From: Cenococcum geophilum
Lineage: Eukaryota
Direction: 5' to 3'
DNA length: 64,000 bases
NCBI GenBank assembly: GCA_050273025.1
Contig: CP158635.1
Span: forward strand, 9,486,001 to 9,550,000
Shown piece by piece: positions 1 to 64,000 of this stretch (within the stretch, counting starts at the first letter, position 1; each line of letters begins with the position of its first letter). Below the pieces are notes generated by a model. That model saw nothing but the letters and a program-made list of their open reading frames with translations. It was not told where the DNA came from and made no database searches. The position numbers and the translations under genes are program-made.

Positions 1-3000
1 TCGGCAACTGCTTTTCTTAAGTCCCCCTTAGGTAACTCGTTCTTTAGCAATCCTTCTTTATTAATACTGCCTGACCTAATTTCTTCCGATACTTCTATAC
101 CTTTCCTATAGTATTTTTTAAATTCTTTAGTAGTTCCTAGGTATTCTTATTATAGCCTATCTACTTTACCTTATACTATATTTTGTTATCGATGTCCTTA
201 TAACTAATAATCTTTAAAACTTGTTATTTGTCTTCTTCTTATCCTCTATATATATCTACTTTATAAATTAGTGGCTTAATATTCCCGTATACTAGCTCTA
301 GTATTGCAATATACTATATAGGGTAGATTTTTATTTTAGCTAGTAGGTTTAACCCAAACGTAACTAGTAAAATCCTTTAAATAATTTCAAAAGGTCCTAG
401 TCTAATATAGTTTAACTTCTTACTTAGTCGTTAACTCTTGAAATTTTTATATAGTAGCTATACTTTATCTCCCTCCTTAAGATCTAGTCCCTTAGATCTC
501 TTAGCGTTATAATACCTTTTTATTCTTTCTTATACCACCTTTACTAATTCTATAAGGTCTGCATAAAGATTTATTAATATCTTTATTCTTTCTTTAGCTA
601 TGCTACTTATCTTCTTTACTTATTATAGTAATAACAATATTCTTAGCTTATATCCATAATTTGCTTTAAATAGTAATATACCTATTCCTTCTTAAGGTGT
701 TACATTATATATAAACTATATAACTAGTAATAATAATACCTAATTATTCTATACGTAATTAATATAATATTTTAGATACTGCTTTAGTATTTAGTTTAAT
801 CTTTTTATTTAACCGTCTATTTGCGGATAATATACGGTAAAAGTTATTACTCTAACTCCTTATTCCGCTAAAAATACCTCCTAAAATACTACTATAAATC
901 TTAGATCTCTGTCCGATATAATCTTACTTAGTGCTCCGTGTCTTATAAATACTTCTTTAATATAGATTCTAGCGACATCTTCTACTAATATCTCTTCTAT
1001 ATATGCTATAAAGTATCCCCACTTTATAAGCTTGTCTACTATTACTAAGATTGCGTTATAATCTTGTTCTATAATAGGGTCTCTTAACTTTAATAACTTA
1101 ATAATAAAGTCCTATAATATAACCTCCTATAGTCTCTCTGGTATCTTAATAGGTTATAGCCCTCTATATAGCTTATACCTCGTTAGTTTATTTCTCTAGT
1201 AATCTAAATATTCCTTTATAACTTTTTACGCTAAGCCCTAAATTCTATTAATAATATACTCCTTTTAGAGTCTTAACACTAAGCCTCTAGCTCCGTTATA
1301 TCCTTAAGTTAATCCCTTATAGAACTCTTCTATAAATTGCTCTGCTATGCTTCTTAAGATATACTTTACTTCTCAATTTTTATATATATCCGTTTATAGA
1401 TCTTTTAGCTGTGCTTTTAGAATCCTTTATACCTAAAAGCTTTTTAGTAACTTATAAACTCTCTCTAGTTCTTCTTAAGTTACTATAATCTTTAAATAAT
1501 TATACCTAATTAATCTATCTATATCTTTTCGCAGTAAAGCCCCTAATAGCTTTTTATTATTTTATAGTTTAGCTTTTTAACTTAGAGCATCTGCTTATAT
1601 ATTATCCGTACCCTTAGTATACTAAATCTTAAAATGGTATTCTGTAAGTATTTCTGCCCATCTAACCTATCTTTAATTAAGTTCCTTTGTTATTAGGAAT
1701 CCTATTAGGTTCTTATAATCTATTTTAACTATAAATAGTTTCTCTATACCTTATAAGAATGCTCTCTATTCCTTTAATGCTATAACTATACCTAATAACT
1801 CCTTATTATAAATGTTATAGTTTAACTCTAGTAGTATTATCTTCCAACTATAGTATACCACTAGGTGCCATCCGTCTAGATACCTCTATATAAAATACGC
1901 CCCTAGTATATAATCTAATACATCTATTTCTATAACTATCTCTAGTCCTAGTTAATAGATTTTAAGAACTAGCTCCTAGGTAAACAATTCTTTAACTTAT
2001 TTAAATAACCTCTTTTACTCTTCTCCTTATACCTATAGTTCTTCTTTCTTTATTAATCATGTAAACGGCTTAATATCCTTTAACTATTACGCTATAAACC
2101 TTTTATAGTAATTGCAAAACCCTAAAAACGATTTTAACTGTATAACGTTCTCTAGTTCTTACTAATTTACTATAGCCTTAATCTTCTTTAGATCTATACT
2201 AAGTTGGCTTAGTTTAATAATAAATTTAATAAAATTGGTCTTTCCGGTAAAGAACTCGCATTTCTTAATTACTACTGGCATCTATTCTTTCTATAGTCTC
2301 TTTAAGACCCATTTAACGTGTTCTCTATACTCTTCCTCACTTATTAAATAGATAATAATATTATTAAGATATACTATAATAAATTTATCTAAGTGTTCTC
2401 CTAATACATTATTAATACGCTTTTAGAATATTACTAGTGCGTTTATAAGCCTAAATTGTATAACTAATAGTTTATATAGTCCTTCCTTTAACCTAAAGGC
2501 TGCCTTCTATTTATTACCTTTCTTAATCCTAATCTAATAGTACGCCTATCTTAGATCTATCTTTATAAAGATTTACGCATTACCTATCCTGTTTTAGATT
2601 TCGCTAATTAAGGGTAAAGGATACCTATCCTTCCTAATAATGCTGTTTAACTGTCTATAGTTAATATACAGCCTTAGTTTGCCATTTTTCTTTAGTACGA
2701 ACAGTACTGGATAACCCGCTGATGACTGTAATGGTCTAATATATCCCTTTTATAGATTTTCCTAGATAAACTCTTTTAATGCTCTACTTTCTTCCTTAAT
2801 AAGCTTATAGATTAGAAAAAACTTTAGACTTATTTCTAGTTCTAACTCTATCTTATAGTCTTATGCTATATACTCTAATAGCCTTTTACTTTCCGGTGAC
2901 TATAGTTTCTTACTATACTTATGGTATCTCTTTAATATATAACTTAAGCCTTGCTTAGTCTCTTTATATATTACTCCAACTTAGTACTATATTAACTTAG

Positions 3001-6000
3001 CTTATTATCGCATTTTATAGCGTTAAGTATCTCTAATATTAACCTAACCTATAACCCAATTAATTTTTAAATTGTATTTCTATAACTAAGGCATTCCTAA
3101 TACTGCCTTATTATTCCCTAATAGTAATATATTAAAAGACATCTTGATTTATTTCCCTTTAATAGTTAGCTAAATAGGTCCTATTTTAAGATTAATAATA
3201 CCTCCTCTATAAGCTATTAAATCTCCTAAAATTGTTACTAATAGGTAAGGGTGCTCCTTTTTCCTATGCGGTAAACCTATCCTCTTAACTGCTGCTAGCG
3301 AGATATAGTTTCTTATTGCTCCACTATCTATTAATACCTTAAACTGTTAATCTTGCTACTTAACTTATAAATTTAGGTATTATCCTTAAATTCCTTTAAG
3401 GGTTTAAGGCTCTACTACTAGCTCCTTCTGGTTTAGTAGGCCTCTACTTTTCCTAACTATTGGCTACTTAATCCTGTTTATACTTGGTCCAACTTAGGCT
3501 AATATTTAGTTTGCTTTTTATCTTTAGTATGCTATAGACATATATTTTCTAGGCATTCCTACTACTATTGTCCGTTTAGGCATTTTTCTATAAGGAATCT
3601 TCCTAGCTAAAGTATTAAGTCTCCTAACTCCTAAACTTCTACTAGGTGCTAACTATGTATATATTTAGCGTTTTAATATTTCGCCTTATCCTATATCTAA
3701 TATATTCTCCTTAGGTACTTACGATGCTTATCTTTAGGTATTCTATATATATTGTATATATTATCTATATATGCGATCTATACTAATGTGTAATATGCTT
3801 AGTATCTTAGGTTAACTCTTAGCTTGTCTTTACTCTTAAGTTTAAACCTTTCTCGTGTTGGTTTAAGCGTTGCGACTTTATTCGCAGGTATTAAGATACT
3901 TCTTTTACTTCTCTAGTCCTCTAATTACTCCTCTAGATCTTTTAATATTATAATTAAGGCTCCCTTAATATAAGTTATAGCTTTTTCTATAATTGGGTGG
4001 TCTTAGATAACTTTTTCGTCTAGCTATATATAGAAATCTTCCCATTTATTATTGTGTTGTTATCTATACCACTTTTAGTACAGCTGCTTAAGTATATACG
4101 GCGTATCCGTAAGGAAGTATCTTCTTATTACTATATTATAATAGCCCTTTATATATCGTTCTTTAAACCTAGTTAAGATCTCTAGATCTTCTTCTTATTC
4201 CAGTTTAATAAGCCACTTAGCTCTTAATGTGCCTGCCCTAGGCCTATTAGTAATTTGTTATACCAGTACTCTGTCTCGCGTACGTCCCAATATGCTAGAT
4301 CTTTTATCTAGTTTCTGTTCTTGCTATAAGGTAATTCTTGCCCTAAATTCCTCTATGGTTTCTTTCTTTTCGCGTCTTATAAGTAGATCTTTAAAGTCTT
4401 CTTACTTCTTAATCTTTGTATTGGTTTTCCGATCTTTAGGCTAAACACTATATTCCCCTAGTAAGTCTTCTAAGTCTATATACCTGTCTCTTAGTCTTAT
4501 TACTATTTATGCTACAAATTCTCTAATCTTATTAATAGTCCTTATTTATATCTTAAAATCTTAGTTCTATAGGATTCTTAATCCTAAGCTTGCTTCTAAC
4601 TTAAGCTTAGCTTCTACCTTAGTCTAACTAGGCTTAGGTGTTTTTATCTTATCTTAAGAGTTTTAAATCTTACTTATCTCGTCTTAAGAGTCTTATGCCT
4701 GTGGGAAACTCTATCCCAAGCTTATTTATATATCTTTAAACTAAGCTACTACCCTACTCTATCGGTTCCTGTCTATTATAGGTCCTTAGGTATACCTTAT
4801 CTCGTCTTAAGAATCTTAGTCGTCTCTTATCTTATCTTAAGAATCTTAAGCCTTTAGCTTCTTGCCTTTATCGAGTACCGAAGTGGTTTATTATCCTACT
4901 TCTCTTGCGTTTCGTAAAGTAATAGATATTATATCTAATAGGGTCTTAATCCTAACTAATATTCCTTATTCTATAGTGGAATTATCCTCTACCTCTTATA
5001 TAATATCTCCGAGGTTTATATACTCCTAGTAAGCTGCCTTTATTACCTTATTATTATAGAATATTTCGCCTATATCGGATTTATTATCCTTAATATCCGA
5101 TCTATAAACTAGTTTATTAGTTCCTCTACACGCTATAGGGTTTAGCTCCTATAGCTAATAGCTTACGCTATACTTAGCGTCTTTATAAATTTGGTATACG
5201 TTATTATAATAAAACATAAAACTTCTAATTGAATATTCTTTTGTTCCTCGCAGTATACTATTATCCCTCTATACGTATATATCTTCTACTATTGGTCTTA
5301 TTCCCTTTATTATATAGTATCTCTAACTATCTTTATAATCCCTTACAAAATAACCTTATTTCCTGCAATTTATGCAAGCTCCATTTTTAAACTATTAACT
5401 TTACTATAGAGTCCGCTTAAACGTCTTCTACTACTAAGGTCCTTAGTTTAGCCTTTACTCCTTAGTCCTGCGATTACTAAATCCTTAACCTTTAGGTTTC
5501 TACGGTTTCTTACTCTATCTCTTATAGGCTTCTTTAGTACTACTTAGGTCTATTAGCTCTACGCCATACTATAATTTCTAATTTAGCTTTAGTCATTGCG
5601 TGCTCTACGCCTTATATAACTATAGAACTCTATTCTAACCTTTCTTAGCCTATTCCCTTTAGTAGATTTAATTATTAATCTTAATTACCTAATCTATTAA
5701 ATCCCTTAGGGTGTCCGTATCTTCCATTAAAATAATTACGTCCTAGACTTTAGCCTTAAGTCCCTATTTATACTATGCCATAAGCGCCCTATTATTCTAC
5801 TTAACTTATATAGCTAACGTCTAGAACTATATCGTATACTTAATTGCTAAGGTTTATTGCGTAATATTTTAAAGTTTCCTTTCTGCTATAGTTGCCCCTT
5901 TTAGGTCTCCAAATATTTATATAAGTCGCTCTATAAATCCCTCCTAGCTTAAGAACATAAATCGCACCTCCTAATTAGTGGTCGTTATTCCGTTTATTTA

Positions 6001-6149
6001 TATCTCCGTAAGATAAGGTTTAAACTACTTAAGTGCTCTTTCTAATAAGAATAGTCCTGCATAGGCTATTCGATCCATAGATATTGGTAGCTTTACCCCT
6101 TCTTATATAACTTTAAAGTACATTTACGTAAGAAATCCTTTAAGCTTTA

Positions 6150-6693
6150 GGGTGTGTTCGGTTGCAATAAGGAACTTTTTGAATATGAGGTTGCTCCGTG
6201 CTTTGACCGGCGTCAACTAGTAGATATTGATCGGCGGTTAATATAATATCCGTGCTTAATATGAAATGAAGCTGGGTGTTCGGTTGATCGCTCTTTAAGG
6301 CCTTAGATAAGGCTTAAAATTGGCGACGTCCTCTGCGTGTATTATTTACCCTACAGGGTCTGCTGCTGCTGCAGCAATATCGTCGAGGGTGAGGGTGGTA
6401 ATGCCATACCTGGTGGGGTGGGCGATTGGGCGCACGCACGAGCAGAGCTCCTTATTGAATATGGAAAATGAGGAGTCGCAGAAGGCTCCTTATTGAAAAG
6501 GAGCCAAGAGCTTCATTTCTCCTACTATATACGGTATGGCGTGCAAATTTGACGCGCTTGCCGATAAGGAGGAGCTCCTTATTCGAAAGTCACCATATCT
6601 ACCGAACACCAGCTTCCAGTTCAGATTTGAGCTCCTGATCGCCTCCAAAAAGTCGCCTCCTTAAGCAATAAGGAGGTGCAACCGAACACTCCC
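6150..6693. mobile_element. 544-bp MITE (non-autonomous TIR element) inserted in Gypsy gag
   Basis: TIRs GGGTGTGTTCGGTTGCA / TGCAACCGAACACTCCC (1 mismatch). TTTA direct repeat on both sides (6146-6149, 6694-6697). Removing the element plus one TTTA restores the gag frame. Much less RIP-mutated than its host element. Confidence 0.85.
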
Positions 6694-6987
6694 TTTAATC
6701 TTTCTCCTAAAAATCTCTTAATTAATAGTAGCTTAATCTTCACTGCTCTAATCCTATTAACCCTTTCTTCTAACGCTGCATTATTAGTTATTAACCAGTT
6801 AATTACCTCTTATAACTATCCGACCGTCACAGGTTGCTATAAGTTAGTATTTGCTATACTAGTGTCGTCTACTAACCTTAAAGTAGTTGCCGCTGTTATT
6901 GGCGTTATAGTGGCTACTTTTAGTGGTATATTGTTTAACTTTCTATATTTAATACCGTAACTAGGTAGTAATTATATAATAAAACCT

Positions 6988-7396
6988 TGTAGCAAGAACT
7001 ACAATGGGCTCGTTATTAGGCTAGGTATATAGGTAAAGGAATTAAAGTCAATAACGTAATAATAACTGGTAGAGCGGTTGCCTAATAGATTAACTCTAAT
7101 TATATTCTAAGAATTACTACAAGGAAAGAACTATCTAGGTAGGGACTAAGGGTCCTTAAATACACAACCGTACTCCTATAAAATCCTCCTTATATATAAT
7201 ATACGTCTTATACGTAAGGTACGTAAGTTCCTCTTGTATCTCTCGTTTAATACGTAGCACGTTATATAACCTTAGTTACCATTCCTCGTTATATAGTTCT
7301 ATCGGCTCCATCCTAGACCGTGCTTTAATTAACTAACTAGCTTCTTCTAACTCTTCCCTAAGTAGTCGTAACATCGTACTTAAAGCGTCCGTAACA
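6988..7396 (-). repeat. Putative 5' LTR of the Gypsy element
   Basis: Bounded by TGTAGC...GTAACA, just upstream of gag on the minus strand. The partner LTR is outside the window, so boundaries are inferred. Confidence 0.55.
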
Positions 7397-8119
7397 GCTA
7401 AGGCATAAGTTTAAGAAAGAAAGGAGGCTCGGGCTACTGCTATAAAGGCTAAAAAGGTTATAGATTAATATAAAAAGGACTTAGGAGAGGCAGATTAGGC
7501 AGCGAAAAGAGCATAAAAGGCGTTAGTAACTATAGGCAATATAGTAAATAAGAAGAAGACTATAGAAGCTTATATAGCAGCTGCTTAAGTAGTAAAGGAG
7601 GCAAAATTTAAAGTAGAAGCTTTAGCAATACTATGGAAGCAATAGGAGGATTCTTCTGCAGTAGCTTTAGAGGCTATAGCTCACTCTAAGGCTCTATAAG
7701 ACACTGTAAAGAAGGTAAAGGAGGCCTCCTAGCAGTCTATACAGGCCGATAAGGAAGTGGACGATAAGGAAGTAGACGATGAGGAAGCAGATAATAAGGA
7801 AGTAGATGATAAGCTAAGTGGATTAAGTAACGATAAGGCGTTGTATATAGATGAGGATATTAATATAGGCGACGTCACGGTGTTAATTGAGTAGCAGTCA
7901 GTACCAAAAACACTAAAAAATATTAATATAGAGCCTCTATTATATAAAAATAAAGCTTCATAAAACCTTAGTAATAGTGTGATACTGTGCGATGCTTTTT
8001 ACTATCGTTTTGCCTACGATTGGGCATTCGGTAGTACTTTGGTGTTCCGTGAGCCTAATTAGGAAGGCGGTAGTTCGACCGTCATAACCCTATCGCCGTC
8101 ATAACCCTATCACCTACGT
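7397..8119 (+). mobile_element. pogo/Fot1-like DNA transposon 3' fragment
   Basis: Degraded coiled-coil/acidic tail ending CCGTCATAACCCTATCGCCGTCATAACCCTATCACCTACGT followed by TA. A homologous copy lies at ~31837-32240. Confidence 0.65.
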
Positions 8120-8267
8120 TAGATTGCTAGCAGGTTGCGCGCAGGCTGCGTGTTAAAAAAACACGATATAGGCTAGTCGGTCGAGTTGCTAAATGCCCTT
8201 AACTGCGCGCCAATTGCGTCAACCACCAGCCATTAAGGCCATTGGTAGGGTATTATATTTTACTAAT

Positions 8268-8902
8268 ATATATAAAAGCTGTATTATAATACCTATATAT
8301 AATTACTATACTACCCTTAAGGATTCTAGCTCCTATATAAACTAAAGGCAGCTATATATACATCCTTTATAATTAATAAGGCTATTAGCTTAGCCTTATA
8401 GTTATAATAATCTAGATATATAGGGGGCTAGTATAAATTATTAATATTTATAACCCTAGGGTTATAGGGGTCCTATAAATAGAGAATATTATATTAGTAA
8501 TAAGCTTACTAAAAACTAAAGGTATAAAGTCTATTTTATTAGGAGATATAAACCTCTACTACCTATAATAGGGGGGTATCTATATTACTACTAAATAATA
8601 GGTAGAGTGTTTACTAAAAGCTATAAATATCTAAGGCCTTAAGCTAGCTACCCTCCTAAAAGCAATTATATAGTAATAAGGCACTACTAAAAGTATAATT
8701 AATCTTATATTTATAGATAAAGGCCTATATTAGAGACTTAAAAGGTATACCCCTAAAAAAGAATTAGTATTCGCTTTAAACTATATCCCTATTTAGATAT
8801 AGCTAGATTTAAATATTAAGGCGTAACTAAATAGTAAAAGATACGTAATAAGGAAGCTTAAAATAGACAATTTCCTTAATATAGTTAAATAAAAACTTTA
8901 AG
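8268..8902 (+). mobile_element. Tad1-like LINE fragment (APE endonuclease region), copy A part 1
   Basis: Aligns by eye with ~37540-38202 and ~61100-61770 (LLGDINL motif). Interrupted at 8903 by an LTR start (TGTTACGG). Confidence 0.8.
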
Positions 8903-8961
8903 TGTTACGGACCTTATATTAGCAGTAGTACGACTACTAAAAAGAGATATAAGCGGGTTAG

Positions 8962-10885
8962 TGTCACGGAGTAAGTATAAGTGGCGATAATATATAGCAA
9001 GGTAGATATTATTAAGCTATGTATATAAACTGTATAAGGAGGTTAAAGCGTTACGTAAAGAAAGAAGGTAGGAAAACGGGAAGAAAAGGCATATATTATT
9101 AACTTAGTTGCTTAGTTAATACGTACATAGGGTAGAATAGGGTTTAGGTCGTAGTCCTAACAAAACTTAGCAGAATGCCGTAGATTACCATTAGATTGCT
9201 ATTAAATTGCCATTAAATTACCGTTTTGCGGTTAGTCTCTAATTACTAAGTTAGTAGAAATAGGTGGATGTATATAAGGTGTTATAGGGGTATCCCATAA
9301 TAGTACCCCCCCTTTAAACTTAAGCTTTTACGAGATAGGGCTATAGTAGTTTTAGGTAGAGTTTATAAAAGTCTTCTACGGCTCATATAAGTCCTATAGA
9401 GTTAACGGGTTCCTATAAGGACTTAGTAAAACCTCTCCATTTTATAAAATATATATATTAGCGTTTCCGTTTATTATACTTAATATTATTAATTCTCTTA
9501 ATAAAGTACTTATTCTTACTATCTACTTTAACTAATAGGGGAGGGTCCTATATCTATTTAGGCAAGGCGTCTAATATAAGGGTAATAGGGTAAAGGACTG
9601 ATATATAGAATATAGAGTAGATTTTAACCGTATTAGGGAGCTTTAGTTAGTAGGTGTTAGGTAACGAAGTCACCTCGCCTATATATATTGTTCCGCACAG
9701 CTATACCTAGCATTAAGCCAGTTACTCGTTTACCTTTTATAGGTTTATGTGGCTAAGTAGTGCGGAGCTTATCACCTCATAGTAGGCGTAGAAGGAAATA
9801 ACCTTTTTAACCTTATAAGGGCCAGCGTTCTTCTAATTAAGCTTTTTAGTAGGTTATTTTATATTTAGATTTCTTATATTTAGCCAGACGAAGTTACTAA
9901 TTTAGTAAGCTAGTACTAGGGTTTATTTCTTATTCGCTACGGCTTTATAGACAAATTAAGCCTATATTATTTCGTTAGTAAGAAACTACTATAGTTCCTC
10001 TATCTTTTCTATAAATTTATTTGCTTTTATAATTTATAAGGCGTAGTAAGCAGGGCGAGGAATATTACTAAAGGGTTTAAAACCTATTTGTAAATACTAG
10101 CTATAGTTAGCCAGAAATAGGGAGACCTTTATAGTTTCCAAGACGGAATTATTTATAGTAAACTTGGTAAATACAAGCCAATTAATCTAGTTATCTTATA
10201 AGTACAACGTATATATCCAAATATACTATTCTATTATAGCATTTATACATTCCGTTTAACTATCTATTTCTAGGTAGTATACTATAGATAATAGTGCTTT
10301 AATATGGAGTTAAATAGTTAGTTTTTTCCAAAATATAGAGATAAACTAGCTGCCTTTATTAAAGACAATCATTTTAGGGAGTCTATAGAGTTTCTATATA
10401 TAATCTAGGAATAGTTAGGCAACAGTAAGTATTAATATATTAGGGCAGGCGATTAAGTATCTTATCTTAGATAGTTAGTCTATAACTACTATAATATTTA
10501 TACAGCCCTTACTTACAGGGAGGTCAATAATAAAGTTAATTAAGATGTTCTTCTATTTTTAGTTTAGAACAGGTAGTAGCTTTAGAAGGCCGTTATACGT
10601 CTTATATAAAGCTTTAGCTTATTAGTAAATATAGCAGCTAGAGACGTACTTTCGTATTATATTATATATATTTAGCTAATAGTATTCTTATTAGAGCAGT
10701 TCTAGGGGTTTTCCTTAGCCTAGGTAGCTAGCTATTAGTAGATTATATATATATTTAAGGAGCTTAAGCTTAAGTTTATTATAGTTAGGTATAATTAGGC
10801 GGTTCTAGTAATATAAGCGGTTTTTATAGGCTTTATATCTACTTAAAGAAATCTTTTTAGAGCGTCTAATACCATCCAATCTATT
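8962..10885 (-). mobile_element. Second Ty3/Gypsy element, 3' part (integrase, GPY/F region, PPT, 3' LTR 8962-9302)
   Basis: LTR TGTCACGG...CCCATAATA (RIP form of CCCGTGACA). Minus-strand purine tract AAAGGGGGGGTAC abuts the LTR. Degraded integrase (HPE.DGQTE-like) at ~10180-10290. Confidence 0.8.
9655..9781. mobile_element. 127-bp solo LTR nested in the Gypsy integrase C-terminus
   Basis: TGTTAGG...CCTCATA ends, 5-bp TSD GTAGG (9650-9654, 9782-9786). Removal rejoins the host reading YAY-LKLP. Confidence 0.7.
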
Positions 10886-10888
10886 CTA

Positions 10889-12093
10889 AAAAAGGCCCCC
10901 CCAAATCGCTCCTTAAACTACTTTAAAAGGTCTAAACAGCCTACCTTTAGAGTATAATAGGCGGATATAAGCGAACGGCTACAGTACTGCTTTAAAAGGA
11001 AGCTAATATTCCCCCCCTATAACTATATATTAAAGCCGCTGCAATATAAAGGGCGTAAAAGGAACGTAACTCTAATATTATAAAGTATATTAAGATACGC
11101 TTAAATAAACTATAGAGGGACCCTAGGGCGCCTTATAAAAGAATAAACCAATAACCTTAAAGTAGGGAAGATATATTAGAGAAATAGGTAAAGAAAGTAG
11201 AAAAAAAATAGTACTGCTTTAGGGCCTAGGCCTATATAGAGAAGAAAGGGAGACGTATAAGAGGCTAGTAAAGATAATAGTAAGAAAGAGAAAGGAGCTA
11301 GAGTATAAAAGAATGCTAGGAAACTATCTACCGTAATATAATACTGGCTAGACTAACGCTAAAGAGGTATATAGGAGTTAAAGGTATAGAGGCTAACTAA
11401 GGTAAGAGGAACCTAAGCTGTAGTATAGTTAACGCTATAGGGGGTAAATACTTTAGGGCTCTAAGAAGGCCTAATAAAGGTAGAAAATATAATAGTAATA
11501 CTCTTAAGATTAGGAATAATAGGACTAAAAGACTAGCTCTACTAGGTAGGTATCTTAGTAGGTAGCCTAAGATATAAATATAGCTGGCTAAGATAAACAC
11601 TAAAATATATAATACTATTATGCCCCTTATATACTAACTAAGAAGTAATACTCTTAGTAGCTAGTATAGAGAACTATAAAACACTACTCTTAATATAAAA
11701 AGGCCTTAAGGCGGTTACCTAGTAGCTTATTAGCTAAAATATATTAAACTAGTTCTAGGTTATAAAGGAAATAGCAATAAAGGGCGAGGGGGCGAGTAAT
11801 GGGCGCCCCCTAATAACTCTATAGTAGTAGAGTAAAGTTTACGATACTAGCGCGTCCGTAGGCTTGTTACGGCAGTAGTGGTCCCCAAGGAGGTCAAAAA
11901 GTAAGGTAGTAGGAGCACCACAGGTGACTCGCAGGCGCCTCGCAGGCGCCTTGCAGGCGAGTCCCAAAAGGCAGGGAGATGGATCACGGGGTTTTCTCAA
12001 ATAGAGTTTTCTCCCCACATGTACATAAGGAGTAGTCCGCGTGGGCCCAATAGGGATCCGAATCGGACGTTAAGCAATGAATTATTATTATTA
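10889..12093 (+). mobile_element. Tad1-like LINE 3' part with (ATT)n tail, copy A part 2
   Basis: Matches ~39945-41153 and ~63508-64000. Ends GTCCGCGTGGGCCCAATAGGGATCCGAATCGGACGTTAAGCAATGA(ATT)n. Confidence 0.85.
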
Positions 12094-12244
12094 CCATCCG
12101 ATCCAGACGTTTGGGGAGCTGGAACAGGCCAAACAAGTGCAAGTGCGGAGATGAGGGAACCCCGGGTTACCTCTTTCGGATGCAAACACTTCGTGACGAC
12201 GCGTCGAACTTTCAACGGCATTTCAATTAACAACGCTTGTAAAC

Positions 12245-13647
12245 ATGTCGCGCCAAAGCACCACGCAGCCACGAAATCTGACTTTGACAGAGGAACTAGA
12301 GAAGTTGGAGCAGTCCATAACTCTAACACTACAAGGCAAAGACTTGAGTCCACAAATACCACGCGCAATATTAATCATTTTCGTGCAGAAATCGACTACA
12401 ATTTCAGCCGCGCCCATCGTATTGTTACTACTAGCATCCTCCCAATTGTCGAGCAGTACGCAAAACATTCCGAAGCAGTCTGGGAAGGCTCCAAGGTTGG
12501 TACACTATTACAATGCTCGTATTTTAAATATTCTGGCATCTAACCCTGCCATTCATAGTTCTGGAAACAATTCTTCGAAGCCAGTGCCAATGTTTCCCTA
12601 TCAGGCTACGAAGAGGCTGCTGCGGATGAATCTACCACTCACGAAGACACACAAGCGTCTCAAACTTATGATAGCGAGTTAACTGAGGATACCGTGACCG
12701 GCGCGACCGCCACACCCCCAAAACCCTCCTCCTCTCACACCGACGAGGGCCATGACGACACCTCTATTCTCTCCTCTCCGTCTCTTGCGCATGCACACAG
12801 CACCCCACGCGCACCACATACCAGTACGAAAGCCCAAGCAAGTAGCGCAGCAGCAGGCGCAACATTTGCGGACTACCCATCTCCCTACGAAGCGCTCAAG
12901 CGGGAGGTCCATGGGGGCGCCGCATCTCCGGGCCCCGACCCGATAACACCGGGCAAAGCACAGGCACTACCAGACATGACAATGACTCCTACCTCTTCGC
13001 CTTTCATGCCCACTGCTACACAACGACGAGTCAGTGCCGCGCCAACAAACACCGACCCACTACTGCATCGCGTGCTGGACAAAACATATCGTATCGCCGC
13101 AACGCCGCATACAGCACGGAAGCAGAAGCAGGCTGTTGGGTTTACTCCCGGCACCTCTTCGCGGCCAGCAGCGCCACGATGGGAGGACGACTCCTCTCCT
13201 CCCTCGTCACCAGCGCCCCAATTGCGCGCGGACATATTCTCTTCGCCGCTGAAAGCGCCCAGAACACCAGGTGTAAGCGTGCAACGCACTCCCGCACGAG
13301 GCACGGACAACAGATTCAGGATCAGCGGAACTGGTGTGTTCGGCACGGGAGGGCAGGGTGTGTGGGAGAGTGACAGCGACGAGGACGATGCGTTGGATTT
13401 CAGTCCGCCTAAGACGATGCAGTTTCATGTTCCGCAGAGCAGGCTGCTTCAAACACCGGGTAAGCTATCGCTGATACTTTTTTGTCTACTAGTAGCAACT
13501 AATGAATTTGTAGCTCGTGAAGCAAGTAAGCGTATTGTGGAAGACCTGCTCCTTACAGCTGGAGGGGATATTACTGATGAATTTGAGGGAGAGGAGGACA
13601 GTCCGAGTGTTGTAAGGCGGAATCAGGAACTGGACGATAGTTTCTAG
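12245..13647 (+). CDS. ASK1: DASH/Dam1 kinetochore complex subunit Ask1 (exons 12245-12335, 12389-12495, 12559-13459, 13514-13647)
   Basis: The spliced product reads LTEELEKLEQSITLTLQEIDYNFSRAHRIVTTSILPIVEQY...FWKQFFEASANVSLSGYEE, the DASH_Ask1 domain, and ends TPAREASKRIVEDLL. Intron 1 is GC-AG, the others GT-AG. Confidence 0.92.
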
Positions 13648-14133
13648 ATTTGAAAAAAAGCTGAGAGGCCTCCTTGCAAAGGCTTGCTCTAAATGTGAGG
13701 AAATAGCTGTCGTACTGTTAGCCGTATCATTATACCCCATTTATAGGAGCATGTCACAGAATATGTGGTACAACCTAACGACCGATATACTTCGTTGAAT
13801 GAAGATAAACATGTTCCTATTCCTGATCAGGAGCTCCAATTTGGTTCGAAAACTATGTTGGGCACTTTAAACAGTTATAGATAGCTTTAGGACATTTCCC
13901 CAACTCTCTATCATTAATTACTCTTTACAACTTGAAACAGTATACTTGAAATGGCAAAGATATGCTACTGTGGCAGTGCAAGAACGGTGCGAGGTGGCGC
14001 GCTGAGCGACTGGCGGGGAGTGGGCGGCGAAACGCTCGTTTCCAAATCTGGAAAGTTATACCTTCGTCATCAGCCCGGCTTTGGCTTGAGGCAACCTTCA
14101 CGAAAAACGGTCCTCTCCAACACTCCTACAAAA

Positions 14134-16537
14134 ATGCCAAAGGGGCGACCGCAGACGTCCGGATACGAGCGAATTGCCCAAGCTGAGGACGAGGAGGACT
14201 ACCTCGAAGACTCCGAAGATGATGACCTCCAGCGCGGTCAAAGCTCCCAGTCTATTCCTGGACCAAGATATGCCCCGATTCAGCCAAAGCGGACTCCACG
14301 CATGCAAGCCTCTGATGCATCATCGCCTACGGCGCGGAGAAATCTACCTATGTATGAAAGGCAGAGAAGCAACTCTGGTGTCGATATTAAGGCAATAAAC
14401 GCACGACTAGAGAGGTGGGCGGACGAGATCGCGCAGAGGTTCAAGATTCGGAAAAGTAAGGGCAAAACACAAGAGGATGAGCAGCTGGAAATACATCACT
14501 CTGTCTTTCAGGCACCAGATTGGGTACGCCCAGCAACTGCAGACTCTCTCACTTTCGACTATGAAGGATCTGGAAACCGAATGACAAAACTACAATTTGA
14601 TGATATCGTGGAGAGCGTCAGGCTAGCTATAGAGCTAGGCACACATCCAAAGCTCATATCGCAAGGCAGCTCGGGTAGCTACTTTGCACGAAATACAGAC
14701 GGCAAGGTTGTGGGAGTGTTCAAGCCAAAGGACGAAGAACCATATGCCTCTCGAAATCCTAAATGGACGAAGTGGATACATCGGAATCTTTTCCCTTTCT
14801 TTTTTGGAAGAGCATGCTTGATTCCAAATCTCAGCTATATTTCCGAAGCCGCTGCATATGTACTCGATACACAACTACGAACGAACCTTGTCCCCTACAC
14901 CGACATTGTACCACTATCCTCCAAATCGTTCTACTATGACTTCTGGGATCGTAGAGCATACTACCGCAAGAAGAAGCCCTTCCCAGAGAAAGTTGGAAGT
15001 TTTCAGGTCTTTTTGAAGGGATATAAGGACGCGAATATTTTCTTGAAAGAGCACCCTTGGCCTGATCAGCACAGCTCTAGCTTTAGGACAGACGGCGCAC
15101 CACGCCGGAAAAAGCGGCGATGGGCCGAGGAATGCCGTCCAGGCGGTCCACAGTCCGATGACGAAGATGACGATAATGACCCCCGGTCAAACACAGTGGA
15201 AGAAGCACAAAGGAGGAGGGTCTTTTGGACGGACACTCTACAGCAATCATTCCGCGAACAACTAGAAAAACTCGTAATATTGGATTATATCATGCGAAAC
15301 ACCGACCGAGGCTTGGATAACTGGATGATTAAAATAGACCAAAAAACGCAAGAGGCCACCATCGTTGCTGAACCACCGAAGACAAATGGACATATTGATG
15401 GAGATGAAGCCAACGGTTATACAAAACAATCGATATCAGAGCCAGACCCGTACAAGCGCCAGGAACCAATGACCGCTGTCAGTCGATCAGCAACGCCTTT
15501 GAATAATGCTCCTGAGCCCTCAATATCTGTTGGGGCTATTGATAACAGTCTTTCATGGCCATGGAAGCACCCTGACGCTGTATGTTTCATTTTTTTTATA
15601 TTTTTAATTCTCTCGAGAGACATACTAATAGTCTCGGTAGTGGCGAAGCTATCCATTTGGCTGGTTATTCCTCCCTGTTTCCCTCATTGGGCAGCCTTTC
15701 TCGGAGGCTACTCGGCGCCATTTCCTCCCGCTTCTCACCTCTAAACAATGGTGGAGTGACACACAGCTAGCTCTTCGGCGGTGTTTCACACAAGACGCCG
15801 ACTTTAAAGAAAGAATGTATGCAAAGCAGATAGCGGTAATGAAGGGACAAGCTTGGAACGTTGTTGAGACTTTGAAGACGCCGGATCATGGTCCACTAGA
15901 GCTCACTCGAAGAGCTCGTGTCTGCGTCTGGGATGATTTGGTTGATATTCCTATCGCTGTCCCACTCCGAGCTCCGTCTGCGGAAGTGAGAAGGCGACAG
16001 CAAAATGATAGACCCAGAGCTAGTGCAGAACATGAAGAAATGGACATCAGTGCCGCTCTATCCACCCCAAAGCAGAAACCGCAGCCCGATCTTTTAATGG
16101 GTTCCCCTCCCTTGGACCTTACAAATACCAATCGCTTCAATATTTCACGGCAATCTAGCTCGATAGATGCAAGGGAAAGCGACGATAGCATGCGTGGACC
16201 TCTCTCCCCCGCTACAGTCCAAGCTATTTCATGGAGCGCGAGTACAAACAGGGATGGATTGGGCGGTATGAGTAACGGTCGGCCTAATCACAAGGCTCGA
16301 ATGAGCTATGACGAATCTCACCATTCTCGCCGGCATCGCGAAAATTCGGACAGGAGGCGGAGGAGATTTTCCTTTTCGATGCGGCACAGCAGCAATCCTC
16401 TCATTATGGGCGATGATGATATAGAGGGTGATCTTGGATATGCGGCGAATGAAGACATGGAAGGCAATCGAAAGCGCGTTATTGTAGAACGTTTAGAGAT
16501 GGTAAAAGCCAAGAACCCTGTTTTCACATGGTGTTAA
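14134..16537 (+). CDS. LSB6: Type II phosphatidylinositol 4-kinase (exons 14134-15579, 15641-16537)
   Basis: Motifs ISQGSSGSYF, VFKPKDEEPY, LDYIMRNTDRGLDNW and AIDNSLSWPWKHPDA|WRSYPFGW. GT-AG intron 15580-15640 has a CTAAT branch site. Confidence 0.93.
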
Positions 16538-17133
16538 GGGATTACATTGGCGAGACTTCAGCCTATCACGAGAGCGTTGAATCTGGAGGCCTTTGTCTTG
16601 GGCATATATCATGGCGTTTTCGTCTAGTTTACGCATTTTAATTCTTGTAAAATATCAAGCTGCAACATGCAGGACTGCATGTACGATTGATGCCACATCA
16701 TGATGATGTTGAAATTCCGCAAATCGGAGCTTGATGGCATGAATGTGGTGCAATGATTACCCTGTATGGATTAAGGTACTAAACGTTTGGCGTTGCGGCT
16801 TAGGCACGAGCGCACGGGCTTTCCATACCTTTTCGCCTACGCCACCTAGGCCACAGTCATTAATCAGCCTCACATTCAGACTTCGACGGTGACCTTATGC
16901 CATAGCATCCAACTGTGAATTTCCTCAACTACCAAATCATCGTATTCACTTTGATAACCGGCCAGGAGCATTCGCTACTTTTGCCATCCCATGTAGCCGG
17001 CTATAAATCGCGGTCCTTACTCCGTGCCTTGTTACACCAGTAACTTCCTCATGCCTCCGACGCCACTAAGCTCCTCTAACGCGGCGTCCTTACCGCCTTA
17101 AGTCCCATCAGATTGTTCTACTTTTGTGTCAAA

Positions 17134-20100
17134 ATGAACCCCGCACAATTGCTAAACCCAAAGGGGTTCAAGAAATCGAATGGTGCTTCACCTTTTCTTT
17201 CTTCAGCCTCCTCACCTTTTCCTTCTTTCACATTTTCACCAATAGCTTCTTCTTTCCGCGCACACAGTGAAACACTAGAGCCGTATGATCAACCATCTAT
17301 ATTTGATGAACTCTCCTCGCACGCCAATCTACATGACTCACTTCCATCTTATTCTGCTCCCATCAATTTAGACATGCTAACCCACAAAGGCAACCCTCAC
17401 GAGACCGTACCAAGAGCTCATACCCCGCTTCTCAATCCGCTGTCTCTGCTTGATCCAAGGCCCGGCTCTAAACGCCCAAGTCAGGAGCCTTGCATGAATG
17501 GATCCGCTTCCAATTCCTTTCCCGGAATTGGTATGAGTGACATGATTGAAAGGATGCACGGCATCCAAGATAGGTCAGAGCAGCCACAGAAACGTCTAAA
17601 ACGCGACCTCGACGACGGCCAGGCCAGGAAGAAACTCCATTCAAGCAGCATGAGTGGTGGAAGCTTACTGAGTGAGCGTACCGACACACAGGCGGATGAA
17701 CCGACCTCCACTCGACCTCCACCAGCTGTAGTTGACTTGACTCTAGGTCGGTACTTTCCTTCTAGTTACTAATGTCTCAAGCTGACAAGCATAGGCGATG
17801 ATGACGATGAAGTTATCCTAATTCGCGATGTTGGGGACCAAGAGGTGTGCATCGGAAAGATAGAAAAGGCCTTGGTCAATGCATATCAGGTCCCAGCGCA
17901 AAAACGCACCGCCTGGCAAGGCTCTTCAACGATGTGGCCCCGGATAAAAGTTGTTCTCCGCAGACGCACTGGCTCAACAAACAGCGTTATCAGCGTCATA
18001 GATCCTAGCGGATATGACTTTGGCAAGATCGATCTAAGAACTGCACAAGGTCTTGCCCCACTTATGGATGGTGCCGGAATCAACCGACTACGTTGGCAAG
18101 CATGTTTAGAAGCCCGCAGGAGGCTGCCTACTGACGCACCGGCTGGCCCATTTTCTGGCTTGATCAATATTATAATTCAGCTGTACGCCCCCAGGAAGTT
18201 TGCCACTAGCATTGGACGGTACCTGAAACAGAGGCAACTCCAGCTGGGACCACCCATTTTCGACCAAGCCCGTGTTGACTACGTCAACCCACAGGAAGTT
18301 AAAGTACCGACTTCAACAGTAGACACATCTCTCGGCCTTGACACCCCACCACCTCAATATGCGCCGGGCGGAGGAAATTATGTCGCTCGTAGCGTTGAGG
18401 AAATCCGCAATGATGTCCAGGTGATGTTCGACTCCATCACCAAAACGGAAGATCTCCCAGAGAAAGAGCCAGACCCGTCTATCACCACACCCTTGCTAGG
18501 ACATCAGAAGAAAGCCCTTTATTTCATGACGGAAAGAGAGAGGGAGCGTACTGGAGAGTCCGAGAAAGGAGACCCACTCTACCAACCAAAGTTCAAAAGC
18601 AATGGTCGGAAATACTACCTGAACGTTATCACTGGGGGAGAATCTCGTGTGAAGCCGCCACCTGTGCTTGGTGGGATTCTAGCCGATGAGATGGGCTTAG
18701 GCAAGACCCTTAGCACGCTGTCCCTCGTCGTCAGCAAAGAGAGTCGCGAAGCTGCTGACGCGTGGTCCAAAAACTCGCCCGAACGGCAAGGTCCTACACG
18801 TAACAATAAGGCAACACTTCTTGTTTGCCCTGTCAGCACTGTTGCTAATTGGGAAGATCAGCTGAAAACTCATATTGTGCCGGGAAGGCTTCGATATTAC
18901 ATTTATCACGGGCAAGGCCGGATACAGGACGTTAATGAGCTAGCCAAATATGATCTTGTCCTGACTACATACAGCACAATTGCAGCTGAGTACCTTCGTG
19001 GGAAGCCAATCGAGAAAACGAATTGGTTCCGTATTATATTGGATGAAGCACATTGCATTCGGACGCAATCAACAAGGCAGTCAATGGCGATATGCTCTCT
19101 CCCCGCGCAACGCCGATGGGCTGTTACTGGAACACCCGTGCAGAACCGTCTTGATGACTTAGGCGCACTACTCAAATTCCTGCGGATCAAGCCGTTCGAT
19201 GAGCGCCATGGTTTCACGCAATGGATTCTCAATCCTTTCAAAAACGCTGACCCTGATGTCCTCCCTAAGCTACGCCTGCTGGTAGACAGTATAACTATCC
19301 GACGACTTAAGGATGGACTTATAGACCTCCCCCTTCGAACCGACCAAATTGTTCGTCTGAAGTTCTCCCACGATGAGCAGACTCTGCATGATTGGTTTGA
19401 GAAAGATTCTGCAAGAAAAGTCAACGCAGTAACATCTGGAAACGGAGAGAAGGGCCTAGGTGGTTCAGCATACGCCCGAATTCTTGTTGCAATCCTTAAT
19501 CTTCGTTTAATATGTGCGCATGGCCAAGAGCTTCTGAGTGATGAGGCAATGAAATCGACGGAAGGCATCAATTATGATAACGCCATTGAACTTGGAGATG
19601 AGGATGACGATGATAAACCTGCCTTGTCGCCAAAGCAGGCATATGAAATGTTGCATCTACTCCGCGAAAGTGACGCGGACCACTGCCAAATGTGCAACAA
19701 CAAGATTGGAGAACCAGACATTGACGATGCGGACGACAAAAAATTTAAGAACACACTTGGATTCATGACGGCTTGTTACCAGATCGTCTGCCCTAACTGC
19801 ATTGATGGCTTCCGGAAACAAGTCGAGCCGCTGACCACACCTGACAACCACTTCCACTGTCCCTTCTGCGAGCAATACGTCCAGACCTCTCTCTTCGAAC
19901 TGAAGCAGGACGAGCTAGACGAGGACGAAGAGGCACGCGCACGGCTCCGCGAGAACCCAAAGCTCGCAAAGAAATTGGGCCGGTATATTGGGCCGCACAC
20001 TAAGACAAAGGCTTTGCTAGAGTCACTGCGAATAGACAGGGAATGGAGCGATGCGCACCCCGACGAGCCGCCCATCAAAAGGTAAGCACCACCAACTCAA

Positions 20101-20611
20101 GACGCACGAGATATTCGGGAACTGTACTAACATACAATGTGATATCAACAGCGTGGTCTTCTCAGCCTGGACGACGCACCTCGACCTCATCCAGATCGCG
20201 CTCGACGCGGCCGGCTTCACCTACACGCGCCTCGACGGGCGCCTCTCCCGCGCCGCCCGCGGCACCGCGCTGCACGTCTTCGCGACCGACCGCTCCGTGC
20301 CCATCATCCTGGTCTCCATCGCCGCCGGCGGCCTCGGCCTCAACCTCACTACGGCATCCAAAGTCTACGTCATGGAGCCGCAATTCAACCCGGCGGCCGA
20401 GGCGCAGGCCGTCGACCGCGTGCACCGGTTGGGCCAGAAGCGCGAGGTTGTGATTACCCGGTTCATCATGGAGAAGTCGTTTGAGGAGAAGATGCTCGAG
20501 CTGCAGCGGAAGAAGCGGGTGTTGGCGGATTTGAGCATGGGGCGGGAGAGGATCAATAAGGCGGAGGCGGCGAAGAAGCGGTTGGAGGACTTGCGGAGTT
20601 TATTTAGGTGA
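17134..20611 (+). CDS. SNF2-family helicase with RING finger, Rad5/Rad16/HLTF-like (exons 17134-17746, 17795-20081, 20152-20611)
   Basis: GGILADEMGLGKT, WFRIILDEAH, TGTPVQN, RING-like CQMC...ACYQIVCPNC...CPFC, and C-terminal GGLGLNLT...QAVDRVHRLGQ. Two canonical introns join the frames. Confidence 0.92.
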
Positions 20612-21368
20612 GGACGTATCTTGGAGCGGAACGGGCTGGTTGGGACTGCTTGATGCGATTCTGACCGAGCTCTCGATGCGTGCGGTGAGGCGATGGCTAG
20701 GTATGCGGCTGGCGTTGTGGTGGGCGTGCTCCATGGAGTTTTTCTACTGCATGGCGGCACGACATTTTGGTCCGTGATGCGTCGTGGCGGGACTGACATC
20801 TTATCCACTTCGCTACTCCTGCTTTCTTTCTTTATCTTTGCTTTTTAAAATGGCGCGGCTTGCTCCGGGGAGTTTGAGCGTGTGTTTTGGCGCGGCGATA
20901 CCCGGATGAAAACATGTTTATGGCATTAGCTTCGTGCGTAGGGGTGGGAATTTAGGCCTTTGAGCCGGCTAAGAGATTAGATTTCAGGGATTCATATCTT
21001 TTGTCGAGCTTGAGATGAAGAAACCTTCGGTTACTATTTGATGATGAAATAGCAGTGATGAAGTCTGCTCTCGTGATTGATTTTAGAGCCTGCGCTTTTG
21101 ATTTGACAGGCTACGAGGTACGCGGTTGTGTCGTGCAGATGTTTGCATAGAATTGTAAGCGCTTCTCCTATTTGAAAAGTGTTGTTTGAACGACGAGTAG
21201 TGTTACAAAATGCATAATAACGATCTCGTGACAACGCCCTCATATACATGCTATATCTACAGTCCACCAGCACGATCTTATATCACACATATGTATATAT
21301 ACAGTAAACTGGGGAACACAGGCTCGAACTCTCCCCAACATACTAATACGAGCCGAGAAGTGACTATA

Positions 21369-24300
21369 CTACATTTCATGCCAATACTTCCTCTGCAGGT
21401 TATCATCGGGGACCACAGGCATCGTCTCAATCGCACGGATCGTCTTCGGCGCCAGTTGCTCAAGCATTGGAAGCAAGTGGCCCTCCGTATCCTCAGGGTC
21501 GTAACCGCGCCCGGCCCCCTCGGCCCGCCTGACATGCGCGAGGGCCGCCCCCATGATGACCAGCGTCTTGTATCGCGGCATCAGTGTGCGCTTGTTCCTG
21601 ACGTCGATTGGCCGCACATCCATCCTTTCGTAGCCGGGGACGTTTCGCCGCCTGTACCACGGATTGGTGCAGCGCCACCCGATGAAGTTGGGCATGAGGT
21701 ATGCCTCGCAGGCAGTGAAGGCGTCGACCATGTGGCCAGAGCGTGCCAACACCTGGATGAATTCGTTCCAGGTTAAGTTATCCAATACGTAGCCGTCTGC
21801 GATCAGGGACGAGATGATCTGCTGAACTTTTGGCACTTTCCTGCTGTCGTTTCGCATGAGGATGCTGCGCATATATATTCGTATAGGGCGGGCGAGGAGA
21901 TCGCGACGGTTGGGAGCGATCTTTTCCTTGCCCTCTGTTCTGGGCCCTGTGAGTGATTCAACAGGTGGAGCTTCGACGGTTGGTGCTGACTCGATTGGAG
22001 GTGTGCCGGAGGCAGTCGGTAGCTTTACGGGATCGGACCCAAGCAATTTCACAAGCTTCGCAACCTGTGCTCGGGCAAGATTCCAACATTTATCAACTTC
22101 TTCGTGTTTATTTGCGTAACAATGTGCGTTCATGAGCGCTGTGAGAAGTCCTAGAGGCGCTTCGTAATTGCCATATTCATCATGTCTCGCCGCAGCCGCA
22201 ACCTCAATCAGCTCTTGACAGATCTTATAGGCACCTCGAGTGCCGTACAGCATGATGAGAAACTCGAAGTAGCCATCAGGGCTGACCTGATTCAAAGGCA
22301 TGCCGTGTAATCCTTGGCGCGGTTGCTTTGACGCGTAGTCCGATGGATCGCTTTCAGCCAGAATTTCGCGCAATCCCTCTTCAACCTCCACCAGGCGAAT
22401 TTCACCTCTTTTGCCATTTCCGTGGAGCTTATGCCTTATGCTGTCGACTTCTGCAAAAGCTTTGGCCTTCAGATAAGCCATGCGAGAACTGACTGTCGGT
22501 CTGATCCGTTTGCTAATCATACGCTCGTGAGCTTTGAGTGCCCGGTGTACTTGGAACTCGCTGATAAATCCGGCCATGACAAGTGCGTAATGGTGGGCAC
22601 ATGCTCGTATGTTGTTTTTTACCATTGTCTTTCTTAGTATTTTGTACGCTGCATCTGTCTGGCGAAGAACGATTAGTGATTTCATGAGAGCACTGTAAGA
22701 TAGTGAGTCGAGTGGAATTTTCTCAGCCTGCATTGACCTGTAAATTCTCATGGTCGATTCAAGGTCTGATCGTGCCGCATATGTTGTCAAGAGGATGTTC
22801 CACGTTGGCGTCAGGGGTCCATGGAGAGTTCCAGCACGCTTATCTTTCAACATTGCTCCAGCAGCGGCCTCTGCCGTCGCCAAATCGTCAGAATTCACAT
22901 TAGCGAGAACTAAGGCAGCTCGCGTTACTGTGTAGTTCTGAATGAGCACATTTTCTGATCGAGCTTGTGCAAATAAACCTTGGACAGCCTCGACGTCGCC
23001 TCTCCTTGCACAAATATCAAGCACTGGACCAAATGACCATGAATCAGGGCGGAGACCAGATTTAACTAAGTCATCGAAACATTTCAGGGTACCGTCCAAA
23101 TCATCCGCTCTTGCATAGGTATGAAGAAGAATATTCCAGCTAACAATATCAGGCTTCAAGCCAAATTCTTCCGATATGCGTTCGAATTGCTTGTGTACCG
23201 CAGATATTTCGAGTCGTCTGGAATGGACGTGTAGTAGCGGCCATAAAGATGCATGATTCTTTAGTGGTCCTGGCTCTTGTGTCCGAAGCTCTTGAAAGTA
23301 TTCGTGGACCCTCTCTGCATCGCCAGCTCGAGCATATGAATTCATTAATTGTAGCAAGACGTTTCTAGTAAGGTGCCCATGGAACCTGTGCCAATCGCTT
23401 GTCAAACTCGACACAGTAGTTCTCGCACCTGGATATGGCTTGAAGCTGTAATGACTAGCCATTAGCTTCATAAATGCCATTATGAGATTTTGGGAAGGAT
23501 AAAATCCATCACGAGAATCTCTCACTACGGCTTCATCTCGATACTCCGCATAAAGGTGTAAGTGGAGTTTGGGACGATGGGAGTAATTGCGATACTGTTG
23601 CAACGAGAGCAGTTTGAAAAGAATGTTCTCATAATAATCCTTCGTCGACAAGCCTAGAGAAAGAAGAACACGAAAGAAGCCTCGAATGAAAGCCTCATCA
23701 AGATCAGGCGCTGCGACTGCTCTGTCAATTACTTTTGGAACGATCCCAGCCATAAAGCTCTCGAGCACTGAGGGTTTTTCAGTCGTTGACTGGAAATCAT
23801 ACCGGAATTGTTTTGCGAATTGAAGAAGCGAAACGGCGTTCGAAAACAGCATAGGCAACTGAGAGACAACCGTCCAGAGATGTGGATACTCCCCGGGAAG
23901 CCCTTTCCGATCCCAGAATCTCATGAAAGTCTGGAATACATGTATAGCAAGGTCCCATTGATTGTCTTGAACAGTACGTGCTAAGAGAACGTCGGTGCCA
24001 AAGCGGTGTCCAACTGCACGATCGGCGGCCTCGTCGTGTAGCCTTACTGCTCGACCAACCATGTGCAGTTTCAGATGCCCTGATATGGCCGCCCGATAAG
24101 ATGAAGCTCGGCGGCTCTCGGGAAGAAGAGAATCAAAAACCTGAAGTGAGCGAGATGCATGGACAGGATGCTCCGACAGCGCAAGGTAGTTGAGTAGGTC
24201 AGCTCTCAAAGTTGGCGCACGCTCTGATTCATCCAGAATCCCATAGAGCCGCCATGCCAGCCCTTGTCGACCTTTGCCCTTGGATTGCAGAAGTGCTTGC

Positions 24301-24803
24301 AGAGCATCAAGTGCATCAGATGTTTGGAGAGTCTGCTTCAACTCTTGGACCTCTTGCGCCTCTTCGGACGCGGTTATCTCACCAAAATTATTGCTAACAT
24401 ATTCCTGGATGCTTGAGCTCCTGGAAGAATATTGTCTGACCTTATTCCTAGCGAATTGTCTTCTTCGGCGACTATGCCAAGCTTCCCATCCGCAACTAGA
24501 GATGCGTTTGATCAACGCCATTGTCTTTGCTGGATATAAGAAGTCGAGGAGCAGGTCATTTTGCCCGTTATAAACTCCATCCGTACATAGCTTTTCGCCA
24601 CAATGGCTGGGTTCTCCATGCTCTGTTGTCCTGCCTGGCGTTGAGGGTATGACAGAGGCCCACCATATCGGCAAGCTAAGATCACCTGCACCGTGATGCC
24701 AAAACGCCGAATGCAGCATCCGACGGCTTCTCACAGACCGTTTGGTACCTTGTAGGAGCTGTCGTCCGCCAGCTTCGAGACATGACGATGCTCGCTCCAG
24801 CAT
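21369..24803 (-). CDS. Mitochondrial pentatricopeptide-repeat protein, probable COX1 translation activator (CYA-5/Pet309/Ppr4-like)
   Basis: 1144-aa intronless ORF with an Arg/Ser-rich targeting-like N-terminus (RRMLHSAFWHHGA) and tandem PPR motifs (PDIVSWNILLHTYARADD, TWNILLTTYA, SYSALMKSL). Orthology recalled, not searched. Confidence 0.85.
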   Translation of the reverse strand: MLERASSCLEAGGRQLLQGTKRSVRSRRMLHSAFWHHGAGDLSLPIWWASVIPSTPGRTTEHGEPSHCGEKLCTDGVYNGQNDLLLDFLYPAKTMALIKRISSCGWEAWHSRRRRQFARNKVRQYSSRSSSIQEYVSNNFGEITASEEAQEVQELKQTLQTSDALDALQALLQSKGKGRQGLAWRLYGILDESERAPTLRADLLNYLALSEHPVHASRSLQVFDSLLPESRRASSYRAAISGHLKLHMVGRAVRLHDEAADRAVGHRFGTDVLLARTVQDNQWDLAIHVFQTFMRFWDRKGLPGEYPHLWTVVSQLPMLFSNAVSLLQFAKQFRYDFQSTTEKPSVLESFMAGIVPKVIDRAVAAPDLDEAFIRGFFRVLLSLGLSTKDYYENILFKLLSLQQYRNYSHRPKLHLHLYAEYRDEAVVRDSRDGFYPSQNLIMAFMKLMASHYSFKPYPGARTTVSSLTSDWHRFHGHLTRNVLLQLMNSYARAGDAERVHEYFQELRTQEPGPLKNHASLWPLLHVHSRRLEISAVHKQFERISEEFGLKPDIVSWNILLHTYARADDLDGTLKCFDDLVKSGLRPDSWSFGPVLDICARRGDVEAVQGLFAQARSENVLIQNYTVTRAALVLANVNSDDLATAEAAAGAMLKDKRAGTLHGPLTPTWNILLTTYAARSDLESTMRIYRSMQAEKIPLDSLSYSALMKSLIVLRQTDAAYKILRKTMVKNNIRACAHHYALVMAGFISEFQVHRALKAHERMISKRIRPTVSSRMAYLKAKAFAEVDSIRHKLHGNGKRGEIRLVEVEEGLREILAESDPSDYASKQPRQGLHGMPLNQVSPDGYFEFLIMLYGTRGAYKICQELIEVAAAARHDEYGNYEAPLGLLTALMNAHCYANKHEEVDKCWNLARAQVAKLVKLLGSDPVKLPTASGTPPIESAPTVEAPPVESLTGPRTEGKEKIAPNRRDLLARPIRIYMRSILMRNDSRKVPKVQQIISSLIADGYVLDNLTWNEFIQVLARSGHMVDAFTACEAYLMPNFIGWRCTNPWYRRRNVPGYERMDVRPIDVRNKRTLMPRYKTLVIMGAALAHVRRAEGAGRGYDPEDTEGHLLPMLEQLAPKTIRAIETMPVVPDDNLQRKYWHEM

Positions 24804-25219
24804 TACCTTTAGGGCGCTGGAGCTGCGTTAAACCGTGACCGCAGGCTACCGATTCCGAGGATTGATATTAAAGACTATGTATATTAGAATTGAGCTTACA
24901 TCTGAGACGATCTGTTACTGAGGAAGTCTTACGTTGCCACATGCCTCCTATGTCAGGTTCTGTTGACGGAACGATAGAATATTAGATGATTGAAGGAAGC
25001 CAGAAAGGCCAGAAAGAACAATTACACAAACAATTAAGAACTGCCGGACAATGATATACCTTGTGGCGAGCGCTGTATATTGGAATGGTCGGCGAAAGAC
25101 GACTTCAAGACTTTTGTTCCTGTATTCGGACTAATGTTTTTCCAGCACTTCATCAAGAAATCGCATCCCACATTCCGCAACGGGCACATTCCCAGAGGGT
25201 GGGGCTCAATTGGTACGAG

Positions 25220-27261
25220 ATGGATATCACCAGCTTCGTCGCCACACAGAGAGACTCAGCACTGTTGCTAGGGGACTACAGTACCTATCGCAGTCAGCTA
25301 TCTCGTCGACTGCTCAGTGTTCGGAAAAGCCTTGGACAGACAACTCCAAAAACCGCCAAATATGCTCCAAAGGCACCAATCACCTCAAAAGATATAGGGC
25401 GAAACCATGCGTATTATCCCCGACCACCAAAGTACTCTTTCTATCGTCATTAACGAAGTATTAGATTTCTCCACCTTCAGCTCCTTACGGCGGAGCGGGC
25501 ATGGGCCCACGCTATGCACATGAAAGCATCGCACTCTGAAGACAACGCGAACAAAAGTATTACGGGTTCTACTCGTCGTCACATTGTATCTCGGTTGAAT
25601 AAGGCAGCAAAGTATGCAAAAGAACTAGTTGAACTTCTGTCAGACAAGTCTGCCTGCGCAAGTGATACGGATCTGCTAGAGGCAAAAGCATACGCATATT
25701 CTTTGACTGGAGCTGAAGAGTTCGAAAAACAATCGGAGGGAATCAAGAATGCCAATGGGTCACCTCAAAGATGGATAAAATGCTTGACCTTCTACTCCGC
25801 TGCCCGAGTGATCTATAATTCATTGTTGACAGCTACTAAGAAAGACCTGTTTAAAGAAATGCTGGCAAGCACGATCGATCCAAGCATAAGATACGCAGCG
25901 TATCAACATCGTCTTCCGCGGACAGTCGCTGTGTCGGCTGTGGCGAAGAGATTCTTCCCGAAGAAGGATTCCGAGCTGGTCGAGGCTATCGAAAAGTTGG
26001 ACCCTGATGCTCTTGTGCTTGAGGAGCCCAGCCACCAAGGTTTGTATTGGGTTGTTCTAGCTTCTTGCTCGGTATCATTTACTAACTTAAACCAGGAGCA
26101 ACATCATCTGACCGTTCCAATGTCCCTAACACCATCATATGGCGTAACCGCACCGCTAACATCGTCGATGCTGCTATCGGCCAAGCCCTCGCTTCCGTCA
26201 ATGCCGCTTCATTCCAGCTTTCAGCATATTTATCATCATGCACTCCTTCCACTCAGACAAAGGAGAAAGCTGCTGCGTACGATGATGTTCTCATCGCGAG
26301 TCAGGATGCCGTAGATGCAACCCGCCGCGCCATCGATGAACTTGAAAAAGAAGGTGTGGATGAGGGTGACGCTCGCATGCAAGATCTCCGAGTGACTGGC
26401 CTAGCATTTAATTACGGCCTAATCGGATGGCGAGTGGGCCGCAATCGCGTTCTAATTGGATCTGACGATGGGGTGGCGTTTTCTTCGCTACCACAGCAAA
26501 AACCACGGCGACAGCGCAAAGACGGAAAAGAGTGGGCCGAGCGTGAGGAGCCGGCGGGGAAGAAATTGGCAAGATTGCGAGAACGTGTCGCATTGTATAA
26601 CGCAACGCTGCAAAGCATTGATTCAATCAAAGAACTTAGGGGAGCTGTTCGGGATACAGGTTTCGTTGCGGAGCTTGACGGGCAGCGTGCCTACTTCCAA
26701 GCGCTGAAATGCTTGAATATCTCACACTCTCATGCTATCCTCTCCGCTCCTGAGCGTGCGCTCGCACTATGCAACCGCGCTTTGCCCCTCTCTGCGCAGG
26801 CATTATCTTCACCATCTACGTCCTCCCTAGGTCCTTCCGATCCACTAAAGCTCGCCGTCACCAAGGAGCAAGCCAAATCCTTAAATATGCATCTCCAAAA
26901 CTTAACCTCTCACTACCGCGGACTCGTCGCCCTCTCACAGCTATCCGCTAACTCCGCTATTGCATCCAAAGCGCATTTGGCTAGCGGCGTTCCAATTGTA
27001 GAGAGACTTGAAGAATACCCACCTTCTGGAAAAGTAGATCTATACAACTTAGTCACTTGGCCACCAAAACTAAAACCTGTCCCGGTGAAGCCGCTTTTCT
27101 TCGACGTGGCCTGGAATTATATCGAATATCCGGGACGCGCTAAGCGGGCTGTTGAGAGCAATGCGAAGGATTTGGATGACGGGGGGTTGGAGAAGCAGCT
27201 AGAGAAAGGAACTGAGGAGCAGAAGCCAGCAAAGAAGGGTTGGTCCTTTTTCGGGAGGTAG
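25220..27261 (+). CDS. SRP68: Signal recognition particle subunit SRP68 (exons 25220-25410, 25465-26039, 26096-27261)
   Basis: GDYSTYRSQLSRRL, LLTAERAWAHAMHMK, IDPSIRYAAYQ, and C-terminal PVPVKPLFFDVAWNYIEYP...KKGWSFFGR. Two GT-AG introns restore the frame. Confidence 0.92.
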
Positions 27262-28588
27262 CGAAAGTGGGTTTAGCTATTCTTTCAGGCCATTTACCGC
27301 CTGGGGTTAGTCACATCTAAGTACAGACAAAACTCTTTATTACGATAACGGGTATATAACGATATATTTTGTATTACGATCTGAACGCCCTGGGAAGGGG
27401 GTATATCTGGCCCGTGAGGAGGACAATCTATACCCTTTAGGCTTTAAGATCCGCTTTTATTGGGTTTTTACTGCTTATTCATGCTACACGTGACTCTTAA
27501 TACAACAATTACGATACATTCGGCGCCAAACCAGCTTTGCCTGTATTCTCAATTGGCAGACGATGACATTTTATGACGAACCTATCACAGAGTCCACCCC
27601 TTGCTACATTGCATTGCATTGCATTGCATATACGAATCAACTTAGATTTTAGTCGCAATTAGAGGTTGAGAGCAATGCTCCTTGAGATTTATGAACACCA
27701 AATGAAGGTGACATAACATGTTCCAACTATCGATAGCGGTGTCGTGCTCACGAGCATTCGTGTAATGTAGAAATGTCTCGAATAACTCGACACAGGGAAG
27801 AAATAGCTAAAGTATGGCCTTTGGGGCCGTTTTCTGGGGTTAGCGTAGTGGCTCGTGATCGAATTCCCCTGAGCGGCTCCAAGCCATCGATAGGCGCCCT
27901 GGCGTTGGCGCTTTCGGAGATAGCTTTGGACCAAATGGGTACCATTCGGCCTTCATAAGATGAACGTCCATCAGCCCTGTGTCCGGGCGGTGAGGCATTT
28001 CAGCTGGGATGCACAGGAGGCTGACCGGATGTTTCAATTGTTTACTGTCCGCCCGAGCATCGAGGAATGGAGCACGGCATTATGAGCGGTGGTAATAGGC
28101 TCTCTGTGCAACATCAAAACAGGGTTTGAAAGAAGCCTGTAGAGAGTAGGCAGTCGGTCTTGAGAAATGCAGAGGACCACGGACTAAATTAGAATAAATT
28201 AAGCTTGGTGAGCGGCGATAGTACCTAGGTATTAACGATCACCCCTGGCATACCCCCCCTTATCCCACACGCTGGCGGACGCGAAAAAGTACCTGGTACC
28301 TGCTTCAACCGACTCGCAAGCCTCTCGACAGACACGCTCTTTCAGTCCCTTCTTGCAACTGATCCGTCCGTTACTCGTCGCTCTTTACCAACAGTCACTC
28401 TTTCTGCCAACAAATCGCTCATTTCGCAAACTATCTGCATCATTACCGTACCGGGTCATACGCAATACTTGCCGCGCAGAGCCCAGCTTGATCCCTCGAA
28501 TCTCGATCGGAACAGCTCCAGCAACAAGTTTAAACCTATCTAATTGAGAGAGGAACGCATCCACGGCGTTTCTCCGCCCGAATTCATC

Positions 28589-28923
28589 ACGGCTTCAGCT
28601 CTGGCGACGTCTTTGCTCCCACGGCCCTCGGCCCTTGACTCTTTTCGCCCTCCCTCAGTCCTCCAGGTCCTTGACCTGCCTTCCTTCACCACGGCTCAAT
28701 CAATTGACGAACGGCTTTCTCTACCTTCCATCGGCCACGACATATCACGGCCTTCGTCCACTTCTACACAGTCCTCTTCGGTTCATCCACACAGCCTACA
28801 GCGTCACGGCAGCAATTCGTCTCTACAATTACCAGGATTATCGGCTTTGGCTTCGATAGCCTCGTCCAGTCCTGCCGCAAGTAATAGTCCGAATAATAGC
28901 CATCATAATAATACTCCTAATAG
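28589..28923 (+). CDS. Putative upstream non-AUG-initiated coding exon of areB
   Basis: Stop-free frame 28544-28923 with no ATG. Donor GTGAGT at 28924 and acceptor CAG at 29109-29111 (CTGAC branch) splice it in frame to ATG 29134. Candidate starts are ACG 28589 and CTG 28601. Confidence 0.6.
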
Positions 28924-29133
28924 GTGAGTGTTTTGTGTCTTGGAATTAGGCGTGATGGGAATGGACGGTTTGGGCACTTGGATTTGGAGGCTGCGTGAAT
29001 GGTCTCATCGGCCACCGTACGAGAAGCTGGATTCTGCGCAGCGTTATCGAGATCCCCCCAAATCTCTTGCCTCTTTTGCGACACTCGACCTGACACGTAT
29101 CTCTCTAGCAGACCGTTAAATTTCAATGCCGGC

Positions 29134-30225
29134 ATGACTTATGCGACATCAGCCCCCGCGACATCCGGCGGGCAGGGCAACTCTCCTGTAAGTTTTGCTT
29201 CCTGTGCTTGAGTCGTACACCCGCGATCATCAGGGTCGCGAAGAAATCTCTGTTCCCTTATCCTTATCGCGATCACCACAATCGATATGATACATTTCCA
29301 TCACAATCTTTAATCGACTGCGTCTAACAATTGTGTTTGGCATCAAACGTAGCCCGTTTGCCAGAATTGTACCACAAGCACGACTCCACTCTGGCGTCGC
29401 GATGAGTCGGGTTCCGTTCTTTGCAATGCCTGCGGGCTCTTCCTGAAGCTGCACGGCCGGCCGCGACCCATCAGCCTCAAAACAGATGTCATCAAAAGCC
29501 GCAATCGCGTCAAGACAACTGGTCAAGGACCTCGAAAGAAGGTACTACTCTACTTATTCCCATCACCGCCCATTCAATAGCTAAACCCTATTGCGCAGCC
29601 CTCATCAGACGCAAATGGTCTCCCAGCAGCCCACCCAGACGCCGATGCAACACTGTCTGCTCTAACACAGCACCGTCGAACGTCGCAGAAGATTTCCTCC
29701 GGCACGTCTGACAGGTCAAACTCCCCCATCTCACGCACCGGCACGCCAGGTCTGCAGCATCCATCCAACATCGCGCCGCAGCATATGTTCGACGGTGTCA
29801 TCGACAGCCACACCTTCCATTCTCCATCGTTGCCGTCTTTCAACCTACGGCAACCCTCACCAGGTTCAACTTCCTCGGTCAATGGCTCACACCTCGAACC
29901 ACCACTTCCTTATGATGCGCTACTAGCTCAGAACACGCAGCTGAAAACTCGCGTTAGCGAGCTTGAAGTCATCAATGATCTCTTCCGTGGACGCGTCACG
30001 GAGCTCGAACACAGCGAACAAAACGCGCGAAGAGCATCTCGGGAAACAGAGGCTCATCTGCGGGCTGACCTAGAGGAAGTCAGGCAAAGGGAGGCCGATC
30101 TAAAGAGGAGACTTGATGAGCTGGAAGCTGAGGGGCCACGACACAAAAAGATGCGATTGAGTGACATTGTGGATGAGAGCCAGGCAAGCACGCCACTAAG
30201 CTCTACGGCAGAGCATTCGGGATGA
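29134..30225 (+). CDS. areB: GATA zinc-finger/leucine-zipper transcription factor AreB/Asd4-like (AUG isoform exons 29134-29187, 29353-29541, 29599-30225)
   Basis: [50 protein letters not shown] plus the C-terminal zipper [23 protein letters not shown]. Canonical introns. Confidence 0.9.
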
Positions 30226-31536
30226 AATAGGCTCGCTTCTCCGTCTGCTCTACTTTCCTTTTTGGGTCTATTTAATGATAACATTCATGCTCGTTGCTGA
30301 ACAGGTTTTCCTACTCTTCATTCCTCCAACATCTAGTCTAACGGCTTGTCTTGCTCCTGTTCCAATACCGCTAGTCGTCGGTATGTGGAGTTGCTTACTC
30401 TTTCAATCCTCCTGTTCCACTCTATCTCATTTACTCTACACCCTCGCTACATCACGCTCTCTAGACACAGCGTCAACGCACCAAAAAATCTCTTCACCTC
30501 CCAAACAGATTCTCGTACACATACATCCTAATGTCTGGTCTCGGCCGCCGCTCGCGAGTATGTACTCTAATTAACTTTTCTTATCTGTCTGTCGTTTTGT
30601 TGGTCCGGAGCAAGGGGGAGTTGCGCTATAACCATGGTCTTACCTTCGTCCATGATGGGTGGTCGGTTCGGGAATCGAGATACCAAGTCGAACGGGCGGA
30701 TAAGTATGGTTGTGTGGGTGGACACGTCACCAAAAGTCTTTATAAGGGTAGTCGGTTGCAATGGGAAGTGGAAACACGGAACTATACTCGCCCTCGCCCG
30801 CTTGCTGTGACCTTTCCGCCTTCACCCACAACCTTGAAGACTAAGCGACCGATGCACTTGTGGCGTTCTGCAGCGCCATGTGTCCTGCTGAGGTCCGGAA
30901 CGACCTGATTGATCACGCCTTCAGTGCTTCGGCGCCCCATCCACAACATCCAACGCTGCAACCCTAAGCATATCCGCCACTCGCTCAAATGCATCCCGGG
31001 CTCTAGTCAACCGTTTCTTGCTGATCTCCGCCCCCGTCTAGCCACGAGGGTGTCCTTCGTCTTCGTCTTCCCCTTCCTCTACAGCACCGCCGGGGGTAGA
31101 GCCGAGCGTGAGGAGCTGTGGCCGCGGGTTTCCGTGCGGAGGTCAAGTGCCGCACGAGTTTGTGCGTGAAATTATCTCATAAATCAGACGCTCCATAGTA
31201 GAATTTGATAATTTGGTTACGAGGCGAGAACATGTACATACTGCTCCGTATATCTCCAAGTTTAATAATAAAGCGTCTGAGAGCTCACGGGCCTTGGTTT
31301 AATAGTAACTAAATATTTTAAACCCTATTTTTTTATCACTTTTTATAAACTATCCCTTCCCACTGGCTTCTACTACTTGGTGCCAAGCCTGTGAACATTA
31401 GTATCAACACCAAGCTCTTAGTCGAACGAGAGTCTGTAAATTAGCTAAACCCTTATCGATATGCTTGGGCGTAAACCAGCGTGGGGAGGGATAGCCTAAT
31501 TATAATAGGTATATTTAAAATTTTATACTAATAGCT

Positions 31537-31723
31537 TGTCACGGCACTGACCTGACACGTTGTTATGATTCAGTGTTGTCATGACACGAGCACGGACCTG
31601 ACCCCTGAGCGACGTGTATATATACCACCTCACCTCCTACATAGATCCTCACACGACATCGTTTGTCAATCATATACAGTCACCTCGTACATCGTACCTT
31701 GACAGTCCGCACGTACTGTGACA
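31537..31723. mobile_element. 187-bp solo LTR, unRIPed
   Basis: TGTCAC...GTGACA inverted ends and perfect 5-bp TSD TAGCT (31532-31536, 31724-31728). Confidence 0.9.
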
Positions 31724-31729
31724 TAGCTC

Positions 31730-32240
31730 TTATTGTTATTTAACTATAGGTGGTTTAAAAAGGTGTATTTTGCCAAATTTTGGTAAGGAAAAGCGTGCAC
31801 AAGCCGGTTACGTATATAAGCCGCTTGGTCACGTTACAAGACGCTATAAAAAAAGGCAAAGGAGGCCTCTTAGTAGTCTACACAGGCAGATAAGGAAGCA
31901 GATAATGAGGAAGTAGATAAAATAGACGACAAGATAAGCGGATTAAGTAATGATAAGGTGTTGGATATAGATAAGGATATTAATATAGGCGACGTTATAG
32001 TGTTAATTGAGTAGCAATTAGTGCTAAAAACACTAAAAAATATTAATATAGAGCCTCTATTGTCTAAAAATAAAGCTTTATAAAACCTCAGTATAGTATA
32101 ATACCGTGCGATGCTTTTTACAAGTGTTTTTCCTACAATTGGGCATTTGGCAGTATTTTGGTGTTCCGTAAGCCTAGTTAGGAAGGCGGTAGTAGCCGAC
32201 CGTCATAACCTTATCGCCGTCATAACTCTGTCACCCACGT
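31730..32240. mobile_element. Two nested pogo/Fot1-like termini (ACGT|TA at 31831-31836 and 32237-32242)
   Basis: Both ends finish in ACGT followed by TA and contain internal direct repeats. 31837-32240 is homologous to ~7695-8119. Confidence 0.6.
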
Positions 32241-32242
32241 TA

Positions 32243-34200
32243 CCCATCTTACCATTGGGAACAATTGATTTTCCAACTTTTAAGACCTAATTCCTGCTGC
32301 CTAGCGAGCTAGAGGTGGATTTATTTGTCGTTTTACCCCCTTTCCCCCAACAGAAAATTCTTCTTAGGGGTGGTCCTAGCTTATAAGCAAGGCACGGATA
32401 GGAACACCAAAACCACTACTACCACTACCACTAATACCAAAACTATAAAATATAGACTTTTCCTAGGTTTTTCTTCTATAGAAAGCAAAAGCCTAATAAA
32501 ATAGGGGGCGTAGGTACTTTTCTATATCTCCTTTAGTCAGATTTTCTTTAGTAAGAGGAGGATTGCCTTTAGGGCTTTTCTGCTAGTAAAAGCCTTACAA
32601 GTCCTTTTTTTAGTAGTGTTTTCTACTTCTAATAGGAAAAGAAAATAACTATACTAGTCTTTTTAGCTAGTTTTTCTACTACCTTTTAGCCTAATCTCCC
32701 TAGAAATCTTCTAGTAGGATTAGTAAGGAGAAAGGGCGTAGATGGATAGTAAAAACTAGCAAGGCTTTTTGCCTAGTTTTTTACCTCTGGGACTAGGAGA
32801 TAAGAGACCTAAGGAGGTTATTATCTACTATAAAAACTAGGAACCCCCCTAATAAGATATAAAATGCCAAGGCCTAATAGGTCTAAAAAAAAACCTCCTA
32901 TAAATAAGTAATGAAGAGTCTATATTTACCTTTTCTCCCCCTTCTCCCCCTTCTGGCCTCTTTAGGATAGGAGAAAAAAGAGGACATCCTTAGTCTTCTC
33001 CCGAAAAAGAAAACCAAAAACCTGTAAAAAAGACAACAAAACTAATAACTACTACGGCTGGTACGCCTAGTATACCTTCCTATTCCCTTTCTTTAGAACA
33101 ATATCTAAGCGAGGCTCTAGATAGCCTAATTAAGGCCTATAAAGGGCTAGAAGACGAAGAAATAGTAAAAATAAGTTGGAAAGGTAGCGGAATATACACA
33201 AAGTATCCTATTAGGAGAAAATCCCTTTACATAAGAAAAAGAAAAAGAAAAGACAAACAATGTCCTAAAAGGACTAGTAGAAGAAGTAAGAGCTCTTTGT
33301 AAGGAGGTAGCTCCTATTAAAGAAACTTACGCAGAGAGGCTAAAGAAGGACCTCCCTTCTTCGTCCTCCCTACCCTCCTTATTACTACCTTTTACCCCTT
33401 CTTCTTCTAGTAGGAGTTCTACTTCTACTAGAAGTAAGAAAAAGCAACTATAAGAAAGGAAGCTAGTCTTAATTACAAACGAAAAGGACTAACCTTTAGA
33501 TACCTTCTCTATACGAAACAAAGTTAATCAACTATTTGCTTCAAAACTGCAAGTAAAAAAGCTAGTACTAGCGTCTATAGCTAGAACTAAAGGAAAACAA
33601 AATATTCTTCTTATGACTACAGAAGAGTATAATATAGATTTCCTAGTCAAATATAAGGATATCTAGTATAACTACTTTACCTTCTAAAGAGAACAAAACT
33701 TAGAACCCTAGGTTTAAATTATAGCCTATAGGGTTCCTACCCTACCTTTTCTAAAAGAGGGAGGCTTTAAGCTTCTAAAAGAAGAAACTGAGACCTTTAA
33801 TCCTATAGGGATATAAGGACTACCTAGATAGATCTTAACTAGTGTAAAAAGACACGATTTACAAACCAGATTTGGCTCTATAGTTTTTACTATAGAAAAC
33901 GAGGAAAAAGATAAGAAATCCTTAAGTAAAAAGAGATTTTAATCGCAGGTATAGCTACTAAGGTAGTAAAATACCTCGAAGTCTCTTTTACTACGCAGTA
34001 CACTAGCTGCCAAAAATTTGGCCATATAGGAGACAGATGCTCTACTAGGGCTTATAGATTTTATACGGCTATATATCTATCTAAAGACCACGCCTGTCCT
34101 ACTTGTATAATAATAGGCAAGCCTTGCAAGTATACTACCCCTCTTTGCATTAATTGTAAAGAAAACCACTTTACTAATAGTAAGGACTGCGAGACCCTTT
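32243..34200 (+). mobile_element. ORF1(gag)-type non-LTR retroelement, copy 1 (3'-truncated, 5' end interrupted by pogo)
   Basis: Reverse-complement homolog of ~49855-51503. RIP-broken ORF MPRPNRSKK... with CCHC knuckles at ~34000-34190. Confidence 0.8.
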
Positions 34201-36125
34201 TACTACCCCTTAGACCTTCTAAGATACCCTAGAAGTATAGTATAAAAGGTAGATATACTATAAAGGAATATAGGCTAGGTAAAGGCAGGGCACGTAAAAC
34301 TAGCTAAAAGGTTATACCTAGGTTTTTTATAACCGACTACGGTACCCTGCTAAACTACTACTGTTTTACCTATGTATTGCCTACGTATTGCTTACGTATT
34401 GCTTACATATCACTTATATATCACGTTGTATTAGTTACGTCTTAGTCTCCCCTTTTATTTATTTCTATACCTTCCTTATATATATATAGGCGCTTTAGAG
34501 CTACATATACAATTAAGTCGTTTATTTAATTCTTTACACTAATATTTAATATTAATCTTTTAGAAAGGAGCTCTTGCTACACCCGGCCCAAAAAGACCAA
34601 AACCAACCAAAAGAACCCTGAAAAACACCTAGAGAATCCCCCTGAGATGCATGCATCGCAGGGGAGGCACACGTCGAACGACGGTGGCTCGCACTCGCGC
34701 GCGACCGCTAGAACTATGCCCAGCAATGGCCCTCCATAATAAAGATAGGCGAATACCATACCATAAAGTGGAAATACCTCTATTAAGAAGGCATTTAATA
34801 AAATATAAAGCCTATTAGACGCGTTTAGTATCTAAAATTATAGGGGAGTAACCGTTAGCTATAATAAACTAATATAGCTAGTAGAATAACTCCGCTAGTC
34901 TAGTAAACCTTAGGCGCCCCTTTAGTAAACCCTTAATTAAATCCTCTAATAGCTAAGTAAAATTAAAAATAAGTATAATCCCCCCTTACCGGCGAACCGC
35001 ACCTAGGCCGCTATAGCTACGCTTTTATAGTATAGGGAACCTACCCCCCTTAAGTTAATAACCGGGTATATAATTATAATATAACTAAATATAGAATAAG
35101 TAGAGGGGCTTAGGGGATAATTAGAAATAGAAGTTCTTATAGAGATATATAAAGAGGTTTATAACGCTATTATAGTCCAATACCTTAAGAGTAGAGATAT
35201 TAGAGTTACCCTAAAGGACTAATAGGTAAAGGAATAAGCCGTAAGGGTAGGGGATAGGCTAGGAGAACGTATTAGCATAAAAGTACTCTATAAGAATTAC
35301 CTAGTTAAAGTCCTAGCGGTTCCTATAAGCCTTAAGGTAGAAAAGGGACGCTAGGTAGATAATATAGCAATTATATAAGAGATAGTAAGATAAATGGAAC
35401 GCCTTATACTAGGACTCGAAATCACCTAAATTTAATAGCTTTAACAGGAAAATATAAACTAAGCATATAATAAGAATAATAAGAGAATATAAGGGTTGCT
35501 AAAGACTCGCTAGGGAGACACCGGACGAACGTATGGCTCCCTTATTATTAGTATATATACACTAGGAATACAAAAACTCCTTATCTAAAAAGGAATAATT
35601 ATAAATAGCCTTATATATAATACAAGGCTCTACAACTATAGACTACGCCTAAAATAATACTATCGCTATATATAATGGGGACATACCTAATCTATATGCG
35701 CAGCATAGGTATACTACGGCCACTGTATAGGCCCCTACGATATAAGATATTACTTAAATTAAGACTAAATAAAATACGCGAACTGCTACTAAAGCATATA
35801 TAAGGCGTAGGAGAAAAAAGACTATATTAAATACAGGAGACAAAAGGCAAGGGCTTAATAGCTACGGGAATAACTACACGCTAGGTTATATAAATGGAAA
35901 TAATAGGCGATAAGCTAGGGGGACATAGGCGCCTTCTTAGCGTTTCCTACCTTTAATACTAGAGGGCTAGGCTAGCCATCCTAAGCCTTAACGGGCTAGA
36001 AGTAACGCCGTATAATATTACTAAACTAATTAGGGATATAAGGGTTATAGGGGATATAAGGGAGAGGACGCCCTATAGGAAGACCCCTATAAACAGTAAT
36101 AGCAGGCTTAAAACTAGGATAATTA

Positions 36126-37152
36126 GTAGTAGTAGTAGTTCTTTAATTAACGTCTGATACAGATCCTATCTTAGCCCACGCAGACTACTCCGTCACAGGG
36201 GGGAAAACTTGTAATTTACATGAAGAAAACCCTGCAGTTGGGGGAGGAAAAACCCTATAAGCAGCCTTAGTAGGATAAAAAACCCCAATTTGCCATATTT
36301 GCAAATAGCAGCGGCCCTACGGGCCTACTACACGTCCTCCTCCTTAGATGTTTTAAACTCCTTAGGAACCACTGCTTCCTTCTCTAGCTTATTAAAGCTA
36401 GGGTTTACTACGTCCCAGCTAGGCCTTACTAATCAATTGCTATATCTTATTGTCTCTTTATATCCCATATCTTGCCTATCCCCTATATACTATCTCTTAT
36501 ATAGACCACTGCCATATACGCCTTGCCTCCCCCCCCCTAAAGCCATCGAAGGCGTAAGGGGGATTTATCTATTCTAACTACCGTAATACTAATAAGCGAG
36601 CGGGATATTATGTATATTTAGGTATCTTTTATACCTAGGCCCTAGCTAGGCCCTCTCTAAGGGTTACTACTCCGTTAAAAGGAGATAGGGAAAACCGTAG
36701 GTCGCAATCCAAGCTGCTAGGTAGTATTTGGTAGTTGAAAACGGTAAGTAACTGCATGCTCCGCGGGCGACTGCCCTAGGGGTTAGGAGGGGCCGTATAT
36801 TTGCTCATTCGTTCGTTCGCTCGTACGCTTATTTATCTGTTAATATAAGGTCGTCAATGCTTTCCATTGGGGGCTAGGGGATGCTTTTAAAAGCTGTTTA
36901 TTCACGTTAGATTATATAGGTGCTTAGTAGGAGAACTAGTGGCTGTATTATAAAGGGGTACCGTTAGTAGTGGTTTTTGAGATCTCACTATCCTATATAA
37001 AAACTTTTCACTATGCCCCACGACGCACATAACCACTAGGTCCTACTTGCACGCGCTATATAACGTCTCTGCGTTAGCTCTGGGTCTAAACTTTAAAGAC
37101 CTAGGTTCGTAGCCGTCACCACGTATAGGTGCAGAATCCGTTTTCGACGGCC
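36126..37152 (-). mobile_element. Non-autonomous SINE/SIDE-like retroelement: HDV-like ribozyme + LINE-like 5' UTR + LINE-like 3' end + (ACT)n tail
   Basis: 14-bp TSD AACTAGGATAATTA (36112-36125, 37153-37166). The empty site is visible in LINE copy C at ~60715-60728. The 5' ~420 nt are homologous to 58705-59110, and the 3' end resembles 12028-12093. Confidence 0.9.
37067..37152 (-). ncRNA. HDV-like self-cleaving ribozyme (RIP-touched copy)
   Basis: Minus strand: GGCCGUC-gaaaacgga-UUCUGC-ACC-UAUACGU-GGU-GACGGCU-AC-P4(GGUCU/AGACC)-CUAAC-GCAGAG. G1 abuts the TSD. Confidence 0.75.
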
Positions 37153-40100
37153 AACTAGGATAATTAAGAATTAGACTTAATACGGTAAATATAATATTCG
37201 TAGCTGACCTATAAAGGGTATATAGCCGACTAGTAAAAATAGGGGAAGAACTAATAATAATAACAGATTTAGATATAGAAGCGCTAATAGGAATATAAGA
37301 TATAGGAATAGAAAGCTCTATATAAAATAAGTAGTAACTAGGGTATAGACATAAGAAATAGAAGCTCCAAATATTTTAGAGAAAGTAGAAATAGAAGAAG
37401 TGAGGAACAAAGGAGAGTCGAAGGACCCTTACTAGGGGTCCGCTACCTATCCATTATATAGTATAACTGCGGCAACACAAACTACTACCTCGCAAGGCCC
37501 CTACTAGACAGTCTAGACCTAGAGAAACACTATATCCTTACTATATAAGAACCGTATTATAATACCTTTATATAATTAATATACTGCCCCTAAGGATTCT
37601 AGCTCCTATATAAACTAAAAGTAGCTATACGCGTGTGCTTTATAATTAGTAAGGCTATCAGCCTGTCCTTATAGTTATAGTAGGTAGTTAACCTAGATAT
37701 TATAGTTATAATAATTTAAACATATAGGGGACCGGTATAAATTATTAATGTATATAACCCTAGGGTTAAAGGGGTCCTATAAATAAAGAATATTATATTA
37801 GTAATAAGCTTACTAGAAACCGAAGGTATAGAGTTTATCCTACTAGGAGATATAAACCTCTACTACCCGCAGTAGGGGAGTATCTATATTGCTGCAGATT
37901 AATAGTCAGAGTGCCTACTAAGAGCTATAGATATTTAGGGCCTTAAGCTAGCCACCCCCCTAGGAGTAATTATATAGCAATAAGGCACCGCCAGAAGTAT
38001 AATTGACCTTATATTTATAGATGAAGGCCTATACTAGAGACTTAAAAGGTATAACCCTAAAGAAGAATAGGCACTTACCCTAGACTATATCCCTATCTAG
38101 ATATAGCTAGACCTAGATACTAAAGTGTAACTAAATAGAAAAAGATATATAATAAGGAAGCTTAAGACAGATAGTTTTCTTAATATAGTTAAATAACAAT
38201 TTTAAGACCTAGAAGAAATCCACCTAATACTAAACAAGCGAGGCTTATTAGCTACCCCCAAGGAAATTAACTAAAGACTAAAAAGGATCTAGGCAGCGAT
38301 TAAAAATAGGCTAAAAGAGCACTACCCGATCTTAAAACTAGGCCCTTATACGCAATATGTATGGTCTATATAATGCGCAGTTCTGGTTACTAGCTAATAA
38401 TAAGTAAGAAGAAAATATATAAGTAGCTATAACCCTAAAGACAAGAGATAATATAAAGACATAAGAAACTAGCTAAAGAATACCCTAAAAAAAGAAGTAA
38501 GGAATAACTAGAGACGGTTTATAAACGAGTATACTTCTAACCTAAGCCTCCCCTATAATAAGGGCCTTTGGGCTATAGCAAAATAGGTAAAGAAAAAGGC
38601 AGGGCGCCTAGTAGAAGACCTATACCTACTACTCCTATAAAGAGCAGAAGAATTATAGGCTATAAACAATAATAATAAAAAGGCAAAAATCTTTATAGAA
38701 AGGTTCTTCCCCTAACCGGCTTTAGTAGACCTTAGTAATATCACGGATAAAACACTAGTAACTTACCTATAGGTTAACAGCGATATAATAATAGAGGAAA
38801 TAGCTAGAACTATTAGCCGCCTTTTAAATAATATAGCACTAGGACCAGATAGGATTTTAAATAAGGCCCTAAAAACCTATAGGCCACTTATAGCACCTTA
38901 GCTTACAGATATAGCCAAAGTATACTTTGCTATAGGCTACTACCCGCAACTTAAAAGATCTATAACGACGGTTATTCTATAAAAAGAAAGTAAAGCAGAT
39001 TACTTAATCCCAGGAAGCTACCGCCCTATTGCCTTAAAAAACACCCTTAGTAAGATTTTAGAAAGGGTAATAGCGGAACGCATAGCAGATATAGTAAAGA
39101 AATACGCCCTACTACTATAAAGCTAAATAGGGGCAAGAAAAAACCGCTTAACACTATTAGCACTTACGCTACTCGCTACTACTATTAAATTTATATAGGC
39201 GATACGAAAGGACTTTATAGTATTAATGCTTAGCTTAGATATTAGTAGTACCTATAATAATATACCCCATAAGCGTCTCCTGTATATCCTTAGGGCAAAG
39301 GGCTTCTTAGAATAGATTATATAATTTATCTAAGGGTTTATAGGCTAGAAAGAAACATTACTAGTCTTTAGCGAATACTAGAGCCCCCCTATTATAGTTA
39401 CAATAGAAATACTATAAGGATTACCCCTCTCGCCTATACTCTTCCTTTTCTTTATAAGTAACCTACTTAACTCCTTTAAGGAAGGGGCAACCTAGGGGAT
39501 AGGCTTTATTAATAATATAAACCTAATTATATACGGGCCAATAGCTATAAAGAATTGCAGAATACTAAAGAAAGCCTATAATACTTATATAGAATAGGCA
39601 AAACGTTATAGAGTCTAATTCTTACCAGAGAAATACTAGCTAATCCATTTTATAAGAAAACGTAACTAATCTATAGATCTTTAGCATATAATTCGCATTT
39701 AAGGCTTTAGGGGTTAACCAGTTTAGGGCCTAAGGGTATTAGAAGTATAGGTAGATAGTAAGCTCCGGTGGAGCGCATATGCGGCATAAGCGGCCTGTAA
39801 AGGCTAAGCATAGTTCATTACTTTATCTAGGATTGTTAATTCTATATAGGGTCCATGCTTTTAGAGGTTACGCCTACTATATACAGTAGTCGTCCGGCCA
39901 ACTATAATATATAGATCCAGTATTTGGGCCATTAGAGAAACTAAAAAGGGCCCCCCTAAATTACTCCTTAAACTACTTTAAAAGGTCTAAACAGCCTACC
40001 TCTAGAGTATTATAGGCGGGTATAAGCGAACGGCCATAGTACTGCTTAAGAAGGAATCCAATATTCCCCCCCTATAGTTATATATTAAAGCCGCTGTAAT

Positions 40101-41919
40101 ATAAAGGACGTAAAATAAACACAACTTTAATGTTATAAAGTATATTAAGACACGCCTAAGTAAACTATAAAGGGACCCTAGGGTGCCCCGTAGGAGAATA
40201 AACCAATAACCCTAAAGTAGGGAAGAGATATTAGAGAAACAGGTAAAGAAAGTAGAAGAAAAATAGTGCCGCTTTAGGGCCTAGGCCTATATAGAGGAGG
40301 AAGGGAGACGCGTAAGAGGTTAGTAAAGATAATAGTAAGACAGAGAAAGGAGCTAAAGTAGAATATATAAGAACGCTAGAAAACCATCTACCGCAATACA
40401 ATACTAGTTAGATTAATGCTAGAGAGGTAAATAGGAGTTAAAGGTATAGAGGCTGACTTAGGCAAGATAAACCTAAGCTATAGCATAATTAACGCTATAG
40501 GGGGTAAATACCTAAGGGCTCTAAAAAGGCCTAATAAAGGTAGAAAATATAATAGTAATACTCTTAAGAACAGGAATAATAGGACTAAAAGATTGGCTTT
40601 ACTGGGTGGGTGTCCTAGTAGGTAGCCTAAGATACGAATATAGCTGGCTAAAATAGACACCAAAACACGTAATACTGCTATGCCCCCTACGTACTAATTA
40701 AGAAATAATACTTTTAGCAGCTAGCATAGAGAACTATAATACACTGCTCTTAATATAAAAAGGCCTTAAGGCGGTTACCTAGTGGCTTATTAGTTAAAAT
40801 ATGCTAAATTAGTTCTGGGTTATAAGGGAAATAGTAATAGAAGGTAAGGGGGCGAGTAGTAGGTGCCCCCTAGTAACTCTACAGTAGTAGAGTAATAGTT
40901 TGTAATACTAGCGCATCCGTAGGCTTATTACGGCAGCAGTAGTTCCTAAAGAGGTTAAATAATAAGGTAGTAGAGCACTATAGGCAACTTATAGGCGCTA
41001 AGTAGGCGAGTCCCAAAAGGCGGGGAGATGGATTATAGGGTTTTCTCATTTTTCTTAAATAGAGTTTTCTCCCTATATATAAATAAGGAGTAGTCCGCGT
41101 GGGCCTAATAGGGATCCAAATTGGACGTTAAGCAATGAATTATTATTATTATTAATTCTTCACACTGTAAAAGCTTACATTTTTCCTATATAGAGATTTT
41201 TCCTATAAATAGAAGGTAGAAGCCTATATAGACCTAAAAAAGGGACTAAATTGGGCAATAAATAGAATAAATAATAATATTTATTTTTAGATTTATATAG
41301 TAAAAATAATTAAGTTAATAGTTTTTTCTATAAACTCTAATTATATTTTTAATTTCTTTAATAAAAGACTTACCTAATACTTTATTTTTATTAAAAAAAC
41401 TCTAATTATTTTCTATATATAATAAATCTTTTTAAAAAATAACATTTTCTTTTTATTATTAGATATTTGTTAGTATGCTTTAATATAGTGTAATAGACGT
41501 AATATACGTGCAGTGCGATATATAATTAGATTCTTAAGGTTCTATTCTATAATATAGTGTTAATATATATACGCGTCTCGCGTAGGTTACGTGCTGTGTA
41601 TGTGACACGTAAAACGAATATATACCGACACTAGCAGCTCTTTAAATGCTAGGAAACTAATAGAACCTCCTTTATCGGGAAAATATTCGCAGGCTGGGTT
41701 TTAAGTTGACTTTGTTAAGCGCGTTTCGCGTAATTGACATACAGTTGACCAACTTAACATATTTAAAAGTTAAATAACATATAATTGACCTGTAATTGAC
41801 CTATAATTAACTAACTTGATATATTTAAAAGTTAAATAATACGCAGTTAACTAACTTATATATTTCTTAATATACAATTAAGGTAATATAATATATTATT
41901 TTTAAGTTATATGCTTAAG

Positions 41920-42330
41920 AGGCTCTATATAAAGCTCTATACAAAGCTCTGCAATAGAGGCTCTGTACGAGGCTCTACACGAGGCTCTGCACGAAGCTCT
42001 GTATAAAGCTCTGCGATAGAGGCTCTGTATAAAGCTCTGTGTATAGATGCTCTGCACGAGGCTCTGCATGAAGCTCTGCGTATAGAGGCTCTGCACGAGG
42101 CTCTGCACGAAGCTCTGCGTACAGAGGCTCTGCACGAGGCTCTGCACGAAGCTCTGCGTACAGAGGCTCTGCACGAGGCTCTGCACGAAGCTCTGCGTAT
42201 AGAGGCTCTGTACGAGGCTCTGCACGAAGCTCTACACGAAGCTCTATACGAAGCTCTACGTATAGAGGCTCTGTACGAGGCTCTGCGCGAAGCTCTGTAT
42301 ACGGAGGCTCTATACGAAGCTCTATATCGG
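41920..42330. repeat. 39-bp minisatellite (12+12+15 subunits) in the Copia 3' region
   Basis: Unit GAGGCTCTGCAC-GAGGCTCTGCAC-GAAGCTCTGCGTATA. Confidence 0.9.
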
Positions 42331-42437
42331 GTCCCCGCACACGCCTCTGTTAAGTTACCCCCTTTGCAGCTACCTTATTTTTTACCCTTTCTTACATCCT
42401 CCCTACCTTAGGAGGTACTGGAACGGCAGCTAGCAGA

Positions 42438-43250
42438 GGACCGTCGCTAGAACTAGATAACCGTCGCTAGAACTAGACAACCGTTGCTAAAACTAAATAA
42501 CCGTCACCAAAACTAGACGACCGTTGCTAGGACTAGATAACTGTTGCTAGAACTAGACGACGACCGTTTAAACAACTAGCTAGTAAATACTATAAATAAT
42601 TTAATTAATTAATTGATCGAATTAAACTAGAGCTTTAATATCGGCCTATTACCGAATCGAATTAAGACTTCCTAGGGAGGCACCCCAGACGACTACTGTT
42701 TAAATATATAGCTAGCGAACGGCTATAAAGAACGATTTGAATTAATAAGAGCCTTTAATTAGGCCGACTCCTCCCCTAAATTAAACTAGATATTAACGTA
42801 GGCAGGTAGGTAGGTAGGTAGGTAGGTAGGTAGGTAGGAGAGGACCGTTGCCAGAACTAGACGACCGTCGCTAGAACTAGACGACCGTCGCTAGAACTAG
42901 ATGACCGTCGCTAGAACTACGACCGTCGCCAGAACTAGACGACCGTCGCCAGAACCAGACGACCGTCGCTAGAACTAGACGACCGTCGCCAGAACTACGA
43001 CCGTCGCCAGAACTAGACGAACGTCGCCAGAACCAGATAACCGTCGCCAGAACTAGATGACCGTCGCCAGAACCAGATGACCGTCGCCAGAACCAGACGA
43101 CCGTTGCCAGAACTAGACGACCGTTGCCAGAACCAGATGACCGTCGCCAGAACCAGATGACCGTCGCCAGAGCTAGATGACCGTCGCCAGAACCAGACGA
43201 CCGTCGCTAGAACTAGTAGACGACTGTTACCAGAACCAGACGACGACCGT
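42438..43250. repeat. 20-bp minisatellite in two blocks (42438-42570, 42843-43250)
   Basis: Unit GACCGTCGCCAGAACTAGAC, head-to-tail with no spacers. Confidence 0.9.
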
Positions 43251-43469
43251 TCAAATAACTAGCCAGCGAACACCACGAACGATTTAATCGATCAATTAAA
43301 TTAATCTAGAGCCTATTACTAAATTGAATCGAATCAAGGCCTCCTAGGGAGGCACCCTAGATAACCACTATTTAAATATACAGCCAGCAAACGGCTATGG
43401 AGAACGATTCGAATTAATTAGAGCCTTTAATTGGGCTGACCTCTCCCCCGAATTAAATTAGACACTATA

Positions 43470-43875
43470 GGTAGATATAAATAGGTAGGCAATATAGATA
43501 GGTAGATAATGCAGATAGGTAGACGATATAGATAGGTAGGCGATATAGATAGGTAGGTGATGCAGATAGGTAGGTAATGCAGATAGGTAGGTAATGTAGA
43601 TAGGTAGACGATATAGACCGGTAGATAATGTAGATAGGTAGGCGATGCAGATAGGTAGACGATGCAGATAGGTAGACAATACAGATAGGTAGGTAATGTA
43701 AATAGGTAGGTAATGCAGATAGGTAGGTAATGTAGATAGGTAGACAATATAGATAGGTAGATAATGTAAATAGGTAGGCGATATAGATAGGTAGGTAATG
43801 CAGATAGGTAGGTAATGCAGATAGGTAGGTGATATAGATAGGTAGACAATGTAGATAGGTAGCGGATATAGACAT
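43470..43875. repeat. 17-bp minisatellite
   Basis: Unit AGATAGGTAGRYRATRY, roughly two dozen copies. Confidence 0.9.
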
Positions 43876-44166
43876 AATAGATTATATAAAGAAGTGTATA
43901 TAATTTATCTTAATAGCTTTATAAACGGCTTTAAAGTAGCCTTTATTATCTAAAATTATAAGTTATATAGGTTGCGTAGGTTGCGTAGGTTGCGTAGGTT
44001 ATATAGGCTATACGCAGGCTGCGCGCAGGCTATATGTTAAATGAACTCGATATAGGCTGGTTTATTAAGTTAGTTAATACCCTTAATGGCCCGCTAACGA
44101 CGCCAACTTCTAGCAGCTGAGGTCATTTACAAGGGACAATATTTTGCCGATGTTTATAATAGTAAG

Positions 44167-44451
44167 TGTTACGGGACCACCCTATAACACGCATTCTGCC
44201 GTATCCTGCTATATTCTACCTACTACCGCAAAATCGTCCTATGTTCGCAATATTGGTAATATCCATAATATCCGTAATTTCTACCGAATTCTGCTAGGTC
44301 TGCTGAATTCTGCCAAATCTACCAAATCCTATTAAATTCTGTTAGGTCTGCTAAATTCTACTAAATTCTGCTAAGTCTGCCAAATCTACTAAATCCTGTT
44401 AAATTCTGTTAAGTCTGCTGAATTCTACTAAATTTTACTAAGACTGTAACG
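44167..44451. mobile_element. Probable solo LTR nested in the Copia 3' region
   Basis: TGTTAC...GTAACG ends. Flanks GTAAG (44162-44166) and ATAAG (44452-44456) differ by one G>A transition. Internal short tandem repeats. Confidence 0.55.
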
Positions 44452-47400
44452 ATAAGTGTTTTAATATATAATTGCTTTTAATTTCTTTATATTAAATCTC
44501 CTTTCTCTATTAGATGTCCTTCCGTTCTACCTACTCCTTAGCCTATAGTTCTAAGTAATTAGTATTAATTAGCTTCTTAAGAGCTATAGATGCCTTACTC
44601 TTAGTTATTAAGTTAGTAGGGTTGCTATTACTATTAATCTACTTAACTTCCGTAATCTTTTTGCGCTTATACAACTAACGAAGATATATAACGTCTATTA
44701 TAAGACATTTCTCTTATATAGTGCCTAGCTTAATAAGGCATTTATAAAGTAATTTTAAGTCGGTATAAAGTATAAGTGGGAGTTTAATCTATAGGAGTTG
44801 TCTAACAGTTAACTTAATTGTGGCGCTAATATTAAATCCATAGGCTATTACGTAGAGTTTAGATACTAATACGCTTCTAGTAACTCTCTTACACTTAATT
44901 AAGGACTAATACACGATATTAGCCTTATTTGTTATATCTACTAATACTAGGATATAGCCTATTTGTAATAAGAGGTCCTTATTATTTATAAATAAGGCAT
45001 CCGTAAACATAAGTAGGCGTAGTATATTAATATCCAGCTTAACGTATATAAGGCCTCTTATTAAGTTATTAATTTGCCATTAGAGTCGTTTATTAAGTGC
45101 TATAATATTACTTTTTTTAGGGTTAATTACCTAGGCAGTAAAGGAGAGGTTAAAAGAGGCTTTAGGTTAGCATATAGAGGCAATATATATACCTCTAGCG
45201 CGTTACGTAACGTATTATTCCTTTATAGTTAGTATATTATAGATAATACCTCTTAAGCTTATAGTTATAGCTACTTTACTAAAGTAAACCGTATTTAGGT
45301 TCTTATACTAGCGTTCCTAGGTTATTATAATATTGCCTTCCTAAAAGAGTTAAATAATATATCCGTTAAATTTAAGTAACTAATTAACTATAAGTTATTT
45401 ACGTTCTTTTGCAAGAAAGTAAGCCTTTTTTAGATATTGTTGCTCTACGTCCGTAAAGGTAGTATTAGCTAGGAAGAGAGTATTGTTAGTTTAAAGGCTA
45501 ACAATGCTAAAGTAGTTAGGAGCGTTACTCTATAAGAGGCAAGGGTTATACGTTAATAAGTTTATATCTAACTCCTTAATATAATGGTTATAGTAGGTTA
45601 TAAACTAGTAATTACCTACTTCTAGGACACCGTATAAAGGCTTAATTACCTTTAGGATTAAGTTCTTTCCGATGCCTAGTTAGCTTCCTAATTTATAAGG
45701 TGGTTAGATATAAAAGTCTTAATTTAGCTTTATAAGAGACTGGATATACGCCTAGGAGATATCTTATAAATATAGCTATATGCCGTTACCTTGTAATATC
45801 GCTGCGATATATAGAATAAGGCGTTAGCTAACTCGTTAAATAATAGGTAACTAGGTTAGTATAGTGCCCTTTTTAAGATCGTTGTACGTTTAAATAACGA
45901 GTCTTAATTTCTTAAAGGCTTTATTAGTACTAGGGTTCTTAATCTCGTCTATAAATTATAAGTTAAAGATTTTAGCTTCTACGGGTACGTCCTAAGGGTT
46001 AATTATCTTAAATACGCCCTTTTTAATTAGTTTTGTGGTTTTCTTTTAACGGGACGTTTTAAACTACTTATAGTTACTATCCTCTTATAAGAATATAGTG
46101 ATGTCGGTAGTATTAACGTAAGGGGGATGCTTATAGGGTCTTCCTCTTCCTTAGTAAGGTGGTTATACTTCTTTAGTTTCGGTAAGGGACGGTTTCTATA
46201 TAAATGGTTCGTATATATAGGCAGTTTTTAGGACGGTTTCTATAGTGGGTTAAATACCGTTAACTTAAATATTATTAATTTGGGTGCTATTAACTTAAAT
46301 ATCTTTAACTTAAATATATCTACGGTCTATTAAGTACGGTTTAATAATAGTGCTGCGGAACTTTATAGGGCCGTTAGGTAGGTTAACAGTACACATTTTT
46401 CCTTTAATATTTAGTAGGTTGTATAGTCCTGCTTAGTAACTAAGTTGTCCTACGTTACCCTCTCTCTAGACTAGTACTAAGGAGTTAAGGGGCAGATTAT
46501 AAATTGCGGCAGTATTAGGGCTATTACGTATATTAAATGCATCTACAACCTAGCGTTCCGCTTATATTTTCTTTACTTCCTCTATAGCTTTTTTAAATGT
46601 AATCGCACGCTATATTACTGTAGGTAAAGGTATATTAGACTCTGCTATTTAGGGGTACGCTCTAAATACTAATAGTATAGGTATTAGGCCGTCTAGTTTT
46701 GCGGAGTTGTTAATTGCTTTAGAGGCTATTTATAGTGCTATATCCTTATTAATTCCTAGTATCTTAGAAGTAATAATATAGTATATACGTTATAAGGGGC
46801 CGTGGTAACGCTCTACTATACTAATTAAGTTATAAGCTTTAACCGGTATGCTCTTTATAGTAGCGCCTATATTAACCGTATATTGCTTAAACTCTCTACT
46901 AATAAAGTTCTTTTTTGCGTTATATGCAATTATATCTGGGGGGCCTAAGTATATATTAATCTAGCATACTTATAATATGTCCTATATATACTTAGCGCTA
47001 ATATTTTATAGCTATCTACCTGTTTAAAATTAGGTACCTTTATTAACAATATAAAGTACGGGCTTGCTATTAATATATATAATATTAACGATAATGTAGT
47101 AGTTAAAATTAACGTCGTCCTTTAAGGTAAATCTAAATCTGCTTAGTAACTTTCTGTGTTTTTAATAGTATAAGTAATAGTGGGTAATATGCTTAAGGGT
47201 CTTGCGATTAGCATTGTTTTTATAGCTAGTACAGTCTAATATTCTTTTAAGTCGCTATACTAACGGATATCTAAAGCGTTAGTGTAGGCGTTGCAATTTT
47301 ACATTAGTTAAATAGCATGGGTTTTGGTTAAAAGACTTTGTAATAAATATATGTAATAAAGTATTTAATAGTAGAAATGGGTATCCAAATCGGCGTATAA

Positions 47401-49457
47401 CTGGTACGGTCTTTAAGGGGGTTATTAGGATATTCTTTAGGTTATTAAAGTACACTTATAAATTGTCCATATCTGCTAGGTAAAGTAGGAAAGGGGTATT
47501 AACTTTAATAACGTGAAACTCTACTATACCTATTGGTGTAGCGACCTAGATAGAACTAATAGAAGATATAGAACCTATTCTAAACTATACGCTAACTATG
47601 CCTCTTATAGACTTATTTAACTATACTTTATTAATCTTCTAAAGTATAAGAAACTAACTATATTCTACTATAGAGCGTTTAGAGGCTTTAGTGTCGATTA
47701 TTATACCTATAAACTTTATAGAGGTATAATATAAGGTTATATTATACATAAACGGGTCTATATTAGTGGGGAATACATCTATTATAGTATCGATAGTTAT
47801 AACTACGTAGCTATATGCTCTATTGGCTAGTTCTAAAGCTATAGCGGTCGCGTTATCTAGTTTAATCTCACCGTATAAAGTATAGTATACTATAGCCTGG
47901 TCGTCCTCGTCTATTAGAGTGCTAGGGTCTATATTAATTATTAAAGCGTTAAATACGTCGGTAATTTCATTATCTAAGTTATTATTGTCGTTATTATTGC
48001 CTTTATAGTCTATAATATATTACTTTATTCGCTCCTAAAAGCAGTCCTTAAACTTATTTTTAAACTTAGTCTTAGACTCTTTTTATTCCTCCTTAGTATG
48101 TTTCTATAAGCAATATCCTTCCTTATTATATATAAAGTAATATAGTTTCTTTTAGTTATGGTTATACGGGGGGTTGCTATAATTGCTATAGTTATAGTTA
48201 TTATCTCTTCTATAAAATCGTCGGTCTGTAAAGAAGGCTTATATCTTTTCTATATATTCTTTCTCGTATACTATAATAAACGATTAAAGTTTATTAATAA
48301 GGGCTCTAAAGTTATCTAGTAGGTCGGAGACTGTATATCTACATACTAGTATTCCCTAGTAAGAAGTAACGATTTTATTATAAAGGAAGTCTATGATTTA
48401 TAAGGTAGGTCTAAGGCTATACTATAATTAGCGAAGTCTGTAGATTAATAATTAGAGGTATTTGCTTATAAACTTGTCTATATTTCCTACCATTACTATT
48501 ATAAGTGTAATAGTATTCTACTTATCCAGATTCTTGCGTTAAAATCCTAGTCTTTTAAAGAAATTCTAAAGGTGCTTATAAACTTTAGTAAATGGTAGGC
48601 AGGATAGTTGGTTTATATAGAAGTAGTCTAAAGCTAGTCCTTTTAATATGGTAGGGAATGCCTTAAGATAGGCTTCTTAGGGTACATCCGCTTAATTATA
48701 GATATTATAGAATATTGTTAATTTATAGTTAAGGCTTTTGTTTATACTACTGTATTTCTACTCCTCTATATATATTTTAGCTGCGTTCGCAATTTCTTTA
48801 CTATAGCTAGTTACAGTAATAGTGCAGTTCTCCTCGTCTGTAGGTTATATATAAAGTTACTATATTATTATAGTTTAAGGTATAACAGATGGTGTAAAAG
48901 TAGAGGTATTTATAGGCTAAGGTATAGCAGTTAATGTAAAGGTAGAGGTAGTTGGTATACTAGTTAGTTAGGTTACAGTAGCTTTAGCTTATTATTATTC
49001 CTCTAAAGTGCCCTTTATTATATATACTTTAATCGATCTAGATAGCGTCGGTCCGTACTTATTATTAGCTAATTTAATTATTTCTTTGCTTTATTTAGTT
49101 TAGTTTTTTTTATACTATATTATATAAAGACTAAGGGAGCGTTTTGCCTTATTTATGGTTAATATTAACCCATACTCCTCTAATATTTAGGCAGTTATAT
49201 AGTCGCTAAAGCTAGTATAAGGGGATTTACGTAAAGATATTAACTGTAAAGTCCTTAAAATCTCCCTAGAACGATTCCTAAAGTATTAAATCTAGCTAGT
49301 TGTGTATCTCCGTGTATACGTATATCTTATATTATACGTAGTTAGTTAGCTTATCCTTAGTAACTTCTATTAGGTTAATTCTATTTTCCGATTTAGCTTC
49401 TTCTTCCTCCTAGTCTTTCTCTATTCCTAATATTTTGTATTTTATATATTGTGTATT

Positions 49458-51565
49458 TTTTTTTTTTTTTTTTTTTTTAGGTCCGTTGTATTATACTACG
49501 TACAATACTGCGCATGCAGCCTCTAGGCTATGGCGCTATAGTTCTATATACATAAATCCTTTCTAAGCAGCTTAATATGTACTAGTAGCTATGTCCTAGT
49601 AGTTTATAAACCCCTAAATTAGGAGTTTATAGTTTCCTAGTAAAATACTAAGATACTACAACTACTAGGGAATGAGAAAATGGTAAGAAAAACTATAAGA
49701 AATCCTAACCCCTGTCCCTGTCCTTTTGTAATTTATTTCTGTCCTTTTGCTCTCTAATATTATTTTAAGAGCCTAGTAGGAGTTGCCTCCTTCTAGAATC
49801 CTATCTGTTTTTATTCTTCTATAGAATCTTCTTCGCGTACTAGTTTAGCAGCTTTAAGAGTCTCGCAGTCTTTACTATTAGCAAAGTGTTTTTCTTTACA
49901 ATTAATGCAAAGAGGGGTAGTATGCTGGCAAGGCTTGCCTGTTATTATACAGGTAGAACAGGAATGGTCTTTAGATAAATGTGCAGCCGCACAGTATCTA
50001 TAGGCCCTAGTAGAGCACCTGTCTCCTATATGGCCAAATTTTTGGCAGCTCGTACACTGCGTAGTAGGAGAGACTTCAAGGTATTTTACTACCTTAGTAG
50101 CTGTACCTGTAATTGATATCTCTTTTTGCTTAAGGATTTCTTGTCTTTTTTCTTCGTTTTCTATAGTAAAAACTATAGAGCCGAATCTGGTCTGTGGATC
50201 GTGTCTTTTTACACTAGATGAGATCCATCTAGGTAGTCCTTGTATCCTTATAGGATTAAAGGTCTTAATTTCTTCTTTTAGAAGCTTAGAGCCTCCTTCT
50301 CCTAGGAAAGGTAGGGTAGGAACCCTATGGGCTATAATTTGAACCCATGGTTCTAGTTTTTGTTCTCTTTGAAAAGTAAAGCAATTATGCCAGATTTCCT
50401 TGTATTTAACTAGGAAATCCGCATTATACTCTTCCGTAGTTATAAGAAGAATATTTTGTTTTCCTTTAGTTCTAGCTATAGATACTAAAACAGGTTTTTC
50501 TACTTGCAGTTTTAATGCAAATAGTTAATTGACTTTGTTTCGTATAGAGAAGGTATCTAAAGGTTAGTCCTTTTGGTCTGTAATAAGGACTAGCTTCCTT
50601 TCTTATAGCTGCTTTTTCTTACTTCTAGTAGAAGTAGAAGGGGTAGGAGATGGTGTTGGTAAGGAGGGCAGGGGGGACGAGGAAGGGAGGTTCTTCTTTA
50701 GTCTCTCTGCGTAGGTTTCCTTAGTAGGAGCTACCTCCTTACGGAGAGCTCTTACTTCTTCAACTAATCCTTGTAGGATATCTTTTGCCTTTTCTTTTCC
50801 TTTTATAAAGGGATTTTCTCCTACTAGAATACTCCGTGTATAGTCCTCTAGCTATTTAACTTGTTCTTTTTCTTCTTCTTTTTCTTCTTCTTCTAGCCCT
50901 TTATAGGCCTGTATTAGGCTTTCTAGGGCCTTTTGTAGGTGTTGTTTAGGAGAAAGGGGAGGGAAAGATATACTAGGTATACCAGCCGTAAAAGTCATTA
51001 ATTTTGTTGTCTTTTTTGCAGGTTTTTGGTTTTCTTTTTCAGTAGAAGACTGAGGATGTCCTCTTTTTTCTCCTGTCCCAAATAGGCCAGGAGAAGGAGA
51101 AGGGGCAGAAAAAGTGAATGTAGTCGTAGACTTATTATCACTTATTTCTATAGGAGGTTTTTTTTTATGCCTATTAGACTTTGGCATCTTATAGGGGGGT
51201 TTCCTAGTTTTTTTTTTCTACCCTTATACCTTTCTCCTTACTAATCCTACTAGAAGATTTCTGGGGAGATTAGGCTAAAAGGGAGTAGAAAGACTAGCCC
51301 CTATTGGTATTGGTATTGGTGGTAGTAGTAGTGGTTTTAGTGTTCCTGTCCGTGCCTCGCTTATAAGCTAGGACCAACCCTAGAGAAAATTTTCTGTTGG
51401 GATAAGGGGGTAAAATGACAAATAAATCCACCTCTAGCTCGCTAGGCGGTAGGAATTAGGTCTTGAAAGTTGGAAAATCAATTGTTTTTGATGGTAAGAT
51501 GGGTATGCGTAAGTTTTAGAGTGTGGCGCTACCTTTTGGTAAGGTTGCATGTGCGGTAAAGGTTT
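49458..51565 (-). mobile_element. ORF1-only, poly(A)-tailed non-LTR retroposon, copy 2 (complete) inserted in the Copia leader
   Basis: T23 run at 49456-49478 and 13-bp TSD TATATTGTGTATT (49445-49457, 51566-51578). RIP-interrupted ORF from ATG 51187 (MPKSNRHKKKPP) to CCHC knuckles at ~49860-50065. No room for and no motifs of EN/RT. Confidence 0.85.
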
Positions 51566-52731
51566 TATATTGTGTATTATTTAGGTGGGTAAGGGTAAGG
51601 ATAAGGGTATTTATAGGGTAAAGGTAGTAGAACGGTTAAGGAGGTAGTTAAGGAGGCGGTTAAGGAGGCGGTTAGGTAGGATAAGGTGTTTTACGCAGTG
51701 GTCCTCTGGAATAGATAGAACGAGATATTTAGTAGTCGTTGTGGATACCAGACAAGTACTTCTAGGTAATTTCTCTTCTTCTCTTTAACTAAAATAGGCT
51801 GATACGAAAGGTAGATAAGTATAACTATCTTCTAATCTGCTATAAGGTAGATAGTATAACTGTCTTCTAAGCTATCTACGTATTTCCTAATCTGTGCGCG
51901 CTTACTAATTAGTGTTGGTATGCTTTAATATAGTGCAATAGACGTAATATACGTGCAGTGCAATGTGTAATTAGATTCTTGAGGTTCTATTCTATAATAC
52001 AGTGTTAATACATATACGCGTCTCGCGTAGGTCACATACTGTGTACGTGATACGTAAAACGAATATATACCGACAATATTATAACTTTTTAAATCCTATA
52101 TAAAATTCTATAGAAAATGCTAAAATTAATAAAGAACTTAATATATAATAAGAGATTTTAGCAACAAAGCTAATAATTCTATTAAAATCAATAAGTTATT
52201 TAAAACTGTATATAAGGCTACGGAGGGTATATTAATATTTATAATTTTATTAAATTATATAAGGTATATTTCTTATATATTTTAATTATTTTTATTAAAA
52301 ATACTTGTATTTAATAAAATTATTTAAATAAATTAAAAAGCTAAATAAAACTGTTCCACTATTAATATACTTGTTGATTTAATCTATTTATAAAAAGGCC
52401 AAACCCAGCTTATCTTCTTAGTTATTATAAGAAAGTGAGAATAAAACTTAGTTATATGTGCAAAAAATATATTCAATAGTTTTCTACTTCTATGCTTACA
52501 AGGTTTCTCTTAAAAGTGGTTAATTTTTTAAGAAAAGTAATAGGGAATGGACAGGAAACCTAATACTTTTAAATATTGTAGAAGATATATAAGGAGCCTA
52601 TATAAACAAAAGGTATATTTTCTTTCTTAGTAATATTAATATTTACTTAATATTTACTATAAATAATGCTATTTTATAGACTTATATAGGAGAAATGTAA
52701 AATAAAAATAAAAAAAGCAATTACTGACTTA

Positions 52732-53329
52732 TAGGGGTGTGAGCTTACACTTACACGTGTACATACATTCGTGTACATACACGGTGTACACGTGTATTCT
52801 GGAGGCTTACACCGTGTATTGCACTGGCCATATGCTTAGTAAACAGTGTAATGAAGTGAGTCTTTCGTTTGGATGTCTCGCCCATAGTAATTACTATAAG
52901 CAGAACATCCATTTGCAACGCCGTTCATCGCACTCTTTCTTTAAGCGGTATACTCGTCTCTATCACGAGCCTTGGCATAGTGTTTTCAATCAAATCGCTC
53001 ACCAAATGGCAGGCTCTACAGCCGATCTATGCTGGAAGGAGGTTGCTGTTCACAAACTCCGTGGTAAAACCCACCCAAATGTCGTCTATATTCACTGCCA
53101 GAAGACATGGCACTCAAATAGTCGTCAGAAGGTCGTCGCCCACCTAAAAAGTGCTAGGAACTGGATATATATATAGATTCGGCGACGACGAGGACGACGA
53201 CCAGGAGGACATTGAGGATTACGACATATAATATATTATATACGCTTACACTTACACGGTGTATTACACTGTGTAATACACCGTGTACACGTGTAATATT
53301 CCGACTTACACGGTGTATTCACACCCCTA
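52732..53329 (+). mobile_element. 598-bp hAT internal-deletion derivative (MITE)
   Basis: TIR TAGGGGTGTGA/TCACACCCCTA and perfect 8-bp TSD CTGACTTA (52724-52731, 53330-53337). Subterminal TACAC/GTGTA repeats. BED-finger-like remnant W..V...VV(C>Y)IHCQKTW...R..VVAHLK fused to an acidic C-terminus. Confidence 0.9.
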
Positions 53330-53403
53330 CTGACTTAAAGCTTTAAGAGCTTTACAAACATAATACAAATTTTAATTACACTTCTAAGTTATCCTGCAAT
53401 CCT

Positions 53404-54442
53404 TCAAGTAGTCGTAACACCATCTCTAAGTTCGGGATGAGAATTGCGCTTATGTGTTTTCAAGTTATCCGACCTCTTGTACTGTTTGATACACCCTGGT
53501 ACTGGGCAAGGCCAGCGTTTTCCATCGTGCTCTGAAGCAATATGTCTATTAAGGTTTCCCTTTCGGCACCTTTTATTACCTCCAAAACCTTTTCCGCATT
53601 TCTTACACCTTAGGATATCTTCTGAGGAAGCGTCTATATGTGTAGGATTTTGATTAGGCATGAGTGGCTGACACAACGTTTTATCGTTTATGGGTAGAAA
53701 CTTTGGTAGATATTGGCTTAGTACAGTAGTTGGCGTTGTAACAGAAGGCCAGGTCTGATCGAACCTGGTGACTGTAAGCTTTTTATTTCTAGTGGTAGGC
53801 TTGACCTACTTACGGTTGTGGCGCATGCCCGGGCAAAGGTTTAGAATTCTTGTATCCAGATTGGCAAAAAAATGGTGAATTAGGATTAACAACCGTATTT
53901 GTGTCAATCATTTGGGAGGAATTAATGGACCCCGGAGGTTTAGAGAAAAAGTTATCATAGCTTTCTGGCAGGCTATCGTAGATTCCTGGTTGGTTGCCGT
54001 GGTAGATTCCTGGCAGGCTGTCGTAAGTTTCTGGTTGGTTGTTGTAGATTCCTAGCGCGTTACCGGAGTAAGCCTCTAGTGGGCTGTCGCAGATTCCTGG
54101 CGGATTGCCATAGAATTTTCCTGACTGAATATTGCTAGGGATCCCTTGTGGGCTGTTGCCGGAGAACCCTGCTGGACTATCGTAGGGCGCCTCTGATGTG
54201 TTGTTTAAGGAGGCTCCCGGTGAGCTGTTAAAGAAAGCTCCCTTTGGGGTTGGTTGCGCATTCATATTGGAAGGTTCTCCAGTGCCGAGCGGGTTTGAGA
54301 TGCGTTGAGAAGATGAGATAAAAATATTGCCAATTGGCACTATTTGTCTGCCAATGGAAAGTTGTGGGTTGGGAATGTCTTGTCTCTGACGATCGTCGTC
54401 TATACTTGGGCTACTCGGGAGTGAGGAATAAAGGTGCTCCAC
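53404..54442 (-). CDS. C2H2 zinc-finger protein (two fingers), 5' end uncertain; predicted intron 53765-53813
   Basis: CKKCGKGF...NLNRHIASEH and CPVPGCIKQYKRSDNLKTHKRNSH. A 49-bp GTAAGT...CAG intron joins ORF 53810-54442 in frame to ORF 53404-53676. Confidence 0.72.
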
Positions 54443-55870
54443 TGCCTTCGGCGATAGTGGTGAACTGTATGCTATAGTAAGTATACACGAGCGTTATAGA
54501 TGATGTAGTGCTGATTTAAAAAGCCTTACTGATAATGAACTAATCGCGTATTTTGCCCTTTCTTTGTTGAGTTTTGTAAGAATGAGAAAATAAAAGCTTA
54601 CTCCTAAAAGGTAGGACTACCTCACATATGATATACTTACATATTCCGTAATTCATGGCAGCGCTGTACCTTCCGGTGCCCCTTAACATGCCACGATTCC
54701 CAGGGAAGAATGACAGTGACTCATAGCTGCTTATATCTCGCAATATTCCGTGGAAAACGACGTGTTTCACTCATCTTCCTGGGGCGCACTCTTCGCCACA
54801 CTGCCACGCGATTAATAGAAGTAAACTACAAACAAGTCGTAGTCTTTCCAAGCATACAGCACTACAACTTTAAGTCAGAGAAGGTTTTAAAATAAAACAT
54901 ATAATATTTCAGGTCTTTAAAAGAAATTTATGAAAGGCTTTATTAGTGCCGTATATTATTATTGATTTAGGAAACTTTTATAGTTGCTCGTTTATTAAGT
55001 GTCAATGATCTGCCTGCCGCGTGCCTGCATGAACCAGCATGGCCGGTTCAGTGGCACCGAGTAAGTTACTTGCATTAAGCATCTGGTGACGCGCTGTTGC
55101 GCGCAACCATGTGGCTTCACGATTTGGATTTTTCGATTCACGGTTTACCGGAAAGCGTTAAGACTGCTTCATATTCCCAATCTCCTGGAACCTACAGTTA
55201 TTCCTTATTCAGCATCGTTGCATTGGAAAGTGCCCTTATCCGTAGCCGAAATGCAGTGGCTTAGGTAGTCAGCACTGTTTTTCACATTCGGATGTTTAGA
55301 GTTTGGATTCAGGTACGCAACGTTCAGCACGGGCTCGCTAGCGCCTGCAAATTATTCCAGACCTGAAAATCTCGGAACTCGTGCACATAGCTGTACCGGC
55401 TTCACTCCCCCTCCCTGACAAAATTTTGATTTCGCCCGCACATGATTTCGCCTGCCACTAACCGTATACATAGCAACTATAGTGAACACCTATAGCTGTA
55501 TGCAAAGACTATTTTGGTTGCCCTGGGGAATTATTCTAGTTGGCTAGGGGAATTGAATTCCTTACGCTTTTCTTCCCCCCTTTTTGCCATGCCGACGCCA
55601 AATTCACGCTCTTTCTGCAGGCAGAGAGATCGATGGGATTTGGCAATATCGTATATAGGTGGAAACCTCACGGTATTTGACAAAGATCACGACATTGGAG
55701 CGCGAACAGCTTGAAGTTCTTAGCAAGCATGGGTGTTCGCTACAATTGCTATGAACAGTTCGTGGCGGGGGTGAAGCTGGTCGTGCACGTTTTAGCCACC
55801 CAGTCGAGCCAGCCACCGGTGGCTAAAACATTAGCCTAGGAAGGTCAAAAAGCTGACTCGCTCAGCTGTA

Positions 55871-58234
55871 CACCCTCCTGTCAATTCCGGTTATTAGCGC
55901 CTTACTAGTGACGCCTCTCGGGCGGAAATCCTCATATAGATTAGTATGAGTTTCCCCGTCTTAGCAGCGAGCTTCAAAAGACCTCAATATCAAAAATTTA
56001 TGAAGCTTTTTAAAACTAATGATTGTGTGGTAGATTGCCTATATACGAATATTTCTAAAGTCACAGTAGCCAAATGAGTGTTAAAATCAACGCTTAGCAA
56101 TCAAATAAGCGTCCAAATATCTCCTCTAAGCTCCTAATCGTCCTCCAAGATCCTAATCGTCCTCCAAGCTTTCTATTGTCCTCTACCACTTAGTAGGTCC
56201 CCCTTCTGCTTCAATTACTACCTCAAGGCGTGCAGGCATAGAAGCAACTAGATCCTCAAAGTAGCAGGCCTCCAGATTCTCCCATTCAGATTTAATGGCT
56301 GCTTATATTACTTCTTTTATTAACGGGCGAGGCTTCCGCTTAGCTAATTAAGTCTTTATTAAATTCCAAACGGCCTTAATTGGGTTAAGATCTGGGCTGT
56401 TTACTGGCTACTAAAGTAACTTAATATTGTCTTCCTAAAACTTAGCGATGGTAATATGAGCTCTATAATAAAGAGCTCCATTTATTTATATAATTATTAG
56501 GGTACTTCTAAATTCGTAATTAGGGAAATATACACTATACTTAGCGTTATAAAAGTCGTAGAATTCTTTAAGCTTTAGATAAATGTAATCTAGGAAGCCC
56601 TACGCCGTAATATTACCCTATTCTTCTTTATTTTAAAATAGTAGAAGCCCTTTTTCTGCACCGCAGAATGTAGCCTATACTATTATATAAGGTACGTTAG
56701 TAAACTTAGGACGGAGGCAGTTAGGATAAAATTATTTACTAGGTCTTCTAAAGACATAGAGCCGCTGGTGCCTACTATAATATATAGCTGCCTTATCTAT
56801 CCACATAACTCTCTACTAATCCTCTTTTTAGAAGTGACGGTAAGCTAATATAAATACTAACCTAGCGCGATAGTAAGCTATAGTAAGCTAGGGCTTTGCA
56901 TAAGCAATATAGCGTTAATAGCCCTCCTTCTTAAAATATTAGGCGACTGTAGAGTTGGAACAAAGGACTCCTATATAGAAGGAAAGCTCTAAGTAGGTAA
57001 GGCAACGCGCCCAAGAATTTAACTCTAGGAAATTAACTAGTTAACGCCAAATTAGCGAGCCGTATATAAGAGCATTGCAATAGCCACCACGTATTAGGGT
57101 CTGCGCTTTATTAATAATATAGTTGCTTAACTAATGTAGTAATGCAAGAGATAGGTTCTTAAAGGTAGTAATAGAGGCCTTTAATGGTGCATCTTAGGGA
57201 ATAAGGAATAAGCGCTCGAGCGTTACTTTCCTAAAGCCGTTAGCGACGTTAAATACGTTCTATAGCTCGCTCCTTCCGCTCCTATTCCTCGCGTCTTTCC
57301 TATCTATTAAGATAAGCAATTGCTTAGCGAATACAACAATTCGGGGTAGTAGGCGTTAGAGTAGAACTAGATGCAGTAGAGTAAGTAAAGGGAGTATTTA
57401 GCACAGTTATATTACTAGGTAAAAAAGGAGTAAAAAAGCTAAAAAAGCTTCTAAAGCTAAAAAGGCGCAGTGGAGCTCTAGGAGGATTAGGTAAAGTAGG
57501 TTCTAAAGTCCCTTTTATACGGAAAGGATCGTACCCAGGAGAAGGTATAGTAGATACCTTTAAGGATAGAATCTAAAAGATTTTAGTTAGAACTTGTTAT
57601 AGGAATATACAAATTTAGTATAAAAAGTGGTAAGGATAGTATTAACTTATAATAGGCGCAGATAAATATCTTTATACTTAAATCTGCAGAGCTATCTAAA
57701 GTCCCTTACAATCGCGCTAAGACTTAATATTTACCCAAACTTAGAAACCTTATCTGTGACTACCGCTATTAATATCCGTTTTAATAGCGTAATTAATACA
57801 TCCGAGGGCCTATTTCTAACTTCTACGAAGTTACCTAGGATGAAAGCAAGCCATTTTTAAACTAATTACTACTAGAAAGGCCATTTAGACGTAAGAACTA
57901 GCAATTATCGTAATAGAGGCTTAAGGAAGGTCGTAATAGAGGCTTAAGGAAGTTAAGGATTGTTATAAACAACGCGTCGGCGGCTTAGAAGAGGGGTAGG
58001 AAACTAGAAGACGTGTTATTAATTAGTAGACTTCCTGAGTTAGGTTCCCTACCGCGTGGAGCTCATAACCCCACCTTATCACGATTAGAGGCGTCGAAAA
58101 GCTTCAAATTGACTATTAGGTGAGGTTATTCGGCAGGCTCTTTCTGATATTCAGCTGCCAAGCCGGAGAGACTGAATTTGTGTTAATTGGTGGCTTAATC
58201 AAAAGCGCTAACAACCGGAATTGACGAGAGGGTG
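55871..58234 (-). mobile_element. Tc1/mariner (DD34E-type) DNA transposon, full length, RIP-inactivated
   Basis: 30-bp TIRs CACCCTCCTGTCAATTCCGGTTATTAGCGC (3 mismatches) and TA on both sides (55869-55870, 58235-58236). Minus-strand (W)PVNSPDLNPI(E)AVWN at ~56360-56412. Confidence 0.9.
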
Positions 58235-58344
58235 TACGTACCCCCTGCCGATGTTCGCGAACGGGGCACAGCTGAGCGTGATCTCGGAAAAGTTGAATGT
58301 CCGATGGGGTCGGCGAAAGCTGGGCATGCCTTAGGGTACCCTCC

Positions 58345-58704
58345 CCACTGCGTGCACGGTCCCACTTAATGCACGGTTTTCCTTACCAAACCCATAACTT
58401 AATAACTTTTTAATAGAATTTTATAAAAATTTAAATATAGCTTATTAAATACTAAAACTACAATTTTATAATAAAAAATAATAATAAAAGATTAATTAGC
58501 TTATATATAGTACTAAAATATATAAAAATATAAAAATATAGGTTATTATAGTATAAACTAAAAAACACTACCTTTTATATAGTAATAGTTAAAGTACTTA
58601 TTTTATTATAGATTTTTTAAGAGATTTCTTATTTTTTTTTAAAATATTTTTTTTTTAAAGCTATATAACTACTTATTAATAGTAAATTATAATAAAATAA
58701 ATAA
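58345..58704. mobile_element. Heavily RIPed DNA transposon end interrupted by LINE copy C
   Basis: GCACGGTTTTCCTTACCAAA resembles the reverse complement of the pogo-like subterminal sequence at ~31779-31800. It is followed by extremely AT-rich sequence. Confidence 0.4.
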
Positions 58705-58789
58705 GGCCGTCGAAATCGGACTCTGCACCTGTACGTGGTGACGGCTACGAACCTGGTCTTTGAAGTTCAGATCCAGAGCCAACGCAGAG
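58705..58789 (+). ncRNA. HDV-like self-cleaving ribozyme at the LINE 5' end
   Basis: P1 GGCCGUC(58705-11)/GACGGCU(58740-46) with a G1-U wobble. P2 CUCUGC(58721-26)/GCAGAG(58784-89). P3 ACC/GGU with 7-nt L3 UGUACGU. P1.1 GU/AC. P4 hairpin ~58753-58776. J4/2 C-C-A-A-C with the candidate catalytic C at 58779. Confidence 0.82.
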
Positions 58790-61700
58790 ACGTCGCATAG
58801 CGTGCGGACAGGACCTGTGGTGGTTATAGGCGTTAAGGGCGGTGGTGAAAAATTTTCAGATGGTGAGATCTTGAAAACCACTACTGTTGGCTCTCTACAG
58901 TACGACGACTACTACATTCTCCTATCCAGGGCACCTGTACGATCCAACATGGATGCACAGTATTCGATATCACCCCCCGTCCCCCAGTAGAAAGCATTAA
59001 TAACCTTATATTAATAAATAAGCAAACGTAAACAAACGAACGAACGAGTAAATATACGGCCCCTCCTAACCCCTAAGGCGATCGCCCGCGGAGCATGCGG
59101 TCACTCGCCGTACTGCTATAATACTACTAAAAGCGGCAGCTAGATAACCCCGTAAAGATTAACGGAACTGGAGCTCTTGCTGCACCCGGCCCAAAAAGAC
59201 CAAAACCAACCAAAAGAACCCTGAAAAACACCCAGAGAATCCCCCTAAGATGCATGCATCGCAGGGGAGGCACACGTCAAACGACGGTGGCTCGCACTCG
59301 CGCGCGACCGCTAGAACTACGCCCAGCAATGGCCCTCCACAATAAAGACGGGCAAATACCACACCACAAAGCGGAAATACCTCTATTAAGAAGGCATCTA
59401 ACAAAATACAAAGCCTATTAGACGCGTCTAGTATCTAGAATTATAGGGGAGTAACTATTAGCTATAACGAACTAATGCAGCTAGCAGAATAGCTCCGCCA
59501 GTCTAGTAAACCTTAGGCGCCCCTCTAGTAAACCCTTAATTAAATCCTTTAACGGCTAAGCAAAATTAAAAATAAGTATAATCCCCCCTTACCGGCGAAC
59601 CGCACCTAGGCCGCTATAGCTACGCTTTTACAGCATAGGGAACCTACTCCCCTTAAGTTAACAACTGGGTATATAATTATAATATAACTAAACACAGAAT
59701 AAGTAGAGGGGCTTAGGGGATAATTAGAAACAGAAGTCCTTATAGAGATACGCAAAGAGGTTTATAACGCTGTTATAGTCTAACACCTTAAAAGCGGAGA
59801 TATTAGAGTTACCTTAAAGGACTAATAGGCAAAGAAACAAGCCGTAAGGGTAGGGGATAGGCTAGGAGAACGTATTGGCATAAAAATACTCTATAAGGAT
59901 TACCTAGTTAAAGTCCTAGCAGTTCCTATAAGCCTTAGGGTAGAAAAGGGACGCTAGGTAGATAACACAGCAATTATATAGGAGATAGTAAGATAAACGG
60001 AACGCCTTATACTAGGACTTAAAATCACCTAAATCTAATAGCTTTAATAGAAAAATATAAACCAAGTATATAATAAGAATAATAAGAGGATATAAGGGTC
60101 GCTAGAGACTCGCTAGGGAGACGCCGGACAAACGTATAGCTCCCTTATTATTAGTATATATACACTAGGAATGCAAAAACTCCTTATCCAAAAAGGAATA
60201 ATTATAAATGGCCTTATATATAATACAAGGCTCTATAACTATAGACTACGCCTAAAATGATACTATTGCTATATACAATAGGGACACACCTAATCTATAT
60301 GCGCAGCACAGGTGTGCTACAGCCACTATATAGGCCCCCACAATACGAGATATTGCTTAAATTAAGACTAAATAAAATGCGTAAACTGCCACCAAAGTAT
60401 ATATAAGGCGTAGAAGAGAGAAGACTGCATTAAATACAGGAGATGGAAGGCAAGGGCTTAATAGCTGCGGGAATAACTGTACGCTAGGTTATACGAATAG
60501 AAACAACAGGTAATAAGCTAGGGGGACGCAGGTGCTTTCCTAGCGTTTCCTACCTTTAACACTAGAGGGCTAGGCCAGCCATCCCAAGCCTTAACGGGCC
60601 AGAAGTAACGCCGCGCGATATTACTAGACCGATTAGGGACATAAGGGTTACAGGGGATATAAGGGAGAGAACGCCCCATAGGAAGACCTCTATAGATAGT
60701 AACAGCAGGCTTAAAACCAGGATAATTAAGAATTAGACTTAATGCGGCAAATATAACATTCGCAGCTAACCTATAAAGGGTATATAGCCGACTAGTAAGA
60801 ACAGGGGAAGAACCGGTGATAATAACAGATTTAGATATAGAAGCGCTAACAGGAACATAAGACACGGGAATAGAAAGCTCTATATAAAATAAGTAGTAAC
60901 TAGGGTATAGATATAAAAGATAGAAGCTCTAAATATCCTAGAGAAAGTGGAAATAGAAGAAGCGAGGAATAAAGGAGAGTTAAAGGACCCTCGCCGGGGG
61001 TCCGCTACCTATCTATTATATAGTATAATTACGGTAATATAAACCACCGCCTTACAAGGCCCCTACTAGATAGTCTAGACCTAGAGAAATACTATATCCT
61101 TACTATATAAGAGCCGTATTATAATACCTTTATATAATTAATATACTGCCCCTAAGGATTCCAGCTCCTATATAAACCAAAAGCAGCCATATATATATAC
61201 TTTATAATTAGCAAGGCTATTAGCCTATCCTTATAGTTATAGCAGGTAATTAACCTAGACATTATAGTTATAATAATCCAAACATATAGGGGACCGGTAT
61301 AAATTATTAATATGTATAACCCTAGGGTTAAAGGGGTCCTATAAACAGAGAATATTATATCGGTAATAAGCTTACTAGAAACCAAAGGTACAGAGTCTAT
61401 CCTATTAGGAGATATAAACCTCTACCACCCGTAATAGGGGGGTATCCATATTACTGCAGACTAACAGTTAAAGTGCCTACTAAGAGCTATAGATATCTGG
61501 GGCCTTAAGCTAGCTACCCCCCTAGAAGTAATTATATGGCAATGAGGCACCGCTAAAAGTATAATTAACCTTATATTTATGGACGAAGGCCTATACCAGA
61601 GACTCGAAAGGTATAACCCCAAAGAAAAATAGGCACTTACCCTAGACCATATCCCTATCCAGATATAGCTAGACCTAGATACTAAAGCGCAACTAAATAG

Positions 61701-64000
61701 AAAAAGATACGCAATAAGGAAGCTTAAGATAGATAGTTTCCTTAATACAATTAAACAATAACTCTAAGACCTAGAAGAAATCCACCCAATACTAAACGAG
61801 TAAGGCCCATTAACTACCTCTAAGGAAATTAACCGAAGACTAGAAAGGATCTAGGCAGCAATTAAAAATAGGCTAAAAGAGCACTACCCAATCTTAAAAC
61901 CGGGCCCTTATGCGCGACACATATAGTCCACATAATACGCAGTTCTGGTTACCAGCTAATAATAAATAAGAAGGAAATATATAAGCAGCCACAACCCTAA
62001 AGACGAGAGACAATATAAAGACATAAGAAACCAGCTAAAGAATACCCTAAAAAAAGAAGTAAGGAATAACTGGAGACGGTTTATAAACGAGCATACTTTT
62101 AACTTAAGCCTCCCCTATAATAAGGGCCTTTGGGATATAGCAAAATAGGTAAAAAAAAAGGCAGGGCGCCCAGTAGAAGACTTATACCTACCACCCCTAC
62201 AAAGAGTAGGAGAATTATAGGTCATAAATAACAACGATAAGAAGGCAAAGATCCTTATAGAAAGGTTCTTCCCCTAACCGGCTCTAGCAGACCTTAGTAA
62301 TATCACGGGCGAAATACTGGTAACTCGCCTGCGGGTTAACAGCGACATAATAATAGAGGAAATGGCTAGAACCATTAGCCGCCTTTTAAATAATATAGCA
62401 CTAGGACTAGATAGGATTCTAAATAAGGCCCTAAAAACCTATGGGCCACTTATAGCACCTTAGCTTACAGATATAGCTAAAGCATGCTTTACTATAGGCT
62501 ACTACCCGCGACTCGGAAGATCTATAACAACGGTTATCCTATAAAAAGAAGGTAAAGCAGATTACTTAATCCCAGGAAGCTACCGCCCTATTGCCTTAGA
62601 AAACACCCTTAGCAAGATCTTAGAAAGGGTAATAGCGGAATATATAGCAGATACGGTAAAAAAACACGCCCTACTACTATAAAGCCAAATAGGGGCAAGA
62701 AAGAACCGCTTAACACTATTAGCACTTACGCTACTCGCTGCCACCATTAAATCTGCATAGGCGATGCGAAAGGACTTTATAGTATTAATGCTTAGCCTAG
62801 ACATTAGTAGTGCCTATAACAATATACCCCACAAGCGTCTCCTATATATCCTTAGGGTAAAGGGCTTCCTAGAATAGATTATACAATTTATCTAAGGGTT
62901 TATAGGCCAGAAAGAAACATTACTAGTCTTTAGCGGATACCAGAGCCCCCCCATTGTAGTTGCAACAGGAATACTACAAAGATTACCCCTCTCGCCTATA
63001 CTCTTCCTTTTCTTTATAAGTAACCTACTTAACTCCTTTAAGAAAGGGGCAACCTAGGGGATAGGCTTCGTTAACAATATAAACCTAATTATATACGGGC
63101 CAACAGCCGCAAAGAACTATAGAACACTAGAGAAAGCCTATAACACTTATATAGAGTGGGCAAAACGTTATAAAGTCTAATTCTTACCAGAGAAATACCA
63201 GCTAATCTATTTCATAAGAAAACATAACTAATCTACAGATCTCTAGCATATAATTCGCATCTAAGGCTTTAGGGGTTAACTAGTTTAGGGCCTAAGGGTA
63301 TTAGGAGTATGGGTAGACAGCAAGCTCCAGTAGAGCGCATATGCGGCATAAGCGGCCTGTAAAGGCCAAGTACAGTTTATCACTTTATCCAGGATTATTA
63401 ATTCTATATAGGGTCCATGCTTTTAGAGGTCACGCCTACTATATACAGCAGTCGTCCGGCCAACCATAACATATAGATCCAGTATCTAGGCCATTAGAGA
63501 AACTAAGAAGGGCCCCCCAAAATTACTCCTTAAACCACTTTAAAAGGTCCAAACAGCCTGCCTCTAGAGTATCACAGGCGGGTATAAGCGAACGGCCACA
63601 GCACTGCTTAAGAAGGAATCCAATATTCCCCCCCTACAGTTACATATTAAAGCCGCTGCAATATAAAGAACACAAAATAAATATAACTCTAATGTTATAA
63701 AGTACATTAAGACACGCCTAAGTAAACTATAGAGGGACCCTAGGGTGCCCCGTAGGAAAACAAACCAATAACCCTAAAGTAGGGAAGAGATATTAGAGAA
63801 ACAGGTAAAAAAAGCAGAAGAAGAATAGTGCCGCTTTAGGGCCCAGGCCTATATAGAGGAGGAAGGGAAACGTATAAGAGGTTAGCAAAGATAATAGTAA
63901 GATAGAGAAAGGAGCTAAAGTAAAATATGTAAGAACGCCAGGAAACCATCTACCGCAATACAATACTAGTTAGACTAACGCTAGAGAGGCGAATGGGAGT
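58705..64000 (+). mobile_element. Tad1-like LINE, copy C, 5'-complete (ribozyme, 5' UTR, ORF1 from ~59250, APE, RT), runs off the window
   Basis: Colinear with copy B but with fewer RIP changes. Motifs LLGDINL (~61405), GSYRPIALEN (~62575), TGI(P)Q..PLSPILFLFF (~62965) and GFV(DD) (~63065). Confidence 0.92.

Follow-up and report, generated by a model that had tools for sequence, protein, structure and literature searches.

The window, by which we mean the whole 64,000-nucleotide stretch of Cenococcum geophilum DNA that was analysed, holds a 1027-nt minus-strand insert that splits a full-length LINE. The insert (copy 1) is the only complete copy of its element within the window. A second copy of the element (copy 2) and two further copies of the LINE (A and C; the split one is B) lie elsewhere in the same stretch. 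In the list below, element positions are counted from G1, the nucleotide at 37152 in copy 1.

36126..37152, minus strand: copy 1, a ~1-kb non-coding retroposon at full length (1027 nt), with RIP-type transitions; collinear with 48 of the 51 long metagenome loci listed
37063..37152, minus strand: element positions 1-90, HDV-like ribozyme fold according to a fold fit
36741..37062, minus strand: element positions 91-412, non-LINE sequence common to copy 2 (58795-59111)
36380..36740, minus strand: element positions 413-773, middle segment without detectable LINE similarity, a constant part of the family
36140..36379, minus strand: element positions 774-1013, diverged homologue of the LINE 3' UTR, including a terminal stem-loop (GTCTG...CAGAC)
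36126..36139, minus strand: (ACT)4AC tail of copy 1
37153..37166, minus strand: 5' copy of the target-site duplication (TSD), TAATTATCCTAGTT, directly adjoining G1
36112..36125, minus strand: 3' copy of the TSD, TAATTATCCTAGTT
60715..60728, plus strand: empty target site in LINE copy C, where the 14-mer is present once with one transition different, from a three-way alignment
34565..41155, plus strand: LINE copy B, full length, RIP-mutated and split by copy 1, with an (ATT)n tail
59167..64000, plus strand: LINE copy C, beginning at its true 5' end (ACT-GGAGCTCTTGC) and running off the window, with endonuclease (EN) and reverse transcriptase (RT) domains in one frame
12029..12093, plus strand: end of LINE copy A, which is 5'-truncated; its 3' terminus with the (ATT)n tail served to compare 3' ends
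58705..59154, plus strand: copy 2, the first ~450 nt of the element, from another subfamily and cut off by LINE C; ribozyme fold at 58705-58789

The boundaries of copy 1 (GC 0.439, TpA/ApT 1.72) can be read from its flanks and from the undisturbed LINE. Positions 59170-60728 of LINE C align with 34567-36125 of LINE B (90.8%) and positions 60715-64000 with 37153-40438 (90.2%), and these two alignments overlap by exactly 14 nt, which are the duplicated bases of the insert. The original prediction had described a 1027-bp minus-strand insert with a 14-bp TSD and an empty site in LINE C, and the flanks and the overlap bear this out; the accompanying claim that the insert landed in a LINE holds in that copy 1 splits LINE B. 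It had also pointed to an (ACT)n tail instead of (ATT)n, and we found (ACT)4AC on the insert and (ATT)n on LINE A and LINE B. As a whole, this first observation was largely right, and its interpretation is supported in part.

In the LINE, one frame codes for an AP-type endonuclease together with a reverse transcriptase (Pfam, stops read as X). By the same search, no RNase H or other domain was detected behind the reverse transcriptase in LINE B, LINE A or L046. No clear TSD of LINE B was found by eye.

The ~420 nt at the 5' end of the insert had been taken as homologous to the 5' UTR of the LINE. Insert positions 1-412 and window positions 58705-59111 are indeed alike (75.5% identity over 420 columns) and open with the identical GGCCGTCGAAA. 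This stretch is, however, part of the second element copy, and the LINE starts at ~59167. In three metagenome copies of the LINE (L028, L051 and L047), the match begins at 59166-59170 of LINE C and 34549-34568 of LINE B. All five LINE copies (B at ~34565, C at ~59167 and these three) share the start (ACT/AAA)GGAGCTCTTGC, with unrelated DNA upstream. Copies of the element family match the window over 58705-59154 and then pass into their own middle segment, not into the LINE; the stretch is therefore a second copy of the element that LINE C has entered. In the window, 12 unmatched bases follow position 59154 before the LINE begins, and what remains of copy 2 is expected past the end of the window. 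There are thus two insertions, copy 1 into LINE B and LINE C into copy 2. A search of the LINE 5' end gave no Rfam match at E up to 5, and this LINE has no ribozyme itself.

These starts also bear on the class of the element, which had been called SIDE-like, meaning that the LINE's own 5' and 3' ends are joined. That part of the original prediction does not hold, as the five LINE copies start at GGAGCTCTTGC without the element head. Since the LINE starts at ~59167 with unrelated upstream DNA, the element is not an internal-deletion derivative of this LINE. Measured against a SIDE, the 3' end does correspond to that of an autonomous element (the collinear last ~250 nt and the stem-loop), and the 5' end does not come from the same element, as judged from the LINE starts and the 51 listed long loci.

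Using transition-tolerant scoring, we detected no convincing similarity between insert positions 413-773 and the whole LINE copies: the highest scores reached 72.5, 71.5 and 82.5, compared with shuffle maxima of 75.5, 79.5 and 72.0 (20 shuffles each), and the placements disagreed. When only the final 753 nt of LINE A or LINE B were compared (100 shuffles), z was at most 2.1 in 23 of 24 tests; a single 30-nt match to LINE B reached z 3.5 and was not repeated against LINE A. The middle had been described as not matching the LINE, and for positions 413-773 the shuffle-controlled scoring agrees. A LINE-derived middle segment was rejected at the sensitivity reached by the whole-LINE and last-753-nt comparisons.

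No conserved open reading frame was found in the element. The longest ATG-started frame spans 31-144 amino acids per copy in 37 full-length copies, and frames of at least 50 amino acids in the 16 least-mutated copies lie at inconsistent positions and strands; a conserved frame was rejected on account of this scatter. We found no tRNA, 5S or 7SL similarity by Rfam, either in the window at gathering level or in copy L014 at E up to 5. Measured against a SINE, the element is therefore non-coding, bears TSDs and shares its 3' end with a LINE, and it has no head of Pol III type (tRNA, 5S or 7SL).

Copies of the element in metagenome contigs

The original prediction had proposed a family of its own and not a one-off deletion, to be checked by counting copies with the same ends and independent TSDs. 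We scanned metagenome contigs for exact occurrences of a 23-nt pattern from the ribozyme core and found at least 121 loci that carry it. Among the 51 listed loci with at least 1100 nt downstream of G1, head, middle and tail are collinear within 1100 nt in 48; the other three are either interrupted or stop after ~185-230 nt. Not one of these 51 ribozyme-bearing loci runs on into LINE coding sequence. Full-length copies (n = 37 among the matches listed) measure 937-1057 nt. The upstream flanks of 118 listed loci are at least 70% alike in only 1 of 6903 pairs, and the insertions are therefore independent.

An exact TSD of 11-16 bp, mostly 14-15 bp, whose last base touches G1 is present in 31 of the 37 listed full-length copies; in a control with mispaired flanks, 0 of 1332 pairings reached 11 bp or more. 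The first base of the TSD is T in 26 of 32 cases and the next is A in 24 of 32, overlapping the tail repeat. Visibly mutated TSDs were seen in several of the other six full-length copies. The family status of the element, with one architecture in 48 of the 51 long loci and unrelated flanks, and its 5' end defined by G1, as had been proposed from the single TSD in the window, are strongly supported. The copy count accordingly comes to 37 full-length copies among at least 121 loci, 31 of them with exact TSDs. Two outcomes had been named that would have spoken against a family. A single copy is excluded by these loci with their own TSDs and flanks, and a plain deletion junction is excluded by the middle segment, which is constant throughout the family.

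Public sequencing runs were also compared with a 1681-nt stretch at 80% likeness. Two DNA runs gave 10875 (X1) and 6892 (X5) contigs on this stretch. A variant letter is carried by 28 contigs at 36668 (middle), by 51 at 36304 (LINE-like 3' part) and by 38 at 36902 (5' part). Thirteen X1 contigs extend past 37152 into dissimilar sequence (agreement 0.49).

The predicted ribozyme head and its RNA

The first 90 nt are the best-conserved part of the element, with ~90% identity to the window copy compared with 75-78% for the whole of insert 1-412. This head can be fitted to the HDV topology, a nested double pseudoknot with P1, P1.1, P2, P3 and P4 in canonical order. In the numbering of row L037, the helices are P1 (1-7/36-42, 7 bp with G1.U42), P3 (23-25/33-35, 3 bp, closing a 7-nt L3), P1.1 (27-28/43-44, pairing L3 positions 2-3 with the two bases after P1), P2 (17-22/81-86, 6 bp) and a variable P4 that spans 48-75. 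Copy 1 differs from this by A27, which breaks P1.1, by U17, which makes a G.U wobble in P2, and by an extra A in P4, after which its positions are one higher than in L037. Given A27 and the other transitions, the window copy is probably dead.

Across 119 sequences (104 distinct), 96.6% of 2737 cells in the 27 pairs are paired, compared with 28.7-43.2% when the partners are slid, for a fold that was derived from the same sequences it was scored on. Changes on both sides of a pair occur in 40 cells compared with 22.4 +/- 6.3 in shuffles, none of 500 shuffles reaching 40. Nearly all of this exchange falls in P4, where two pairs alternate between GC and AU (13 and 25 rows) through G>A and C>T, changes that RIP makes too. 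A subfamily with an 8-nt deletion retains a shorter P4 stem. P1, P2 and P3 hardly vary among the rows, and the P1 3' strand, P3 and L3 offer no covariation evidence because the search pattern fixes them. The pair at the base of P1 that involves position +1 is G.U in 92 of the 104 distinct rows, A-U in 6, unpaired in 1 and a gap in 5. Just before the P2 3' strand, in J4/2, stands the motif CCAAC, which is conserved to at least 90% (CTAAC in the window copy) and may contain the catalytic C.

At gathering level, no Rfam family reached its threshold anywhere in the window. In searches of 301 nt, two HDV-type Rfam models align end to end with both window copies and place their first position on G1, with 19.0 bits (threshold 44) and 12.9 bits (threshold 37) for copy 1 and 13.8 and 13.2 bits for copy 2. 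The least-mutated copy L014 gave no HDV match at E up to 5 over the 1151 nt searched. A first, stricter HDV descriptor of our own returned no sites and missed even the two heads; a loosened one returned the two heads and one further site (8856), compared with a mean of 0.33 in shuffled windows, 1 of 40 of which reached three. The HDV-type models of Rfam are narrow. For the HDV-like ribozyme of the original prediction, the fold thus stands, with 96.6% of cells paired and covariation in P4, and recognition by Rfam does not, every score lying below gathering level. We consider ribozyme activity of the head likely as a prediction from this fold.

RNA from the element is abundant. In the raw RNA run X21, 18 of the 19 element bins have a depth of 25-1866, the bin at the tail and junction has 6.2, and the LINE flanks have 0-3; metatranscriptome contigs (X15) show the same contrast between element and flanks. 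First mates lie on the plus strand, with the opposite strand 3-67 times lower over the 18 element bins, and by the usual library types the RNA is therefore in the element's sense. Nearly all of these reads come from relatives of copy 1: of 9254 reads, only 5 reach a likeness of 99% or more, and 8994 overlap copy 1 only in part. As the differences are mainly A>G and T>C, it is the less mutated copies that are expressed.

Read ends accumulate at 37142 and 37143 (233 and 304 ends at a depth of ~1049), 9-10 nt inside G1, and X21 has almost nothing past 37167. Extreme 5' ends are usually lost in such RNA libraries. The shortfall of 9-10 nt could reflect this loss or a real end inside the element, and in RNA-seq a cleaved end looks the same as a transcription start.

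The coverage pattern is thus also what an internal promoter would produce. The first ~90 nt would then start transcription at or near G1, instead of or besides cleaving there, the uniform 5' end would be the transcription start, and the pseudoknot would be inactive or have another role. The model for this is Pr77 of L1Tc and NARTc; in L1Tc one 77-nt stretch is both promoter and ribozyme, according to the available parts of two papers (PMC3383444, PMC3185411). The strong conservation of the head, the sharp stop of coverage near G1 with no read-through pile-up listed and the failure to reach any Rfam threshold are all compatible with a promoter. It does not account for the fit of all five HDV helices, including the G.U of the cleavage site and a C before AA in J4/2, nor for the two HDV-type covariance models that put their first position on G1. 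P4 moreover varies in length and sequence while staying paired, for which a DNA promoter gives no reason. We therefore regard a promoter as rather unlikely and prefer a self-cleaving head that makes the 5' end at G1.

The LINE-like 3' end and the proposed cycle

At its other end, the insert resembles the LINE, as had been predicted. From position 774 to 1027 it is collinear with the final ~222 nt of LINE A and LINE B, and z against 100 shuffles is 3.2-7.1 for insert 770-900 and 8.2-19.3 for insert 900-1027, the value varying with scoring scheme and LINE copy. One 18-nt motif from this part is present three times in the window, a single time each at the 3' ends of the insert, LINE A and LINE B. 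Conserved blocks are common to the last ~250 nt of the element and the LINE 3' UTR, and both share a terminal stem-loop with 11 predicted pairs. One pair in this stem is compensatory, being U-A in 8/8 element rows and C-G in 4/4 LINE rows; among the listed loci the same split is found in 39/39 element ends and 3/3 LINE ends.

The tails of the element are mostly (TAC/ACT)n and those of the LINE in the listed loci ATT/AAT. Some subfamilies of the element terminate exactly as the LINE does, with AAGCAATGAATTATT and (ATT)n. An autonomous LINE with an (ACT)n tail had been suggested as a search target; among three LINE ends, we found none with a (TAC)n tail or a stem of the element type. The LINE-like 3' end indicates that the element depends on the LINE, and it is this likeness of 3' ends, and nothing else, that points to a partnership.

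We propose, with a probability of roughly two in three, that copy 1 belongs to an abundant family of non-coding retroposons, ~1.0 kb long and dependent on the LINE, in a RIP-affected filamentous fungus. As the head and the next ~770 nt do not come from the LINE, which is without a ribozyme, the element is chimeric, a ribozyme head with a tail borrowed from the LINE. The cycle that we infer has four steps. Copies would be transcribed, probably by read-through from neighbouring promoters, or from an own, as yet undefined promoter. The first ~90 nt of the RNA would fold into the HDV-like structure and cut just 5' of G1, which would remove upstream host RNA and leave a uniform 5' end. The last ~250 nt would mimic the 3' UTR of the EN/RT LINE with its stem-loop and trinucleotide-repeat tail, so that the LINE protein may bind the element RNA in trans. 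This protein would then nick AT-rich DNA at TA, prime on the tail and copy the RNA to its very end. Full-length insertions with 14-15-bp TSDs adjoining G1 would be the outcome.

A wider version of this proposal, for which we see about equal grounds for belief and doubt, describes the element as a fungal counterpart of SINEs in which an HDV-like ribozyme takes the place of the Pol III head. It would be promoterless, fed by read-through, self-cleaved at G1 and a parasite of a LINE without a ribozyme, and it would rank among its host's most abundant and most transcribed repeats.

The head could instead have come from a relative that we did not see. The element would then be a SIDE of another, ribozyme-bearing autonomous LINE, whose 5' UTR gave positions 1-773. 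R2 SIDEs and NARTc arose in this way, according to the available parts of the respective papers (PMC3414825 and PMC3185411), and the survey on which we rely amounts to at least 121 metagenome loci. Such a parent is nevertheless hard to reconcile with the long ribozyme-bearing loci, as 0 of the 51 listed continue into LINE coding sequence, and with the one LINE family that has the shared 3' end, which starts elsewhere and without the head. We consider this origin improbable. A one-off event (a single rearranged LINE fragment or a deletion after insertion), suggested by the one complete copy in the window, is refuted by the many loci (37 full-length copies with their own TSDs and unrelated flanks), the TSDs abutting G1, the collinear architecture, the variant contigs from two DNA runs, dozens at each site, and the second, interrupted copy in the window. 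The chimeric retroposon that depends on the LINE remains our preferred reading.

Relation to known elements

In animals and trypanosomes, it is established that ribozymes define the 5' ends of R2, RTE/Baggins-type and L1Tc-type elements.

The comparisons that follow draw on the available portions of the papers cited. The closest analogue of the family is the R2/R1 hybrid SIDE. In Drosophila, these elements carry the R2 ribozyme before the R1 3' end, have 14-bp TSDs and were moved by R1 (Eickbush and Eickbush 2012, PMC3414825). They share with the family an HDV-like head attached to a 3' end from a LINE that is not the source of the head, a non-coding body and the use of the machinery of the 3' donor, which in our case is inferred (PMC3414825). 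Their head can be traced to R2, and they are site-specific in rDNA and rare (PMC3414825). Here, in contrast, a head of untraced source is followed by ~680 more non-LINE nucleotides, the target sites are dispersed, AT-rich TA sites, and there are at least 117 independent sites with abundant RNA.

Like R2 SIDEs and the NARTc/L1Tc pair, the family consists of non-autonomous non-LTR elements whose 5' end lies at +1 of an HDV-like ribozyme (PMC3414825, PMC3185411). R2 SIDEs and NARTc, however, share the ribozyme with their autonomous partner (the first 77 nt of NARTc equal those of L1Tc), whereas the partner LINE proposed here has none (PMC3414825, PMC3185411).

Among fungi, AfuSINE2-1a of Aspergillus fumigatus, with the Tad-clade LINE I-1_AF, offers a similar combination of a non-coding element, a LINE-like 3' end, an (ACT)n tail and 14-bp TSDs (PMC5063351). 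It has a tRNA-related Pol III head, measures ~335 nt on the published alignment and is present in few copies (PMC5063351), whereas our family has a head with a ribozyme fold, a length of ~1.0 kb and a high copy number. The eight AfuSINE2 elements span 140-493 bp, and the word "ribozyme" has no occurrence in the available text of that paper (PMC5063351).

HDV-class variants with many copies in fungal genomes have been described by Li and Breaker (2017, PMC5640933), and in this the family is like them. At the cleavage site of their variant stands a C-G pair, its P4 contains an E-loop, and an extra nucleotide lies between P2 and P3 (PMC5640933). By that published description the present head is set apart by its canonical G.U and plain P4 and by the lack of an extra nucleotide (PMC5640933). 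The available text notes that most HDV-like ribozymes were found through structure searches, and the word "retrotransposons" has no occurrence in it (PMC5640933). In the part available, a review from 2019 assigns LINEs and SINEs with ribozymes to metazoans (PMC6765202). A repeat survey of one TE-rich, RIP-affected ascomycete reports abundant Tad1 LINEs, and neither "ribozyme" nor "non-autonomous" occurs in its available text (PMC12910237). In the literature searched, we found no fungal example of a ribozyme-headed retroposon paired with a LINE, in keeping with the original prediction, which put forward a fungal pair of a LINE and a ribozyme-SINE as not known to be described.

The family represents an unusually clean natural data set, with dozens of full-length copies, TSDs adjoining the predicted cleavage nucleotide and abundant RNA. 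As its ribozyme head serves a retroposon whose helper LINE has none, the making of the 5' end would here be separated from recognition by the helper. In large fungal genomes, such elements are probably counted among the "unclassified" repeats, and some of the canonical HDV-like motifs reported from fungi may belong to them.

Composition and other repeats of the window

A block of ordinary base composition (GC about 0.45-0.58) extends from 12000 to 31000, and its left border directly adjoins the 3' end of LINE copy A. The repeat stretches on either side of this block are AT-rich and RIP-degraded, with a GC of 0.27-0.40. Another repeat family is represented by two copies in opposite orientation (32241-34199 and 49856-51505), which are spaced ~16 kb apart and are 80-96% complementary across several collinear blocks.

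Minisatellites are grouped at 41900-44450 of the window:

41980-42335, minisatellite with 12-, 15- and 27-nt units
42394-43261, minisatellite with 20-nt units
43407-43923, minisatellite with 17-nt units
44277-44439, minisatellite with a periodicity of ~29 nt (67-nt copies in succession, 9-29 nt apart)

Part of this cluster (41921-42325) is similar to a ~1.65-kb stretch in the metagenome locus L050, which interrupts a copy of the ribozyme-headed element directly behind the ribozyme.

An additional match to the ribozyme descriptor

The loosened HDV-type descriptor, our own structure pattern, also matches 8856-9011 (+) within LINE copy A, where P1.1 is only half present. Because this descriptor yields 0.33 sites per shuffled window, the site is most likely a chance match.

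LINE 5' junctions and nesting with the element

Immediately before the LINE 5' end (GGAGCTCTTGC), three copies have ACT and two have A-runs, among the copies at window 59155-59169 and in the metagenome loci L028, L047 and L051. For LINE copy C, 12 bases without a match lie between the interrupted element copy and the LINE start. The bases at these junctions may be extra nucleotides from 5' joining.

Two of the metagenome contigs carry both element and LINE sequence, with an element copy located within the LINE coding sequence in L047 and a LINE 5' end ~850 nt downstream of an element copy in L051. Element and LINE copies are therefore often nested or adjacent, as they are in the window.

Follow-up and report, generated by a model that had tools for sequence, protein, structure and literature searches.

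What kind of RNA is encoded by the sequence that begins at position 58705 of the window (the whole stretch of 64,000 nucleotides analysed here), and to which mobile element does it belong? In insects, other animals and trypanosomes it is already established that non-LTR elements can carry HDV-like ribozymes at their 5' ends. We estimate at roughly 70% the probability that the present sequence is an HDV-like self-cleaving ribozyme that makes up the first ~85 nt of an abundant, transcribed and non-coding retroelement of ~1 kb, referred to below as the S-type element.

All elements of the HDV nested double pseudoknot were found in 58705-58789 at the places given in the initial annotation, both by reading the sequence and as a descriptor match (Table 1). 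The DNA upstream of 58705 is A/T-rich and unrelated to the element, and the predicted cleavage site lies 5' of G58705. From its C-N-A-A context, just before the 3' strand of P2, C58779 would be the catalytic base. One copy of the family found in metagenome contigs (L038) is identical to 58705-58789. The annotation had also described P1.1 as GU/AC, in which both sides have changed and pairing is retained, and comparison with the consensus of RF02682 (F. prausnitzii HDV; L3 U-C-U, J1/4 A-G) bore this out. The two sequences are near-identical in P3, in the last four bases of L3 and at the start of the P1 3' strand, and share an A-U pair in P1.1; they differ at L3 base 2 (G here, C in RF02682) and at the paired J1/4 base (C here, G in RF02682), with a G-C instead of a C-G as the second P1.1 pair. 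Among the 121 family copies listed, 98 have GT at L3 bases 2-3 and keep a P1.1 that can form as G-C plus U-A, whereas 23 have AT, which breaks a P1.1 pair by placing A opposite C; no covariation of P1.1 was found within the family, J1/4 being AC in 121 of these 121 copies.

Table 1. Coordinates of the ribozyme candidate, the S-type elements and the LINE copies in the window.
Feature	Position	Strand	Remarks
HDV-like ribozyme candidate	58705..58789	+	direct sequence reading; sole descriptor match in window
P1	58705-58711 / 58740-58746	+	7 bp, opening pair G58705-U58746
J1/2	58712-58720	+	
P2	58721-58726 / 58784-58789	+	6 bp
P3	58727-58729 / 58737-58739	+	3 bp
L3	58730-58736	+	7 nt, U first
P1.1	58731-58732 / 58747-58748	+	G58731-C58748 and U58732-A58747
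P4 hairpin	58753-58759 / 58769-58776	+	one G-U pair; C58774 unpaired
J4/2	C58779-C-A-A	+	C58779 = presumed catalytic base
S-type 5' segment with ribozyme	58705..59166	+	family-like to ~59154, possibly 59166
S-type element, complete (~1028 nt), inserted in LINE copy B	36125..37152	-	direct reading
5' target-site duplication, 13 nt, abuts first G of nested S-type	37153..37165	-	direct reading
3' target-site duplication, 13 nt, of nested S-type	36112..36124	-	direct reading
LINE body, heavily C-to-T/G-to-A mutated, runs off window	59170..64000	+	domains, copy B identity
LINE copy B, interrupted by S-type, ends (TTA)n	34567..41157	+	starts at 59170 equivalent

The family was collected by scanning metagenome contigs with a 27-base core pattern in which L3 bases 2-3 and two J1/4 bases were left open. 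This yielded at least 121 loci (L001-L121), and in 116 of the 121 listed a ribozyme of 75-90 nt can be recognised in full. Of the other five, contig ends truncate L035 and L111, the P1 5' strand is not recognisable in L011 and L092, and the 3' part is missing from L009. When the 5' ends of the 116 listed copies (flank of at least 30 nt) were aligned, G1 was indeed the start, as had been anticipated, and the flanks were unrelated up to -1: the information content was 0.06-0.34 bits at positions -1 to -9 and 1.6-2.0 bits at +1 to +11. The same edge is seen in the Logan contigs of two DNA runs, where the summed depth upstream of 58705 was 26-120 and 3-87 and that from the bin with 58705 onwards 21,000-98,000 and 3,300-13,300, respectively. 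Just ahead of 58705, 12 contigs of DNA run X1 differ in sequence (consensus agreement 0.51). The first base of the ribozyme is thus the first base of the element, and in one copy in the window target-site duplications can be read around it. At each of the positions -14 to -10, A or T was found in 109-114 of the 116 listed copies, in register with G1. This suggests that the LINE endonuclease nicks its target at a defined, A/T-rich site. The window equivalent of this A/T-only stretch ahead of S-type insertions is 37161-37165, where the readable target-site duplication has 13 nt.

The initial annotation was thus right that a retroelement starts exactly with the ribozyme fold (116 listed copies), but that retroelement is the S-type element and not, as proposed, a 5'-complete LINE. 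Among the 63 listed copies with at least 600 nt after G1, none runs into the LINE body, which itself starts at 59170, while 60 continue as the ~1-kb S-type element and three diverge early; the 60 resemble the window copy up to element position 401-456, the three over a shorter distance. A complete S-type element is present elsewhere in the window, inserted in LINE copy B, where the host LINE is duplicated over 14 nt in BLAST (60715-60728). It opens with the same seven bases as the copy at 58705, although its ribozyme is mutated in L3, P4 and J4/2, and it ends in a 3' tail like that of the LINE, with a run of (ACT)n. Its first 412 nt are 75% identical to 58705-59111 and its last 65 nt are 77% identical to the LINE 3' end, whereas its middle (412-962) has no other match in the window. 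We read the S-type element as non-coding because its open reading frames are not the same from copy to copy, in either frame or length; no conserved ORF common to the 13 least-mutated copies was found in the first 748 nt. The ribozyme belongs to this short, LINE-dependent element, not to the LINE.

It is unlikely, in our view, that the ribozyme segment is nevertheless the LINE's own 5' UTR, with 58705-64000 as a full-length LINE and the ~1-kb element as an internally deleted derivative of it. Such derivatives, which keep both LINE ends, exist as RIME for ingi and as NARTc for L1Tc. L1Tc and NARTc share a 77-nt ribozyme, as described in PMC3185411. In the window the segment directly precedes the LINE body, and the S-type element shares its first ~412-460 nt with the copy at 58705 and its last 65 nt with the LINE. 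The 0 of 63 listed long copies with the junction speaks against the LINE as owner and is yet not decisive, since non-autonomous partners commonly outnumber full-length LINEs. The likeness to the S-type family stops a few bases from the position at which LINE copy B starts behind unrelated DNA, which under this reading would be a coincidence of ~1 in 1000. In addition, the segment is near the commonest S-type subfamily (95% identical to L012 over 450 nt, and up to 98% over shorter stretches) and does not represent a LINE-specific lineage, and the LINE from 59170 onwards is already a complete unit.

For that LINE, the boundary at 59170 is defined by other copies. Copy B begins at the same nucleotide (34567), behind unrelated DNA, copies B and C have the same starting base, and from 59170 on the LINE body is 90% identical to copy B. 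An ATG is found at 59250, 80 nt past the start, followed by a Cys/His-rich, ORF1-like frame, and the translation of the body with stops read as X contains RVT_1 (8.8e-17) and Exo_endo_phos_2 (3.9e-5) domains. The window ends ~720 nt short of the 3' end of this LINE.

We found the family to be expressed. At least 0.53 of the sampled words were contained in 14 DNA runs (two organisms), and 0.28-0.33 in six metatranscriptome runs labelled 'fungus metagenome'. Among the raw RNA reads of run X24, the depth was 0 in the seven bins of 58555-58694, 27/66 in the bin with 58705 and, past that bin to 58994, 1169-7957 on one strand versus 37-127 on the other. The zero depth upstream says little, because the reads of other copies carry other flanks. 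RNA molecule ends were most conspicuous at 58717, 12 nt inside the element, and not at 58705 (498 ends at a depth of 1218); this pile-up could be due to library chemistry, to a structure-induced stop or to the polymorphic base 58716. In the RNA data, 58863 is joined to 58930 in 1405 RNA reads and in one RNA contig, and in no DNA contig. A GTGAG-like motif adjoins the start of the segment 58864-58929 and AG is found at its end; the segment is possibly replaced rather than removed. An intron at this position was considered but is not favoured, as many reads have other sequence there and genomic copies vary with no clean GT..AG deletion.

The RNA-seq coverage at the element edge would be the same for a cleaved 5' end and for transcription that starts at G1, and this leaves room for another reading, in which the fold is real and non-catalytic, an internal promoter starts transcription at G1 and the structure has another role (recognition by RT, RNA stability or translation-like functions). 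The first 77 nt of L1Tc act both as promoter and as ribozyme, according to PMC3185411, and the unusual P1.1 and the low Rfam scores of the present family would also suit a structure that does not cleave. We nevertheless hold this reading to be quite improbable, for two reasons. Capped LINE RNAs leave an extra G at the 5' junction, and no sign of such a cap-derived G was seen: G is found at -1 in 9 of the 116 listed copies. Furthermore, the G1-U pair, the U of L3, the C-N-A-A and the double pseudoknot are all kept between subfamilies, and a non-catalytic structure needs none of these.

This conservation was followed in an alignment (A1) of 89 sequences, consisting of 87 distinct loci and the two window copies, in which columns 23-49 are invariant by construction because they were fixed by the search pattern. 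Standard pairs occupy 97.3% of 2240 pair cells (88 distinct sequences), compared to 28-46% when the partners are slid by 1-3 columns. Of the 88 distinct sequences, 84 have G-U and 4 have A-U at the G1 pair, and the C at the catalytic position of J4/2 is nearly invariant (two sequences have T). Among the helices, two-sided changes are confined to P4; none was found in P1, P2, P3 or P1.1 in the 88 distinct sequences. In P4, the pair 54-72 is GC in 39, AU in 25, GU in 19 and other in 5 sequences, and the pair 52-76 is GC in 30, AU in 8, GU in 8 and other in 19. We consider this covariation modest evidence, part of which may be mutational, because G-to-A and C-to-T changes are of the repeat-induced point mutation type. 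The P4 hairpin has 5 to ~9 bp, with a total ribozyme length of 75-90 nt, and by eye the deletion variants are still hairpins.

The core was also compared between subfamilies. We used 92 loci, after dropping those with less than 340 nt after G1 and seven aberrant ones. The four subfamily consensuses (n = 29, 41, 7 and 9) differ from one another at 0-2 of the 35 core positions that are unconstrained. These differences all lie in the 1-22 segment (P1 5' strand, J1/2 and P2 5' strand), and by eye they fall in the unpaired J1/2 (column 13 and one extra A in alignment A1), while the 73-85 segment (J4/2 and P2 3' strand) is identical in all four consensuses. Outside the core, the number of differing columns is 3-15 of 25 in P4 and 30-83 of 353 in the sequence downstream.

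How often such a fold would be met by chance was estimated with a descriptor built from general HDV rules after the sequence had been seen: a 7-bp P1 with G first, a 3-bp P3, an L3 of 6-9 nt with U first, a 2-bp Watson-Crick P1.1, a P4 of at least 4 bp, C-N-R-A and a P2 of at least 5 bp. The descriptor search that had been suggested for the locus returned a single start in the window (both strands, 128 kb), at 58705 on the + strand. First-order Markov sequence of three compositions (3 x 3 Mb) gave 2, 0 and 1 starts, which corresponds to ~0.04 matches per window and, from 3 in 9 Mb, to ~3e-7 per fixed position. Without the P1.1 rule the window contained three starts (9795+, 58705+ and 23172-) and random sequence 21, 20 and 8 starts per 3 Mb.

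At the gathering score no Rfam match was found in the whole 64-kb window. In E-value mode there were four matches (301 nt), of which two lie on the + strand, each to an HDV-like family, and these begin at 58705 and cover the full model: RF02682 (13.8 bits, cut-off 44, E 3.4) and RF01787 (drz-agam-1; 13.2 bits, cut-off 37, E 4.9). When five family copies were searched, an HDV-family match was obtained for one of the five (17.7 bits, E 8.7). The best Rfam matches, at 13-18 bits, are far below the cut-offs of 44 and 37, and the genomic context of both families differs from that found here. Such sub-threshold scores weigh lightly, because HDV-like ribozymes share little sequence. Nested folding gave -24.9 kcal/mol (z = -0.63), an unremarkable value that 59 of 200 shuffled sequences reached as well, and RNAalifold favoured a competing helix between the P2 5' strand (58721-58725) and CAGAG at the 3' side of P4; neither method can represent a pseudoknot. 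The P2 5' strand at 58721-58725 can pair with either of two CAGAG copies, 58774-58778 or 58785-58789, and the alternative pairing might be a folding trap or a switch of the ribozyme. A chance resemblance, in which a GC-rich element start met a permissive descriptor, is hardly credible: the descriptor was written with the sequence in view, the folding z-score is ordinary and the Rfam scores are below cut-off, yet the match falls exactly on the position set independently by the 116 listed junctions, and the conservation of the core and the behaviour of P4 fit a ribozyme family.

Taking the ribozyme as the 5' end of the S-type element, we propose the following cycle, in which both the catalysis and the order of events are inferred. 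An S-type copy would be transcribed from its own start or by read-through, after which the ribozyme would fold and cut just 5' of G1, to leave an RNA that starts at G1 with a 5'-OH. At its other end this RNA would carry the LINE 3' tail and a trinucleotide run, and the LINE endonuclease and RT could use this tail for target-primed reverse transcription at an A/T-rich site. With a full-length cDNA, the new copy would again begin with the ribozyme and would be flanked by duplications of ~13 nt. At the present locus an S-type 5' segment (58705 to ~59166) would have become joined to a LINE body that runs from 59170. The composite 58705-64000 is explained equally well by a nested LINE, inserted into an S-type copy, and by RT template switching. 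Chimeras formed by RT template switching are known, like MINE of Magnaporthe (WEIRD and the MGL LINE) and the U6-L1 chimeras, and they are a possible parallel for 58705-64000, in which the 5' part of a non-coding RNA stands ahead of a LINE body. A bolder reading, which we regard as speculative and unlikely to hold as a whole, is that the ribozyme is a portable 5'-end module that is owned by a LINE-parasitic RNA of ~1 kb and is grafted onto LINE bodies by template switching, that promoter-less copies are cut from read-through transcripts, that this is the first such system in fungi and that its P1.1, with the G-C reversed next to a U-A, is a natural variant.

The arrangement found here has a counterpart in L1Tc/NARTc of Trypanosoma cruzi, for which PMC3185411 describes an HDV-like ribozyme (L1TcRz) in the first 77 nt that is active and cleaves at +1. 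Common to both systems is that the RNA of a non-LTR element opens with an HDV-like ribozyme, that a non-coding partner carries it and that P1.1 is reduced or non-canonical (PMC3185411 for L1Tc/NARTc). The present host, in contrast, is a fungus, and its ribozyme resides on a non-autonomous element and on a LINE only in one composite copy; moreover, the activity of L1TcRz was demonstrated, whereas cleavage by the present candidate is a prediction. HDV-like ribozymes are also described at the 5' ends of R2, R4/Dong, RTE, baggins and L1Tc in PMC6765202 and PMC3774820. For R2, R4/Dong, RTE and baggins they lie, like here, at the 5' junction of the element, and release from co-transcripts was proposed (PMC6765202, PMC3774820), but these are autonomous elements of animals, and R2 is specific for rDNA. 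The passages of PMC6765202 and PMC3774820 that deal with their distribution tie retroelement HDV-like ribozymes to metazoans, plants and trypanosomes, and not to fungi.

HDV-class ribozymes as such have been described in fungi (Li and Breaker 2017, PMC5640933): 11 fit the general consensus, and 230 representatives of a variant were reported from 26 species, two of which were found to cleave. That variant is recognised by three traits (PMC5640933): a C-G pair where cleavage occurs, a P4 that contains a loop E, and one additional base that separates P2 from P3. None of them is present at 58705-58789, where the pair is G-U, P4 is a plain hairpin and P3 follows P2 with no extra base. Retrotransposons are not mentioned in the main text of PMC5640933. 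Our literature searches brought up no HDV-like ribozyme from a fungal retroelement; an earlier mention is nevertheless possible. Activity of this ribozyme would assign a biological role to at least one class of fungal HDV-like ribozyme and would provide an abundant, expressed and easily assayed family with natural variants of P4 length and P1.1. It would also make the S-type element a clean case of a non-autonomous element that owns its 5'-processing device and borrows the 3' tail of a LINE.

The relatives of the LINE were traced through its ORF2. An intact homologue of 1026 aa (P0001) is 73% identical to the read-through RT region, and ~75 further homologues (31-46% identity) have endonuclease and RT domains. 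The Tad1 clade, to which the family may belong according to the initial annotation, is marked by its place in RT phylogeny and by an RNase H domain after the RT; RNase H (PF00075) was found in none of the closest ~75 ORF2 homologues and only in hits at 30-32% identity or less. The sole named homologue is from a powdery-mildew fungus.

Several features were observed around LINE copy B. A direct repeat of 12-13 nt is present at 34528-34540 and after the tail, and the upstream repeat lies 26 nt before the first base of the LINE, which places ~26 additional A/T-rich bases at the 5' junction (34528-34566 region). That these 26 nt are a mutated S-type or LINE leader was considered and rejected, as by eye they do not align to 59144-59169. 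A minisatellite block (41980-43923) with periods of 12/15, 17 and 20 nt adjoins the 3' flank of the LINE copy. Finally, inverted copies of another repeat family (32241-34199 and 49856-51505), 80-96% alike over ~2 kb, bracket ~16 kb that include LINE copy B.
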